DNA of 64,000 bases from Spirochaetia bacterium (GCA_965226055.1 CBDDCA010000006.1:893440-957439), one strand, 5' to 3'. Counted from the first letter of the stretch, positions 1 through 64,000 are shown. A program made the numbers and translations. The notes: a model not told the origin generated them from the letters alone.

Positions 1-702
1 TTGTACCACCATAGCTATCACCCGAGACCATGCTGCTTCAAGTCCTTTGTCAATAAATGTTTGTTTTGTAATAGCAAATGTTTGTTCTGCTGCTTCTGGA
101 CTAGTGGGGACTATGCTGTTTTCGTTTTCTGTATTTCCTCCTGGAATAGGCACTTCTGTGCCAATAATGTATACAGGAGCTTCTCCTTTGTTCGTAAGTG
201 TATGCCATGTTTCTTCTGCTACTTTGCACAGTGTTGCTGCTCGTTGTGCTACAAGTGTGTCTCCAATTCCTTTGCCTTCTTGTATAGTATCATCGGCACA
301 TGCCATAGATGTGTCTAGGTGTATTTTTCTGTATCCTGCTTGTATGTATTCTTTTATCAATTCACAAGATTTTTCCATAGCAATGGTACTTGTTTCATGT
401 TGCCATGCGTTTGGTCCGAGATGATCGCCTCCTAGTAGTATCTTTTCTTTAGGGTACTTGACGGTATCTGCAATGGTATATACATGTTGTACATAATCAG
501 TTGGTGTCATTCCTGTGTATCCACCAAATTGGTTTACTTGGTTTGATGTTGATTCTATTACTACAGGGTACGGTTTGTCTTTTGCCGCTGACAATACTGC
601 TTGCAGCACTTCTCTGTTGCTACAGCATACAGAAAAAATGCCTGTGCCTTTTCCTTGTAAATTATCTTGTAATATATTTTGTATCTGTTGTACTGGTTTC
701 AT
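1..702 (-). CDS. gatZ: GatZ/KbaZ family tagatose-bisphosphate aldolase subunit / tagatose-6-phosphate 4-epimerase (3' end outside window)
   Basis: Not in ORF track. Manual minus-strand translation from ATG at 702 gives IESTSNQVNQFGGYTGMTP, ILGGDHLGPNAW, GYRKIHLDTSM and YIIGTEVPIPGG, all GatZ/KbaZ motifs; open to position 1. Confidence 0.9.
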   Translation of the reverse strand, partial: MKPVQQIQNILQDNLQGKGTGIFSVCCSNREVLQAVLSAAKDKPYPVVIESTSNQVNQFGGYTGMTPTDYVQHVYTIADTVKYPKEKILLGGDHLGPNAWQHETSTIAMEKSCELIKEYIQAGYRKIHLDTSMACADDTIQEGKGIGDTLVAQRAATLCKVAEETWHTLTNKGEAPVYIIGTEVPIPGGNTENENSIVPTSPEAAEQTFAITKQTFIDKGLEAAWSRVIAMVVQ

Positions 703-793
703 AGGTAATCCTTATTATTCCTTATATATTATTACAAACATAATAGTTACTATAAGATGAGAGTGTATGTATATGCTATAAGTGTACTGCTAT

Positions 794-1222
794 TTATTGG
801 GTATTGGATACTCTTTGATACCAATCTCTAATGGCTGTTGCTGCTGGTTCATCTCCATTGTCACATATGGCTAATGTTCCTCGAATTATTGTAGCAGAAA
901 AACTTTCCATAGGAATATTAAAATCATAGCGATCTTGCATGTCCAATACTTTCACTGCTCTTCGCTCTTCAAACCAGTCCAATCTATTTTCATCATGGGT
1001 ATCTTCTTTACATTCATAGCCTCCTACTACTTCAACGAGTGCTATAGGTTCTGATCCCCTTCTTATTGCAACTATATCACCTTTTTTCATTGTTCTTCGA
1101 AAATCTCGTACAATTTGTTCACTCTGATGTGAAAAACCAATGACTGAATGTGTTTTTAATAACTCTCTTTCTCTTTCCCAGTATGGTTCATCAGGGTGTA
1201 ATTGCATATGCCAAAAATTCAT
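794..1222 (-). CDS. Hypothetical protein resembling the PUA/EVE-like N-terminal domain of McrB-type proteins
   Basis: 142-aa ORF with GGAGG RBS; MNFWHMQLHP, MKKGDIVAIRRGSEPIALVEV and WFEERRAVKVL pattern. Confidence 0.55.
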   Translation of the reverse strand: MNFWHMQLHPDEPYWERERELLKTHSVIGFSHQSEQIVRDFRRTMKKGDIVAIRRGSEPIALVEVVGGYECKEDTHDENRLDWFEERRAVKVLDMQDRYDFNIPMESFSATIIRGTLAICDNGDEPAATAIRDWYQRVSNTQ

Positions 1223-1366
1223 AATTCCTCCTAATTACTGTAATGTTCTTATATACAGTATACAATTATTTTGTAATTTGTAGAAACACTAAAATACTAT
1301 TTTTTGTATAATAAGAGATTATGTATATGTATAAAGAGGCAATATAATGAAAGTAAGGAGTTTTAT

Positions 1367-4300
1367 ATGATGTCAAAAGTACGAAATAAGAATATGAAAA
1401 ATTTTCTTGTTTTAGCATGTGTAATATATATTATCTTTTTGATAGGATGTGAAGACAGTACTAGTAGTACTGGTGGCAGTGGTACTACTCCTGTAGCTCC
1501 GTCTGTAGTTACATTATCAAATGTGCAGATACGCCCTAGTAGTAATGATGGGACATTGGAGCTCAAGTGGGACGCTTCTGCTGAAGCTACACAAGTGTTA
1601 GTGGTAGCAACTGCATCAGGACAACCGTCAATACAAGTACGTGTTCCCTCAGTAGAATATCAATCATTATTTCAACGGGGACAGTCATTTATGCTCAAAG
1701 GACTGCGATCGGTTACTCAGTATACTATAACACTTGAAGCTCAAAAGTCAGGATCAGAATCATCAAAAGTGGTACAGCAAGTGGTAACGCAAAGAGATAC
1801 CACTAAGCCTCAGGATGAACTGATGCAGGTAGCTATAAAAAAAATAGACGATGGTATACAGCTAACATGGGATGCTGAACAATTAAAAGCAGGGCTGACC
1901 GATATAGCGCAAGCAACAATAAGAATAAAAGAAAGCAGTACTGATAAAATGATAAAGGAAGTAGTGATATCAGATGTAAGTCAAGGAACATCAGATATAT
2001 CAGTACTAACAGTGGAAGGCATGCACTATGATGTAGAGGTAATACATGAGGATATAAATGGAAATGTAAGCACGGCAAAAAAAGTATTATCAGATATAGA
2101 TATAGCAAATGTAGTGAAAACAGTAACAGCTCTTACAGAAAAAGATCTTGTTATGGAAGCAAAGGATAAAAACAAGAATATAGCAGATGAAAGTTTGCTT
2201 ATACAGTGGGGAAGTTTTGATTTTAGCAGTGGAAAGCAATTAAGCGTAAGAGTGAGTGAGGTGCTAACAAAGGCAGTAGTGCTTGATACAAAGGTGAGTA
2301 GCAGTAGTGATGCAACACTTACTACTGCAACAGCTAAGAGCAATGGGTATAGTACATTCTATGTAGCAAAGGATGGAATAGCACTGACAAAGTTGTATGG
2401 TACACAAGAGTATAGAGTACAAGTAGCAGTGTTTAAGAATGGAGTGTACTCTACTACAGTAGAAAAGTTGCAAAAAACAACAGACAAGATAACAGAGCCA
2501 GTTCTGAGGCTGAGTGCAACAGGAGGAGAAAATAACATAATAGTAGGCTGGGAAGCTCCGCAAGCAAAAGATTATGCAGGAGTGATTATCAGTGTAAAAG
2601 AAAAAGGCACTAGTAGAAATGTAGCTGGAACGCCTCTGCAAATAACAGATGTTACCGTGCGTACTGCAGAAGTAGCGGGATTAACAATAGATACTTTCTA
2701 TACAGTGTCAGTGCAATCAGTGGATAAAGCTGGCAATAAAAGTACCATAGAAGCAGTGCATGATATACGAACAAAGAGAGATAGAATAGCTCCTGATACA
2801 GTGAGTAATGTAGTAGTAACATATTCATTTACGCCTTCTAAGCCTACAGTAGTGACGGCATATATACGTTGGGATGCCCCTGATGTAAGTAAAGAAAATA
2901 ATAAAGATATAAAAGAGTATAACATAGTTATCCGACAGGAAAGGGCAAGAGATGTATATACAGGGACAATAGTATATCCTAAAGCAGAATTGAATGTTGA
3001 TCTTGAAGCATCTTATGATCATGAAATATATATTAGTGCAGAAGATTATGCAGGAAATGAAAGTGATATAAAAAGAATAGCAATATTAACACCATCGCTC
3101 AGAGCTCCACAGAAAGATATTGTTACAAGGATACAGTCTGTTGTTACTGCTGCGGGGCAGATACAAATACAAGCGAGCTTTAAGGAGGCTCCCGGAACAG
3201 GAAAGTATTATACGCTACATATGTATGATGGAACGACATTAGTGTCAAAAAAAAGCATAACAAAGACAGATACAAGTATCACTTTTGGTATAGCAGATGG
3301 TTTAGAAATACCCAAAACGAAAGTAACAGAAAAAAAATATGGGTTTACCCTTACTGCTATAACTCAAGGCATAATAAGTTCAGCAACCGATCTTACTCCA
3401 ACTGAGTCAGATAAAATAGCGGTATATGATGCAGTTTCTACTGCACCTCCTGCTCCACAGAATGCAGCACTACATGTGCTATCGACAACACAAGCTACAG
3501 GGGTAGCACAGTATGAGTTTAGTGTTGGAACATTTAGTAATAAGAATAAAGCTCCTAATGGAAAGCAACTTACACAAGCGCAAGCTCAATATAGAGTATA
3601 TATAGTAGAAGGGGATCATAGTACTAAAACGCTGGAAGATATAAAAACCCTTGCAGGAGTGAGTATACAAACGGTAGCAGGCAAGAATAGTGTTACAAAG
3701 CATACTGTAGATTTTATAGGCAAAAAGGGAGCTGCTTATACAGTAGCAGTGGAGGCAATAAATAGTCTTAGTCCATACTATACGGTAGCAGGAGTAAAAA
3801 ACACTATCAAAACAGTAGTGATACAAGCGTCTCCTACAACACCAAAAGCAACGACCTATAGCACAAATGATGCAGTAGTATTTTCTGTGCCTGATAGCGG
3901 AGGCAATGCAGGGAAGAAAGTTATCACTGTACAGGTGAATGCTTCAGATGTAACAGGGGTAAGCAAAGCAGATAAGACAGCTCTCGCAGAGACTGATCTT
4001 GCCTACTATGTAGTATATGTAAAAAAACAAGATACAAGTAAAAAGCCCGAAAATGTGTCTGTGCTATGGGGACTCAAAAAAAGTAGTTTGAAAGTAGTAA
4101 AATATGCAAAAGCAACGGGAACAAAGAATGCTACCATAAGCATAGAAATAGTGGACAGTACCAGTAATAGAGGTACAGGATTGACGCCTATAGAAACAGC
4201 AAAAAACTACTATATAGGAGTAAGAGTAGTCAATACGACATCTCCTGAGTATGATGCTTCTGATAGCACAAAGATATTTCCTCCTGGCTACTATAGGGAT

Positions 4301-6820
4301 ATAGCCGAAATAAAGGAAGTCTATAGTTCAATGGCAGAAGCTCCTCAGCAATCATTATTGACAGGAAAGTTGGCTGTTTCACCGTCAACAACTACTGGGG
4401 CAGTAAAGCTGGTACTCACCGAGTTAAACACTTTTACTGGAGCAAAAAACTATGATGGCAAAGCTATAGCAAATAATACCCAGCTTGTATACACAGTGTA
4501 CGGATTACAGAAAGACACGACTCCGACAGTAGCAGAAGTGCTTGCGGGCAGGAGAGTAGCATTAGGCACGGCAAGTGCAAGCGGGGTGTACACTGTTGCT
4601 TCCCTTGTTAGTTTAGGTCTGTCTTCGGACTCAGTGAGCCCCATAGCTATGAAAGGAGATACGCAATATCATTTTGTAGTAGAAGTAGCAATAAAAGCAG
4701 ATCTAAGCAAAAAAGCATATGCTTTGGCAGTAGCAAGTGTTACTACTGCTTCAAAGGCCAGTGCTCCTTCAGAAGTGAGCGGTATTACAGTAAAGGTAGC
4801 AGAGAAAGGCATGGCAGTATCATGGAAAGCTCCTGTATTGGACAATAATAATGTAGCGAGCACAGGCGATCCTCTCACTGTAGCAGAAGTTTCGTATAAG
4901 GTGTATAGTGTTGCCAAGAATGGCAGTACACAGAGGACGGTAGCACAAATAAAAGCAAGTGCTACAAGTACCAAAACAGTAGTGGCAGGAACAACACATA
5001 CTGTTCTTACAGGGACTGTTGGTACATATTACGAAATAGTAGTACAGGCAATAAACAGTACTGATGATACAAAAGTATCGGCTGGGCTACGATCAGAGTT
5101 TCAAGCACAAGCGAAAAATCCTTATGCAGCCCCCAGTTCCCCTACGATACAAGCAAGAGAAACGATGGAAAACGGAAATACTATCAATGTAAGTATTGTT
5201 GCACCAAATGTGAAAGGAACAACAGCTGATGGGTTTACTGAATTGAAAGATGACCAGATAGGGTATACGATATATTATTATGCGTCATCGCAAATAGGAG
5301 TAGATGCGGCAACAGTAAAAGCTCAAGCGAAAGGAGCAAGCGATATAAAAATAGGAGCAGTAAAAGATGATGTGCCACTGGGAGCAAAACACTATATAAT
5401 AAAAGGGCTGGATTTTAGTACACAGTATTATATTACTGTAGAAGCAGTAAACAGTCTTAACAAGACAAAAGTGTCTCCATTATCAGCAGTGAGCAGAGTA
5501 GTAACTGCATCGTTTAGTATGAATATTTCTACCAGTAATATTACTGCTACGGTAGGAACAGCTATAAATGATATTCCTTTTACAGTACTTCCTGCTGATG
5601 CTACTTATAGCTGTTCTGGTACATTGATAAATAACTTGCAGAGAGAAACAGGGCTACAAGTGTCACTCAAGAATAAATTGGTGAACGCTATTACTGGAAT
5701 GCCTAATAAATCAAATGTACATGATCCAACAATTACAAATTATAGTTATGAGTTACACTGTAGAGGAACTGGGAGTGAACATACAGGAAGAGTATCACTC
5801 ACTATTGTTGTTGAAACAGACTTACAACGAATACAAGGAGAATCAGCTAAGTATTATCGACCAACAACAAAAGCATCGTTACGAGATATTATTTATAGAG
5901 AAGCGTATGTTATTCAGGAGAAAGCTGATCCAGATCTCAATATGATAGATACAAGTGCTATTACTACTATGGAGGGACTTTTTGAGTTTCAAAGCCAATT
6001 TAATGGACATATGTCACATTGGAACACAAGCAATGTTATGAACATGAACAATATGTTTAGTCATGCAATTGTATTTAATCAAGACATAGGGAATTGGGAT
6101 GTAGGAAAGGTTACTTCTATGACAGGAATGTTTATAAATGCTAAGGCATTTAATCAAGACATAGGAGATTGGAATGTGGAGAATGTTGCTAGTATGAGTA
6201 GTATGTTTACCAGAGCGAGTGCATTTAATCAAGACATAGGAAATTGGGATGTGGAGAATGTTGCTAACATGGATAATATGTTTGAAGAAGCGAGTGCATT
6301 TAATCAAGACATAGGGGATTGGGATGTGAAGAATGTTGAATCTATGGCAGGCATGTTTTACAAAGCAAGTGTGTTTAATAATGCATCAAATACCAACGAT
6401 ATAGGGAGCTGGAATGTAGAGAAAGTTACTAGTATGAGTTCTATGTTTGAAGAAGCAAGTGCATTTAATCGGGATATAGGAAGCTGGAAAGTGAAGAAGG
6501 TTACTGATATGCGTAGTATGTTTGCTAAAGCGACTGCGTTTAATCAAGACATAGGGAGCTGGAAAGTAAATGAGGTTATATTTATGTCTTCTATGTTTAG
6601 TGGTGCGAGTGTGTTTAATCAAGATATAGGAAGCTGGAATGTAGAGAAAGTTGAAAACATGGAGAGCATGTTTGAAGATGCAAGAGTATTTGATCAAGAT
6701 CTATCAAGTTGGAAAGCATGTAGTGTTTTTAATAAAAATAACCAGTTTAAGAATTCAGGTATGGATGGTGACACAGCAAAGTACCCAAAATTTTCTGCTT
6801 CATCAGAATGCACATCCTAG
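1367..6820 (+). CDS. Large surface lipoprotein: FN3-like stalk plus C-terminal BspA/DUF285 repeats
   Basis: AAGGAG RBS before ATG 1367; lipobox FLIG-C; Ser/Thr/Gly linker; FN3-like W...Y repeats; about 9 full 25-aa FNQDIGxWdVxxVxxMxxMFxxAxx repeats at the C-terminus. Confidence 0.88.
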   Translation: MMSKVRNKNMKNFLVLACVIYIIFLIGCEDSTSSTGGSGTTPVAPSVVTLSNVQIRPSSNDGTLELKWDASAEATQVLVVATASGQPSIQVRVPSVEYQSLFQRGQSFMLKGLRSVTQYTITLEAQKSGSESSKVVQQVVTQRDTTKPQDELMQVAIKKIDDGIQLTWDAEQLKAGLTDIAQATIRIKESSTDKMIKEVVISDVSQGTSDISVLTVEGMHYDVEVIHEDINGNVSTAKKVLSDIDIANVVKTVTALTEKDLVMEAKDKNKNIADESLLIQWGSFDFSSGKQLSVRVSEVLTKAVVLDTKVSSSSDATLTTATAKSNGYSTFYVAKDGIALTKLYGTQEYRVQVAVFKNGVYSTTVEKLQKTTDKITEPVLRLSATGGENNIIVGWEAPQAKDYAGVIISVKEKGTSRNVAGTPLQITDVTVRTAEVAGLTIDTFYTVSVQSVDKAGNKSTIEAVHDIRTKRDRIAPDTVSNVVVTYSFTPSKPTVVTAYIRWDAPDVSKENNKDIKEYNIVIRQERARDVYTGTIVYPKAELNVDLEASYDHEIYISAEDYAGNESDIKRIAILTPSLRAPQKDIVTRIQSVVTAAGQIQIQASFKEAPGTGKYYTLHMYDGTTLVSKKSITKTDTSITFGIADGLEIPKTKVTEKKYGFTLTAITQGIISSATDLTPTESDKIAVYDAVSTAPPAPQNAALHVLSTTQATGVAQYEFSVGTFSNKNKAPNGKQLTQAQAQYRVYIVEGDHSTKTLEDIKTLAGVSIQTVAGKNSVTKHTVDFIGKKGAAYTVAVEAINSLSPYYTVAGVKNTIKTVVIQASPTTPKATTYSTNDAVVFSVPDSGGNAGKKVITVQVNASDVTGVSKADKTALAETDLAYYVVYVKKQDTSKKPENVSVLWGLKKSSLKVVKYAKATGTKNATISIEIVDSTSNRGTGLTPIETAKNYYIGVRVVNTTSPEYDASDSTKIFPPGYYRDIAEIKEVYSSMAEAPQQSLLTGKLAVSPSTTTGAVKLVLTELNTFTGAKNYDGKAIANNTQLVYTVYGLQKDTTPTVAEVLAGRRVALGTASASGVYTVASLVSLGLSSDSVSPIAMKGDTQYHFVVEVAIKADLSKKAYALAVASVTTASKASAPSEVSGITVKVAEKGMAVSWKAPVLDNNNVASTGDPLTVAEVSYKVYSVAKNGSTQRTVAQIKASATSTKTVVAGTTHTVLTGTVGTYYEIVVQAINSTDDTKVSAGLRSEFQAQAKNPYAAPSSPTIQARETMENGNTINVSIVAPNVKGTTADGFTELKDDQIGYTIYYYASSQIGVDAATVKAQAKGASDIKIGAVKDDVPLGAKHYIIKGLDFSTQYYITVEAVNSLNKTKVSPLSAVSRVVTASFSMNISTSNITATVGTAINDIPFTVLPADATYSCSGTLINNLQRETGLQVSLKNKLVNAITGMPNKSNVHDPTITNYSYELHCRGTGSEHTGRVSLTIVVETDLQRIQGESAKYYRPTTKASLRDIIYREAYVIQEKADPDLNMIDTSAITTMEGLFEFQSQFNGHMSHWNTSNVMNMNNMFSHAIVFNQDIGNWDVGKVTSMTGMFINAKAFNQDIGDWNVENVASMSSMFTRASAFNQDIGNWDVENVANMDNMFEEASAFNQDIGDWDVKNVESMAGMFYKASVFNNASNTNDIGSWNVEKVTSMSSMFEEASAFNRDIGSWKVKKVTDMRSMFAKATAFNQDIGSWKVNEVIFMSSMFSGASVFNQDIGSWNVEKVENMESMFEDARVFDQDLSSWKACSVFNKNNQFKNSGMDGDTAKYPKFSASSECTS
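5999..6712 (+). repeat. Tandem ~75-bp BspA/DUF285 coding repeats
   Basis: Recurring TTTAATCAAGACATAGG...TGG(G/A)ATGT at about 75-bp spacing. Confidence 0.9.
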
Positions 6821-6951
6821 CCTGCACATATTGCAGAGTGATATAAGCGAATGATACAGGCATAGTAAAGCAGGTTTTTTGTTTTCTTTATTATGCCTCA
6901 TTATCTATAACAGTATAGATATTTCTTCAGCTAAGTAAGGGGAATATATGC

Positions 6952-7329
6952 TTACACTCTTTTAAGCCAGTTGGATATGATATATCCTTTCTCTACAGCT
7001 ATGACTGAAAAATTGATAATATGGAGTTCGTTTGATCGTTGAGCAATATCTTCAATAAACTTCTTGACATTTTTAATATTAGTTACTAAAAATATAGCAG
7101 GTGAAAATAAAATAAAGCTACTAGCATGTTTTATGAAAATTTCACGTAAAGTAGAGCTGAGTTCTCTATCAGGATTATCTAACTCATATTCAAAAAAATA
7201 ATATTTATCTTTTTGGTAATTGCTATCAATATTATTCACTACTGGGGCCCTAATTGGAGTAGGCTCTCCTTGTTGAACAAGATTACTCAGTAGCTTACCT
7301 GATCCATCAAAATGTTTTTTGTTTCTCAT
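6952..7329 (-). CDS. Hypothetical protein (possible Cas2/VapD-like ferredoxin-fold small protein)
   Basis: 125-aa AT-rich ORF between two lipoprotein genes; YYFFEYELDNP...FLVT...NWLK pattern; family assignment weak. Confidence 0.45.
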   Translation of the reverse strand: MRNKKHFDGSGKLLSNLVQQGEPTPIRAPVVNNIDSNYQKDKYYFFEYELDNPDRELSSTLREIFIKHASSFILFSPAIFLVTNIKNVKKFIEDIAQRSNELHIINFSVIAVEKGYIISNWLKRV

Positions 7330-7588
7330 ATACCATATCTCTCGTATCTTTTACTATATATAATAAGTATACATTGAAAGGAGCATATACGCAAATACTG
7401 TGGTTAGATCCCCATGAGTTCAAGGAGTAAACGTGACAAAAAACAAAAAAGAATGCACTCTATTCTATTTACAATTTACGATAATATGCTATTATGGATA
7501 TAGAGTATCTTATATGAATATGATGATACGATATACATATTATACCTATATGGTCAAACGCAAAGAGTTACAAGCCGTGAAAAAAATC

Positions 7589-7602
7589 GGGGGGGGGGGG
7601 GG
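7589..7602 (+). repeat. G14 homopolymer tract upstream of the 2520-aa lipoprotein gene
   Basis: AAAAAAAATC-G14-TAGCC in an AT-rich intergenic region, 140 bp upstream of ATG 7742. Confidence 0.9.
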
Positions 7603-7741
7603 TAGCCTTTATTTCTCTCCTAATCACCCAAAGTAAGTTCATACTATTATTTATTATCAAAAATTTTCTTTGTAAGAATCCGCAAATATGGATGTGTATA
7701 AGCACATTTACGATATATTATAAGTACATAAGGAGGAGCAT

Positions 7742-10700
7742 ATGAAAAAATATGTATTGTTCTCTATAATGATACTGTCTATATATATGACAGTAGTAGT
7801 ATTGATTAGTTGTGAAGAGCCTAGTAGCGGTTCATCTGGTAGTTCATCAGGGGGAAATACTGCTCCTGACGGATATGTACAGCCTGAAACAAAGGCACAG
7901 TTACTTACGCTTATCTCTGAGCAGGTAGGAAAAGATAGTAGAGCAAACTTAAATAGCATTGATACAAGTAAGATTAGCGATATGAGTAGTTTGTTTGTCA
8001 AATATCCTACATTTAATGGCAATATATCAAAGTGGAATGTGAGTAATGTTGTGAATATGAGCAGTATGTTTGAAGGAGTAACAAGCTTTAATGGGGATAT
8101 ATCGGATTGGAAAGTGAGTAAAGTTACAGATATGAGCAGTATGTTCAAGCAAGCAACCGCCTTTAATGGCAATGTGTCCCAATGGGATGTGAGTGCTGTT
8201 GTAAATATGAGTAGCACATTTCAGGGAGCAGTGTTGTTTAATGCAGATATATCGAAATGGGATATGAGTAGCGTAGCAAAGATGGATAGTATGTTTGAAG
8301 GGGCAAGAACTTTTAATCAAGATACGAAGTTATGGAATGTAGCACCATTAGTAAGTACCAGCAGTAAGAATGTGTTTAAGGATTCTGGGGTATCAAAAGA
8401 ACCTCGTTGGTTGACATTAGAAGTAGCATTAAAGCCAAAAGAAATGTTGTTTGCAGTAGTAGGACAAGCACTTGATTTTTCTATTTCCCGTTACCCTGTA
8501 ACAGCGACAGGGACTTTTGCGCTGACACCAGTCAATACAGGAGATAAGTTGCCTGCAGGTATGGTGTTTGATAGAGCGACAGGAACAATAACAGCAAGTG
8601 CAGGAGCAATTAGTGCTGCATCAAAGGATGCACCGATAGAATTTACAGTTACCTTTACTGGGACAGGAGCATTTGAGAAAGCTGAGAATAGCAATGTGAC
8701 AGGAACGCTCTCAGTACTCGTGCAGAATGTGCCAACGACCAAAGAAGAGTTAGTAGCAATTCTTAAGCAGATAGTGGATACCGATGGCAATGGGAGTATT
8801 GATAAAGCAACAGTGTCGTTAAATGATATTGATGTGAGTGGGATAACAGATATGAGTGGGTTATTTCATGATGAAGTGTTGAGTAAGTTTACGGGGGATA
8901 TATCGGGCTGGGATGTGAGTAATGTTGTGAATATGAACAGTATGTTTCGAAGTTCGCAGTTTAATGGAGATATATCAGACTGGGATGTGGGCAAGGTGGT
9001 GGATATGAGAAAGATGTTTTATGAAGCACAGTTTACGCAAGATGTAGAAGACTGGGCAGAACATATAGAAGGAAGAAAGGTGGACACGACAGAGGCATTC
9101 AGCAATGGGAAGGGAGGCTTGATATTTTCAGAGGAGAAGCTGCCTACATGGGCCTATATATTTGAATTGCGCTTGAATGGATCAAAGATAGATACTGTTA
9201 CGGTAGTGCAAGGAGAAAGAGTAAAGATACTGCTTGATACACAACTTCCTTCTAGTGTTACTGGGGAGTATGCAATACATCCAGATATAGCAATGGACAC
9301 AGGAGGGATAAAGTTTGACAAAGCGACAGGAACGATAAGTGGTATCCCTACGAAACAAGTGAGTAAAAAAAGCTATACCATTATGTTTATTGGCAATGGG
9401 CAGTATCAAGGGAAGAGTAAGGCGCTTGTGTTGAGGGTAGCAGTGAAGGAAAATCAGGGTAAATATACCCATTATCCTACAAGTAGAGCACAGCTGATAA
9501 CAGCAATAAAAGAAAAGATGGACATAGATGGTGATAGAGTACTTGATGACATAAAAGCAGATTTGAATACTATATTTACGAGTAATATAACGGATATGAG
9601 AGGAGTGTTTTATGAATCATCATTGAGAAGTTTTAATGGAGATATATCGAAGTGGGATGTGAGCAATGTGATGCGTATGGATGAGATGTTTCGGAAATCA
9701 AGTTTTACAGGGGATATATCGGGCTGGGATGTGAGTAAAGTTGTGAATATGAATAGCATGTTTGAAGGATCAAAGTTTAACGGGGATATATCGGGCTGGG
9801 ATGTGAGTAAAGTAGCGGATATGGGAGCTATGTTTAAGGACAATACAGTGTTTAATGGCAATATAGCAAGCTGGAAAGTAGGAAATGTGAACAATATGCA
9901 TTCTCTGTTTTACAATGCACAATCATTTAATCAAGATATACGTAGCTGGGATGTGAGTAATGTGGTGGATATGGAGAGGATGCTGTATAAAGCAATAGCT
10001 TTTGATAAGGATATATCGGGATGGGCAGTCGATAGAGTGACTGATATGCAACATATGTTTCAGGGAGCAAATAGTTTTAATCAGGATCTGGAAGCATGGA
10101 AAGAGCATATAGGAAGCAGAACAGTGGATACGACAGACATATTTAGGAATGCGGCAAATAATGGAAATATAGTATCTTCTGAAAAGTTACCTTCTTGGGT
10201 ATATGCGTTGCAGTATAGCTATAATGCGAAGGCAGTGACAGAAGTAGTAGTAGAGAAAGACAGTAGTAGTGTTGTATTTCGTATGGCAAGAGTACCGAAA
10301 GAAGCGACAGGAGGCTATACAATAGAGCCGAATACCTTACGATTAGATACAGGGCTGACACTTGATGCAGCGACAGGGGATATAAGCGGTGTTCCTACGA
10401 AAGCGTTGAGTAAGAAAGAATATACCATAACCTTTACTGGCACGAATGCGTATAGTGGGAAGAGAGCTAGTACATCGTTGAGTATCAGCATCAATGATTT
10501 GAGTGGCAAGAAGTATATCCCGCAAAGTAAAATAGAACTGATAGAAAACATAAAGACAGAGATAGGATTGAATGGGAACACAGCAGATTTGAATGGAATA
10601 TATACCGGGTATATAACGAACATGAGTGGAATATTTTATCATAATGTGCTGAGGGATTTTAATGGGGATATATCGGGCTGGGATGTCAGTGCTGTTGTGA

Positions 10701-13700
10701 ATATGGATAGCATGTTTGAAGGATCAAAATTTACTGGGGAGCATGGGGATATAAGTGGATGGAATGTGAGTAACGTGATAAATATGAATGATATGTTTAA
10801 GAAGTCATTATATAACGGGAATATATCAGGCTGGGATGTGAGCAATGTGGAACATATGAGCGGGATGTTTCAAGAGGCAATGTATAACAAAGATATAACG
10901 AAGTGGGATGTGAGAAATGTTGTTGATATGGAAGCAATGTTCTATAAAAATACGGTATTTAATCAAGGGATAGTAGGCTGGAATGTGCGAAAGGTAGGCA
11001 ATATGAAGTTGATGTTTAGTGAAACAGGAGCGTTTAATCAAGATATATCGGATTGGTCAGTTGATAGTGTTGTGAATGTGGAAAAGATGTTTCAAGGAGC
11101 AAAGAGGTTTAATCAAGATTTGGAGAGCTGGGCAGAGCATGTGCAAGGCAGGACAATAAATAAAAAAGATATATTCAATACGGGAGCAGGAGATGGAGGA
11201 GAGGTAATACCAGTAGGGAAGATACCGACTTGGTTGTATACCTTTAGTGTCGTGCTTGATGGAAAAGAGAGCAATGTATTGAATGTGTTTCAAGGCAAGG
11301 ATATTCGCATAACGATAGAAAAGAAGTATCCTACTAAGGCGACAGGAACATATTCTATATCTCCTAACATACAGACTGATATAGGGCTCACGTTGAATAA
11401 AGATACGGGGACAATAACAGGAAATCCGAACAAAGCAGTGAGCATGCAAGAATATACAGTGACATTTACAGGGACAAGAGAGTATGCAGGCAAAGTGTTT
11501 ACCCTGCCGTTGAAGATAACGGTAGTAGAGGGGACCTATCAGTATTTTCCAAAGAGTAAAGCAGCCTTGATAACAGCAATAAAAGAAGTGATGGACACAG
11601 ATGAAAATGGGAAACCTGATGATAATGGAGCAAATTTGAATGTTATATACACAGGCAATATCACAGATATGAGTTATGTATTTAATGATAGTGCCTTGAG
11701 GAGCTTTACTGGAGATATATCAGGTTGGAATGTAAGTAATGTTGTCAATATGCGGGATATGTTTAAGGAGAGTCGATTTACTGGAGATATATCAAGGTGG
11801 GATGTAAGTAATGTGAGATATATGCAAGGTATGTTTTATAAATCGCAGTTTACTGGAGATATATCAGGCTGGGATGTAAGTGATGTAGAACAGATGCACT
11901 GGATGTTCCGTGAATCGCAATTTAATGGGGATATATCAAACTGGAAGGTAAGCAAAGTAACAAATATGAGTAATATGTTTCGAGGAGCGAAGAAATTTAA
12001 TCAAGATTTGGATGGCTGGGCAGAGCATGTGCAAGGCAGGACAATAAATAAAAAAGATATATTCAAAAATAAAGCAGGAGATGGGTTTATAGCATCGCTC
12101 TCAGATGAGAATATTGCATCGTGGATATATACGCTTACGCAAACATATGAAGGGACGGCACTCAACGCCTTTCCTTTGTTGACAGGGCGTCAGGTGAATA
12201 TCGTTCTTACTAAAAATCCATCTGCTGCAACAGGAAGCTATGATCTTCAACCAAATACATTGCGAGTGGATACTGGCCTGCATTTTAATAAAAATACAGG
12301 AGAGATATACGGGACACCCACAAGAGCATTAGCGAGTAAAAGCTATACGGTAAAATTTACAGGCGGTGGTGCGTATAGTGGCAAGGATGTGCAGAAGGTA
12401 TTTACGATAAAGGTAGAGGTAAATAATGGAGTCAATGGATATAAGTATTTTCCTACGAATAAGTCAGCATTGATAACAGCAATAAAGGCAGTAATGAATG
12501 CAGACGATGATGGAGATGGAAATGCAAATGGAAATACGGCTAATTTGAATAGAATATATACAAGACATATTACCGATATGAGCAAAGTATTTAAAGCAGC
12601 AGCATTGAGAAATTTTAATGGAGACATATCAAAGTGGGATGTGAGTAATGTGAAGAATATGGCAGATATGTTTAATGGGAGTACATTTAATGGAGATATA
12701 TCGGGCTGGGATGTAAGGAGTACGACAAATATAGCAGGTATGTTTGCTTTGAGTACATTTAATGGGGATATATCGGGCTGGGATGTAAGGAATGTAACAA
12801 AGATGGGATGGATGTTTTATAAAGCGAAAGCATTTAATAAGGATATATCGGACTGGGCAGTCGATAAGGTGACTGATATGCAAAAGATGTTTTATGGAGC
12901 AATAGCATTTGATCAAGATGTAGAAGCATGGAAAGATCATATGGGGGGCAGATCAGTCAATATATCAGATATGTTCAAAAATGCATCAGGGAATGGCTTG
13001 ATAGCATCACTCTCAAGTGAGCATATACCATCGTGGTTATATACATTTACCCAAACATATGAAGGGGCGGGACTCAATACATTTCCTTTGTTGACAGGGC
13101 GTCAGGTGAGCGTTGTTCTTACGAAGTATCCATCTTCTGCGACAGGAAGCTATGAGCTACAACCAGATACATTGCAAGTGGATACTGGCTTGCGTTTTAA
13201 TAAAAATACAGGAGAGATACATGGTACTCCCACGAAAGCATTAGTAAGTAAAAGTTACACGGTGAAGTTTATTGGGAATGGTGCGTATAATGGAAAGAAT
13301 GCACAAAAAGTGTTTACGATACAAGTGGAAGAAAAAAGTGGCATCTATGAGTATAAGTATTTTCCAAAGAGTAAAGCAGCCTTGATAACAGCGATAAAAG
13401 CGGTAATGAATGCAGACGATGATGGGGATGGGAATGCAAATGGAAATACAGCTAACTTGAATGTAATATATACAGGAAATATAAGTGATATGAGTGGAGT
13501 ATTTAATACTGTAGCATTGAGAAATTTTAATGGGGATATATCAAAGTGGAATGTGAGCAATGTTACAAATATGAACAGTATGTTTGAAAGTAATACTGCA
13601 TTTAATGGGGATATAACAGGATGGTCAGTGGATAGTGTAACTACTATGCAGAGGATGTTTCGAGGAGCGACATCGTTTGATAAGGACTTGGAAGCATGGG

Positions 13701-15304
13701 CAGAACATATAGGAGATAGAGCAGTGAATGTATCGGATATATTTACTAATGCTAGTGATACTGGGTACATATTCTCTGATAAGACGAAAATACCGAGTTG
13801 GGCCTATGAGGTATCTCAGAGCTATAAAGGAACAGTATCATCATCGTTTATAGTATTTACTGGGCAGGATATAAGAGTATCATTGACAAATACAGGAGTT
13901 TCAAACTTTGATGCAACAGGAGCATATAGCATAGAGCCAAGTACCTTTACTGCAGACACAGGATTACGCTTTAGTGCAAGTGATGGGCAGATAAGCGGAG
14001 CTCCTACAAAAGCAGTATCAGGTAAGTATACTATAGTGTTTACAGGGAATAATGCATATGCAGGAAAAAAAGCAGAGCAGTCATTTACTATAACGATACA
14101 CAAAGTGAATGGGACCTATACCTATTATCCTCTTACAAAATCAGAGTTACAAGAGGCTATGAAGACACTCATATCTGCATATGGGAATGATGTGGATTTG
14201 AATGTAATATATACGGGGCATATTACGAATATGAGCAGGTTATTTTTTAGGAGTGGAGTATCTCCATCGTTTAATGGTAATATGTCGCAGTGGGATGTAA
14301 GTAATGTTACAAATATGGCATTTATGTTTGCTAATGCACATTTTAATGGTGATATATCGAATTGGAATGTAAGCAAAGTGGGAAATATGGAGTACATGTT
14401 TAGTGGTTCTCGTTTTAATGGAGATATATCATTGTGGGATGTAGGGAATGTTAGAAATATGAGTGCTATGTTTTATGGTGCTAGAACCTTTAATAAGGAT
14501 ATATCAAGTTGGGATGTAAGTAAGGTTGCTTATATGGATGGTATGTTTTGGAATAGTAAATTTAATGGAAATATATCAAAATGGAATGTAGGGAATGTTA
14601 GAAATATGTGGTATATGTTTAGAGGTTCTTCCTTTACAGGAGAGCATGGAGGTATAGCAGATTGGAATGTGAGTAGAGTTACAAATATGGAGTATACATT
14701 TGGAGATAATCGATTTAATGGAGATATCTCAAGGTGGAATGTAAGTAGTGTAACCTCAATGCTTGGTATGTTTAGCGGTTCTCATTTTGATGGGGATATA
14801 TCAAAGTGGGATGTAAGGAATGTTACTATGATGAGACTTATGTTTAAGGGATCTTCCTTTACGGGAAAGCATGGGGGTATGCCAGATTGGCAAACAGGGA
14901 AGGTGCGGGATATGCAAGGTATGTTTGAGGAAAGTAAATTTAATGGAGATATATCAAGATGGGATACAAGTAAAGTTATAAATATGTATTATATGTTTAA
15001 GAATAATAAAGTATTCAATCAAGATTTATCAAAGTGGGATATAAGGAAAGTTATAAATATAAGAGAGATGTTTATGGGAGCAATAGCCTTTAATCAAGAT
15101 ATATCAGACTGGGTATTTGAAACAACACATAATCTTACGAGTATATTGGAAGGTGCAACAGCCTTTAATCAGGACATATATAAATGGGGAAGACATGTAA
15201 GCAAAAATGATTGGCCTTCTGCATTTAGAGGTACTGCTTTAGAAAAAAATGGTAAGGTACCAGATTGGGCAGGAGGAAGCTATACGGGACCTGCATCCCC
15301 TTAA
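7742..15304 (+). CDS. Giant surface lipoprotein with 8 BspA/DUF285 blocks alternating with 7 putative Ig (He_PIG-like) domains
   Basis: AGGAGG RBS; lipobox VLIS-C; FNGDISxWDVSxVxxMxxMF repeats separated by TGLxxdxxTGxIxGxPT Ig-like segments. Confidence 0.9.
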   Translation: MKKYVLFSIMILSIYMTVVVLISCEEPSSGSSGSSSGGNTAPDGYVQPETKAQLLTLISEQVGKDSRANLNSIDTSKISDMSSLFVKYPTFNGNISKWNVSNVVNMSSMFEGVTSFNGDISDWKVSKVTDMSSMFKQATAFNGNVSQWDVSAVVNMSSTFQGAVLFNADISKWDMSSVAKMDSMFEGARTFNQDTKLWNVAPLVSTSSKNVFKDSGVSKEPRWLTLEVALKPKEMLFAVVGQALDFSISRYPVTATGTFALTPVNTGDKLPAGMVFDRATGTITASAGAISAASKDAPIEFTVTFTGTGAFEKAENSNVTGTLSVLVQNVPTTKEELVAILKQIVDTDGNGSIDKATVSLNDIDVSGITDMSGLFHDEVLSKFTGDISGWDVSNVVNMNSMFRSSQFNGDISDWDVGKVVDMRKMFYEAQFTQDVEDWAEHIEGRKVDTTEAFSNGKGGLIFSEEKLPTWAYIFELRLNGSKIDTVTVVQGERVKILLDTQLPSSVTGEYAIHPDIAMDTGGIKFDKATGTISGIPTKQVSKKSYTIMFIGNGQYQGKSKALVLRVAVKENQGKYTHYPTSRAQLITAIKEKMDIDGDRVLDDIKADLNTIFTSNITDMRGVFYESSLRSFNGDISKWDVSNVMRMDEMFRKSSFTGDISGWDVSKVVNMNSMFEGSKFNGDISGWDVSKVADMGAMFKDNTVFNGNIASWKVGNVNNMHSLFYNAQSFNQDIRSWDVSNVVDMERMLYKAIAFDKDISGWAVDRVTDMQHMFQGANSFNQDLEAWKEHIGSRTVDTTDIFRNAANNGNIVSSEKLPSWVYALQYSYNAKAVTEVVVEKDSSSVVFRMARVPKEATGGYTIEPNTLRLDTGLTLDAATGDISGVPTKALSKKEYTITFTGTNAYSGKRASTSLSISINDLSGKKYIPQSKIELIENIKTEIGLNGNTADLNGIYTGYITNMSGIFYHNVLRDFNGDISGWDVSAVVNMDSMFEGSKFTGEHGDISGWNVSNVINMNDMFKKSLYNGNISGWDVSNVEHMSGMFQEAMYNKDITKWDVRNVVDMEAMFYKNTVFNQGIVGWNVRKVGNMKLMFSETGAFNQDISDWSVDSVVNVEKMFQGAKRFNQDLESWAEHVQGRTINKKDIFNTGAGDGGEVIPVGKIPTWLYTFSVVLDGKESNVLNVFQGKDIRITIEKKYPTKATGTYSISPNIQTDIGLTLNKDTGTITGNPNKAVSMQEYTVTFTGTREYAGKVFTLPLKITVVEGTYQYFPKSKAALITAIKEVMDTDENGKPDDNGANLNVIYTGNITDMSYVFNDSALRSFTGDISGWNVSNVVNMRDMFKESRFTGDISRWDVSNVRYMQGMFYKSQFTGDISGWDVSDVEQMHWMFRESQFNGDISNWKVSKVTNMSNMFRGAKKFNQDLDGWAEHVQGRTINKKDIFKNKAGDGFIASLSDENIASWIYTLTQTYEGTALNAFPLLTGRQVNIVLTKNPSAATGSYDLQPNTLRVDTGLHFNKNTGEIYGTPTRALASKSYTVKFTGGGAYSGKDVQKVFTIKVEVNNGVNGYKYFPTNKSALITAIKAVMNADDDGDGNANGNTANLNRIYTRHITDMSKVFKAAALRNFNGDISKWDVSNVKNMADMFNGSTFNGDISGWDVRSTTNIAGMFALSTFNGDISGWDVRNVTKMGWMFYKAKAFNKDISDWAVDKVTDMQKMFYGAIAFDQDVEAWKDHMGGRSVNISDMFKNASGNGLIASLSSEHIPSWLYTFTQTYEGAGLNTFPLLTGRQVSVVLTKYPSSATGSYELQPDTLQVDTGLRFNKNTGEIHGTPTKALVSKSYTVKFIGNGAYNGKNAQKVFTIQVEEKSGIYEYKYFPKSKAALITAIKAVMNADDDGDGNANGNTANLNVIYTGNISDMSGVFNTVALRNFNGDISKWNVSNVTNMNSMFESNTAFNGDITGWSVDSVTTMQRMFRGATSFDKDLEAWAEHIGDRAVNVSDIFTNASDTGYIFSDKTKIPSWAYEVSQSYKGTVSSSFIVFTGQDIRVSLTNTGVSNFDATGAYSIEPSTFTADTGLRFSASDGQISGAPTKAVSGKYTIVFTGNNAYAGKKAEQSFTITIHKVNGTYTYYPLTKSELQEAMKTLISAYGNDVDLNVIYTGHITNMSRLFFRSGVSPSFNGNMSQWDVSNVTNMAFMFANAHFNGDISNWNVSKVGNMEYMFSGSRFNGDISLWDVGNVRNMSAMFYGARTFNKDISSWDVSKVAYMDGMFWNSKFNGNISKWNVGNVRNMWYMFRGSSFTGEHGGIADWNVSRVTNMEYTFGDNRFNGDISRWNVSSVTSMLGMFSGSHFDGDISKWDVRNVTMMRLMFKGSSFTGKHGGMPDWQTGKVRDMQGMFEESKFNGDISRWDTSKVINMYYMFKNNKVFNQDLSKWDIRKVINIREMFMGAIAFNQDISDWVFETTHNLTSILEGATAFNQDIYKWGRHVSKNDWPSAFRGTALEKNGKVPDWAGGSYTGPASP

Positions 15305-15404
15305 AGGAGAGGGTAGAAGTGTATAAACAGTAATGACGATGTGCATATATTTTTTATAATTCTCTTGAATAGAAACGCTAATAATGATAGTATTAAAATT
15401 AGTA

Positions 15405-15492
15405 GGAGAGATGTCCGAGTGGTTTAAGGAGGCGGTCTTGAAAACCGTTGTGCGGTAACCCCGTACCCTGGGTTCGAATCCCAGTCTCTCCG
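15405..15492 (+). tRNA. tRNA-Ser(TGA)
   Basis: GGAGAGA/TCTCTCC acceptor stem, anticodon arm GCGGT-CT-TGA-AA-ACCGT, long variable arm, GGTTCGAATCC T-loop; CCA not encoded. Confidence 0.96.
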
Positions 15493-15597
15493 TTTTTTGA
15501 TATACTCTGATACAAAAGTTCATTTAGGAAAATGGACTTCTATTCTTTAGCTCTAATGCTTAAAACAGTTATTTTAGAATTTTTGTATAATAACTTT

Positions 15598-17765
15598 ATG
15601 AATAAATTGAAAGTAAATTTTCAACACTGCTATGGCATTAAAAGCCTTAAACAAGAGTTTGAGTTTAAAAATAACAGTAAGGCTTTTTCAATATATGCCC
15701 AAAATGGAGTAATGAAAACATCATTTGCAAAAACTTTTGATGATTACTCAAAAGACGAAGAAACACAAGATAGGCTTTTCCAGATAGAGAAACTGTGAGA
15801 GAAATTACAGCGGATGGAGAAGATATAAATCCTGAAAGTATTTTTGTTATCAAACCATATGACGAAAAGTATCAATCAGAAAAGATATCAACATTACTTG
15901 CTAGTCAAAAACTAAAGGAAACATATGATTCTATTTACCAAAATATTGATAATGCAAAAGATGATCTATTTAGAGAACTATCTGGCTTAGCAGGACAAGG
16001 AGAAGATAGTATAGAGGAAGAGATAGAAAATGTATTTGATAATAAACCTTTTCTTGATATCCTGCTTGAGAAGGAGAAGGAAATTTCTGTTCCTAAAAAT
16101 GATTCATTTCCGTATCATGATATTCAATATCAGACTATTTTTAATGGCACAGTTAAAAAATTTTTAGAGACAAAAGATGTTAAAGAGAGTATAAAAGAAT
16201 ATATTGAAAAATATAATGAACTTATTGAAGAATCACCATATTTAAAAAGAGAATTTAATATATATCATTTTGAAAAAATACAAAGCCAACTTGAAAAAAA
16301 CAATTTTTTTAATGCAAGTCATTCTGTAAATTTATTTGATGGTAAAAATAAAAATGAATATTCAAGTAGTGATGAATTAAAAACAACTTTAGAAACAGCA
16401 AAAAAAGACATTTTAAATAATGCAGAACTTCAAAGCATTTTTGATACGATTAATAAAAAAATCAAAAATAATGATTTAAGAAATTTTCGTGATTACTTAC
16501 TAAACAATCAAGAAATTTTATCAAAATTGGCTGATCTGCCAAAGTTAGCAAAAAATATATGGTGTTCATATTTTGTAGAGCATAAAGCATTATTTTTAGA
16601 TTTGACAAAAAAATATAAAGATGGGCAAGAAAAGATTAAAGAAATTTTAGCTGAAGCAGAAAAAGAAACAACTGAATGGGATAATGTGATTAGTATTTTT
16701 AATACAAGATTTTCTCAATTACCGTTTCATTTAGAAATAAAGAATCAGAAAGATGTTATTTTAAGAGAGGATACCCCAACTATTGAATTTGTGTTTGAAG
16801 ATAAATATAGCAAGGATGAAAAAATTTACAAAGATAAAGAAGAGCTTTTAAAAATATTAAGTAGAGGGGAGCAAAGAGCATTATATATTTTGAATATTAT
16901 TTTTGAAATGGAAGCAAGAAAAGGAGAGGAAGATGAAACATTATTTGTTTTTGATGATATAGCAGATTCTTTTGATTATAAAAATAAGTATGCAATAATT
17001 GAATATTTGAAGTATATGTCTGAAGAGAAAAATTTCTATATGCTCATATTAACTTATAATTTTGATTTCTTTAGAACAGTAAAGAGTAGAGGAATTTCTT
17101 CTTATAACCAATGTTTTATTGCAATCAAAAACGATTCAGAAGTTACGTTGGAAAAGGTACAATATTTAAACAACCCTTTCACAGAATTGAAAAAAGATTT
17201 GAAGGATAATAAAAAATTAATTTCATCAATTCCATTTTTAAGAAATATTATTGAATATACACAAGGCAAAGAAAATGATGATTATTCAAAGTTGACATCT
17301 GTATTGCATTATAAAAATAATACTGAGTATCTGACAGTAGGATGTATAAAGGAGGTTTTTAAGAACAATATTAAAAATATAAATTTTCCAGAAGATAATT
17401 TAGATAAAAAAATACTTGAGTTAGTTTTTGAGACAGCAGATAAATGCTTAAATGCAAATGAAGGGATAAATTTAGAAAATAAAATAGTCCTTTCAATTGC
17501 AATTAGATTAAAAGCTGAGCAGTTTATGAAATCTAACATAAAAAACAAACATGATAGAGAAGGTAATCAAACTTGGAAATTATTTAAAGATTACGAAAAA
17601 GAATTCTCAAATAAAAAAGAGAATATAGAAATTTTAAAAAGAGTAATTTTAATTACTCCAGAAAATATTCATATCAATTCATTTATGTATGAGCCAATAT
17701 TGGATATGGGGGATATTGAGTTGAGAGAATTATATAAAAAAACAAAGGAGAAACTAAAAGTTTAG
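15598..17765 (+). pseudogene. Frameshifted ABC/SMC-like ATPase (AAA_13/RloC-like superfamily)
   Basis: Walker A (AQNGVMKTS) lies in ORF 15598-15798. Signature LSRGEQ, Walker B/D-loop FVFDDIADSFDYKNK and ENIHINSFMYEP lie in the overlapping frame. One missing base at CTTTTCC (15775-15781) would join them as DRLF-PDRETVRE. Confidence 0.75.
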
Positions 17766-17776
17766 CAGATAAAAAA

Positions 17777-17850
17777 TGGAGATAAAGGGATTCGAACCCT
17801 TGACCCCTAGAATGCAAATCTAGTGCTCTAGCCAGCTGAGCTATATCCCC
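17777..17850 (-). tRNA. tRNA-Ala(TGC)
   Basis: Reverse complement GGGGATATAGCTCAGCTGGCTAGAGC...CTAGA-TT-TGC-AT-TCTAG...GGTTCGAATCC...TATCTCCA; G3:U70 pair present. Confidence 0.96.
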
Positions 17851-18100
17851 ATGTAATATACAGTGTATCATCAAGTAAAAAAAAATGCAAGTGTGGGTAT
17901 ACGGTATTTGGAAATTCAAGCATTAAGTGCGATAAAGTAGTAATATAAGACAGCGTTCTCTGTTTTTTTTTGTTTCATGTGATTTTTTGTTCTTATTTCT
18001 ATGGTAAAATTCCAAATTTTCCAAGAAATTAAATTGCATTAATAAGTAATTTCATGGTATACTATTACTAATAAAATTAAATTATAAATGGTAGGTATTT

Positions 18101-19213
18101 ATGGCACTAACAATTGGTATTTTAAAAGAATCTGATTCGCGTGTTGCAATAGTTCCAGACAGTATCAAAGATCTGCAAAAATTAGGGCTTACATTACAGC
18201 TCGTAAAGGATGCAGGTACTGCAGCTGGTTTTCCAGATGATATGTATACTAAACAAAAAGCAAAAGTGGTTACTAAACCTGTTTTGCTAAGTAAGTCTGA
18301 TATTATTGTTTCACTCAATCCGATATCATCAGTTGATCAATTAAAACTTAAGGCAAATGCTGTTTTAATTTCTCGCTATGCCCCTTATGACAATAAAAGT
18401 AAGGTAAAGGGATATGTAAAGAAAAATCACACTCTATTTAGTTTAGATATGATTCCACGAATTACAGTCGCACAATCTTCTGACGTATTGTCTTCTTTGG
18501 CGTCAATAGCAGGATATAAAGCGGTACTAATAGCAGCTAACACGCTTACGCGGTATTATCCAATGCTCACTACTGCAGCTGGAAGTATTCCTCCTGCGAA
18601 AGTATTGGTAATTGGGGCAGGGGTAGCAGGGTTGCAAGCAATTGCTACTGCACGTCGTTTAGGTGCTGTAGTAGAAGCCTCTGATACAAGAGCTGCAGCA
18701 AAGGATGAAGTAAAGAGTTTAGGCGCAAAATTTGTTGAAGTAGAAGGAGCAACTGATGATACATCTGCTGGAGGGTATGCTGTAGAGCAGACAGAAGAAT
18801 ATAAGAAGAAACAGAAAGAAGCACTTGCTGCAAGTGTAGCCCGTTCTGATGTTGTTATTGCAACTGCACAGTTACGAGGAAAGCCTGCTCCTAAAATTAT
18901 TACGAAGGCAATGGTAGAATCTATGAAGCCTGGAGGAGTAATTGTTGATTTGGCATCATCTACGGGAGGAAACTGTGAACTGAGTAAAGATAACAAGACT
19001 ATTAAGCATAAAGGTATTACTATTATTGGTAATTCTGATCTTTCTGAGCAAGTAGCTTCTCATGCATCGGTACTATACAGTAAGAATGCTTTTAATTTTA
19101 TAAAATTTATGCTGGATGAGAAAGGGAAGCTTGAGCCTACAACTCTTACTCATGAAGTAGTTGAAAAAAGCTGTATTGTTCATAAAGGACAACTTTTATA
19201 TAAGGAGAAGTAA
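18101..19213 (+). CDS. pntA: NAD(P) transhydrogenase subunit alpha part 1
   Basis: RVAIVP, PRITVAQSSDVLSS, VLVIGAGVAGLQAIATARRLGA, GGNCEL. Confidence 0.95.
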   Translation: MALTIGILKESDSRVAIVPDSIKDLQKLGLTLQLVKDAGTAAGFPDDMYTKQKAKVVTKPVLLSKSDIIVSLNPISSVDQLKLKANAVLISRYAPYDNKSKVKGYVKKNHTLFSLDMIPRITVAQSSDVLSSLASIAGYKAVLIAANTLTRYYPMLTTAAGSIPPAKVLVIGAGVAGLQAIATARRLGAVVEASDTRAAAKDEVKSLGAKFVEVEGATDDTSAGGYAVEQTEEYKKKQKEALAASVARSDVVIATAQLRGKPAPKIITKAMVESMKPGGVIVDLASSTGGNCELSKDNKTIKHKGITIIGNSDLSEQVASHASVLYSKNAFNFIKFMLDEKGKLEPTTLTHEVVEKSCIVHKGQLLYKEK

Positions 19214-19214
19214 T

Positions 19215-19541
19215 ATGACTATTATTGAAGGAATTTTAGGGTATCTTTCACAGTATTTAACACAGATAACTATGCTAATTTTTGCATCTTTTGTAGGAAT
19301 GGAAATAATAGGACGTGTTCCTACACTGCTTCATACTCCTCTTATGTCTGGAGCAAATGCAATTAGTGGAGTAACTGTTATTGGTGGTATCTATCTTGTA
19401 CGTACTGCAAGCACTGGGGATGTGCTTACTATCTTTTTAGGGGCACTTGCTGTGTTCTTAGGAGCTATCAATGTAGCTGGTGGTTTTGCCGTTACAAATC
19501 GTATGCTTGAAAAATTTAAGAAAGAGAAGGGGGATTCTTAA
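19215..19541 (+). CDS. NAD(P) transhydrogenase subunit alpha part 2 (membrane)
   Basis: VPTLLHTPLMSGANAISG, NVAGGFAVTNRML; AGGAG RBS before ATG 19215. Confidence 0.93.
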   Translation: MTIIEGILGYLSQYLTQITMLIFASFVGMEIIGRVPTLLHTPLMSGANAISGVTVIGGIYLVRTASTGDVLTIFLGALAVFLGAINVAGGFAVTNRMLEKFKKEKGDS

Positions 19542-19542
19542 A

Positions 19543-20952
19543 ATGAATTATTCTGATACTATAGTAGAAATCTTCTATTTAATTGGAACTATCTTTTTTA
19601 TTTATGGCATAAAAAGAATGTCTCACCCTGATACTGCTCGAAATGGAAACTTTATTGGTGCAATTGGTATGGTGATAGGTATTGTAACAATATTATTTTC
19701 TCCGCTTAGCAATGCTAATAGTAATGTAGTTCTTGTTTATGCCATAATTTTTATTGCTCTTATAGCAGGATCTATTATTGGAATATATGCGTCAGTAAAG
19801 GTAAAATTAACTGCAATGCCCGAAATGGTATCTTTGTTTAATGGCTTTGGTGGTGGATGTTCTATGCTTATTGGATATACAGAGCTATATAAACTAGTAG
19901 GCACTCCTGTTGCAGCTAATCCTTTGCTTGTACTCACTGGTATTTTTGCTGTATTTGTTGGTGCTATTACATTGATAGGATCAATAGTAGCATGGGGGAA
20001 ACTTTCGGGTTTTTTAAGGGATGCAATAAAATTGCCATTTCCTCAAATTATTAATCTTGTCTTACTTATTGTGACCATTGTGGTAGGGTATTATGTGATG
20101 ACCGCCTCAGTACTCAGTCTTGGAATAATTGGTTTACTCATACTTATTTCATGTGTATATGGGTTTACTTTTGTTACTCCAATAGGTGGTGGGGATATGC
20201 CAGTGGTAATATCATTGCTTAATTCTTTTAGTGGTGTGGCGGCAACTATTTCAGGTTTACTCTATAACAACACATTTATGATTGTTGGGGGACTATTGGT
20301 GGGAGCATCAGGTACTATTCTTACTATTTTAATGTGTAAAGCTATGAATCGCTCCCTTATCAATGTATTGATTGGTGGGTTAGGAGCTACTGCGCTTGCT
20401 GTTGACGGAGATGAGAATAAGGTGGTTCGTGAAGTTTCATTTGCAGATCTTGCCGTACAGCTTAAGTATTCTGGTAAAGTTATGATTGTCCCTGGATATG
20501 GCTTAGCGGTAGCACAAGCACAACACGCTTGTCATGAGCTTGAAAAACAGTTAGAAGCAGAAGGGGTGCAAGTGGCATATGCAATTCATCCAGTCGCTGG
20601 ACGTATGCCTGGTCACATGAATGTATTGCTTGCTGAAGCACAGGTATCATATGAAAAACTTCTTGAATTAGAGCCTGCAAATGAACAGTTTCCTAGTACG
20701 GATGTTATTCTTGTAATAGGAGCAAATGATGTTGTAAACCCTGCAGCAAAAGAAAATCCTGGCAGTCCTATATATGGTATGCCTATTCTTGATGTAGAAC
20801 AAGCTAAGACCGTTATTGTTTTTAAGCGTAGTATGAGAACAGGGTATGCTGGAGTAGATAACCCTCTTTTTTATAAAGAGAATACGCGTATGCTTTTTGG
20901 TGATGCGAAAGATAGCTTGTCAAAGCTAAAGTCCGAAGTAGCCAGTGTATAA
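19543..20952 (+). CDS. pntB: NAD(P) transhydrogenase subunit beta
   Basis: IGGGDMPVVISLLNS, PGYGLAVAQAQ, IHPVAGRMPGHMNVLLAEA, GANDVVNP. Confidence 0.96.
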   Translation: MNYSDTIVEIFYLIGTIFFIYGIKRMSHPDTARNGNFIGAIGMVIGIVTILFSPLSNANSNVVLVYAIIFIALIAGSIIGIYASVKVKLTAMPEMVSLFNGFGGGCSMLIGYTELYKLVGTPVAANPLLVLTGIFAVFVGAITLIGSIVAWGKLSGFLRDAIKLPFPQIINLVLLIVTIVVGYYVMTASVLSLGIIGLLILISCVYGFTFVTPIGGGDMPVVISLLNSFSGVAATISGLLYNNTFMIVGGLLVGASGTILTILMCKAMNRSLINVLIGGLGATALAVDGDENKVVREVSFADLAVQLKYSGKVMIVPGYGLAVAQAQHACHELEKQLEAEGVQVAYAIHPVAGRMPGHMNVLLAEAQVSYEKLLELEPANEQFPSTDVILVIGANDVVNPAAKENPGSPIYGMPILDVEQAKTVIVFKRSMRTGYAGVDNPLFYKENTRMLFGDAKDSLSKLKSEVASV

Positions 20953-20970
20953 TATATCATTGATAATAAT

Positions 20971-21000
20971 AAAAAAGCCTCCTATACGGAGGCTTTTTTA
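20971..21000. terminator. Bidirectional intrinsic terminator
   Basis: AAAAAAGCCTCC-TATAC-GGAGGCTTTTT between convergent genes. Confidence 0.88.
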
Positions 21001-21004
21001 TTGC

Positions 21005-22039
21005 TTAGAACTGTAATTGTTGTAGCAATGGCTGGTTATTCCAAAGCCAGCTATGTTCTGAAAATATTTGTATATTCATATCCCAGTTAGTAGAGAAAGT
21101 GTTTCCTAATAATCTTTGATGTTTTTTGTTAGGAAAAAATTCTTTTTGTGTTTCAAGAAGTTTTTTTTGTGTTGTTGTTTGAAAAAGCCAGTTTATAAAG
21201 AATTTTGCATCGTTTTTATGTTGAGAATTTTTTCCTATTCCTATATAAGAGTTCGATACTGTTTGAATTTGTCCATTATGTAAGGTAAATAAAAAATAAT
21301 AAAATGTATCTTGAATATCTAAAGGAAGGTTGAAGAAAAAATTACTTGTGACTAATTTGTATATAATATTGTCGTGTTGTAATTGGGCTATATATGAAAC
21401 AGGAGTAAAATGTTTACGATATAATGAGATATATTCTTGATAATCTTCAAAGCTCTGTTCTATCCAGTTGTTATACGCTTCTTGAGATTGAAACAGTTGC
21501 TTAAATATGTCTGTCATCTCTGGAACAAACCCAAAAGTTGGTAATGTCTTAGTTGATACTATAGTATGTTGTTTTGTGAGTGTTTGTAAAGTGCTAAGAG
21601 AAATTCTTGCTTCAGAAGGAGGGGTTGTTAAGGATGATTTTTTTACTATGAGTAACGGTATCGAAAAAGATATGAGATGCATATTTTCTGCTGTTTGTTT
21701 TATTGTGGATTCAGCAGTATATTTCTCTGTTATTGTGTTTAATGTAAAAGGGGTGTTATCTATGGTTGATTGTTTAAGAATAAGTACATCTGCATTTGAT
21801 AGTTGTGTATTATTTGAGAGTTGAATAGGAATAATGTTTTTATTTGGATATTGAGAAATATATAGATTGATTGCAAACACTGCTTCAGGAATATCATACA
21901 GTATCTGTACTGTATTTTTTTCGTTGTTCTTTGTAGTACCACCACCACAGGAAAATAAAAACAGTATAGCAACAAGCATAGGTATATACCGTGCTTTACA
22001 ATGTGATTGTATGTAAAATGCTGTGTGTTTCAGTTGCAT
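21005..22039 (-). CDS. Putative lipoprotein, divergent solute-binding-protein-like
   Basis: Lipobox LFS-C; C-terminal YIGIGKNSQHKNDAKFFINWL resembles the end of extracellular solute-binding proteins. Confidence 0.55.
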   Translation of the reverse strand: MQLKHTAFYIQSHCKARYIPMLVAILFLFSCGGGTTKNNEKNTVQILYDIPEAVFAINLYISQYPNKNIIPIQLSNNTQLSNADVLILKQSTIDNTPFTLNTITEKYTAESTIKQTAENMHLISFSIPLLIVKKSSLTTPPSEARISLSTLQTLTKQHTIVSTKTLPTFGFVPEMTDIFKQLFQSQEAYNNWIEQSFEDYQEYISLYRKHFTPVSYIAQLQHDNIIYKLVTSNFFFNLPLDIQDTFYYFLFTLHNGQIQTVSNSYIGIGKNSQHKNDAKFFINWLFQTTTQKKLLETQKEFFPNKKHQRLLGNTFSTNWDMNIQIFSEHSWLWNNQPLLQQLQF

Positions 22040-22071
22040 AGGTATTATGTTATTTGCTATCAGTAAAAGAA

Positions 22072-23370
22072 CTATATAATTGATTGTTGTGCTTGTTCGT
22101 ATACTTTATGCAGTACATGAGGAATATCTTCTTCTTCTACTGAAGCAAAGGTAAAACGTAATAGGTTATCAATTTGAATAAGCGCTATTTTTTCTTTTTC
22201 TAGTAATGCTGTACGCAATTTTTTTGCAGAAATAGTATTGCAATTAAAGCTCATAAAATATCCTCCATTAAAATGTAATGGAGTTATAGGAGAAGAAGGA
22301 TATTTTTTTGTAAGTTCTTTCAGTGTTGATTTTACAATAGCATATTTTGATTTTAGTTCATTAAACACAGTGGCAAGTTCTTGGGGAGTATTCTGATTTT
22401 TTAGTATATCCAGAACAAGACTTTGAGACAAACGAGAAGCACTGGTAATGGTAGATCTGATAAGCCCCATAACTTTTTGTTCAAGAGCATGGATGATGGC
22501 ATCGCTAAGCTGTGGGTTACCAAATGTGATAAAGCCAACTCGAAATCCCCATACTAATAATTCTTTTGTTGCACCGTCTATCTTTATTGCCAAGATATTT
22601 TCATGAAGAGATGATAGATGAGAAAATAATGATGTTTTCATAGTATCATCGTCATAGAACATAGAAAAATATGCATCATCACAGAGAATAACTATTGGTA
22701 TTCCTTGTTTTGCAAATTCTGCTATAGTAGTACATACTTTTTCTATGTCTTTTTGTAATAGACATTGACCAGTAGGGTTGTTTGGAAAATTTAGCATAAG
22801 TATAATCTTTTGTTGTTTTTGTGCTACTTGTTCTAAGGTATGTTTGAAAGTATTCGCTTGAAAATGCCCTTGTGTGTCAAACATAGTACAGCGCTTTATG
22901 GTTGCTTCTCTATATGTTTCTACAATATGCTCATAATTGTCCCAAATATACTCCTGTGTTATAACTGTATCGTCTCTGTTGATAAATAAGGAAGATGCTA
23001 TATGAATACTATGGGTAAGTCCTGAGCTTACAATAGGAAGGCTTATATGCGATGTATTGAGAGCAGGGTTTAGTGCTAATTGATGTTGTTGCCAGCTATT
23101 GCGCAGTTCTGGAATGCCTGCCACAGGGGCGTACGCAACAATATCTTTTGCTTCCATTGATGGTATTTTTTCCTTTATAGTACTAAGCATAATAGGAGAC
23201 ATATGTTTTAATGCCATGCCTGCAGTAGCTTTTATACTTGCTTGCTTAGATTGTTCTGTTTGAGCTACAATGCCTTGGGGAAAATACATACGTTTTCCCA
23301 GCGAAGAAAGTAGCTTACTTGATACATGGTTTTCTAATGTTTTATTTAATGTTATTGCTATTTCGTTCAT
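22072..23370 (-). CDS. PLP-dependent aminotransferase class I/II
   Basis: LNFPNNPTG, CDDAYF, KIDGATKE..WGFRVGF. Confidence 0.9.
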   Translation of the reverse strand: MNEIAITLNKTLENHVSSKLLSSLGKRMYFPQGIVAQTEQSKQASIKATAGMALKHMSPIMLSTIKEKIPSMEAKDIVAYAPVAGIPELRNSWQQHQLALNPALNTSHISLPIVSSGLTHSIHIASSLFINRDDTVITQEYIWDNYEHIVETYREATIKRCTMFDTQGHFQANTFKHTLEQVAQKQQKIILMLNFPNNPTGQCLLQKDIEKVCTTIAEFAKQGIPIVILCDDAYFSMFYDDDTMKTSLFSHLSSLHENILAIKIDGATKELLVWGFRVGFITFGNPQLSDAIIHALEQKVMGLIRSTITSASRLSQSLVLDILKNQNTPQELATVFNELKSKYAIVKSTLKELTKKYPSSPITPLHFNGGYFMSFNCNTISAKKLRTALLEKEKIALIQIDNLLRFTFASVEEEDIPHVLHKVYEQAQQSII

Positions 23371-23402
23371 ATATTTTTCCTTTCTATATTATAATTGATT
23401 AT

Positions 23403-23609
23403 GTGAATTCACAAAAACCAAATTGCTTACAGTGTATGTATTTTAGGGTAACTTGGGATAAAGCGTTTCCTCGTAGTTGTGTAAAGTTTAATTTCAAGTG
23501 CAAAGAATTTCCTTCGGAAGTAGTATTAAGAAGTTCGGGACAGCCATGTCCTTTTTTTGTTCAGAAGTTTATGAATGCTTCTCATACACATCCCAAGCAT
23601 GAAGAATAA
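23403..23609 (+). CDS. Small Cys-rich conserved protein
   Basis: NCLQCMYFRVTWDKAFPRSCVKFNFK...PSEVV..SSGQPCPFF; likely GTG start 7 nt after TATAAT. Confidence 0.65.
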   Translation: MNSQKPNCLQCMYFRVTWDKAFPRSCVKFNFKCKEFPSEVVLRSSGQPCPFFVQKFMNASHTHPKHEE

Positions 23610-24555
23610 TATCTTCAATATCATATTGTGGTGTCCAATGTAACATTTTTTTTGCTAATACTGATTTTGCGTATAATGATTCTACATCGCCTTTACGACG
23701 TTCACTAAAATTCATAGGGATGGTTCTCTGTGATACTTTTACTGTCATATCATATACTTCTTTCGTTGAAAATCCTTTTCCTGTTCCTAAGTTGAGTTCT
23801 ATTGATTTTTGTTTCTCTTTCAAATATTGCAGAGAGAGAACATGTGCTTGTGCAAGATCGCTTACGTGAATATAGTCTCTGATACAAGTTCCATCAGGAG
23901 TATTATAATCGTTGCCAAATATATTAAATTTTTTTCTTTTTTTTAGGGCAGTTTCAAGAATAACAGGAATAAGATTTTCAGGTTTTTGTTCTATGATGCC
24001 CCAATCTACCTCTGGTTCATGTCCTGCTGCATTAAAATAACGTAATGCAGAGTAATAAAATGGAGGATTTTCGCTTTTTGAATACCAATAAAGAAGTTTT
24101 TCAATGATGAGTTTTGTTTCTCCATAATAGTTAACAGGAAACTTTACATGTTCTTCATCGATAGGGAGATAATGTGGGATACCAAATACTGCAGCACTAG
24201 AAGAAAATACAAAATATGAAATGCCATGCTCCAGCATTGCATTGAGAATATTTATAGTTCCTAGTATATTTGTATTGGTGTATTCTTGTATATGACTAAA
24301 TGAAGTGCTTACTGATTTTAAGGCAGCAAGATGAATAATAGCATCAGGATTAAATGATTTTATTGCTTTGTGTATAGCATTTGTATCACAGATATCTTCT
24401 TTTACAAATTTTGTTTTGTTTAGGAGAGAAGTTTTTATTCCATTTGATAAATTATCATATACCATTACTTGATAATTATGTTTGAGTAAAGAATATACCA
24501 CATGGGTACCAATATATCCTGCTCCACCTGTTACTAATACTTTAGATATGCTCAT
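23569..24555 (-). CDS. galE: UDP-glucose 4-epimerase
   Basis: VLVTGGAGYIGTH, FSSSAAVFG, YGETK, LRYFNAAG, DGTCIRDYIHVSDLA. Confidence 0.95.
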   Translation of the reverse strand: MSISKVLVTGGAGYIGTHVVYSLLKHNYQVMVYDNLSNGIKTSLLNKTKFVKEDICDTNAIHKAIKSFNPDAIIHLAALKSVSTSFSHIQEYTNTNILGTINILNAMLEHGISYFVFSSSAAVFGIPHYLPIDEEHVKFPVNYYGETKLIIEKLLYWYSKSENPPFYYSALRYFNAAGHEPEVDWGIIEQKPENLIPVILETALKKRKKFNIFGNDYNTPDGTCIRDYIHVSDLAQAHVLSLQYLKEKQKSIELNLGTGKGFSTKEVYDMTVKVSQRTIPMNFSERRKGDVESLYAKSVLAKKMLHWTPQYDIEDIILHAWDVYEKHS

Positions 24556-24573
24556 GTTTGTTTACCTCTTTTT

Positions 24574-25560
24574 TTACCATTCTAATAATATACCTCCACA
24601 AGTAAGTCCTGCACCAAAGCCTACTAACAGTATTTTCATGCCTCGTGTTATTTTGTCTTGATGTAAGACTCCTGATAATGCAATAGGAATAGATGCTGCA
24701 GATGTGTTTGCATATTTGTCTATATTGATAATTACTTTTTCCATAGGAAAGCCAATTTTTTGCATGCCTTTTTGTAGCATTTTTAAGTTTGCTTGATGAG
24801 GAATAATATAATCTATAGTGTTAAGGGTAAGATGGCTTTTGTCTACAATGCTATGGATAGTGGTTTCTAACATTTTAAGTGCAATTTGGTATACTTTTCT
24901 GCCGTCCATAGAGAGAGCTGATGGTGTTGTAGCTCCTTGATGAATATTTCTACGAGCACTTCCTCCTTGTTTTCGTATGAGAGAAGAGTATTCTTGCGGA
25001 GCTGTCATAAGATGACGAGAGATGATATTACTAGAACCAGAGAATTTAGAGCTTATGATTGATGCTCCTGCACCATCACCAAATAGAATGCATGTTGTTC
25101 TATCTTTCCAATCAATAATGGAAGAAAAAATTTCAGTTCCAACAACGAGTGCAGTATCTACCATTCCAGAAGAAATAGCATCTATTGCAGTAGAACACCC
25201 AAAAATAAACCCAGAACAAGCAGCAGTAATATCAAAAGAAAAGCAGTGTTCAATGCCAAGTTTGTGTTGTAACACGCATGCTGTTGCAGGAAAACTTAAA
25301 TAATCAGGAGTAGAAGTAGCAACTATGATCATTTGAATATCATCTTTGCTGATATTTGCATGTTGTATTGCTTTTAATGTGGCATGATATGCAAGGTCTG
25401 AGGCTGCAGTATCAGAGTCTGCTATATATCGCGTTTTAATGCCAGTATGTTCCTGTATCCATTCATCGGAAGTATCTATTTCTTGTGCAATATCATTATT
25501 AGATACCTTTCTCAATGGGGTAAAGGATGCAGTAGAGAGAAAACGAATATTACTATTCAT
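24574..25560 (-). CDS. fabH: 3-oxoacyl-ACP synthase III
   Basis: DTSDEWI, AACSGF, ILFGDGAGA, PHQAN, NTSAASIP, GFGAGLT. Confidence 0.95.
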   Translation of the reverse strand: MNSNIRFLSTASFTPLRKVSNNDIAQEIDTSDEWIQEHTGIKTRYIADSDTAASDLAYHATLKAIQHANISKDDIQMIIVATSTPDYLSFPATACVLQHKLGIEHCFSFDITAACSGFIFGCSTAIDAISSGMVDTALVVGTEIFSSIIDWKDRTTCILFGDGAGASIISSKFSGSSNIISRHLMTAPQEYSSLIRKQGGSARRNIHQGATTPSALSMDGRKVYQIALKMLETTIHSIVDKSHLTLNTIDYIIPHQANLKMLQKGMQKIGFPMEKVIINIDKYANTSAASIPIALSGVLHQDKITRGMKILLVGFGAGLTCGGILLEW

Positions 25561-25939
25561 AGCGTATCATTGACTATTATAGTGTATTTTTTATATTATT
25601 GTCTAGCTTTTTGTTTCCTGTAGAGGGATTAAAATCATTGAAAAAGTAGTGCATTCTCAAAAGAAAATAAAAAATACAGTATAGAGTGTGAAAAAATTTC
25701 TAGTCAATACAGAGTATTGTGTTATGAGAAGGAAAAGAAAAAAAAGAAAATAGATCTGTTATTATTTCGTTCTATATCACAGGATATATATGACACCTCT
25801 CAAGAGGAAGTATGCAGAACGAATGATATTTTAGCAATTTTTAATACTATACTGCTTGAAGTTCGTGATGAGCAAGAATTTATTTATAATTGTAGAGAAG
25901 CAATTTTGAGGGATTGTTCCTCAAAAAAGCGATAATTGT

Positions 25940-27226
25940 CTAATGTCTTCGTAATAATTTTAGACTGGGAATATTGCGTATATTTCTTGCAGGAATCCAT
26001 GAGGCAAATACAGAAAGTATTAATACCAGTGTGATGATAGTAATGAGATTTGCAGGATACAGCTTAAACTCAATCTCTGTAAGATAGAATTCGGGGTTTA
26101 GTATGGAAATAGGATGATCAAACCCAAGTAATGTTCTAATACCGTTGATACTTATATCTATGATTTTTACAAGGTAATTTACTTGAGAGGCAAGAAAAGT
26201 GCCAATGATGCATCCCACGATAGACCCTACAAAACTGTTGATGAGGCCTTGTAGTATAATTTGTTGTTCTATTTTTGCAGGATTAGCCCCAATAGCTTTT
26301 AATGTGGCAATTTCAATTTCTAAGTCTATTACCCTCATTCCTATTGCTGACGATAATGTGATGACTGCCAATAGTACTGCAATGAGCATAGCAATAAATA
26401 AGAGAGATTTTGTACTTAAAAAGAGAGAAAATTTACTTTGGTTTAATTCAAACCAAGTGTAGGTAGTACCATTGTCCGAGACGAGTCTTTCTATTTCTCG
26501 TAGTATTCTTTCTCCTCTGTCTCTGTGATATTTGCTTTTTTGTACCAATGAATTTCTAAAGATAAATGGATCTTCTACTTTGATACCAATGTCCCATACT
26601 TGTTCTTGAGTGAGCAATAAAGATTGTAGCGTATCACTTTTCATAAATACCCAGCTTTTATCGAGTTCTTCATATCCTGTGCTTACTATACCCGTTATTT
26701 TAGCACGAGAGATTCTTGGAAGTCGGTTTTCTCCCTTAAAGTTAGAAGTTAAAAAAAGTACTGTATCGCCTACAGATACTTGTAGTTGTTTTGAAATGGC
26801 ACTACCAATGATAATGGAGTTTTTCTCTTCTAAATGTGTGCTGCCTTCTATGAGTGTAAGATAGGTGTGTATTCCTTGTTCTTCAAAAAAACGTTCTGTT
26901 ATTCCACGAAAAGTAACTCCTATTTTTTTATTGTTATTTTGTAGTATTCCTACTCCTTTTAGTTCTTGATACGCAAATGTTATATATGGTTCTTGTTGCA
27001 ATGTATTGGTAAGGGTAGTTACGGTGGAGGACTCTGTGGTGTTTACTTTTACTCGTACATGAGCACTGTCTGTTTCAATAATTCTGCGAGAAATTCCTTC
27101 TATCATACTATCAGCTATTTGTTGTACCATTACAAGTGGAATGATCGCTATAGCAATAATAATCCATACTGAACTGTTTTTTGTAAATGAGGTAGCCCAT
27201 ATTTTTTTGAAAAATGAATATTTCAT
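25940..27226 (-). CDS. LolC/E-family ABC permease (FtsX-like)
   Basis: Large periplasmic loop, EIATLKAIGA, C-terminal TM helices ending WIPARN. Confidence 0.8.
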   Translation of the reverse strand: MKYSFFKKIWATSFTKNSSVWIIIAIAIIPLVMVQQIADSMIEGISRRIIETDSAHVRVKVNTTESSTVTTLTNTLQQEPYITFAYQELKGVGILQNNNKKIGVTFRGITERFFEEQGIHTYLTLIEGSTHLEEKNSIIIGSAISKQLQVSVGDTVLFLTSNFKGENRLPRISRAKITGIVSTGYEELDKSWVFMKSDTLQSLLLTQEQVWDIGIKVEDPFIFRNSLVQKSKYHRDRGERILREIERLVSDNGTTYTWFELNQSKFSLFLSTKSLLFIAMLIAVLLAVITLSSAIGMRVIDLEIEIATLKAIGANPAKIEQQIILQGLINSFVGSIVGCIIGTFLASQVNYLVKIIDISINGIRTLLGFDHPISILNPEFYLTEIEFKLYPANLITIITLVLILSVFASWIPARNIRNIPSLKLLRRH

Positions 27227-27963
27227 GGCATAAATTTTTTATTTAGTATTTTTCCTTTTAGTTTTCCATCAAACATATGACAGTGAATGTCTGCAATAGA
27301 AAGAAAATCTTTGTCATGTGTTGCTACAATTAATGTTGTATTTTGGAAACTGACAAGTTCACTGAGGATATCACGTATCATTGTTGAGTTTTTTGAATCT
27401 AATGCTCCTGTTGGTTCATCTGCAAGCACTAAGGTAGGATTTGTTATTAAGGCACGTGCTATTGAAGTTCGTTGACATTCTCCTCCAGATAGTTGGGAAG
27501 GATAGTGATTTGCTCTCTGTTTGATGCCAATTTTATATAACATTTCGTTTGCAATGGGGATAGCTTTGTCTTTTTTTTCTCCTAACATAAGGAGGGGTAT
27601 CATGACATTTTCAAGAGCAGTAAGATCTGATAAAAGATAATGATATTGAAAAACAAAACCAATATGTTTAAGTCGAAAAGCTGCTTTCTTTTTTTCGTCT
27701 AAATCACTGATAACAGTATCGTTGATGATTATTTGCCCTTCATCAATGGTGTCTAGTCCTGCTATAGTACTCAATAGAGTTGTTTTTCCTGATCCACTTT
27801 CTCCAGTAATGATTGTTTTTGATCCTGCAAATAGTCTTGTGGATATTTCGTCAATAACAGTGATCATTAATTTTTCTTTTTGAAATGATTTTTTCACTGA
27901 AAGCAGTTTGAGAATTGTTTCAGGAGAATTATTATGTGATGTTTGAAGGTTATATTTATTCAT
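27223..27963 (-). CDS. lolD: Lipoprotein-releasing ABC transporter ATP-binding protein
   Basis: GESGSGKTT, GFVFQYHYLL, LSGGECQR, LADEPTGALD, VATHD. Confidence 0.85.
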   Translation of the reverse strand: MNKYNLQTSHNNSPETILKLLSVKKSFQKEKLMITVIDEISTRLFAGSKTIITGESGSGKTTLLSTIAGLDTIDEGQIIINDTVISDLDEKKKAAFRLKHIGFVFQYHYLLSDLTALENVMIPLLMLGEKKDKAIPIANEMLYKIGIKQRANHYPSQLSGGECQRTSIARALITNPTLVLADEPTGALDSKNSTMIRDILSELVSFQNTTLIVATHDKDFLSIADIHCHMFDGKLKGKILNKKFMP

Positions 27964-29149
27964 ATCGAATTATTTGTGAAGGAGATATTTTGTTTACTGA
28001 TTTTACTATACTAATACTTGTAAGAAATAACAAGAAGAGTGTAAATACTGTTGTGTATATTATATCTGTTATACTGGATACGACAATAGTGCTGGTATCG
28101 ACATCTATGTATAAGTGAAAGGTTTGAGCTAACCATTGAGAAATATAAGAGAAATAGTGGAGAAACAATAATCCTAAGAAGATTCCTATTGTACACCCTA
28201 GAATACCAACAACAACTGTTTCTCCTATAAACCAGTTTTGTATATGTTTTCTATTACTCCCAATAGTTCTTAACGCTACAATTTCTTCTCGTTTTCGGTT
28301 AATTCTTCGTAGCATAGAAAACCGAAAATGTAAAATAATAACACAGAAAATTGCCGCTAACATGAGAAATAGCATAATTTTTTCCGTTCTTAGTGCAATA
28401 TAAAATGAGTTATTGCTTTCTTCCCAAGTACTAATATTACTCAGTACCGTCTCAAGATTGTTTCGTACGGTATTGTTTTTCTTTGCTCGTATACCAAAGC
28501 TGACTGTAGTTGGTGATTGTTTTTGTTGTGTAAGATAATATTGTAATGGGAGGAATATCCAATGTGCGTTATATTTTTGTGTTATTGAAAAAATATCGGA
28601 AATAAGTATATCAAACTGTACTGGAACAAATCCAAGTGTTTCTCCAGGTACTGTGATATTGACTTCATCATCACGTTGGATAATAAGTTGTTTTGAAATA
28701 GTATATCCTATAAGAGCAGAGGATGTTTCTTCATAAGCGTATTGAGGGTATTTGTTATGTAAGAGTTTCATTTTAGTAAATAATTCTTTGTCTTTCAAAA
28801 ATGAGTTAAAATCAGCGGCACGAATATTTACTACATGAGAACGTCCTTGATGTTCTAAAATAGCAAATTGGTCTATAAATGCAGTGGCATATGTTACTCC
28901 TTCTATGCTTAAAATTTCTTTTGTTATATTTGCTATATTTTTGCTGTCATCTATAACGATAGAGCCTCGGTAATCGTATGTTTCAACAAGTATAAGTTTT
29001 TCTATAAGTAATGCCTGCATGCCGTTCATGATGCCTGATATGGAAATGATACTAAATATTCCTATTGCTATACCTATTATCGTTAAAATAAGTGAGATAT
29101 TCTGTTTTCTTATTCGAAAAATAGAGCGAAAAGCTAAAAAAAATGTCAT
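27956..29149 (-). CDS. LolC/E-family ABC permease
   Basis: GIAIGIFSIISISGIMNG, ALRTEKIMLF, KREEIVALRTIG. Confidence 0.82.
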   Translation of the reverse strand: MTFFLAFRSIFRIRKQNISLILTIIGIAIGIFSIISISGIMNGMQALLIEKLILVETYDYRGSIVIDDSKNIANITKEILSIEGVTYATAFIDQFAILEHQGRSHVVNIRAADFNSFLKDKELFTKMKLLHNKYPQYAYEETSSALIGYTISKQLIIQRDDEVNITVPGETLGFVPVQFDILISDIFSITQKYNAHWIFLPLQYYLTQQKQSPTTVSFGIRAKKNNTVRNNLETVLSNISTWEESNNSFYIALRTEKIMLFLMLAAIFCVIILHFRFSMLRRINRKREEIVALRTIGSNRKHIQNWFIGETVVVGILGCTIGIFLGLLFLHYFSYISQWLAQTFHLYIDVDTSTIVVSSITDIIYTTVFTLFLLFLTSISIVKSVNKISPSQIIRYE

Positions 29150-29167
29150 ATATTATAGTTCGTACTT

Positions 29168-30676
29168 TTACTGGCGAATTTCAGCTACTCTTCCGTTTTT
29201 AAGTACTTCTTCTTTTATTTTACTATTTTCTTGATAATATATTTTTAATATTGGTTCATTCTTAAAATAGAAAATTTCTTGTTTTTCTTCGTTATTACTG
29301 TACACCACTTCGTATTCTAGTTCGCCATTCAAGTAGTATTTTTCTTTTGTCAGTATTCCTTCATCATTATACTGAGAGATAGTGATGCGCTCGTTTAGTA
29401 TATCTCTATTTCTCACTCCTGTAGTTTCTCCTCTCTCATTGTAACGAAAATTTTCTTCATACAATAAATCAAGCTCTTGTTCTTTTGGTAATGGCCCTAG
29501 TACTGAGTCTTGAGCAACTGTTATAGTGGTGTTGGGATCTATGGTTTGAGTATCTGTGGGTATAGTATCAGAGTCTCTAATAGAGTATACTTTTTTTAGT
29601 GTTATTTTACCATTACGGTAATTATTTTCTGTGTATAATTTCTGTGTATACTCCACTTCAATCTTTGAAATAAGAGTGCCTTTTTTTGTGTACTGATTAC
29701 GTTCATCGTATTCTATTTTACCATTTCGATTGCGTATTTGTTTTTCTGATAAATCTCCTCCTAATGTATAGCGAAGTACATAGGATGATCCATCTTTATC
29801 TTGATAAAATACTTCTTTTAATCCACCAGTCGAGAAATAGTAGATAAAACGTTCAATAGTGCCATTGACATGATTTCGTATAAGGCGTTGTAACGCTCCT
29901 TTACTTGTGTATACATATTGTTCTGTAAACAGCTTTTGTCTTGTAGTATTGAATCGAAATAGGTTTTCTTTTCTTTTGTTTTCGTCAAGAATGGCTATAT
30001 CTATGAAAAGAGGAATACTGTTTTTGGTATCTTCTATAGACGGGATAATTTGAGGATATTGTATAGGATCGGGATTTTCATAGTCTTCTTCGGGTATCTC
30101 CTGTTGTGCTTGTTGCTCTACAGGGGGGGCGTCTACCGTTTCTGTTATTTCTAAAGAAGAGGGGAGTAACGATTCAAAGGCTTCTTTATCGGGAGGGAGT
30201 GGTTCTGTTGTTGTATTGTTTTGAGGGCTTACTTTTCTGAGATCAAAGTAAGGAACAAAGCGTACATCAAGTATTTGGTAGTTAAGTCCTCCAGTGATTC
30301 GTAAAAATAATTTTCCTTTTGTTGCTACATTAGTGCTTGGATCTGTGAATACATATTCAAAATAGGTGGTATCTTTTTCGTCTAGGTATTTAACACGGGC
30401 ATCTATGGCATTAAACCCTAAGTATTGTGTAATTGATTTTGTTTCTTCTAACCAAATTTCATAGGTTTGTGGAGCAAATGGAACATATGGGTACTGTAAA
30501 AAATATTCATTTATAAAGAATGGCCCTACGATGTTTTCAAATGGATAGATAGTATTTTTTGCAGAGAGTGTATTATATGGTAGGACAGTCATACAGAGTA
30601 ACACCAGTGTTATAGAACGTAGTATCTGAGAAGGTGTTTGTGTGGCTGTATGCTTGTGTTTGTTTTGTCTATTCAT
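29168..30676 (-). CDS. Hypothetical exported protein with Tyr/Gly-rich beta-repeat C-terminus
   Basis: Long ORF with signal-like hydrophobic segment and YxxxG repeats; start uncertain. Confidence 0.6.
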   Translation of the reverse strand: MNRQNKHKHTATQTPSQILRSITLVLLCMTVLPYNTLSAKNTIYPFENIVGPFFINEYFLQYPYVPFAPQTYEIWLEETKSITQYLGFNAIDARVKYLDEKDTTYFEYVFTDPSTNVATKGKLFLRITGGLNYQILDVRFVPYFDLRKVSPQNNTTTEPLPPDKEAFESLLPSSLEITETVDAPPVEQQAQQEIPEEDYENPDPIQYPQIIPSIEDTKNSIPLFIDIAILDENKRKENLFRFNTTRQKLFTEQYVYTSKGALQRLIRNHVNGTIERFIYYFSTGGLKEVFYQDKDGSSYVLRYTLGGDLSEKQIRNRNGKIEYDERNQYTKKGTLISKIEVEYTQKLYTENNYRNGKITLKKVYSIRDSDTIPTDTQTIDPNTTITVAQDSVLGPLPKEQELDLLYEENFRYNERGETTGVRNRDILNERITISQYNDEGILTKEKYYLNGELEYEVVYSNNEEKQEIFYFKNEPILKIYYQENSKIKEEVLKNGRVAEIRQ

Positions 30677-30692
30677 ATATATTTTTGATATT

Positions 30693-31562
30693 TTATTGTG
30701 AAACAAAGTCATGTAAAAAATCCTCTTTATTGAATGCTTGTAAATCTTGGTATTTTTCCCCTGTCCCAAGAAATGCGCAAGGGAGCTTCGTTTTGTAGCT
30801 AATGCTTGCTAAGGCACCTCCTTTTGTGCTTCCATCATATTTTGTGAGAATGGTAGCGTGTATAGGGAGGCAGGACATAAAGTCTTCTGTCTGTGTAACA
30901 GTGTTGAGACCACTGTTTCCATCGAGCGTGATAAATACTCTTATGTGTTCTTCGGAGACTAATTTGAGACATACACGATAATTTTTTTCTAATTGTTGCA
31001 TGAGATCATCTCTTGTGTGCATGCGTCCTGCAGTGTCAATGAGTATTTTTTTTATATTTTTTGCTTTTGCATGGGTGATTCCATCAAAAATTACCGCTGA
31101 GGGATCGGCTCCTTGTGTTTGTTTTATAATATTGATATTGAGATTGTTAGCATGAGTATGGAGTTGTTCTATTGCTCCTGCTCTGAATGTGTCTGCTGCA
31201 CAAAATAATAGAGATTGAGGAGTAAGTGAATAGTGGTGCATATAGGTATATGCAAGTTTTGCTGTAGTGGTGGTTTTTCCTACCCCGTTTATGCCTACCA
31301 TAAGTATCACTTCAGGATGATTGTCATGAACAGATTCTGATATTGAATATTCTTTTAGTATGGGTCTCATGAAATTTTTTATTACTTGAGTAATTTTTTC
31401 TTGGGGATCTTTGCCTAATACGCTGTTGCTCAGTTGATTAACAAGCTCATATGTGAGAGTAGGGGCAAGTCCTGCTTCTAATAATGTGTCTTCTATGTCT
31501 TCTATGTTTTTCTTTGTTTCTGAGCTTTGAAAGAGAGAAATAATTTTAGAAAAAAATCCCAT
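30693..31562 (-). CDS. ftsY: Signal recognition particle receptor FtsY (short form)
   Basis: GINGVGKTTT, DTFRAGA, DTAGR, TKYDGSTKGG; AGGAG RBS before ATG 31562. Confidence 0.95.
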   Translation of the reverse strand: MGFFSKIISLFQSSETKKNIEDIEDTLLEAGLAPTLTYELVNQLSNSVLGKDPQEKITQVIKNFMRPILKEYSISESVHDNHPEVILMVGINGVGKTTTTAKLAYTYMHHYSLTPQSLLFCAADTFRAGAIEQLHTHANNLNINIIKQTQGADPSAVIFDGITHAKAKNIKKILIDTAGRMHTRDDLMQQLEKNYRVCLKLVSEEHIRVFITLDGNSGLNTVTQTEDFMSCLPIHATILTKYDGSTKGGALASISYKTKLPCAFLGTGEKYQDLQAFNKEDFLHDFVSQ

Positions 31563-31572
31563 AGCTGTACTC

Positions 31573-33042
31573 CTATCTTGTGTGAAATTCGTTGCCAACA
31601 CGAACATAATCAGCAATCTCAAATGATAACCAAAACATTGCAGCCACAGAAAGCACTGAAGTTCCTAATGTTGCGTAAAAATACGTGTCTCTTCTTGTAA
31701 TAGATTCTTGATATGAAGCGGAATGTATATCGTTGCCAGCACTCTGTAGGGTATTTGCTTCATTTATGTACAATCCGTATAAAATCAAAGGAGGGATGAG
31801 TGATGCTCCCATTACTGTGAATGCAGTGTAAAAATCGTTACGTTCTTTTTTTAATCTTTCTTCTAAGGGGATAGCATTTGTTTGTTCCAATGCTAAACGT
31901 ACTACTGGAGGAGTGAGGTGGTTAAGGGTAAGTCTTTTTGTTGTATGTTCTGGGAATGTTATTTCCATTTGTTTTGAGAATGAAGGGCGTAAAATGGTAA
32001 CGGGACTATTGCCTACCCATTCTGAGTTGACATATACTTTTGCGTCTGATGGTTCGGTGAGTATAGTAATAGTATCGTTGTTAGTGGTAGAGAATAAAAA
32101 GGTGCGAGATATAGGTTCTAACTCTTGTACTATGAGTACTTCGTCTCGTTGTTGATTGTTATATGCTACCTGTATTGCATGTGCACCAGATATGATGGTA
32201 GAAAGATATACTTCACCAAACCCAATGAGGTTTCCATCCAGTAAAATTTTTGCATCATTGAGTATTTGAGAGTTTTCGGTAACTGCTTTAATGCTCAGTG
32301 ATCCAGCTGGTACACCTAAAACAGCTGTTCGTACTGTTGGGGCTATGCTAGTGAATAGTTGTTGTATATCGGTAGGCTCCACTATTGTTTGTAAAATTTT
32401 TGTAGACTCATTAAATAAAGAATGATATGTATACAGGGATATTACTACAAAACGATTGAGTGTTTCAACAGTGTAGTAAAGTAGCTCTTGTGCTTTTACT
32501 GTTGTTGCTATTCTATTAAGGCTTGTTGTCGATTGAATGTTGTAGCTTGTATTGTTTTCAATAAGTTTTATTGGCAGAGTGCTCTTTACGGGTATATCTT
32601 CATTTTTAATATCACGGATTTTTTGTATTCTCGCTTTCATTTCATTGATTTTTTTTTCTTCTAAACGTCTGTTGTTCCATATGTCTAAATTTTCTTCTTC
32701 TTTTAGGTTTTTATTATTCAGCTCATCTTGTTTTTTTATGAGTTCTATTCCTAGTACCTCTAACGATCGTTCGCGTAAAAATTTGCGTGCTAAATATAGC
32801 TCCTTTGTTGATAATTGTCTTTCTTTTACTTCACGCACAAGTGTTTGGAGCAGAGGGATAACTGAGAGACTTGTAGTTTTAGTCAGAGAGTCCAGAGAAT
32901 CAAAGTCTTCACTGACTATTCCTACAATAGCAACATTCCACGTGCTAAGCAGTCGCTCTTTATTTTCTTGAGAATATACATACCCTGTAAGCTGGATGAG
33001 ACTAACGAATAATAAGATTGTACCAAGATGTCGTGTATACAT
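31573..33042 (-). CDS. PEGA domain-containing membrane protein
   Basis: Signal peptide; TEPSDAKVYVNSEWVGNSP PEGA motif; two C-terminal TM helices. Confidence 0.75.
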   Translation of the reverse strand: MYTRHLGTILLFVSLIQLTGYVYSQENKERLLSTWNVAIVGIVSEDFDSLDSLTKTTSLSVIPLLQTLVREVKERQLSTKELYLARKFLRERSLEVLGIELIKKQDELNNKNLKEEENLDIWNNRRLEEKKINEMKARIQKIRDIKNEDIPVKSTLPIKLIENNTSYNIQSTTSLNRIATTVKAQELLYYTVETLNRFVVISLYTYHSLFNESTKILQTIVEPTDIQQLFTSIAPTVRTAVLGVPAGSLSIKAVTENSQILNDAKILLDGNLIGFGEVYLSTIISGAHAIQVAYNNQQRDEVLIVQELEPISRTFLFSTTNNDTITILTEPSDAKVYVNSEWVGNSPVTILRPSFSKQMEITFPEHTTKRLTLNHLTPPVVRLALEQTNAIPLEERLKKERNDFYTAFTVMGASLIPPLILYGLYINEANTLQSAGNDIHSASYQESITRRDTYFYATLGTSVLSVAAMFWLSFEIADYVRVGNEFHTR

Positions 33043-33119
33043 GCTGTTATACTATACTTTATAAATTATATTTTAAACTATACTTTTACACTATAACTCT
33101 TAAATTGTCATTTTATGAA

Positions 33120-34221
33120 CTATGCTTTCTCAACTATACTTTCTAAGTATGCTTCTATAAAATGGTCTATTTCTCCATCCATAACTTTTTGTGTATCACT
33201 TGTCTCTCTATTTGTTCGGTGATCTTTTACTAAATTATATGGATGAAACACATACGAACGTATTTGGCTTCCCCATGAAATATTTAATTTTTTAGGAGAT
33301 AGAGCATTTCTTTCTTCTTGTTTTTTTTGTTCATAATGATCAAATAGTCTGCTTCGTAGAATTTTGAGTGCAGTTTGTTTATTTTTAATTTGTGAGCGTT
33401 CATTTTGACATTGTACAACAATTCCTGTTTCAATATGAGTAATGCGCACAGCAGAATCTGTTTTGTTCACATGCTGTCCTCCTGCTCCACTGGAGCGATA
33501 TGTGTCCACTCTTATTTCTTCTGGTTTTATTTCAATAGTAGTGGTATCGTTGAGTATCGGAAGGGCATGTACAGACGCAAAGGTGGTATGTCTACGATTG
33601 CTACTATCAAAAGGAGAGAGACGTACTAAGCGGTGTATTCCTGTTTCTGCTTTTAGCTGTCCGTACGCATATTCTCCTTTAATTTCTAATAACACAGACT
33701 TTATTCCTCCTTCTGAAGGTTGAATATCAAGCTCTTTTACGCTAAATTGTTTCTTTTCGCACCATCGAATATAAAGGCGATATAATAGTTTTACCCAATC
33801 GCAAGACTCTGTTCCTCCTGCTCCCGTTTGAACACTCAGATATGAATTATTGATGTCTATTTCGTTGCTAAAAAATGTATAAATTTTTAGTTGCTGAAAA
33901 TCGTGAATAAGCTGTTCATATTCTTGTTGTATTTCGTTGCTATATTCATTACTATCGTCACTTTCTTTTGCAAGTTCACAGAGAGTCTCTAAATTTTCTG
34001 TATCCTGTAGAATTTTCTCCCATTGAGATACTGAGTTTTTGAGGCTGGTTATCTGTTTAAGCACTTGTGTTGCTTGAGCAATATTTTCCCAAAAAGTTGG
34101 ATTTTGACTTTCTTGTTCTAGGCTTGTAATGTGAGAATAGGTGTCTTGTAAGTCAAAGCCGCCTCCATTGAGTAGTAATATCTTGTTTTAGTGTTTCAAC
34201 TTGTTTTATTAATTCTTCCAT
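33120..34221 (-). CDS. prfB: Peptide chain release factor 2 (programmed +1 frameshift)
   Basis: SPF and GGQ motifs; the upstream ORF from ATG 34221 (MEELIKQ...WRRL) ends at CTT-TGA-C. Confidence 0.96.
34152..34166 (-). promoter_or_regulatory. prfB +1 frameshift site
   Basis: GGAGG-CGG-CTT-TGA-C: internal SD followed by the canonical CUU UGA shift site. Confidence 0.93.
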
Positions 34222-34506
34222 ATACAAAGCATAAACTATTTTTTATTTTTGCACAAATGAATTGTAATATTTTTTTGACATCTGCTGAAACCTTTTCTGT
34301 CGCATTTAGTCCTTGAATCTGCAGAACTCGTGATAGATCGATAGCAAACATGTATAAAGTGTTGTATAATTGGATAAAGGAGGCTGGTTTAGTCTAATTT
34401 TGCTTATCCATGCCAGCTCCAAAATTAAAAGTATTGCTTATAGATTTTTATAGAGAAAATAAAGCAGAACAATCTTTGAATAAAGTATATGAAATATGTA
34501 AGAAAC

Positions 34507-36186
34507 ATGAAAAAGAAAAATGTAATTGGCATTGATTTTGGTACAGACTCAGTTCGTTGTATAATAGTTGATTCTACAAATGGAACGCTATTAAGTGAAG
34601 GTATATCTCAATTTAAGCGCTGGAAACAAGGATTATACTGTAATAATCAGATTAACCAGTTTAGACAACATCCTTTAGATTATATTGAAAGTTTAGAGGA
34701 AAGCATTAAGGAGGCGATACATACTCTTGATGCAGAGAGCATTGAAAATATTTGTGCGTTAGCCATAGATACTACTGGATCAACTCCTTGTGCTGTTGAT
34801 AAGACAGGTACTCCGCTTGCCCTTAGCAAAGAGTTTGAAAACAACCCTAATGCTATGTTTGTTTTATGGAAAGATCATACTGCTATTGCAGAAGCTACAG
34901 AAATAAATACACTTGCACACAGTGCTGCTTTTGAAGATTTTACTACCTTTGTAGGAGGAACATACTCTTCTGAGTGGTTTTGGTCTAAGATATTACATAT
35001 AATACGAATAGACACAGAAGTACGTAACGCTGCATTTTCTTGGGTAGAACATAGTGATTGGATGCCTGCATTACTTACAGGCAAAACAGATCCTACAGTG
35101 ATGAGACGTTTTCGTTGTACTGCAGGACATAAGGCTATGTGGCATACATCATTTGATGGTTTACCTTCAGAAGATTTTCTTGTTGCTCTTGATCCATTGT
35201 TAGCAGATCTTCGTTCCCGATTATATCATACTACCGATACTGCAGAGAAAATGGTAGGGCATCTTAGTCCAGAATGGGCAAAGCGTTTAGGGTTGCCTAC
35301 GCATGTTGTGGTATCAGGAGCAGCTCTTGATGCTCATTTTGGTGCTGTAGGCGGGGAAATACAAAGTCTTGATATGGTCAAGGTTATTGGTACGAGTACC
35401 TGTGATATGGTACTTGCTCCGTACTCTATAATGGAAAACAAGTTAGTGCAAGGAATTTGTGGGCAAGTTGATGGTTCAATAGTGCCGGGATATATTGGTA
35501 TGGAAGCAGGCCAATCTGCATTTGGTGATCTGTACGCTTGGTTTAAGGATATGCTCCTAGAACCTACATTGGCACTTATTGGTACTAGCACTGTACTTGA
35601 TGAACAGCAAAAGAAAGCCCTTATACAAGAATTATCAGAAAAGATGATAATGCATCTCAGTAGTGTATGTGAAAGCTATCCACCCTCTTCATCGCTGTGT
35701 GTGTTAGATTGGATAAATGGTCGGAGAACACCGTATGCTAATCAGTACCTTACGAGTGCTATATCAGGTATTACTATGGGAACAAATGCATACAAAATAT
35801 ATCATGCTCTGGTAGAATCAACAGCTTTTGGAGCAAGAAGTATACAGGACAGATTTATAGAAGAAGGCATCAATATACAACGGGTGATTGCAGTAGGGGG
35901 AGTGGCTCGTAAAAGCAATTATGTTATGCAAGTACTTGCAGATGTGTTACAGCGTAGCGTATATGTTTCTGCTGCAGATCAAGTATGTGCGTTAGGAGCA
36001 GCAATGTTTGCTTCTGTTGCAGGTGGCATCCATGCTACTATAGAAGATGCACAGAAGCATATGGGAGCTGGTTTTCAACATATTTTTCATCCTCGTAAAG
36101 AGTACATACAGCAATACGAAACACTGTATGAAAAATATAAAAAGCTCGGGAACTTTGTTGAAGCACAAACGCAGTCAATGGGATAA
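34507..36186 (+). CDS. araB: Ribulokinase (FGGY family)
   Basis: IGIDFGTDSVR, QFRQHPLDY, LWKDHTA, YSSEWFWSK, GTSTCD, EAGQSAFGD, DWINGRRTP; alternative start 34489. Confidence 0.88.
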   Translation: MKKKNVIGIDFGTDSVRCIIVDSTNGTLLSEGISQFKRWKQGLYCNNQINQFRQHPLDYIESLEESIKEAIHTLDAESIENICALAIDTTGSTPCAVDKTGTPLALSKEFENNPNAMFVLWKDHTAIAEATEINTLAHSAAFEDFTTFVGGTYSSEWFWSKILHIIRIDTEVRNAAFSWVEHSDWMPALLTGKTDPTVMRRFRCTAGHKAMWHTSFDGLPSEDFLVALDPLLADLRSRLYHTTDTAEKMVGHLSPEWAKRLGLPTHVVVSGAALDAHFGAVGGEIQSLDMVKVIGTSTCDMVLAPYSIMENKLVQGICGQVDGSIVPGYIGMEAGQSAFGDLYAWFKDMLLEPTLALIGTSTVLDEQQKKALIQELSEKMIMHLSSVCESYPPSSSLCVLDWINGRRTPYANQYLTSAISGITMGTNAYKIYHALVESTAFGARSIQDRFIEEGINIQRVIAVGGVARKSNYVMQVLADVLQRSVYVSAADQVCALGAAMFASVAGGIHATIEDAQKHMGAGFQHIFHPRKEYIQQYETLYEKYKKLGNFVEAQTQSMG

Positions 36187-36407
36187 CTGAAACAAAGAAC
36201 ACTAAAAAGAGCATTACAGTATTTCTTTATATCATTATTGTTTGATTATATTTCCTTACTCTTTTTTTGCTTCTTTGTCGCATTTAGTACTTAAACTCGT
36301 GAACACGAACTTTACACACTTGGCATAATAGAAATTTTGCAGTATACTGATTTTATCAAAAGGGTTCACACGAAACGGTAAAACTCCAAATTTTGTTCTA
36401 CATGGTA

Positions 36408-36448
36408 TTGACAGTATTTTTTCTTTACTGTATACTTACATTAAGTAT
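36408..36448 (+). promoter_or_regulatory. Sigma70-type promoter with overlapping palindrome (candidate operator)
   Basis: TTGACA-17bp-TATACT; inverted repeat ATACTTA-CAT-TAAGTAT (36432-36448) overlaps the -10 box. Confidence 0.65.
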
Positions 36449-36462
36449 TTTTATTAAAAAAA

Positions 36463-37620
36463 ATGGATAGAAACAAAATTAAATATGGTATCATTGGTTC
36501 TGGAATGATGGGAAGGGAGCATATACAAAATATTGGCCTATTAGATACGGCTACAGTTGTTGCTATATCAGAACCCGATACAGAACAGCAGTCTATTACT
36601 CATGCTATCGTTCCTCATGCTACAATATATTCTCATCATAGAGATATGATGAAAGATACAAATATTGATGTATTTGTTATAGCATCTCCTAACTATACTC
36701 ATGCTAATATTTTATTGGATATTTGCAAAACAGATACTCGTCCTATTTTAGTAGAAAAGCCGTTGTGTACTACCATTGATTGTTGTAAAAAGATATTGGA
36801 TATAACAGCAGAGTATTCTGCTCCTATTTGGGTAGCTATGGAATATAGATATATGGAAGCAATTTCTCTTCTTATAAAAAAGGGAAAACAAGGCCTTATA
36901 GGAGAAAAAAAAATGGTATCAATAAGGGAGCATAGATTTCCTTTTTTGAAGAAGGTGGGAGATTGGAATAGATTTAATAAAAACACAGGAGGAACACTTG
37001 TAGAGAAATGCTGTCATTTCTTTGATCTTATGCGAGTGCTTATGGAAGATGAGGTTGTACGAGTGTACGCAAGCGGTGCGAAAGATGTGAATTTTTTAGA
37101 TGAGGAGTATCAGGGGCAAATTCCAGACATAATAGATAATGCATATGTAGTACTTGAGTTTCAATCAGGAAAAAGAGCTATGCTGGATTTATGTATGTTT
37201 TGTGGTGGTTCTTACTATCAAGAATATATAGCAATATTAGGCGATAAGGGAAAGTTAGAATGTAAGATTCCAGGTCCAGATAGATTATGGGCAGTAGATG
37301 ATATAAATGAACTAGGACATTCCACTGGATTTGATGGAGAACATAGAAATTCTGAGCTTGTATTTAGTCCGAGAAGTCCAAAAGGACCTGTTCATCAAGA
37401 AATAAAAGCAAATAAAACATTACGATGTGTAGGTGATCATCTAGGCTCTACTTTTTATCAGCATCAAAAGTTTAATGCTGTAGTACAAGGAGAAGGAGAT
37501 GTGGAAGTGAGTATAGAGGATGGAGTGAAATCAGTAATAATCGGGCTTATTGCAGAGAAATCTATCAGGGATCATCAAGTAATAGAGATGGGAGATATAT
37601 ATAATACCATAATAGGATAA
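36463..37620 (+). CDS. Gfo/Idh/MocA-fold protein, likely NAD+-dependent sulfoquinovosidase (GH188/SqgA-like)
   Basis: YGIIGSGMMGREH, LVEKPLCT, MEYRYM, IREHRFPFLKKVGDWNRF..NTGGTLVEKCCHFFDLM; sulfoglycolytic gene context. Confidence 0.75.
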   Translation: MDRNKIKYGIIGSGMMGREHIQNIGLLDTATVVAISEPDTEQQSITHAIVPHATIYSHHRDMMKDTNIDVFVIASPNYTHANILLDICKTDTRPILVEKPLCTTIDCCKKILDITAEYSAPIWVAMEYRYMEAISLLIKKGKQGLIGEKKMVSIREHRFPFLKKVGDWNRFNKNTGGTLVEKCCHFFDLMRVLMEDEVVRVYASGAKDVNFLDEEYQGQIPDIIDNAYVVLEFQSGKRAMLDLCMFCGGSYYQEYIAILGDKGKLECKIPGPDRLWAVDDINELGHSTGFDGEHRNSELVFSPRSPKGPVHQEIKANKTLRCVGDHLGSTFYQHQKFNAVVQGEGDVEVSIEDGVKSVIIGLIAEKSIRDHQVIEMGDIYNTIIG

Positions 37621-37652
37621 AGTAATTATAAAAATATTATAGGAGGTAAGAT

Positions 37653-38822
37653 ATGAAAAAATATTTTTATGTGATGGTATCAATAGCTCTATTGGTATCA
37701 ATAGTATTTATGAGTTGTGAAAGAGGCACAAAAGAGGCTTCTAAAATGGATGACAGCATGTCTATGAAAGATGATAAGGACAATATGTCATCAGAGATGG
37801 ATATTGATTATAATGCTCTTCCAGAAAATGTTGAGTTCACTATAGTGGCAGCAATCAATACAGGATTAGATAGCTATAACTTTAAGGCTCTTATGTTGCT
37901 TAAGAATTTTATTGAAAATGCTTCTAATGGGAGATTAGGGTTGCAAGTGTATCCAAATGGTCAGATAGCTGCAACGGTAGATGATGGATATAGGGGATTG
38001 CGGGATGGTACTATTGATATTTTTCAAGTAACAGGAGATGCCGCAAGATATTGGCCTCCAATTTCTGTATTTGATATTCCGTATATGCTTGCTGATGATA
38101 GAATTGCAGAAGCAGTACTTACTGACACTGCATTTATTGAAACATTACGAAATGGACAACTTGCTAAAAATCCTAAAATACGATTGATGATGATCACTAA
38201 TAGTGGTGGTTGGAGAAATTTTGCTACAGTAAAGAAACAAATAAAAACTCCTTCTGATGTACAGGGAGTAAAATTAAGGACAGTAGCAAGTAAAGTGCAG
38301 CAAGAGCTAGTAAAGTTGCTAGGAGGAGTTCCTACCAGTATTGCGTGGCCTGAGGTGTATACATCGTTGTCTACAGGGGTAGTTGACGGGACAAAAAATG
38401 GCGTAGTTGATATTATGACAGTTAAGTTTGATGATGTACTAAACTATATCACTCTTGATGGGCATGCGTATATGGCAGGATTTTGGATGTTTAGTCAAAC
38501 AAAATATGATATGCTTCCTGATGATTTACAGGTGGTACTCAATGATGGGTTTAGTGCTATGCAACAGTATTTATTTTCATATCCAAAGTATCAGAGTATT
38601 GAAGCATTTCGACGCTTTCGTGCTCGTGGCATAGAAATATACAAGCCTACTCCTGATGAAATCAAGGAATTTCAAAAAGAGACACAGCCAATTCAAGATT
38701 GGTTTGTAAATGAATACGCAAAGGATCATCCAGAAATACAAGAATATCTTGATTTATACAAAGCAACGATAGCAAAACAGACTGCCATGGTTGAAGCTAC
38801 CAGAAACAGAGAGAAAAATTAG
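37653..38822 (+). CDS. TRAP transporter substrate-binding lipoprotein (DctP family)
   Basis: Lipobox FMS-C; GVKLRT, WPEVYTSLSTGVVDG. Confidence 0.88.
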   Translation: MKKYFYVMVSIALLVSIVFMSCERGTKEASKMDDSMSMKDDKDNMSSEMDIDYNALPENVEFTIVAAINTGLDSYNFKALMLLKNFIENASNGRLGLQVYPNGQIAATVDDGYRGLRDGTIDIFQVTGDAARYWPPISVFDIPYMLADDRIAEAVLTDTAFIETLRNGQLAKNPKIRLMMITNSGGWRNFATVKKQIKTPSDVQGVKLRTVASKVQQELVKLLGGVPTSIAWPEVYTSLSTGVVDGTKNGVVDIMTVKFDDVLNYITLDGHAYMAGFWMFSQTKYDMLPDDLQVVLNDGFSAMQQYLFSYPKYQSIEAFRRFRARGIEIYKPTPDEIKEFQKETQPIQDWFVNEYAKDHPEIQEYLDLYKATIAKQTAMVEATRNREKN

Positions 38823-38859
38823 AGATACAAAAGAGAGATTTGTCAAAAGAGGTATTAGT

Positions 38860-39450
38860 ATGAAAGAGACGCGTGTGATATTTGTGATATATACTTTTTT
38901 ATGTAACATAAACTATTTTATTGCGAAATTGTTATCAAGAATCGCGTCTCTCCTTATTATTGCCATGAGTATTATTATTTTTGCACAGGTAGTGATGAGG
39001 TATATGTTTAGTCGCCCTTTTGAGTGGGCAGAAGAATTGACAATATATATGATGGTATATATGATGTTAATTTGTATTCCATACCTGGTTATTATGAATA
39101 AAAATATCGCTATGACAATCTTTTATGAAAAAATTGCAGGGACACGACTTGGGTTTCTTTTTGATGTAGTGATACATGTATCGTTTCTCACTATTATCAT
39201 TTTGTGGCTTCCTCTTGGAATACGGTTGTTTGTTGATAGTAGAGAAATACTTGCAGCCCAGATGCCAATAACAAGAGATTGGCTTTATTCCAGCGTTCCT
39301 ATAAGTTTTGTAATTACTCTTGTTATTTGTCTGCAAAAAATCATGAGAAGTGTTGTGTGTCTTATACGGGTAGATATGCATGCTTCCTTTCTTGCCATTG
39401 AGAAGCGATTTGAACAATCTGAAACGGCAATATATGAGATAACAACATAA
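38860..39450 (+). CDS. TRAP transporter small permease (DctQ)
   Basis: QVVMRYMFSRPFEWAEEL; four TM helices. Confidence 0.88.
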   Translation: MKETRVIFVIYTFLCNINYFIAKLLSRIASLLIIAMSIIIFAQVVMRYMFSRPFEWAEELTIYMMVYMMLICIPYLVIMNKNIAMTIFYEKIAGTRLGFLFDVVIHVSFLTIIILWLPLGIRLFVDSREILAAQMPITRDWLYSSVPISFVITLVICLQKIMRSVVCLIRVDMHASFLAIEKRFEQSETAIYEITT

Positions 39451-39461
39451 GGAGAATTTTC

Positions 39462-40751
39462 ATGACTATAGTGTTTTTTGTAGTATTTTTTGCTCTCATG
39501 CTTTTGGGGGTACCAGTATTTTATTCTTTGCTTATGGCTCCTATTTTTGAAGTGCTTTTATCAGGAGAAATGCGATTTATTTCGTTACTTTTTAATAAAT
39601 TTATTGGTTCTGTTGAAAGTTTTCCATTACTTGCATTACCTTTTTTTATTTTTGCTGGTGCTATTATGGGAAGAGGAGGAATAATCAAAGGCATTGTAGA
39701 TTTTTCTCAATCAATGATTGGTCATAAAAAAGGAGGCTTAGGGCATGTAGTAATAATGTCTTCAACTCTTTTTTCAAGTTTGACAGGATCAGCAGTGGCG
39801 GCAACCTCAGCTATTGGAAAAATGTTAATTCCTGAAATGGAAAGAAAAGGCTATCCGAGAGTATACGCTTCTGCAATAACCGCTGCATCAACAGTGTTGG
39901 GTCCTATTATTCCTCCGAGTGGAATAATGATTATTTATGCTCTTGTTATGAACGAGTCTATTGCTAATATGTTTATAGCAGGGATAGTTCCTGGAGTATT
40001 AATTTCACTGGGACTGATGATCATTAATTTTTTGATATGCGAAAAGAAAGGCTATGATTATCGTGTGCCAAAATCTACAACAAAAGAGCGGTTTGTAGCA
40101 TTTTTGAAAGCACTTCCTTCTCTGTTAGCTCCTATCATAATATTAGGAGGTATTTATGGAGGAATTTTTACTCCTACAGAAGCTGCTGCAGTTGCGGTAA
40201 TTTATGCCTTAGTGTTGTGTTTGTTTGTACTAAAGACCTTAAAATTAAAAGATATATTTATTATTGGGCTTGAATCTTGTGTTTCTTCTGCGGCAATATT
40301 AGTACTGGTGGGAGCAGCAAGTAGTTTCGCTGCTATTGTAGGACTATCACCCTTATCAAAGTACATTGCTATTGTTACGTCCTCTATTACCAGTAATCCT
40401 TATGTCTTATTTTTCATCATCAATATAATATTACTTATTATTGGTATGTTTATGGATGCTGGACCAGCAATACTTATTTTTGCTCCAATTCTTGCTACCC
40501 CGCTCTTACGCTTAGGCATAGACCCTCTTCATTTTGGAGTAGTAATGAGTATTATTGTTACCTTAGGATTAGCAACACCTCCTATGGGACTTGTATTGTT
40601 TGTTGCATCGGATATATCAAAAATATCCTTAGAAAAGATAGCTTTAGAAGCCTTGCCATTTTTGATATTAGAAATAGTGATGGTATTTTTGTTTACTTTC
40701 TTTCCTATTCTTATACTAGGGTTGCCTCGATTATTAGGAATGATACAGTAA
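39462..40751 (+). CDS. TRAP transporter large permease (DctM)
   Basis: PLLALPFFIFAG, TGSAVA, IIPPSG, GIFTPTEAA, TPPMG. Confidence 0.93.
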   Translation: MTIVFFVVFFALMLLGVPVFYSLLMAPIFEVLLSGEMRFISLLFNKFIGSVESFPLLALPFFIFAGAIMGRGGIIKGIVDFSQSMIGHKKGGLGHVVIMSSTLFSSLTGSAVAATSAIGKMLIPEMERKGYPRVYASAITAASTVLGPIIPPSGIMIIYALVMNESIANMFIAGIVPGVLISLGLMIINFLICEKKGYDYRVPKSTTKERFVAFLKALPSLLAPIIILGGIYGGIFTPTEAAAVAVIYALVLCLFVLKTLKLKDIFIIGLESCVSSAAILVLVGAASSFAAIVGLSPLSKYIAIVTSSITSNPYVLFFIINIILLIIGMFMDAGPAILIFAPILATPLLRLGIDPLHFGVVMSIIVTLGLATPPMGLVLFVASDISKISLEKIALEALPFLILEIVMVFLFTFFPILILGLPRLLGMIQ

Positions 40752-40813
40752 TGTAAGTAATATAATAGTAGTAGAAATCAAATTTTAAAAATCAAAACAT
40801 AGGAGTAAAAAAT

Positions 40814-41572
40814 ATGATAAAAGAAGGAAAAAAATTTCATAGGGAGTATGCAACATGTGAATTAAAAGAGATTTTTAATCAATCTAATTCTAATTTAGAT
40901 TTTTTAAGTCTTGCAGAATTACATATTGAACATACTCGATCAATGACCTTAAGTTATAAACAAGAGGAATGTTTAATTTTTAATATAGGATCTCCCGTTC
41001 ATTGTGTAGTGGAAGGAAAGAAATATATATTAGATACGCGTGATGTATTGTATGTGCCGATTGATACTGTGTTTTATGTTGAACATAAAGATAAGAAAGA
41101 GAAAGGATTATTATACATATATAGGGCGGTAGGTGATGAAAAGTACACGGTATTTCATTCGAAATGGAAAAAGATGAAATTAGACAAAAATCGCTTACGT
41201 GTATTACATCGAAAAGACGTATTCTTGATGTTTGATGTTTCTGAAAAAGCCAATAAGTTTATGGCAGGGTATACATTCTATCAAGACAGAACAAGAGCAT
41301 GGCCACCGCATAATCATCGTGATCAAGAAGAATGCTATAGTTTTATTGAAGGAAGTGGGGCAATGCAAGTATATGAAGATGATGAGCATATGTCGTTTGT
41401 GAAATCTGTAAAGGTAGGCGATCATATTACTATTCCATTGTTGAACTATCATCCTGTGTTTAGTCATGAAGAGCCTCTATGTTTTATCTGGTGTATTGCA
41501 GGAGAAAGATATTGGGTAGGAGATAAAAGTAAAGATTTTATGAAAGGAAAAGGAGCTAGCATTACTACATAA
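40814..41572 (+). CDS. IolB/KduI-like cupin isomerase (candidate sulfoquinovose isomerase)
   Basis: WPPHNHRDQEECYSF and YHPV metal-binding motifs typical of IolB/KduI bicupins. Confidence 0.75.
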   Translation: MIKEGKKFHREYATCELKEIFNQSNSNLDFLSLAELHIEHTRSMTLSYKQEECLIFNIGSPVHCVVEGKKYILDTRDVLYVPIDTVFYVEHKDKKEKGLLYIYRAVGDEKYTVFHSKWKKMKLDKNRLRVLHRKDVFLMFDVSEKANKFMAGYTFYQDRTRAWPPHNHRDQEECYSFIEGSGAMQVYEDDEHMSFVKSVKVGDHITIPLLNYHPVFSHEEPLCFIWCIAGERYWVGDKSKDFMKGKGASITT

Positions 41573-41649
41573 AAACTATGTTGGTAGTGTATACTATAAC
41601 AAAAAAATATATCAATACATGACACTATAAGATATAAAGGAGGAATATA

Positions 41650-42324
41650 ATGAAATATTTTTTAGATAGTGCAAAATTAGATGAGATTGATGAAGCATTT
41701 CATACATTTGGAATAGATGGGGTGACTACTAATCCTAATCATGTTAAAGTGAGTGGTAAAACGCATAAACAAATTATTGATGATTTGTCAGCATGGGCAA
41801 AAAAGAATGCTCCCTCTAGTTTTCCTATTTCTATTGAAATAAATCCTCACTTAAACAAGGCTGAGGATATGTTACAGGAAGCACATGCTATTGCAAAAAT
41901 ATCGGAGTATTTTGTCATAAAGTTACCATGTACTCATGCAGGGTTATTGGCAGCAAGGCAACTTGAAGAGCAGAAAATTAGAACAAATATTACGCTTGTT
42001 TTTTCTCCTTCACAGGCTTTGGCTGCAGCAAAAGTAAACGCTTCGTTTGTATCGCCTTTTCTGGGATGGAAAGAAAATAGCGGGGAAGATTGTACAGAAT
42101 ATCTTTCGACTATTCGTGTTATACTCAATAACTTTGATACATTATCTAAAACAGAAGTGATTACTGCAGCAATAAGAAATGGTAAGCAGATTGCTGATGC
42201 TGCCGCTATTGGTCTTGATATTGTCACCTGTGGTTTAGCTGTGTATAAAGAAAGTTTTTATCATCCTTTTACTGATTTTGGATTAAAGAAATTTCAGGAT
42301 GCTTGGGATGCTACTGCAAAGTAA
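41650..42324 (+). CDS. Transaldolase, sulfofructose transaldolase (SqvA/SftT)-like
   Basis: MKYFLDSA, DGVTTNP, FPISIEINPHL, FVIKLPCT, FVSPFLGWKENSG, AAIRNGKQ, YKESFYHPFTDFGL; GW replaces the GR of ordinary transaldolases. Confidence 0.8.
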   Translation: MKYFLDSAKLDEIDEAFHTFGIDGVTTNPNHVKVSGKTHKQIIDDLSAWAKKNAPSSFPISIEINPHLNKAEDMLQEAHAIAKISEYFVIKLPCTHAGLLAARQLEEQKIRTNITLVFSPSQALAAAKVNASFVSPFLGWKENSGEDCTEYLSTIRVILNNFDTLSKTEVITAAIRNGKQIADAAAIGLDIVTCGLAVYKESFYHPFTDFGLKKFQDAWDATAK

Positions 42325-42327
42325 AAC

Positions 42328-42966
42328 ATGAAACAAGTACATGTAGATACTGCAATGGCTGTTGATGATATATCGTTTCATCGTTATGGTAGGCAGATAT
42401 TTGATATTAATGTTGACGAATCAATACATATAGTCTCTTCATTATCGTTACCGCAAGAAGGCAATGAATATACTCCGTCCTTTGCTCGTCTGGAAGATAC
42501 TCAAGAATATCTCTCTATTAAAAAGTATGTGTTTGGTGATGTTGATATACAGGCAGGGTTTTGTAATGGATGGAATAATCGTCTCAATGCCTTAGAGTTT
42601 CATAAAAGCTCAGAAGTGATTATTGCAGTATCTTCGTTTGTTCTTATTCTTGGTGTGCCAGAATATATGCAAGAAGACAATACCTATGATACTGCTCATG
42701 TCGAGTGTTTCCTTGTTCCTCAAGGGGCAGTAGTAGAGTTGTATCCTAAGGTGTTGCATTTTGCTCCATGTAAAATACATGATGATGGATTTCGGAGTGT
42801 TATTATATTGCCTCGTGGAACAAACACTGTACTTTCAGATTCTCTTGTGGCATCGTATCTTTTTAGAAAAAATAAATGGTTGCTTGCACATGAGGATGCA
42901 CATTGGTTATGTAATCAGGGTGCAGTACCATTATTACGTGGTGAAAATATAGAGATTATATCTTAG
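42328..42966 (+). CDS. DUF4867 family protein (SftX/SqvB-like)
   Basis: IQAGFCNGWNNRLNALEFHKSSE, VELYPKVLHFAPC, LPRGTN, NKWLLAH. Confidence 0.85.
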   Translation: MKQVHVDTAMAVDDISFHRYGRQIFDINVDESIHIVSSLSLPQEGNEYTPSFARLEDTQEYLSIKKYVFGDVDIQAGFCNGWNNRLNALEFHKSSEVIIAVSSFVLILGVPEYMQEDNTYDTAHVECFLVPQGAVVELYPKVLHFAPCKIHDDGFRSVIILPRGTNTVLSDSLVASYLFRKNKWLLAHEDAHWLCNQGAVPLLRGENIEIIS

Positions 42967-42977
42967 GGAATTTTTGG

Positions 42978-43733
42978 ATGGATCTGTATACACTATTGTT
43001 AATGGCTCTTATAGTACTATTTTCTTATACTATAGGCACTATTGCGGGGTTTGGTCCTACTATTTTGGCGTTACCTTTGATGTTATTTCTGCATGAACTC
43101 TCTTTTGTTCGTCCACTGCTTACTTTGCTGGGGATGTTGCTTGCGTGGGTTGTATGTGCATCTATGTATACACATATACATAAAAGAATATTTTTTGTTA
43201 TACTAGGAGTAATGGGAGCAGGGCTTCCTATAGGTATTTTTCTGTACTCTTACTTAAATAAGGATGTTTTGCTTGTAATAGTAGGGATATTTACCTTGTT
43301 TGTATCGGTAAAAGGGCTTATTGATACCTCTTTCTCTACGAAAGAGATGTATTTACCTCATTGGGTGTTATATATGGCGTTATTCTTTGCAGGAATAGTA
43401 CATGGAGCTTTTTCTACAGGTGGACCGTTGCTGATAATATATAGCTCTCAAATGATAAAAGATAAAACAAAATTTAGAGCCACACAAGTTGCAATATGGA
43501 GTATACTAAATTTAGTACTGGTATTACAGTTATTTGTATTTGTTCCTCATGGTGCTTTTAAGCCAGGATGGGATGAGTATAAAATATATGTATTGATGTT
43601 GCCAGTATTGTTGATAGCTATAGTGTTGGGTAAATATCTTGAAAAAAGAGTTTCCCAATTATTATTTAGGAGATTAATATATGCACTTCTATTTGTTAGT
43701 GCATGTAGTATTTTAATTATGAGTGTGTTTTAA
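42978..43733 (+). CDS. TauE/SafE sulfite/organosulfonate exporter
   Basis: GTIAGFG..ILALP, AGIVHGAFSTGGPL, KFRAT; multi-TM. Confidence 0.85.
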   Translation: MDLYTLLLMALIVLFSYTIGTIAGFGPTILALPLMLFLHELSFVRPLLTLLGMLLAWVVCASMYTHIHKRIFFVILGVMGAGLPIGIFLYSYLNKDVLLVIVGIFTLFVSVKGLIDTSFSTKEMYLPHWVLYMALFFAGIVHGAFSTGGPLLIIYSSQMIKDKTKFRATQVAIWSILNLVLVLQLFVFVPHGAFKPGWDEYKIYVLMLPVLLIAIVLGKYLEKRVSQLLFRRLIYALLFVSACSILIMSVF

Positions 43734-43734
43734 T

Positions 43735-44934
43735 ATGGATGTGAATTTTAATAATACAGAACGAAGAATTCTTCGTGAGATATTTAAGAATTCAGAAATA
43801 TCACAAATAGATATTTCTAATACTTTAAATGTTACTAGTGCTGCTATATCGCAGTATACTAATAAACTTATTCAGCAGAATATTGTTCAGCAGAAAGGAA
43901 ATATTCCTACTCGTGCTGTAGGGAGAAATAAGGTCATACTGGGGCTAAATGCAAGTTTTGGATATGTAGTAGGGATAGCTTTTGAGTTTGATCATATTGA
44001 GTTTACTATAGCTAATTGTGTAGGAGAAAGCCTTACTCATAAAGTTGAGCATGGCGTGCTAAGTACAATAAAAGAGCCATGGCTAAAAAAGCTCCCTGAT
44101 CTGTTTAAGAGTGAAATAAAAAAATTAAAATTATTTCCATCCCAAATAGTAGGGGTTGGGATAACTTCTCCAGGAACAGAATTACAGGGATCTGGACATC
44201 ATACGGAACTGAATATTATTAATGAACTTGCAAAGCAAGCACAGCAGTATTTTGAACATGAATATAGTTATACGGTAGTACATGGGAATAATGTGCATAG
44301 TATTGCATGTGCAGAATATATGCTAAATGAGTTTGATGATAATTTTATCTGTGTGAAATATGGACCAAGAATAGGTATTTCTTTTTGGATAAATGGTAAG
44401 CTCTTTAAGGGTTCTCATGGATTTGCAGGAGAGATAGGGCATATGCAGTTACCTATTGATGCAATGTATGACATAACGTGTGATGTGTGTGGTAAAAAAG
44501 GATGTTTGGAGTCAATGATATCAGAACGTTATATACGAAAGATAATAAAAAGTATTCCAAACTACAAAAAAACATTTTCATATTTATTTGAAGATGGTGT
44601 ATCAATAGATGGATTAAAGGTACACACTGTATTTAAGTATGCACATAAACACGAGAAACTTAGCAACATTATGGATCATACAATCAAGTGTATTGGAACA
44701 ATACTTTCTATTGTTGAGAAGATAATAGATTCAAAACGTATTATTTTATTTGGAAAAAGTTTTTTAGAAGACTCTTTTTATCAATCAGTATATGATACAA
44801 TTATTGAGATGTGTAAACCTATTTCAGATATCACTATAGTAAAAGCAAAAGTAGAACCACATTACAAAGTAATAGGGGCAGTGTTTCTTATCCTTATGAA
44901 AGTGTTTTATATAGAACAAGAGATAGATATTTAA
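43735..44934 (+). CDS. ROK family transcriptional regulator
   Basis: N-terminal wHTH, GFAGEIGHM, CDVCGKKGCLE Zn motif. Confidence 0.9.
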   Translation: MDVNFNNTERRILREIFKNSEISQIDISNTLNVTSAAISQYTNKLIQQNIVQQKGNIPTRAVGRNKVILGLNASFGYVVGIAFEFDHIEFTIANCVGESLTHKVEHGVLSTIKEPWLKKLPDLFKSEIKKLKLFPSQIVGVGITSPGTELQGSGHHTELNIINELAKQAQQYFEHEYSYTVVHGNNVHSIACAEYMLNEFDDNFICVKYGPRIGISFWINGKLFKGSHGFAGEIGHMQLPIDAMYDITCDVCGKKGCLESMISERYIRKIIKSIPNYKKTFSYLFEDGVSIDGLKVHTVFKYAHKHEKLSNIMDHTIKCIGTILSIVEKIIDSKRIILFGKSFLEDSFYQSVYDTIIEMCKPISDITIVKAKVEPHYKVIGAVFLILMKVFYIEQEIDI

Positions 44935-44963
44935 TAATTTGTGTTGTAATGTGCCCCATACCC

Positions 44964-44992
44964 TTGACATACTTTCTTTAATGGTGTATTAT
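44964..44992 (+). promoter_or_regulatory. Sigma70-type promoter for the second TRAP operon
   Basis: TTGACA-17bp-TATTAT upstream of an AGGAGG RBS. Confidence 0.6.
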
Positions 44993-45051
44993 TTAATTAT
45001 GTGATTTAATTATAAATTATTTTAATTGTATAGTATATAAGGAGGTATGGT

Positions 45052-46128
45052 ATGAAGAAGTATTTTTTCATTTCATTGTTATTTTTGTTGTTTTTTACAA
45101 CTGTATTGAGTATTATTGGTTGTGGTAAGCAAAAGCAGTCTTCACAATCAGGTGCTTCCTCGCGAGGTACAAGTGAGGCAGTTGATAGTATGTCTCAGAT
45201 TACTATTAAATTAAGTCATCCGTCTGGTGCTGTTGCAGGGGATCCAATACATGAAGCGGCAATGCTCATGCAGACATTGCTTGAAGAAAAAAGTAATGGT
45301 GTCATTAAGGTACAGGTATATCCCGGTGGACAGCTAGGATCAGAATCAAGAAATGTACAGGATGTACAAAGTGGTATTGTAGAGATGGCTATGATTACTG
45401 CTGGTAATATGATATCATATTCACCTTCATTTGGGGTATTAGATTTTCCATATCTTTTTCAATCAAGAGAAGAAGCATGGAAAGCTATAGATGCAATAAA
45501 AGAAACGTTTACCACATTGCAAGTGAGAGAAAGTGGTACAAGGACAATAGCATGGTTAGAACAAGGGTTTCGTAATATTACTAATTCTAAAAAGGCAATA
45601 ACATCGCTTAATGATTTACAAGGGCTAAAGATACGTGTGCCTAACAATAAATTTGTTATTGCTGCGTTTAAGTCATGGGATATTAACCCTGTTCCTATTG
45701 CATGGGATGAAGTATTTTCAAGTTTACAACAAGGGGTTGTTGATGGCCAAGAGAATCCATATGTTAGTATTTATGTACATAAAATGTATGAGATGCAAAA
45801 ATATGTTACAGATATACACTATAAAATATGGGTAGGTGTTTTTATTGTAAATGAAGATTGGTTTCAAAATCTTTCTGTTGATGTACAAAGGGTAATTTTA
45901 CAAGCAGGGGAGGAAGTTACTCAATTTAATAGAGATATGATAGTCGAAGTAGAGAATGAAACAAGACAGAAACTGATTGATAATGGAATGATACTTTCTG
46001 GGACACCAAGTGATGAACAAGAATGGGCAAGAAGAGCGATGAGTGTATGGCCTCAATTTTATGATGCGCTTCCTGACATAACAGTGTTAGATGATGTAAT
46101 GTCTGCACTAGGAAGACAAAGACCATAA
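45052..46128 (+). CDS. TRAP transporter substrate-binding lipoprotein (DctP family)
   Basis: Lipobox IIG-C; YPGGQLG, GFRNIT, GLKIRVP, LQQGVVDGQENP. Confidence 0.92.
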   Translation: MKKYFFISLLFLLFFTTVLSIIGCGKQKQSSQSGASSRGTSEAVDSMSQITIKLSHPSGAVAGDPIHEAAMLMQTLLEEKSNGVIKVQVYPGGQLGSESRNVQDVQSGIVEMAMITAGNMISYSPSFGVLDFPYLFQSREEAWKAIDAIKETFTTLQVRESGTRTIAWLEQGFRNITNSKKAITSLNDLQGLKIRVPNNKFVIAAFKSWDINPVPIAWDEVFSSLQQGVVDGQENPYVSIYVHKMYEMQKYVTDIHYKIWVGVFIVNEDWFQNLSVDVQRVILQAGEEVTQFNRDMIVEVENETRQKLIDNGMILSGTPSDEQEWARRAMSVWPQFYDALPDITVLDDVMSALGRQRP

Positions 46129-46129
46129 T

Positions 46130-46600
46130 ATGTATAAAAAAATACTTACCAAGATTGACTCAATAGAAGAGCTTATTGCAAGTATTTGTATTTTTATCAT
46201 TCCTAGTATACTGTTTGTTCAGCTGGTATTGCGTTCTTTTAATATAGGGTTTGCTTGGTTTGAAGAGGTGCTACGATTTAGCTTTTTGCTATTAGTATAT
46301 TCTGCAAGTGTTATAGGAGTAAAAAAAGATTCTCATTTTTCATTGACTTTTTTTGTTGATAGGGTATCGGTGAAAGTACAAAAATACCTTGCGATACTAA
46401 AATATGGCATATGGTTTTTATTGAATGGTATTATTGTATATCAATCTATACTGTACATACAAACATTATTTGTTCGTCCACAGACCTCTCCAGTATTGGA
46501 AATTAATATGGCATGGATATACGCTATTATTCCTATTATGTTTATATTACAGACGATTAGAATGATTCAGCTTATTATCAGAAAAATAAGAGGAACATGA
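46130..46600 (+). CDS. TRAP transporter small permease (DctQ)
   Basis: QLVLR..WFEEVLR; four TM helices. Confidence 0.85.
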   Translation: MYKKILTKIDSIEELIASICIFIIPSILFVQLVLRSFNIGFAWFEEVLRFSFLLLVYSASVIGVKKDSHFSLTFFVDRVSVKVQKYLAILKYGIWFLLNGIIVYQSILYIQTLFVRPQTSPVLEINMAWIYAIIPIMFILQTIRMIQLIIRKIRGT

Positions 46601-46601
46601 A

Positions 46602-47879
46602 ATGGATAATATAATATGGCTTTTATTGTTTTTGTTATTACTACTAGGAGTTCCTATTTGGGTATCGTTAGGAATGGCTACTGTTACTTTTTTGTTTATG
46701 ACAGGGACTCCTCTTTCTATTATTCCTATTGATATAAGTAAAGTGTCAGATCTGTATCCATTGCTTGCAATACCTTCGTTTGTGTTTGCGGGTTGTATTA
46801 TGGAGCAAGGAGGAATAGCAAAGCAAATTGTTGAAGTAGCACATCTTATTGTAGGGAAAGTCAAAGGAGGCTTAGCAATAGTTACCATTATTGGCTGTAT
46901 GTTTTTTGCTGCAATGATTGGCTCAGGTCCAGGAACTGTTGCCGCAATGGGATCTATTATGATACCAGCTATGGTACGACAAGGATATGGTAAGATATAT
47001 GCTTCTGGGGTAAGTGCTACTGGAGGTACTCTGGGAATATTGATTCCTCCAAGTAATCCTCTTATTATATATGGAGTGATGGCAAATGTTTCTGTAAGCT
47101 CTCTTTTTCTTGCAGGGTTTTTTCCTGGTTTGGTAGGAGGAATAATGCTTATTATGGTTGCTCTTGTTGTGGCAAAGAAACGTAACTTGCCTGTTGTTGA
47201 GAAAACATATACTGTGCAGGATGCTATGAGGATAATAAGGAAGAATTTTTTTTCTTTGCTGACTCCTTTTATTATTCTTGGAGGAATATACGGAGGTATT
47301 TTTACTCCAGTGGAAGCGTCTTCTGTAGCGGTGGTATATGCTCTATTGGTGGGAAAATTTATAAACAAAACACTTACATGGGAAGGGGTAAAAAAATCGC
47401 TTACTCTTACTTCTGTTACTTCAGGGACCTCTCATATTATTATAGGGGTATCTATTTTGTTTGGCAGATTCCTTACTATCAATCAGATACCACAGAATTT
47501 TGCAGCAACAATGCTTGCTGTCAGTACAAATCCAATTATAGTGCTGTTATTGATAGTACTGTTACTGTATTTTTTAGGAATGTTTATGGAAACCTTGTCA
47601 ACGATAGTTATCCTTGTTCCTATTCTTATGCCTGTGATACATCAGTTAGGAATTGATCCTATCTATTTTGGCATTTTATGGATTGTAACAAATCAAGTAG
47701 CTTTGATAAGTCCTCCATTAGGAGCTAATCTTTTTATTGCTATGAATTTATCAAATACAAGCCTAGAAGAAACTGCTTTTGGTACTCTTCCTTTTTTAGT
47801 AGGCTTAGTTATTTTTACGTTGCTTATATTGTTTGTTCCATCTATTTCCTTATTTTTACCGCAGTTATTTAGTAATTAG
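46602..47879 (+). CDS. TRAP transporter large permease (DctM)
   Basis: PLLAIPSF, LIPPSNP, GIFTPVEAS, SPPLGANLF. Confidence 0.93.
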   Translation: MDNIIWLLLFLLLLLGVPIWVSLGMATVTFLFMTGTPLSIIPIDISKVSDLYPLLAIPSFVFAGCIMEQGGIAKQIVEVAHLIVGKVKGGLAIVTIIGCMFFAAMIGSGPGTVAAMGSIMIPAMVRQGYGKIYASGVSATGGTLGILIPPSNPLIIYGVMANVSVSSLFLAGFFPGLVGGIMLIMVALVVAKKRNLPVVEKTYTVQDAMRIIRKNFFSLLTPFIILGGIYGGIFTPVEASSVAVVYALLVGKFINKTLTWEGVKKSLTLTSVTSGTSHIIIGVSILFGRFLTINQIPQNFAATMLAVSTNPIIVLLLIVLLLYFLGMFMETLSTIVILVPILMPVIHQLGIDPIYFGILWIVTNQVALISPPLGANLFIAMNLSNTSLEETAFGTLPFLVGLVIFTLLILFVPSISLFLPQLFSN

Positions 47880-47887
47880 GAGAATAT

Positions 47888-48892
47888 ATGAGAAGTGTAT
47901 TTATTGATACAATAGGGCATCTTGATGTACGTGATTCTGCCTATCCTCGTTTACAGAAAGGAAGCTCAATTATAAAAGTGGTGTATTCTGGCATATGTGG
48001 TTCAGATATACATGTATATCATGGAAAGCAACCTCGTGTACAGCCTCCTACACAATTTATTTTAGGGCATGAAGCGAGTGGTATTGTACATGAAACATAT
48101 AACAAAGAACTTCAAGTAGGAACTGCTGTTGCTCTATTTCCTTACAAGAGTTGTGGCACATGTGCCGTATGTCGTATAGGAAAACATCAGCTTTGTGTGC
48201 AAAGGGAGTTTTTAGGATTTCAAAGAGATGGTACTTTTGCAGACTATGTGTTAGTACCAGATGATGATATTTTTGTTCTTCCTTCGACTATGACAATAAG
48301 AGAAGGGGCTTTTGTCGAGCCGTTTGCGGTAGCTATTCATGCTATAGAGTTGAGTAACATACAAAAAAAGTCTTGTCTTATTGTTGGGGGAGGAACAATA
48401 GGCTTGTGTATTGGTATTGCTTTGAGAGAAGTGTATGGTATAAAAGAGGTGATATTTGTAGAGATAAATAAAAAAAGGGCTGAATGTATAACGGATCATC
48501 TATTTTCCTGTGTATCTGATATAAGCAATGAGTTGGGGGCTATTGATACGGTGTTTGAATGTTCTGGAAATGATAGTGTATTGAGATCTCTATTGGCAGT
48601 GGATCCTCCATTGCGAGAACTTATCATAGTAAGTACTTTTCCACGTGATAAGAGTATTCCTATTTTTGAAATGACAAAAAAAGAGATACTCTGTATTGGG
48701 AGTCAAGCGTATCAAAAACAAGATTTTAAGAAATCGCTGGAATGTATTGCGCATAGCGAGACTATTAAACATTTTTTGTCTGATATTGTAGAAACAAGGG
48801 AGTATTCTTTAGAAGAAGCTAATGGTGCTTTTCAAACTGCAGTATCTTTGCACAGTAAACCAAAGGTATTGTTTAAGGTTGCAGATATATAA
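47888..48892 (+). CDS. Zinc-dependent alcohol dehydrogenase (MDR family)
   Basis: GICGSD, LGHE, CGTCAVCRIGKHQLC, VEP, GGGTIG. Confidence 0.9.
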   Translation: MRSVFIDTIGHLDVRDSAYPRLQKGSSIIKVVYSGICGSDIHVYHGKQPRVQPPTQFILGHEASGIVHETYNKELQVGTAVALFPYKSCGTCAVCRIGKHQLCVQREFLGFQRDGTFADYVLVPDDDIFVLPSTMTIREGAFVEPFAVAIHAIELSNIQKKSCLIVGGGTIGLCIGIALREVYGIKEVIFVEINKKRAECITDHLFSCVSDISNELGAIDTVFECSGNDSVLRSLLAVDPPLRELIIVSTFPRDKSIPIFEMTKKEILCIGSQAYQKQDFKKSLECIAHSETIKHFLSDIVETREYSLEEANGAFQTAVSLHSKPKVLFKVADI

Positions 48893-48981
48893 CTGTTTTT
48901 TCTTTTTTTGCATATTGATCGTATATACTGTACGGCATATAGTATGGTATAACTGATATAGTATATACAAGGAAGTACGAT

Positions 48982-50247
48982 ATGAGAAAATTAATGTTTC
49001 TGTTGGCAATGCTATGTATGGTCAGTTCTATTTCTTTATATGCAGGTGCTAATTCGGAGGATACTGGTAAAAAAGAAGTTGAAGTATTTCATTGGTGGAC
49101 ATCTGGGAGTGAAGCTGTTGCGTGGAAGTTATTGCAACAACAGCTTGCAGAAAAAGGGATAGCGTATGTGGACTTTCCTGTTGTGAGAGGAGAACAAGCA
49201 TTGAATGAACTTCGTGTGCGTGTGTCTGTAGGTAATCCTCCTACTGCTGCACAAATGCTTGGGTTTAGTATTCTTGATTGGGCAGAGCTTGGAGCGTCAG
49301 CTCAGCTTGATGATATTGCAAAAGAAGAGGGCTGGGATGAAATTATTCCTGAAGAAATTAAAAAATTCTCAAAGTATAAGGGGAAATGGGTTTCTGTTCC
49401 TGTAAATATACATTCTACAAATTGGTTGTGGATGAATAATAAGTTGCTGGATAAATTGAATATAGCTATTCCTACGACATGGGATGAGTATGTTACTGCA
49501 CTAGAGAGAGTAAAATCATCAGGAAAAATTGCTCTTGCACATGGTGGAGAGGCATGGCAAAATGCAACGCTTTTTGATGGAGTTGCATTAGCTACAGGAG
49601 GTCCATTTTTTTATAAAAAAGCATTGATTGATTTGGATATTACCGAAATTAACTCTGTTACTATGGAAGCGGTATTTGATAGAATGACAGTATTGCGTTC
49701 ATATGTAGATGATAATTTTCTTAACAGAAGCTGGGATAGTGCAACTGCTATGGTGATTAACGGAGAAGCAGCGTTTCAAATGATGGGAGATTGGGTAAAA
49801 GGAGAATTTCGCAAAGCTGGTATGTTGTCAGGAAATGATTTTATAGGGGTGAGAACTCCTAACACACAAGGATCAGTATTGTTTAGCTCAGATCAATTTT
49901 TTATGTTCAGAGTAGATCCCGAAAGAGAATTAGCTCAAAAAGAGCTTGTAAAGACTATGATGAATGCTAGTTTTCAAGAGCAGTTTAGTATGATAAAAGG
50001 GTCTGTTCCTGCGAGAACTGATATTATAGGGACGAGTATGGACTCTATTAGCCAAAAAGGTATTCAAGATGTTATCAGTGCAAGCAACAACGAGTCCTTT
50101 CTTGGGTCTATGGCTCATGGATATGCGGTTACTCCTGCTGTCCAAAATGCTATGTACGATGTCATTACAAGGCATTTTAATGGTGAATATAGTTCTTCAA
50201 AGCAAGCAGTACAAAAATTTATTCAGGCAATACAATCTGCATGGTAA
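48982..50247 (+). CDS. Sugar ABC transporter substrate-binding protein (glucose/mannose-binding type), orphan
   Basis: EVFHWWTSGSE, VPVNIHSTNWLW, LAHGGEAWQ, FQMMGDW; no adjacent permease. Confidence 0.85.
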   Translation: MRKLMFLLAMLCMVSSISLYAGANSEDTGKKEVEVFHWWTSGSEAVAWKLLQQQLAEKGIAYVDFPVVRGEQALNELRVRVSVGNPPTAAQMLGFSILDWAELGASAQLDDIAKEEGWDEIIPEEIKKFSKYKGKWVSVPVNIHSTNWLWMNNKLLDKLNIAIPTTWDEYVTALERVKSSGKIALAHGGEAWQNATLFDGVALATGGPFFYKKALIDLDITEINSVTMEAVFDRMTVLRSYVDDNFLNRSWDSATAMVINGEAAFQMMGDWVKGEFRKAGMLSGNDFIGVRTPNTQGSVLFSSDQFFMFRVDPERELAQKELVKTMMNASFQEQFSMIKGSVPARTDIIGTSMDSISQKGIQDVISASNNESFLGSMAHGYAVTPAVQNAMYDVITRHFNGEYSSSKQAVQKFIQAIQSAW

Positions 50248-50385
50248 TGAGTATTGTTTTTAGATATATGGCGAAAGATATTTGCTTTTTTTCTCATTTT
50301 TCTTGACATATTCTGTTGAAATAGAGTAAACTAATAAGGTAATGGTACATGTTGCTGTTACAACTGATTTTTTAGAGTATAATTT

Positions 50386-50497
<112 letters not shown>

Positions 50498-50570
50498 TTT
50501 TTTTTATCTTTTTTCCTACTTTTGTCCCTCTTATATCAATCAAACTTGTATATAATGTGTATTTTGATAC

Positions 50571-52115
50571 ATGGTATATGCGTATGCACCATTAGGATTG
50601 AAAGGGAAGCTGGTACAAGTAGAGGTTGATATTTGTGGAAGTATTCCAGGTGTTGAAATTGTAGGGTTGCCTTCAAGTGAAGTAAAAGAAGCCCGTGAAC
50701 GAGTAAAAATAGCTATACGAAAAAGTGGCTTTGTGTGGCCTCAAAAGAAAATACTTATCAATCTTGCTCCAGCCGATGTTAAAAAACAGGGTTCTGGGTT
50801 TGATTTACCGATTGCCTTAGGTATTCTTATTGCTACAAAACAAATAGCTGGCTTTGAACATGCTGTTATGTCGTGTGGTGAATTGCAATTAAATGGTACT
50901 ATTCGTCCTATTACCGCAGGACTTTCTGCTGTTATTGCTGCATTGGAATATGGAATTACGCATTTTGTGTTTCATGAATCTAATACAAAAGAAGGTTCTA
51001 TTACACAGCATGGCAGCTATCTTACTATTGGGCATTTAAGTGAGTTGCAACAATCATATACATGGAGTACTTCGGGAGGTCTATGTGATGAAATAGATGG
51101 GCATGATTCTCTTATAGAAAATACAAATGGTGTTGGTATGGCTGATCTTTCCTATAGTAAATCATTAAAACGTGTTATGACCATAGCTGCGGCAGGAAGA
51201 CATAATGTTTTATTGTGTGGCCCTCCAGGAACAGGAAAAACAGCAAGTGCTATTAGATTAGCGTCTTTATTGCCTAAGCTAAGCTTTGCTGAGTCCTTAG
51301 AGGTAAGTTCTCTGTATTCACAGAGTGGTATTTCTATTGAAAAGAAAGGTCTTATACAGCAAAGACCAGTACGTATTCCTCATCATACTGCATCTGTGGA
51401 AGGCATGATAGGAAGTAGTAGCAGTAATGCTTTAGGAGAGATTTCTCTTGCTCATTTGGGAGTGTTGCTATTAGATGAAGCTCCTGAATTTAAGGCTCGT
51501 GTATTGCAAGCGTTGAGAGAACCATTAGATCAGCATACAGTGCTTATTAGCCGTGCGGGACAGAAATGGGAATGTCCTGCCGACTTTCAATTACTCCTTA
51601 CTACTAACTTGTGTCCTTGTGGAAATTTTGGAAAACCACAGAGTTTAGGAGAATGGTGTATGTGTAGTGAACAAGAAATATTTCGTTATTGGAAAAAAAT
51701 TGGAGCTGCATTGTGGGATAGAATAGATATTAAATTTTCTACCCAATATAGAACACAAGGAAAAGAAGAAAATAAACTTGTTCGTTTACACGATATGGTG
51801 CAAAGAAAAATAGCGGTGCGAAATGCAAGTGATATACAAAAGCAACGCTATGAAGAAGCTCATTTGCATAATAGATGGAACTCCCGTTGTCCGAGCGATA
51901 GGGTATACTCCCTGTTTTCGTTTTCAAAAGAAGCGCATAGAAGTATACAGCATGCTTTAACGAGTCTTGGTATTAGTGAGAGAAGAAAAGTAGTACTCTA
52001 TCGTGTAGCTCAAACTATTGCTGATGTAGAAAATGAAATAAGTATCTGTAAACAACATGTAGATGAAGCGGTACAGCTGGTAAATTTTAAGCAACAACAG
52101 ATGTATGGCACATAA
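50571..52115 (+). CDS. comM: YifB/ComM family Mg-chelatase-like AAA+ ATPase
   Basis: VGLP..EVKEARERV, INLAPADVKK.GSGFDLPIA, GPPGTGKT, PHHT, LDEAPEF, LREPL, NLCPCG, DRID. Confidence 0.9.
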   Translation: MVYAYAPLGLKGKLVQVEVDICGSIPGVEIVGLPSSEVKEARERVKIAIRKSGFVWPQKKILINLAPADVKKQGSGFDLPIALGILIATKQIAGFEHAVMSCGELQLNGTIRPITAGLSAVIAALEYGITHFVFHESNTKEGSITQHGSYLTIGHLSELQQSYTWSTSGGLCDEIDGHDSLIENTNGVGMADLSYSKSLKRVMTIAAAGRHNVLLCGPPGTGKTASAIRLASLLPKLSFAESLEVSSLYSQSGISIEKKGLIQQRPVRIPHHTASVEGMIGSSSSNALGEISLAHLGVLLLDEAPEFKARVLQALREPLDQHTVLISRAGQKWECPADFQLLLTTNLCPCGNFGKPQSLGEWCMCSEQEIFRYWKKIGAALWDRIDIKFSTQYRTQGKEENKLVRLHDMVQRKIAVRNASDIQKQRYEEAHLHNRWNSRCPSDRVYSLFSFSKEAHRSIQHALTSLGISERRKVVLYRVAQTIADVENEISICKQHVDEAVQLVNFKQQQMYGT

Positions 52116-52118
52116 TAA
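52088..52118 (+). repeat. 31-bp direct repeat copy 1 (comM 3' end)
   Basis: TAAGCAACAACAGATGTATGGCACATAATAA; matches 53021-53051 with one mismatch. Confidence 0.92.
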
Positions 52119-52194
52119 GTGTAAAAAATGGAGTGATATAAAAGTACTATTAATAATATGGTATATGCTTTATAATTAATAAATATAATTAAAT

Positions 52195-52223
52195 TTGACA
52201 AAATATGGCATATGAAATATAAT
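52195..52223 (+). promoter_or_regulatory. Consensus sigma70 promoter, probably leaderless transcript
   Basis: TTGACA-17bp-TATAAT, with ATG 6 nt downstream at 52230. Confidence 0.75.
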
Positions 52224-52229
52224 AGAAAC

Positions 52230-52490
52230 ATGGATAATCAAAAAGATATGATTAAGAAGCGTCAAGCAGAAGTTGATAAAAATTATGAGGCTTTTAAGGA
52301 AATGTTTGATGATATTGTTATATCTCATAGAAATGAATATGCATTGATGAAAGGTGGCGAAATACGAGCGTATTTTTCTACTTTCAATGATGCTATAAGT
52401 GCTGGTGATATAGCATTTCCAGACAAAATGTATTCTGTACAAAAAGTAGAAAAAAAACCTGTTGATTTAGGGTATTTTTCACATGCCTAA
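52230..52490 (+). CDS. Small hypothetical protein (DUF5678-like partner of aspartyl protease)
   Basis: NYEAF...HRNEYALMKGGEI..YFSTFNDA..AG pattern; overlaps the protease start by 8 bp. Confidence 0.65.
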   Translation: MDNQKDMIKKRQAEVDKNYEAFKEMFDDIVISHRNEYALMKGGEIRAYFSTFNDAISAGDIAFPDKMYSVQKVEKKPVDLGYFSHA

Positions 52491-52941
52491 ATTTAGAGAT
52501 AAGATAAAAGATAATAAACTATTTGCTAAGGTATTTATTACCTTGCCAAAAGTATCTATTACTAATGAGATGTTTCTGAGTGGTAATTATTCTTTTGTAG
52601 CCTTGATAGATACAGGAGCTTCTCATTCTGCAATAACAAAGAAAGTGGTTGAAAAGTTGGGATTATTACCTTATAGTAAAACAACTGTGAATACAGCTAC
52701 AAAAACAGAAGAAGTAAATACATATCAGGTTTCTGTATTTATTCCTATTGAGGAATCACAAGATATATTGCAAGGTGATAGTGAGATTCAAATCGTTAGA
52801 AATGTTCATATACAACATTATCCTTTAAAGGTTTCTGAGTTACGAAGTAGTCCACATGAGTTTGATGTTATTATAGGAATGGATATTATTAAACAAGGAA
52901 TATTAATAGTAAATGGGGATAGCTTTACTTTTGCTTGTTAA
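52483..52941 (+). CDS. Retropepsin-like (clan AA) aspartic protease
   Basis: ALIDTGASHSAI catalytic motif and DVIIGMDII C-terminal motif. Confidence 0.88.
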   Translation: MPKFRDKIKDNKLFAKVFITLPKVSITNEMFLSGNYSFVALIDTGASHSAITKKVVEKLGLLPYSKTTVNTATKTEEVNTYQVSVFIPIEESQDILQGDSEIQIVRNVHIQHYPLKVSELRSSPHEFDVIIGMDIIKQGILIVNGDSFTFAC

Positions 52942-53020
52942 TGTTTATTCATTTTTTCTTATTGGCGTGTAATGTACATTGCACATTTAAGTATTCACTG
53001 TTCAAAAGGAAAGTGAATGG

Positions 53021-53051
53021 TAAGCAACAACAGATGTATGGTACATAATAA
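53021..53051 (+). repeat. 31-bp direct repeat copy 2
   Basis: TAAGCAACAACAGATGTATGGTACATAATAA. Confidence 0.92.
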
Positions 53052-53120
53052 TGGAGGGTCTTGAACAAATCTTTTTAATAACTGCGTGTTGTTCTGTTAG
53101 CAATGTGTATACTATTCTAG

Positions 53121-54779
53121 TTACATAGAACGCATATATTTTTGTACGATATGCTTAAATTTATCTCCTCTGTCAAATTCATGCTTAAACATACCAAAAG
53201 AGGCACAGCCTGGTGAAAGAATAATAATGCTGTTTGTGTTGTTATGCTTATTCATTTTCTTTGCATCAATAATGGCATTGTGTACTGCATCTTCTAAATG
53301 CATAAAAGGACCAGAATAGCTACTGTGTTCTGATCTAAGGAGCGGTAGTATTGAGTCAGTAAAGCTCCCTGCAAGAAAGTAGCTGTGAGTGGCAGCTTTG
53401 CATTCAGGGACTATGTCTTCTGCTCTGAGATTTTTATCTGTGCCTCCACAGATAAGAAATACGGGTTGTGTTGCTATACTTTTAATTTGCATAGCATGAG
53501 GAATGGTGGCAGCACTGTCATTTATAAAATGTATGCCTTGCACTGTACCAAGCGATTCTTTTCTGTGTTCAAGTGTGAGTAATTGCTTAAAACTGTGTAG
53601 GGTGTTTGGTATAGGTATGTTGTTTCCAATACAGTATGCTATTATTATGAGGATATTTTGTATCAAGTAGTGAGTACTATGTGTTTCGTTTTGTTCTGGC
53701 TGTTTGAGAGTGTTTTTGTAGATACTACTGGTTTCTATAGTACAGCATATTTTTGCAGGAGTATTTTTTTTTGTTCTATAATAGAGTGTATAGGTATCTA
53801 GTTGTGGATTTGGGTGTCGAGCAACTTGTTTTTCTGCCCAAGCACCACATGTATCATCTTCTAAAATAGTGCTACTGCTATGCCATATACAGTGTTCTGG
53901 CTTATATAATAAAGCAATACGTTTTCCCCATGTATCATGAGGCAGAATAACACTATATTTTGTGTGTGTCTCCGATCTGTGTATGTTTTGTTGCTGTATA
54001 TGATGTGCAAATTTCTTAAATATGAATATTTTATGATTAAAATAATCTTCCATATCTTTATAGTAATTTAAGTGATCGCGCATAAGGTTGGTAAATACAA
54101 GGCATTGTATAGTATGTAAAGAAAGATGCGAGGTATATTGTAAATCTCCACTTTGCTGTGCAGAGAGTTCGCATACTATATGATAGGGAATATGCTGAGG
54201 GATTGTTTGCGTTGTATCTTGTGTGTCTATTGCACTGTGTACTGATAGTACAGAATTGCGAATATTTCCTACAAGCTGTACTTGCTTGTCTAGGTTTGTT
54301 GTATGTTGTAGATGTTGTTGTAATCGATAGAGGGCGGTACTAATACTTGATTTTCCTTTTGTTCCAGTAACCATAGTAATGTTTGTGTTATAGTTTTGTA
54401 TGTTATGGTTTTTCGTATGAGGGGTTTTTGTATGGAAAGCATTTAAGAATAATGATATATCGGTTTCTATTTTTTTGTTTTGTGCTATTGCATAGCGTAA
54501 AATAGGGGATTGTGGTGGAATTGCAGGGTTTTTGATAATGTAGTCTGCTTTATCAATGTATTGTTTACTATGTCCTCCAAACTCATATGCTATGGGAATA
54601 TGCGAAAGAGATTGTATTATCTCATAAAATCGCTCTTTTGTTGCAAGCTCACTCACTAATATTTGCTTTGCTTTTTGTGAATGAGCAAACAGAATAGCAT
54701 ACTTTCCTCCTCCATGGAGGCCTAATCCTAAAATGAGAACTATTTTATCTGTAAGCTGTGTATCTGTACTGTTTTTCAT
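53121..54779 (-). CDS. murD: UDP-N-acetylmuramoyl-L-alanine--D-glutamate ligase
   Basis: ILGLGLHGGG, VTGTKGKSS, GNI, DHLNYY, EHR, FINDSAAT, LSPGCASFGMFKHEFDRG. Confidence 0.92.
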   Translation of the reverse strand: MKNSTDTQLTDKIVLILGLGLHGGGKYAILFAHSQKAKQILVSELATKERFYEIIQSLSHIPIAYEFGGHSKQYIDKADYIIKNPAIPPQSPILRYAIAQNKKIETDISLFLNAFHTKTPHTKNHNIQNYNTNITMVTGTKGKSSISTALYRLQQHLQHTTNLDKQVQLVGNIRNSVLSVHSAIDTQDTTQTIPQHIPYHIVCELSAQQSGDLQYTSHLSLHTIQCLVFTNLMRDHLNYYKDMEDYFNHKIFIFKKFAHHIQQQNIHRSETHTKYSVILPHDTWGKRIALLYKPEHCIWHSSSTILEDDTCGAWAEKQVARHPNPQLDTYTLYYRTKKNTPAKICCTIETSSIYKNTLKQPEQNETHSTHYLIQNILIIIAYCIGNNIPIPNTLHSFKQLLTLEHRKESLGTVQGIHFINDSAATIPHAMQIKSIATQPVFLICGGTDKNLRAEDIVPECKAATHSYFLAGSFTDSILPLLRSEHSSYSGPFMHLEDAVHNAIIDAKKMNKHNNTNSIIILSPGCASFGMFKHEFDRGDKFKHIVQKYMRSM

Positions 54780-54869
54780 ACTTATTTATCTGTAAGCGGC
54801 ATATCTCTATTGTAGCATTATTAGTATATATTGCTATAGTGCATGTATATTTTTTTGTATTTCATCGCA

Positions 54870-54883
54870 TTTTTTTTTTTTTT
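54870..54883 (+). repeat. T14 homopolymer upstream of the third lipoprotein gene
   Basis: 14 consecutive T in the divergent murD/lipoprotein intergenic region. Confidence 0.85.
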
Positions 54884-54980
54884 AATTTATAGAGATAACA
54901 CAAAAAATAGTATTTGTACTATAATGATGCTTAGGTGTAATGATAATTATACAATAATAGATACCAACAAGGAGATCATT

Positions 54981-57900
54981 ATGAAAAAAAGTAATGAAGA
55001 ACTAAACTATCAGCTTAATAGTAAGCTACAAAATAAGTATAGCATAACTCTAATTATACTAGCAGTGCTAGCAATAACTACCTTCGTACTCGTAGGATGT
55101 TCAGAGAGTAGCAGCAGTTCCTCAGGCGGAGGGGGAAATTCAGTAACCTCGACACTCGCATCAGTGTCCAATGTGCAGATACAAGCAGCAGGCAACGATG
55201 GGACGCTCTCGTTACGCTGGGAAGCTCCCAGTGATGCCACACATGTAGTCGTAAAAGCTACATCTACCGCACCAGCACAGTCCATACAGGTTCGTGTTCC
55301 TGCAATAGAATATCAAACGCTCTTTCAACAAGGACAATCGTACCAACTCAAAGGCTTACAAGCACTCACCGACTACACCGTAGAGGTAGAAGCACAAAAG
55401 GACACGGAAGTATCACCAAAAATAACACGCTCTGTGACAACATTTACCGATGAAACTGCACCACAGGACACCTTTACACAGATAGCAGTAGAATCAGCAA
55501 CAAATGGCATAAAGATAACATGGGACAAAGCACTGCTTTCGTCAGGCAAGACAGACATAGCAGAAGCTACAATACAAGTGATAGAAAGAACTACTAATGT
55601 AAGGACAGAAGTATCAGTACAAGATGTAACACAAGGAGAGGTGGACATTGCTGTCCCTACGATAGACGGCATAAGCTATGATATAGTAGTAGTATACAAA
55701 GATAGCAACGGTAACAAAAGTACGGCAAAGCAAGCACTCAGAGGCATAGTGCCATCAGCACTCTCACAAACAGTAGCACCACTTTCCGCATCAGACCTTA
55801 CAGTAACAGCAAACGATAAAAGCAATAACCCAGCCGATGAAAGCCTGCTTATCAAGTGGGGGAGTTTTGACTTTGGAACAGGAAGTACAGAAAAAAGCCT
55901 CCAAGTACGCGTTATAGCAACCGCAACAAACACAGTAGTAGCAGAAGAAACTGTGAACAATAGCAGTACTGCAACACTCAGCAGTGCAACCGCACAAAAC
56001 AAAGAGTATGCGACTGTATATGTAGCAAAAGATGGCATAGCCCTCACAAAACTCTACGGTACGCTTACTTACAAAGTAGAAGTGTATGTTTTTAAAAACG
56101 GAAAGTATTCCACTGCAGTTTCAAAAGAACAAGCAACAACAGACAAAAGCACAGAGCCTGTAAGCAATGTGAGTGCAGTAGGAGGAGCAACAAGCATAGT
56201 AGTCGGCTGGCAAGCCCCCGATGTACGGGATTATGCAGGAGTGACTATAACAGCAACAGAAAAAGACAGCAGTTCTCCAGCAAAGACAGTAACAATAACA
56301 GAGAGAACAGTACGCAACACGCAGATAACAGGCCTCAAAGCTACCACTGAGTATACAGTGGCAGTCGTATCAATGGACAGTGCAGGCAACAAAGGAACAG
56401 AAGCAACAGCCACAGTCACTACCACAGCAGATAGCACCGCCCCCGATGCAGTGACAAACATACAAGCAAGCTATCCTTTTGTATCAGCAGCAAAGATAGG
56501 CACACAGATAACATGGACAGCCCCCGATACAACAAAAGCCAACAACAAAGACATAAAAGAATACAGCATAAGCATAGCAGAAAAAGGCACAAGCACCACA
56601 GTACTGAGCGAGAAGAAAATACCCTATCCTACGACATCACTCTCTGTAGAAGAACTCACGCAAGGCAAAACATATACCATAACAATACTCACGCTTGATT
56701 ACTCAGAAAACAAAAGTAGCCAAGCAACAAAAGACATAACCACCCCCAACTCACTCACAGCTCCCTCAGAGGATCTCTTTCAAAGCAAGCCTACTCTTGA
56801 TAAAACAGGAGCAGTGCAGATAAAAGCAACTTTTAAGAATGCTCCTGGCATAGGACGATACTATACTTTGCGTATGAAAGATGGAGCTACCTTAATAGCA
56901 GAAAAAAGCATAACAAACACAGCAACCACCATTAGCTTTGGCATAGCAGATGGCGTAGAAGTACCCAAGAGCCAAGCAAATGCCAAGAATTATCGCTTTG
57001 ATTTTCTGCAAATAGCAAATAACAGAGTAAGCCCCGTAACCGCACTGAGTGATGCAGTAGCAGTATACGATAGTACCTCAACAGCACCGCCTGCTCCCAA
57101 AGATGCAAAGCTCTCCGTAGAGTCAGTAACCCAAACAACTGCAACAGCAGTCTATACATTTAGTGCAGGAGACATTACCAATGATAACAAAGCTCCCAGT
57201 GGAGCAAAACTCACGCAGGCACAAATACAGTACAAAGTATACATAGCAGAAGGAGACCATAGCACAAAGACACTAGACGAAATAAAAGCCCTTGCAGGAG
57301 TACAAACACGGGAGCTAGCAGGAAACAGCACCCCATTAAAAGCAACATTTATAGGAACAAAAGGAGCAGACTATACCGCAGGAGTAGAAGCAATAAACAG
57401 CCTCAATCCTTCGTATAGCATAGGAGCATCAGCAACAATAAAGAAAGCAAGCCTTACTGCTCCCCCAAGCACACCAAAAGTAACGACTTACACTAACAGT
57501 AATGCAGTGGTATTTGCAGTGCCTACCACAGGAGGCAATAGAGGAAAAAAAGTAATAACAGTACAACTCAATGCCTCAGCAATAGCAGGAGTGAGCAAGG
57601 CAAATGGCAATGCCCTTGAAGCGACAGACCTTGCGTACTATGTGCTATATCTCAAGAAAGAAGATACCACAGGAAAGCCTGCCAGCGTATCAGCTTTATG
57701 GGCAGTGGAAAAAAGTAGTGTAAAGGTAGCAAAATACACAAAAGCAACAGGAACAACTCAAGACACAATATCCATAGCAATAGTAGACAGCACCAGTGGA
57801 AGCAATGCAGGAGCAACGCCCATAGAAACAGCAAAAGATTACTACATAGGAGTGAGGATAGTAAACACAACATCCCCCAATTACGATGCATCCAATAGTG

Positions 57901-59720
57901 GCAAGCTCTTTCCTGCAGGCTTTTACACCGATGTAACGGAAATAAAGGAAATCTATACTTCCAAAGCAGTAGCACCAAATCAGCCATTACTAGCAGGAAA
58001 GCTGGTAGTATCACCGTCAACAAATACTACAGGAACAATAAAGCTGGTACTTACCGAGCTAAGTACATTTACAGGAGCAAAAGACTACGATGGCACAAGC
58101 ATAACAGCAAATGACAAGCTAGTATACACCGTGTACGGCTTACAGAAAGACGGCACTGCTACCGTAGCAGAAGTACTTGCAGGCAGAAAAGTAAACCTAG
58201 GCAGTGCAAGTAGCGGAGTGTACACAGTACCAGCCCTTGCCAGTTTAGGCTTGTCTTCAGACACAGCACCAGTAGTAGCAATAAAAGGAGCGACAAAGTA
58301 TTACTTTGTGGTAGAAGTAGCAGTAAAAACAGACCCAAGCAAAAAAGTGGCCTCCTCAACAGTGGTAAGCGTAACAACCGCATCGCAGGCGACTGCCCCC
58401 GCAGAAGTATCAACTATACAGACGAGAGTAGCCCAGACAGGTATGAGAGTATCGTGGACAGCCCCCAGCCTCAGTGCAAGCCACAAAGCAAATACAGGAG
58501 CTACCCTAACAACAGCACAAGTATCGTACAAAGTATACAAAGTAGCCAAGAGTGGCAGTGCAAGAAATGTAGCAGCAATAAAACAAGCAGACTCAAGTCC
58601 TACAACAGTAGGAGCAGGAACAACAAACACTACCCTGACAGGATTAACAAATGGAACGACCTACGAAATAGTAGTGCAAGCAGTAAACAGCACCGATCCT
58701 GCAAAAGAATCGACAGGAGAACGCCACGAGTTTGAAGCAAGAGGAATAGCTATAGGAAACACTAGCATAGTATCAGCAGAAGTAGGCAAAACACCAGCAA
58801 TAAATACTACAAGAGTATTAGCAAGCACACCCAGTGGCAATGCCTTTACCTGTGATGCCACCATACTAGAGGCAGATGCAAAGAAAATCAAAAAAGAGAC
58901 AGGCCTAGCAGTATCGTTTGAACAGAGTAGCAAAACAGTTACCATAACAGGCATAGCAAATAAGTCCAATATACGAGACACTGCCATTACTGAGTATAGC
59001 TATGATGTAGCACAGTGTACCCTTACTGCTTCAAAGAAAAAAGTACCAGCCACTATTGTTATACGGACAGATATAAGAACAGCACCATCAGGAAAAGCAG
59101 AAGCCTATTATAGACCAACGACAAAGAAAGCACTACAAACTATTATCAGTGAAGAAAAAACAAGGCAAGGTTCAGGAGGAAACAGCAACCCTAGCCCCAA
59201 CCTCAACATGATAGACACGAGTGCCATTACTGATATGAGTCAGTTATTTTTGAGTGATAGTACTTTTAATGGAGACATAACACAGTGGAATACCAGTAAT
59301 GTAACGGATATGGAGGCTATGTTTTATATGGAAGGTGAAAGCAGTGGTGCTTTTAATCAAGATATAGGAGATTGGGATGTGAGTAAAGTTACTAATATGA
59401 GTAGTATGTTTGCTATTTCTACTAAGTTTGATAAAGATATAGGAGATTGGGATGTGAGTAAAGTTACTATTATGAATGGTATGTTTGTTGGTGCAGCTGC
59501 TTTTGATCAAGATATAAGTGATTGGAATATGAGAAATGTTTTAAATGTATCATTTATGTTTAGGTTTGCTAGTGCATTTGATCAAGATTTATCATCGTGG
59601 AAAATTTGTAAACTTAAAGTAAGTAATTTTTATATTTCCAGTATGTTTGCCAATTCACCTTTAGCAGGAGTTTCAAGCAAGCACCCAAAATTCAAAGGAT
59701 CTGCAGAGTGTAGCTCATAG
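54981..59720 (+). CDS. Large surface lipoprotein: FN3-like stalk plus BspA/DUF285 tip (paralog of 1367-6820)
   Basis: AAGGAG RBS before ATG 54981; lipobox VLVG-C; collinear with 1367-6820 (e.g. YVAKDGIALTKLYGT, GGNxGKKVITVQ); about 4 full BspA repeats. Confidence 0.88.
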   Translation: MKKSNEELNYQLNSKLQNKYSITLIILAVLAITTFVLVGCSESSSSSSGGGGNSVTSTLASVSNVQIQAAGNDGTLSLRWEAPSDATHVVVKATSTAPAQSIQVRVPAIEYQTLFQQGQSYQLKGLQALTDYTVEVEAQKDTEVSPKITRSVTTFTDETAPQDTFTQIAVESATNGIKITWDKALLSSGKTDIAEATIQVIERTTNVRTEVSVQDVTQGEVDIAVPTIDGISYDIVVVYKDSNGNKSTAKQALRGIVPSALSQTVAPLSASDLTVTANDKSNNPADESLLIKWGSFDFGTGSTEKSLQVRVIATATNTVVAEETVNNSSTATLSSATAQNKEYATVYVAKDGIALTKLYGTLTYKVEVYVFKNGKYSTAVSKEQATTDKSTEPVSNVSAVGGATSIVVGWQAPDVRDYAGVTITATEKDSSSPAKTVTITERTVRNTQITGLKATTEYTVAVVSMDSAGNKGTEATATVTTTADSTAPDAVTNIQASYPFVSAAKIGTQITWTAPDTTKANNKDIKEYSISIAEKGTSTTVLSEKKIPYPTTSLSVEELTQGKTYTITILTLDYSENKSSQATKDITTPNSLTAPSEDLFQSKPTLDKTGAVQIKATFKNAPGIGRYYTLRMKDGATLIAEKSITNTATTISFGIADGVEVPKSQANAKNYRFDFLQIANNRVSPVTALSDAVAVYDSTSTAPPAPKDAKLSVESVTQTTATAVYTFSAGDITNDNKAPSGAKLTQAQIQYKVYIAEGDHSTKTLDEIKALAGVQTRELAGNSTPLKATFIGTKGADYTAGVEAINSLNPSYSIGASATIKKASLTAPPSTPKVTTYTNSNAVVFAVPTTGGNRGKKVITVQLNASAIAGVSKANGNALEATDLAYYVLYLKKEDTTGKPASVSALWAVEKSSVKVAKYTKATGTTQDTISIAIVDSTSGSNAGATPIETAKDYYIGVRIVNTTSPNYDASNSGKLFPAGFYTDVTEIKEIYTSKAVAPNQPLLAGKLVVSPSTNTTGTIKLVLTELSTFTGAKDYDGTSITANDKLVYTVYGLQKDGTATVAEVLAGRKVNLGSASSGVYTVPALASLGLSSDTAPVVAIKGATKYYFVVEVAVKTDPSKKVASSTVVSVTTASQATAPAEVSTIQTRVAQTGMRVSWTAPSLSASHKANTGATLTTAQVSYKVYKVAKSGSARNVAAIKQADSSPTTVGAGTTNTTLTGLTNGTTYEIVVQAVNSTDPAKESTGERHEFEARGIAIGNTSIVSAEVGKTPAINTTRVLASTPSGNAFTCDATILEADAKKIKKETGLAVSFEQSSKTVTITGIANKSNIRDTAITEYSYDVAQCTLTASKKKVPATIVIRTDIRTAPSGKAEAYYRPTTKKALQTIISEEKTRQGSGGNSNPSPNLNMIDTSAITDMSQLFLSDSTFNGDITQWNTSNVTDMEAMFYMEGESSGAFNQDIGDWDVSKVTNMSSMFAISTKFDKDIGDWDVSKVTIMNGMFVGAAAFDQDISDWNMRNVLNVSFMFRFASAFDQDLSSWKICKLKVSNFYISSMFANSPLAGVSSKHPKFKGSAECSS

Positions 59721-59740
59721 TAGAATATAAGAAGCACACC

Positions 59741-59772
59741 TATAGCAAGAAAGGATGCTCTTTCTTGCTATA
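59741..59772. terminator. Hairpin between convergent genes (probable terminator)
   Basis: TATAGCAAGAAAG-GATGCT-CTTTCTTGCTATA perfect inverted repeat. Confidence 0.75.
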
Positions 59773-59796
59773 GAACCACAGAGCAGTAGGGAGTGT

Positions 59797-61371
59797 TTAG
59801 GGCTGTGCTAGCATAGCTTTTGCAATAGTACGATTAAACACAATGGTAAATCCATTGTCGCGTTGTATGGAGACAAGCCCTATTTTTTTTGGTATTCTTC
59901 GTAGGTATTTTACCTGTGTGTAATGGAGATCAATAGTGTTTCCATGCACACATTTACTAAATAAACAGGCAAGCTGTGCTGCCGTTTCAAGTCTATTGAG
60001 AGGAATAGCCTGTTTATTTAGAGCTCGTATAAACACAAAAGCCCCCGATGTTCCACGAACATGCATCCAAATATCGTTGCCACGGGCAATATGGCGCAGA
60101 AGAGTATCGTTTTCTTTTGCATTTCTTCCTATAAAGAATGTATATTTTTCGGTATGGATATGAATACCGATGTGCTTATGTTGTTTTGCAACAGGTGATT
60201 GTGTATTTGAGCTATGCTGTTGTGCTTTTTTCTGATACTCTCTGCTACCACTGTCAAGGAGATAATGAGAATCTAGTTTATGTGCAAACATACTATGCTT
60301 TACTATTTTTGCTACTTCATGTAAGGTAGCTTCAATATTGAGTGGTAGGGTATCAGGATGCTCTTGTATTGCTATTATTTCCTGATATTGCTGTATTTGT
60401 AATAATAGCTGTCGGGCTTTTTGTATATTGTTGTAGTTTTGTTCTAAATCAATATGCTTTTCTTTTAATGTCTCAAGTTTTTTGTTTGATTTCTTGTATT
60501 TTTGAAAATATTTCTCGGCATTTTGTGCAGGACTAAGGCTAGTGTCAAGATGTACTGTGATGGATTCTTTTGTTTGCGGGTGAGTAATATACAGCCATTC
60601 TTGTTGTGGGGCTATGTTGTGTAAGTGAGCTAATATTTCGTTGCCAATAAACAATGAAATATCAAACTGTGAGTGATATTCAATTTGTTCTTGTATGGCA
60701 CTGAGTGTTTTTTTTAGGTACGGTAATGCTTTTTGTACAATGGAGAGAAGATGCGTTTCTTTTTTTTCAAGGTATGTTTGTTGGTGGAGCTTTCTATAGT
60801 GTTGAGCAATATAATCATTAAAAGGGTGCGTGCTATTATCATCTCTGTTCCATTGTCGTACTGTTGTGTGTATATGTTTTTCTGTTTGTGTTGGTGGGGT
60901 AATTGCTATCATAGGTTTTTTTGGCATAATGTTTGCTTGAGGACGGCGATAGAGTGCATCAATGATGGTATTGTTGTTATCGTATAAAATGATATTTGCT
61001 TGATTATTCCATAGTCGAGCAAACAAATACAGGTATTCTGCTTGCGTATGAGATAATCGTTTTTTACATGTAAGCACTATCATTCTGTCTTTGTAGAGAT
61101 GTTCTATCGATTCAACTGTGGCTCCTACGAGGCGAGATTGTAATAATTGTTGAAAGCGTGGGGGGTGTTTAGGTTTTTTTGAAGCATGTTTTTCTGTATG
61201 CATACGAACGGTATTTTGTGCAAGGTAAAAATAAAGATGCTGTAGCTGATGAGAAGCGTAAATGCCTAAGTATAATGTATGAAATTCTGGTTGCCGTATT
61301 TGTTGTATTTTTCCTTGTGTAAATGATAGTTCTGAGAGAATCAGATCAATTTCTTTCCAATTAAGAGACAT
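59797..61371 (-). CDS. rqcH: NFACT/RqcH (FbpA) family protein
   Basis: MSLNWKEID, DRMIV, ARLWNNQANIIL, NAEKYFQKYKK, IGRNAKEND.L, DIWMHVRGTSGAFV. Confidence 0.88.
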   Translation of the reverse strand: MSLNWKEIDLILSELSFTQGKIQQIRQPEFHTLYLGIYASHQLQHLYFYLAQNTVRMHTEKHASKKPKHPPRFQQLLQSRLVGATVESIEHLYKDRMIVLTCKKRLSHTQAEYLYLFARLWNNQANIILYDNNNTIIDALYRRPQANIMPKKPMIAITPPTQTEKHIHTTVRQWNRDDNSTHPFNDYIAQHYRKLHQQTYLEKKETHLLSIVQKALPYLKKTLSAIQEQIEYHSQFDISLFIGNEILAHLHNIAPQQEWLYITHPQTKESITVHLDTSLSPAQNAEKYFQKYKKSNKKLETLKEKHIDLEQNYNNIQKARQLLLQIQQYQEIIAIQEHPDTLPLNIEATLHEVAKIVKHSMFAHKLDSHYLLDSGSREYQKKAQQHSSNTQSPVAKQHKHIGIHIHTEKYTFFIGRNAKENDTLLRHIARGNDIWMHVRGTSGAFVFIRALNKQAIPLNRLETAAQLACLFSKCVHGNTIDLHYTQVKYLRRIPKKIGLVSIQRDNGFTIVFNRTIAKAMLAQP

Positions 61372-62770
61372 TATTGTATTCCTTTTGTTGTTGTATATAT
61401 TGCTTGCGTAGTTCAGCACAAAGATAGGTAGAGCCTGCTATGATTATCATTGCATTTTTTTTATGAGCAATGGTAAGTCCTTTTTGAAATGCTGTGTGAT
61501 AATCTGTAATACATTGAAGTGACTGTAATGTTGGCTGTGCTTGTTTACAGGCAAGGTACAGTTTTTTTGCAGGCATTGGTTTTCGTGTGCCTGCTGTAGT
61601 GATTATTATTTTTTCAAAGAGAGGCAAGAGAGTTGCTATTGTATTGACAATGGCTACAGGATCCTTATCTTTCGATAATCCCATTATGAGTACCAGAGGG
61701 GTAAAGCGGAGTGTTGCCATACCGAGACTAGCAAGTAGTGATTGTGCGGTATGAGCAATGTCTATGTAGAGGGGAGGAGTGCCTGATATAATTTCGGCAC
61801 GACAAGGAATTTGTACTTCATGAGAAAATCGTACTGTAGCGCTACTATGTTTGTATGGAGTGCTATGTAATTGTGTATGTATGTGTAGTATCTGAAAAGC
61901 ACAGAAAGCAAGTAATTGGTTTTCGATAATAGGCTTGAGAATACTTGGGGTATGTACTGTATAGGATGAGAGTACCCCATTGAGCGTAATTTCCATAGCT
62001 ATATGTGTTGTATTTGAGTTGGTTACATTTCCTACAGTATCGCTGTATGAATGTATTGTATATTTTGTTATATCTGAAAAAAAATAACAAGGAGCGTTAT
62101 GTTCTAACGCTACAGTAGAAAACACTGTATGTACTTGTTTGTACACTTGCTTGCCAATGAGTACAGGAGTATTTTTTTTTATGATACCAGCTTTTTGTGT
62201 TGCAATTTCTTCTAGGGTGTTTCCTAATATAGCACGATGTTCGTATTCAATGGTGCTGATGATGCTTAGTTTTGGCTGTATAACATTTGTAGTATCAAAA
62301 AGTCCTCCTATGCCAACTTCGATTATTGCCCACTGCACCTTTTTTTGCTGAAATATAAGTAAGCTAATAGCAAACAGTTTTTCAAACATAGTGGGTGCTA
62401 ACGCTGTTGTTTCTGCTTGCTTTTTGTTGTATGTTTCAATAAGAGTATATAGGTGATTTATTGCCCAAAGAAAATAAGGGGTATCTATATTTTTTCCATT
62501 GATTTTTATTCTTTCATTGTAGTGCATAATATGAGGAGAGCTAAACAGTCCCGTGCTATAATTGTTTTTACAAAGTAGGTGAGAGAGTGCAATGGCAGTG
62601 CTACTTTTTCCTTTTGATCCTGCTATATGAACAATGTTTAGGTCCTTATGAGGATTATTACATAGTGTTAGTATTGTTTGTATTCTTTGTAGTTTATGAG
62701 GGGTATGTTGGTATGTAAGGTTATCGTATTGCTCTATCCATGATAATGCTTGCTGTAATGTGGTAAACAA
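61361..62770 (-). CDS. folC: Folylpolyglutamate synthase/dihydrofolate synthase
   Basis: VHIAGSKGKSS, FSSPH..YNERI, EVGIGGLFDTTN, EH..ILG.TL.EIA.QKAGIIK, DIAHT. Confidence 0.92.
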   Translation of the reverse strand: MFTTLQQALSWIEQYDNLTYQHTPHKLQRIQTILTLCNNPHKDLNIVHIAGSKGKSSTAIALSHLLCKNNYSTGLFSSPHIMHYNERIKINGKNIDTPYFLWAINHLYTLIETYNKKQAETTALAPTMFEKLFAISLLIFQQKKVQWAIIEVGIGGLFDTTNVIQPKLSIISTIEYEHRAILGNTLEEIATQKAGIIKKNTPVLIGKQVYKQVHTVFSTVALEHNAPCYFFSDITKYTIHSYSDTVGNVTNSNTTHIAMEITLNGVLSSYTVHTPSILKPIIENQLLAFCAFQILHIHTQLHSTPYKHSSATVRFSHEVQIPCRAEIISGTPPLYIDIAHTAQSLLASLGMATLRFTPLVLIMGLSKDKDPVAIVNTIATLLPLFEKIIITTAGTRKPMPAKKLYLACKQAQPTLQSLQCITDYHTAFQKGLTIAHKKNAMIIIAGSTYLCAELRKQYIQQQKEYNNVS

Positions 62771-62781
62771 GGGATATACCT

Positions 62782-63999
62782 TTATTTTTGAGTATCTTTA
62801 GGTTTTGTTTCTGTTGGTTGTAATATTGTCTTAAATGCCTGAGTGCGTTGTATAAATGTTTCTGTTTTTTTTGATTGAAATGGTGCTGTTTTGCTATTAT
62901 TTTTTTGTAAAGTAGTATTTTGTTGTTCACGATGCTCTAATGCTTTTTTATGAAAATGAAACCCTTCGTATTCTGCTAATGTTTGTACATGCGGAGAAAG
63001 TTTCTCAAATCCTTTGGGAGTAACTTGAATGATAGCACTTTCTTTTATAAAGTCTTTTACTGATACTCCCGAATAACTGCGTGCCATACCTCCAGTAGGG
63101 AGTACTGCGTTTGCACCAGCTATATAGTTTGCTATACTAAAGGGACTGTGCTTGCCAAGGAGTATTTCTCCTGCGTTGGTAATTTTGCTCAGTATTTTAG
63201 AAGGCCACTCAGAATGTACTAGAAGATGTTCTGGTGCTATAAGGTTGCTTATGCTGATAGATTCTTGGAGGCTACTGGTGATAATTACTCCAATATAGGT
63301 TGAAAAGACTTTTAATAATATTTCTTGTTGTAATGGCGGAGCTTGTTCTATAATCTTGTTGAGATGTTTTGCCACTGTATGTGCAAACTCTTTTTTATGA
63401 GTAAGTACTATTGCCATTGAATCTTCTCCGTGTTCTGCTTCAATACAAAGATCGTACGCTACAATATCTGCAGGAGTGGTAGCATCGGTAATAATAAGTG
63501 ATTCTGATGGTCCAGCAGGAAGCCCCACATCTACATATGTACGTACATAATGCTTTGCTGCACTTACTATGGCACTGCCTGGTCCTATAATTTTGTTGAC
63601 TGCAGGTATTGTTTTAGTACCATAGGCGAGTGCTGCAATAGACTGTACTCCTCCTATTTTGTATATTTCATGAATATTACAGAGCTTTGCAGCATAAAGA
63701 CATGCACTATCTAGCGTTCCGTTTTTAAGAGGAGGGGATACCATAACAATACGTGGTACTTCTGCAATCAATGCAGGGATAGCAAGCATATATACCATAG
63801 AAGGAAAGCTCCCTTTTCCTTGAGGTATATATAGCCCTACCGAATCAATAGGGTTAGTCATGGATCCAATAAATACTCCTTGTCCATTTTCACTTAGGGG
63901 AGTATTTTGAACATGTTTATTTTTTAAGTGATAATTATATACATTTTGGTATGCTAAACGTATTGCTTTTTTTATCTCTTCACTGAGATTTTTTTCAGC
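62782..63999 (-). CDS. hisD: Histidinol dehydrogenase homolog (5' end outside window)
   Basis: GLYIPQGKGSFPS, GGVQSIAALAYGT, GPG, PAGPSE, EAEHG, APEHL, VLPT; the frame stays open from 63861 to the window end. Confidence 0.8.
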   Translation of the reverse strand, partial: AEKNLSEEIKKAIRLAYQNVYNYHLKNKHVQNTPLSENGQGVFIGSMTNPIDSVGLYIPQGKGSFPSMVYMLAIPALIAEVPRIVMVSPPLKNGTLDSACLYAAKLCNIHEIYKIGGVQSIAALAYGTKTIPAVNKIIGPGSAIVSAAKHYVRTYVDVGLPAGPSESLIITDATTPADIVAYDLCIEAEHGEDSMAIVLTHKKEFAHTVAKHLNKIIEQAPPLQQEILLKVFSTYIGVIITSSLQESISISNLIAPEHLLVHSEWPSKILSKITNAGEILLGKHSPFSIANYIAGANAVLPTGGMARSYSGVSVKDFIKESAIIQVTPKGFEKLSPHVQTLAEYEGFHFHKKALEHREQQNTTLQKNNSKTAPFQSKKTETFIQRTQAFKTILQPTETKPKDTQK

Positions 64000-64000
64000 T

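Follow-up and report, generated by a model that had tools for sequence, protein, structure and literature searches.

A probable sulfofructose-transaldolase-type cluster for sulfoquinovose catabolism in a Spirochaetia bacterium, with a cupin as candidate isomerase

The 64,000-nt stretch of Spirochaetia bacterium DNA analyzed here (the window) carries, between positions 36463 and 48892, 13 genes that all lie on the + strand, and every gene family that an initial annotation had named in this co-oriented cluster was found. In order, they encode a Gfo/Idh/MocA protein, a first TRAP transporter (TRAP-1), a KduI/IolB-like bicupin, a transaldolase, a DUF4867 protein, a TauE/SafE-family protein, a ROK-family regulator, a second TRAP transporter (TRAP-2), and a Zn-dependent medium-chain dehydrogenase (Zn-ADH). 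Intergenic spacers range from -32 to 77 nt between 36463 and 44934, where tauE and the ROK gene share an 11-nt overlap; a 117-nt gap then separates the unit ending at 44934 from the one starting at 45052, within which (45052 to 48892) spacers are 1 to 8 nt. A tentative promoter-like site, TTGACA-17-TATACT, lies on the + strand at 36408 to 36436, 27 nt 5' of the first gene, and is one of three 11/12 matches in the region, such matches being overall at chance level (71 versus 67.5 ± 8.5). The same arrangement recurs in a metagenome-assembled genome (MAG) that is 95 to 100% identical (L001; all 14 genes, order unchanged), and the core is again present in a second Spirochaetia MAG (L002), whose proteins are just 47 to 74% identical and whose order is DctP-DctQ-SqgA-DctM-cupin-TAL-TauE. 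Hence, the arrangement did not arise by chance juxtaposition.

Sulfoquinovose (SQ) is an abundant plant sulfosugar, and the first gene (36463 to 37620; 385 aa) encodes a Gfo/Idh/MocA protein that matches the structures of SqgA: PDB 8zn9 (8.7e-110), 8qc3 (ArSqgA, 1.1e-109), and 8qc2 (FlSqgA, 1.8e-105), the next family reaching only 1.7e-21. In keeping with the two-domain Gfo/Idh/MocA fold, it comprises Pfam domains PF01408, PF02894, and PF22725, with the Rossmann NAD site GSGMMG starting at residue 12. In ArSqgA, the sulfonate triad consists of Arg166, Lys172, and the Leu170 backbone, the other SQ contacts being Lys107, Tyr136, Glu189, His193, and His321; in an alignment read by eye, every one of them is conserved, K99, Y128, R158, L162, K164, E181, H185, and H326 of the window protein corresponding to K107, Y136, R166, L170, K172, E189, H193, and H321, respectively. 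Similarity to ArSqgA and FlSqgA, both biochemically characterized, extends over the full length, with no difference at the sequence level. We thus assign this protein to GH188 as SqgA, a predicted NAD+-dependent sulfoquinovosidase, in keeping with the GH188-like, NAD-dependent activity suggested initially.

TRAP-1 is formed by a solute-binding subunit (DctP, 37653 to 38822; Pfam DctP 188 bits), a small membrane subunit (DctQ, 38791 to 39450; Pfam DctQ 77 bits over residues 59 to 188), whose translation probably starts farther downstream than the TTG listed for it, and a large membrane subunit (DctM, 39462 to 40751; Pfam DctM 346 bits). Homologues of this DctP (44 to 49% identity) occur in 6 of the 400 sampled Spirochaetota genomes, and all six lie within ~150 nt of a sulfofructose-transaldolase (SF-TAL) gene; the L002 copy is 47% identical, and DctM is 57 to 60% identical to DctM from six other spirochaete sulfo-TAL clusters. 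Comparative genomics thereby supports TRAP-1 as a putative importer of SQ or SQ-glycerol, and the linkage of all six homologues to SF-TAL agrees with the TRAP uptake that had been proposed.

The transaldolase (41650 to 42324; TAL_FSA family), the sole Tal/Fsa homologue of the genome, matches BmSF-TAL (PDB 8bc3) at 1.3e-80 and 273 bits, versus 2.2e-43 and 151 bits for the best ordinary Tal, and SF-TAL scores among Spirochaetota are bimodal, at ≥237 bits or ≤146 bits. In the transaldolase tree, it pairs with the L002 copy inside the canonical-cluster clade, which includes the Agathobacter rectalis transaldolase, and the wider SF-TAL-like group is split from other Tal copies at 100/100 support. 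Its K91, in VIKLP, lies opposite the Lys in the VIKIP motif of BmSF-TAL, the presumed catalytic Schiff-base residue. Judged by sequence, this is an SF-transaldolase of the SftT/SqvA type; scores and tree concur with the earlier view that it is not a housekeeping Tal/Fsa. On the same basis, the DUF4867 protein (42328 to 42966; PF16161 216 bits) is of the SftX/SqvB type, also as first annotated: it matches SqvB (PDB 9gyy) at 9.7e-50, and the SqvB metal ligands H99/E103/H150 are conserved as H92/E96/H144. We propose an accessory role for it. Downstream, the predicted TauE/SafE-family protein (42978 to 43733; Pfam TauE 74 bits) is a putative exporter, for which C3-sulfonate export is proposed, and the ROK-family regulator (43723 to 44934; Pfam ROK and HTH_24) carries an N-terminal winged HTH; a ROK gene also lies beside many loci of the cupin family described below.

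The known parts of sulfo-TAL clusters are SftT/SqvA, SftI/SqvD, SftX/SqvB, SftE, the GH31 enzyme SftG, and an SLA reductase. Of 79 non-self SF-TAL loci, 76 had SftI, 70 GH31, 78 a YihU-like reductase, 65 TauE, 49 ROK, and 55 DUF4867, while neither the cupin nor SqgA occurred in any (0/79 each); that canonical clusters rely on GH31 and SftI, as initially stated, is borne out by these counts. With the sulfo-TAL clusters of Bacillus aryabhattai, B. megaterium, and Eubacterium rectale, the window shares the clade of its SF-transaldolase (59 to 63% identity) and the relative order TAL-DUF4867-...-TauE-ROK. Unlike them, it has no GH31 sulfoquinovosidase, SftI, or YihU-type SLA reductase in the cluster; SqgA replaces GH31, the KduI/IolB-like cupin replaces SftI, nothing canonical takes the place of the reductase, uptake is of the TRAP type, and an HpsK-like TRAP with Zn-ADH is appended. 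The annotation had further presented this as a new architecture in a lineage without a described case. The cupin is new, but SqgA within GH31-less sulfo-SFT clusters was already published (JACS 2023), as were TRAPs adjoining SqgA/SQ genes. As to the lineage, SF-TAL-type clusters occur in 14 of the 400 other Spirochaetota genomes sampled, there with SftI (12 genomes) and never with the cupin (0 of 14).

The cupin (40814 to 41572; 252 aa) scores 35.9 bits against PF04962 (cut-off 23.9). Its AF2 model (pLDDT 88.7) has KduI (TM 0.69) and an IolB-like protein (TM 0.70) as best folds, and it shares with KduI/IolB the bicupin fold (TM 0.63 to 0.70) and the HxH...E...H metal motif (H166, H168, E172/E173, H213), which is invariant across 21 aligned members. 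KduI (5-keto-4-deoxyuronate isomerase) and IolB (5-deoxy-glucuronate isomerase) both carry out the aldose-ketose isomerization of an anionic six-carbon sugar. The cupin nevertheless differs from them in being only ~15% identical to solved structures, in falling far under both NCBIfam equivalog cut-offs (33.4 bits versus 250 and 25.4 versus 205), and in having sulfoglycolysis genes as genomic partners rather than kduD or iol, linkage to which was not seen in the window or among the Pfam-annotated neighbors of sampled cupin loci. Its fold also differs from that of SftI/SqvD (PF02952 type), and its family is compact and separate: of 1.84 billion representative clusters, 24 match at E ≤ 1e-30.

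Across 80 cupin loci, the genes within 6 kb comprised a sulfo-TK-type set (split transketolase, RpiB, SauS-like aldehyde dehydrogenase at 531 bits, and CoA-ligase subunits) at 30, a transaldolase at 16, an aldehyde dehydrogenase alone at 8, and none of these at 26; the cupin thus lies beside split transketolase or transaldolase genes at 46/80 loci in at least 5 phyla. Because 26 loci have no sulfoglycolysis gene within that distance, the family is not exclusively cluster linked, and 11 of those 26 cupins form their own clade with a fixed non-SQ context. It also counts against the cupin assignment that, in Acidobacteria, the transaldolases next to the cupin fall among ordinary Tal copies in the tree and not with SF-TAL. 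In a quick cupin tree (SH-aLRT support only), the window, L001, and L002 sequences have as their sister group a clade of 20, 19 of them from sulfo-TK clusters. The same subfamily heads spirochaete sulfo-TK clusters, from which the window differs by a transaldolase, not a transketolase, downstream of sulfofructose; the sulfo-TK variant (SqwGH, SqwI, SqwD, SqwKL) has been reported for Spirochaetes, Firmicutes, and Tenericutes. In a Bacteroidota operon (L069), the cupin comes first (cupin-symporter-TK-TK-RpiB-SDR-TauE), so that an RpiB-type isomerase is already at hand there for the second isomerization.

SftI was found at none of the 80 cupin loci, and no locus of either set contains both genes. 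Of the 19 genomes in which the cupin is linked to such a cluster, 13 had no SftI homologue at E ≤ 1e-8; the other 6 carry some SftI-like gene elsewhere, which counts against the cupin reading. In the window genome, whose 89% completeness limits genome-wide absences, a profile of 76 SftI sequences gave zero matches among the ORFs at E ≤ 10, and blastp with SftI gave none at 1e-4. One 542-aa protein scored at the borderline for PF02952 (27 to 29.5 bits); the SftI profile gave no match to it. Comparative genomics supports the cupin as a candidate SQ-to-sulfofructose isomerase, and it is probably an unrecognized third kind of SQ isomerase; that it is strictly complementary to SftI and recurs among sulfoglycolysis genes fits the replacement of SftI that had been suggested.

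The second unit encodes the TRAP-2 solute-binding subunit (45052 to 46128), DctQ (46130 to 46600; Pfam DctQ 82 bits), DctM (46602 to 47879; Pfam DctM 343 bits), and Zn-ADH (47888 to 48892; Pfam ADH_N and ADH_zinc_N). The solute-binding subunit matches PDB 4pfr at 254 bits and Bilophila HpsK (24gg/24gh) at 232 bits. The S-DHPS ligand residues of BwHpsK are H42, E74, N95, R152, R173, W196, N213, and W238; seven of these eight positions are identical in the alignment to 24gg, and the eighth, a His, falls outside the PDB alignment, with H67 as a provisional match in the family alignment. The predicted receptor pocket is HpsK-like, of the type that binds DHPS among sulfonates. The unit resembles HpsKLM of Bilophila wadsworthia (Chem Sci 2026) in these respects, but it lies beside Zn-ADH without the HpsGH/HpsNOP link: neither HpsGH/HpfGH nor HpsNOP linkage was found, and the 89%-complete genome showed no PFL-like enzyme. 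For Zn-ADH, no NCBIfam model exceeded its cut-off and the best PDB match was 124 bits; we can only guess at a sulfolactaldehyde/DHPS oxidoreductase working in one direction or the other. No orthologue was found in the sister genome G002, so Zn-ADH is not a universal step of the pathway. TRAP-2 DctM is 62% identical to that of a Peptococcaceae MAG locus (L194), where the TRAP-ZnADH order is the same and Zn-ADH is 39% identical; we regard TRAP-2 and Zn-ADH, which the initial annotation listed but gave no interpretation, as a separate, laterally related module.

We propose, with good though not full confidence, that the region encodes a sulfofructose-transaldolase-type route for SQ catabolism, built partly from non-canonical parts, with the cupin as its isomerase. 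SQ-glycerol and/or SQ would be imported via TRAP-1, and SQ would be released by SqgA (GH188, NAD+ dependent). The cupin would then convert SQ, an aldose, into 6-deoxy-6-sulfofructose in place of SftI/SqvD, through a metal-bound ene-diol as for KduI/IolB on anionic C6 sugars. SF-transaldolase would transfer C1 to C3 to glyceraldehyde-3-phosphate, yielding fructose-6-phosphate for glycolysis and 3-sulfolactaldehyde (SLA). SLA would become a C3 sulfonate, most simply by reduction to DHPS by Zn-ADH since a YihU-type reductase is not present, and this product would leave via TauE, with the ROK protein as cluster regulator and DUF4867 as accessory. The second transcription unit, with its HpsK-like TRAP and Zn-ADH, would represent an add-on sulfonate module for DHPS or a close relative, akin to those of sulfonate-respiring anaerobes. 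A DHPS-type importer here adjoins a pathway expected to excrete DHPS, an observation that counts against this explanation.

Automatic labels would rather suggest an ordinary inositol, uronate, or pentose cluster with an IolG-like dehydrogenase, IolB/KduI, a housekeeping transaldolase, and dicarboxylate TRAPs: cupin homologues are labeled 5-deoxy-glucuronate isomerase or KduI in the sources, iolG is the best NCBIfam match of the dehydrogenase, the transaldolase is the genome's only Tal, and a ribulokinase gene lies upstream. Yet the dehydrogenase reaches only 125 of the 355 bits that the iolG model demands, the IolB/KduI models give the sub-threshold scores cited above, the dehydrogenase is ~290 bits nearer SqgA than any inositol dehydrogenase with the sulfonate-binding Arg and Lys conserved, and the transaldolase is ~120 bits nearer SF-TAL than ordinary Tal. 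With DUF4867 and TauE both in the cluster and none of iolC/D/E/J or kduD seen, we consider such a cluster highly improbable. The isomerase step itself leaves more room for doubt, because in a sulfo-TAL cluster SQ might be isomerized by a distant AGE/YihS-family protein or by DUF4867, leaving the cupin to anomer conversion or ring opening, C2 epimerization, or another sulfosugar. The genome does encode one AGE/YihS-superfamily protein (PF07221, 178 bits), which could in principle isomerize SQ; its gene is 58 kb upstream, amid unrelated neighbors from the mevalonate pathway and for surface proteins. DUF4867 is a metal cupin whose sulfofructose-soaked crystals had unmodelled ligand density at the metal, and the clade with the non-SQ context also speaks for another cupin function. 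Nevertheless, SftX had no mutarotase activity in a published assay, the L002 cluster has the cupin while DUF4867 was not found in it, canonical clusters carry DUF4867 and SftI together and hence argue that DUF4867 is no substitute for SftI, and cupin and SftI remain mutually exclusive over the 80 cupin and 79 SF-TAL loci. We therefore judge an isomerase other than the cupin unlikely.

TRAP-2 and Zn-ADH may stand outside SQ catabolism proper as their own entry route, in which Zn-ADH would oxidize DHPS, or a longer sulfonated polyol, after its import, SLA from the transaldolase being handled by an enzyme encoded elsewhere, such as an SSADH-like aldehyde dehydrogenase forming sulfolactate; we hold this to be a serious contender, if somewhat less probable than the reverse. 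In its favor, the TRAP-ZnADH unit recurs in L194 and, at L252, L195, and L197, next to further enzymes of the sulfoglycolysis type, is missing from G002, has its nearest relatives outside Spirochaetota, and is set off by the 117-nt gap with its own promoter-like site (of a kind found at chance level); the genome also has an SSADH-like Aldedh 40 to 43% identical to transaldolase-linked ones. On the other hand, this Aldedh has no SQ neighbors, and a desulfonating enzyme was not found, the genome showing no PFL-like glycyl radical enzyme. Far more tentatively, the HpsK-like TRAP and Zn-ADH could form a portable front end that imports DHPS or a longer sulfonated polyol, oxidizes it to an aldehyde or ketose, and feeds the product to the sulfoglycolytic cleavage enzyme of its host, here the transaldolase. 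If this were true, reduced sulfonates would be substrates of sulfoglycolysis too and not just its end products. The partners elsewhere would, on this rather doubtful reading, be a class II aldolase with PFK in the Peptococcaceae MAG and a split transketolase in Bacillota, Chloroflexi, and Desulfovibrionaceae.

The 13 ORFs occupying positions 36463 to 48892 of the window all share the same orientation (+ strand), and their gene families agree exactly, ORF by ORF, with those proposed in the initial annotation. Spacers range from -32 to 77 nt within 36463-44934, from sqgA to the ROK regulator gene, and from 1 to 8 nt within 45052-48892, which carries the second TRAP transporter (TRAP-2) and a Zn-dependent alcohol dehydrogenase (Zn-ADH), a 117-nt gap separating the two parts. 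Two of the best three promoter-like matches sit in the two gaps, 5' of sqgA and 5' of the second dctP, in a region where the total count of such matches is at chance level. The entire 14-gene order is repeated in a near-identical Spirochaetia MAG (L001), with proteins 95 to 100% identical, and a second, more distant Spirochaetia MAG (L002) repeats the core at 47 to 74% identity, with sqgA placed between dctQ and dctM. The window is the terminal 64 kb of contig C6 in a 2.25-Mb genome of six contigs, 89% complete, and our analysis as a whole draws on sequence, predicted fold, and gene neighborhood.

Among solved structures, the Gfo/Idh/MocA protein encoded by sqgA finds its matches in the NAD+-dependent sulfoquinovosidases ArSqgA (8qc3, 1.1e-109) and FlSqgA (8qc2, 1.8e-105) as well as 8zn9 (8.7e-110), a structure deposited alongside a marine SQase study, the next structure match after this SqgA set reaching only 1.7e-21. 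Moreover, all eight sulfoquinovose (SQ) contacts listed in JACS 2023 (Lys107, Tyr136, Arg166, Leu170, Lys172, Glu189, His193, and His321) are identical in the window protein; residue conservation here, in the DUF4867 protein, and in DctP2 was taken from printed HMMER alignments. The transaldolase scores 273 bits against the Bacillus megaterium sulfofructose transaldolase (SF-TAL) and 151 bits against the best ordinary transaldolase. Clustering with housekeeping Tal/Fsa, named in the initial annotation as the contrary outcome, was looked for in a tree: the transaldolase groups instead with SF-TALs of canonical clusters, pairing with its L002 counterpart within the clade to which the transaldolase of Agathobacter (Eubacterium) rectalis also belongs. 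The DUF4867 protein matches SqvB (9gyy) at 9.7e-50 with its His/Glu/His metal ligands conserved, and TauE and ROK round out the core gene set. An inositol/uronate cluster was ruled out, the iolG, iolB, and kduI equivalog models all scoring far below their cut-offs. No Tal/Fsa homologue other than the transaldolase at 41650-42324 was found in the genome, which is 89% complete.

For comparison, we collected 79 non-self loci encoding a 58 to 63% identical SF-TAL, mostly from Clostridia and including E. rectale and one Treponemataceae MAG. With neighbors outside Pfam-annotated loci labeled by blastp with seed proteins, which divergent genes may escape, these loci carry SftI (76), GH31 (70), a YihU-like reductase (78), DUF4867 (55), TauE (65), and ROK (49), and none of the 79 carries the cupin, SqgA, or TRAP. 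Therefore, the window keeps the transaldolase, DUF4867, TauE, and ROK common to both, whereas the glycosidase, isomerase, transporter, and 3-sulfolactaldehyde (SLA) reductase are exchanged. The substitutions claimed earlier, GH188, cupin, and TRAP, are all three present in place of the canonical parts, and the genome-wide search suggested at that time for a GH31 YihQ and SftI detected neither a GH31 SQase nor SftI, the latter being absent from the window's genome by both blastp and a 76-sequence profile search. The genome's sole GH31 protein (809 aa) was rejected as an SQase, being alpha-glucosidase-like (238 bits) with only 96 bits against YihQ. Because PF02952 gives no more than 34 bits even to the canonical SftI of E. 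rectale, a 542-aa ORF with 27 to 29.5 bits on that model was examined beyond this score; it matched SftI neither by blastp nor by profile and was rejected as SftI. This ORF adjoins a sulfate-binding protein gene. As read from gene content, the comparison shows the sulfo-TAL pathway to be a mosaic in which each of the predicted steps (glycosidase, isomerase, transporter, and aldehyde handling) is exchanged independently of the others.

Counts for Spirochaetota refer to a sample of 400 genomes. Homologues of DctP1 (44 to 49% identity) occur in six of these, each within ~150 nt of an SF-TAL gene, in regions (L319-L324, from genomes G294, G153, G233, G302, G220, and G210) ordered DctQ-DctM-TauE-YihU-SftI-GH31-?-SFTAL-DctP. 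These spirochaete sulfo-TAL clusters thus combine a TRAP-1-type transporter with canonical SftI, GH31, and YihU-like reductase. Since all six DctP1 homologues adjoin SF-TAL, the TRAP-1 type is, judging from its neighborhood, dedicated to sulfo-TAL clusters, the other parts being canonical in those relatives. In these regions, an unlabeled gap of ~1.1 kb separates GH31 from the transaldolase. TRAPs beside SqgA or SQ genes in Roseobacter and Marinomonas have been proposed as importers of SQ or SQ-glycerol. The window's genome encodes at least 10 DctP paralogues.

The cupin (40814-41572) is a 252-aa bicupin whose AF2 model (pLDDT 88.7) finds its best folds in KduI (TM 0.69) and an IolB-like protein (TM 0.70) at ~15% identity, and an HxH...E...H motif is invariant in 21 aligned members. 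The cupin also has invariant Arg/Lys residues (R104, R127, R129, K134, R161, R232, and K238), some of which may hold the sulfonate. The family counts 1,189 homologues among 90% clusters and is compact: of 1.84 billion representative clusters, only 24 match at E<=1e-30. Databases name it 5-deoxy-glucuronate or 5-keto-4-deoxyuronate isomerase. Among the best 80 of 103 relatives in species-representative genomes, spirochaetes account for nearly all of L001-L052 and L060, and the others belong mostly to Acidobacteriota, Planctomycetota, Verrucomicrobiota, and Bacteroidota. Of the 80 loci, scanned to a distance of 6 kb from the cupin, 30 carry a sulfo-transketolase (sulfo-TK)-type set (split transketolase, RpiB, SauS-like acylating aldehyde dehydrogenase, and CoA-ligase subunits), 16 a transaldolase, in most cases accompanied by an aldehyde dehydrogenase and by a transporter of the MFS or TauE type, and eight, several on short contigs, an aldehyde dehydrogenase alone; 26 carry none of those genes. 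In the Bacteroidota locus L069 (7856-8614 and 16324-18542), the operon cupin-symporter-TK-TK-RpiB-SDR-TauE has at its flanks two genes for 3-keto-disaccharide hydrolases (PF06439) and one for a 461-aa Gfo/Idh/MocA protein, which may constitute an oxidative 3-keto route cleaving SQ glycosides; such a route would add another option to GH31 and GH188. In the acidobacterial locus L059 (7068-9884), altronate/galactarate-dehydratase-family and LarA-like genes lie 5' of the cupin-MFS-TAL-Aldedh set, the former appearing to resemble the sulfolactate sulfo-lyase family. In the compared locus L066, the PALP and 2-hydroxyacid-dehydrogenase genes were considered for CuyA and sulfolactate dehydrogenase and dismissed, since their scores identify them as threonine synthase and PGDH.

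We consider it likely, by an approximate estimate, that the cupin is a non-orthologous replacement for SftI/YihS converting SQ to sulfofructose, because of its complementarity with SftI, its sulfoglycolysis neighbors, its tree, and the chemistry of KduI and IolB, which isomerize anionic six-carbon sugars between aldose and ketose, as SQ needs. SftI is found at none of the 80 cupin loci and is missing genome-wide (E<=1e-8) in 13 of 19 cupin-cluster genomes; conversely, the cupin is in none of the 14 further spirochaete genomes of the sample that encode a transaldolase of the SF-TAL type, and 12 of them have an SftI homologue, in seven on the transaldolase's contig. In a quick tree, the cupins of the window, L001, and L002 form one clade (SH-aLRT 98), sister (SH-aLRT 93) to a 20-member clade with 19 members in sulfo-TK clusters, the remaining locus having only 225 nt of downstream sequence. 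Moreover, the cupin co-occurs in L069 with an RpiB-type isomerase, to which the second, C4 isomerization is assigned, and the SQ-to-sulfofructose step thus remains for the cupin.

The counterevidence is that part of the family stands outside an SQ context and that the genome holds another isomerase candidate. Eleven spirochaete cupins (L006, L012-L016, L025, L032, L034, L038, and L050) form their own clade in a fixed non-SQ context, PGM-UPF0047-cNMP-binding histidine kinase-(SDR)-cupin-GH36/SNF symporter/U32 peptidase; nevertheless, a SqwG-like split transketolase subunit is encoded elsewhere in all 14 "no-context" cupin genomes tested, 13 at >=50% identity, which is no more than suggestive. 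In the tree, the transaldolases next to the cupin in Acidobacteriota fall among ordinary copies, and those of Planctomycetota and Verrucomicrobiota are sister to SF-TAL. The other candidate is the one AGE/YihS-superfamily gene of the window's genome, which lies 58 kb upstream among mevalonate-pathway genes.

In the second module, the best named structural relative of DctP2 is the Bilophila S-DHPS receptor HpsK (232 bits). Of the eight ligand residues published for HpsK, DctP2 shares seven; for the eighth, a His, H67 is a provisional match in the family alignment. The nearest relatives of DctP2 (51 to 58% identity) come from Peptococcaceae and Desulfotomaculum-type Firmicutes; the 400 sampled Spirochaetota genomes contain none above 34%, a single-protein locus scan returned the near-identical genome as its sole match, and neither DctP2 nor Zn-ADH is present in the sister genome G002. 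The closest locus, L194 (Peptococcaceae), has the same DctP-DctQ-DctM-ZnADH order, with a class II aldolase and two kinases, one PPi-PFK-like and one of the FGGY type, encoded 3' of it, and TRAPs related to TRAP-2 have split transketolases as neighbors in three further phyla. Oxidation of an imported sulfonate by Zn-ADH would be plausible though somewhat short of an even chance, because of its conserved pairing with a DHPS-type importer; SLA reduction, the simplest pathway role since the genome is without a YihU-type enzyme, would be only slightly less probable, both estimates being approximate. The best YihU-type candidate for SLA reductase is 25% identical and resembles L-threonate dehydrogenase, and a further candidate for handling SLA, an SSADH-like aldehyde dehydrogenase at C6:686650, 40 to 43% identical to TAL-linked ones, is without SQ neighbors. 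A HisD-like ORF at the window end, tried as HpsN, passes the hisD model. No glycyl-radical enzyme was found in the 89%-complete genome. HpsK-like TRAPs also have a Zn-ADH, class II aldolase, PFK-type kinases, or split transketolases as neighbors in L194 (6979-16297), L252 (5904-16136), L195, and L197, from Peptococcaceae, Bacillota, Chloroflexi, and Desulfovibrionaceae MAGs, and no SQ isomerase or glycosidase is recognizable in these four sulfonate clusters.

Altogether, we regard the finding as a variant of a known pathway, whose most interesting element would be a candidate third SQ isomerase family in at least five phyla. These clusters may be treated in Chu et al. 2023 (AEM) or in Liu et al. 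2021 (ACS Catal). Of the new architecture put forward in the initial annotation, SqgA in sulfo-SFT clusters is already published (JACS 2023), whereas targeted searches and the passages available revealed no link between a KduI/IolB-type cupin and SQ isomerization. Spirochaete SqgA and DUF4867 entries are in print in supplementary lists, a review places sulfo-TK in Spirochaetes, a review table enters sulfo-TAL only for Firmicutes, Thermotogae, and Chloroflexi, and ISME J 2026 describes a MAG of Sphaerochaetaceae in which YihQ and SqgA occur together. In the supplementary table of JBC 2025, PF04962 appears 18 times among the Pfams of DUF4867 neighborhoods, with no discussion of it in the available portion of the main text. 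SQ is produced on a scale of ~10 billion tonnes a year, and surveys of its degraders score pathway completeness with two known isomerases, YihS and SftI/SqvD. If the cupin is a third, several cluster groups are now scored incomplete or annotated as inositol/uronate, namely the sulfo-TK clusters found in many spirochaetes, together with clusters of the transaldolase type from Planctomycetota, Verrucomicrobiota, Acidobacteriota, and Bacteroidota; this reading offers an enzyme open to direct test.

Directly 3' of Zn-ADH, an orphan ABC-type sugar-binding protein gene (48982-50247), conserved in L001, has no permease genes beside it and no similarity to the binding proteins of other SQ loci (E<=1e-8). 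Elsewhere in the window, three giant predicted surface proteins (1304-6820, 7742-15304, and 54843-59720) of 1,625 to 2,520 aa combine DUF285 repeats with fn3 or He_PIG domains, and GC content falls to 0.255 at 16001-18000. The prfB ORF (33120-34064, - strand) begins at position 47 of the RF2 model, the layout expected with the usual, here putative, programmed +1 frameshift.
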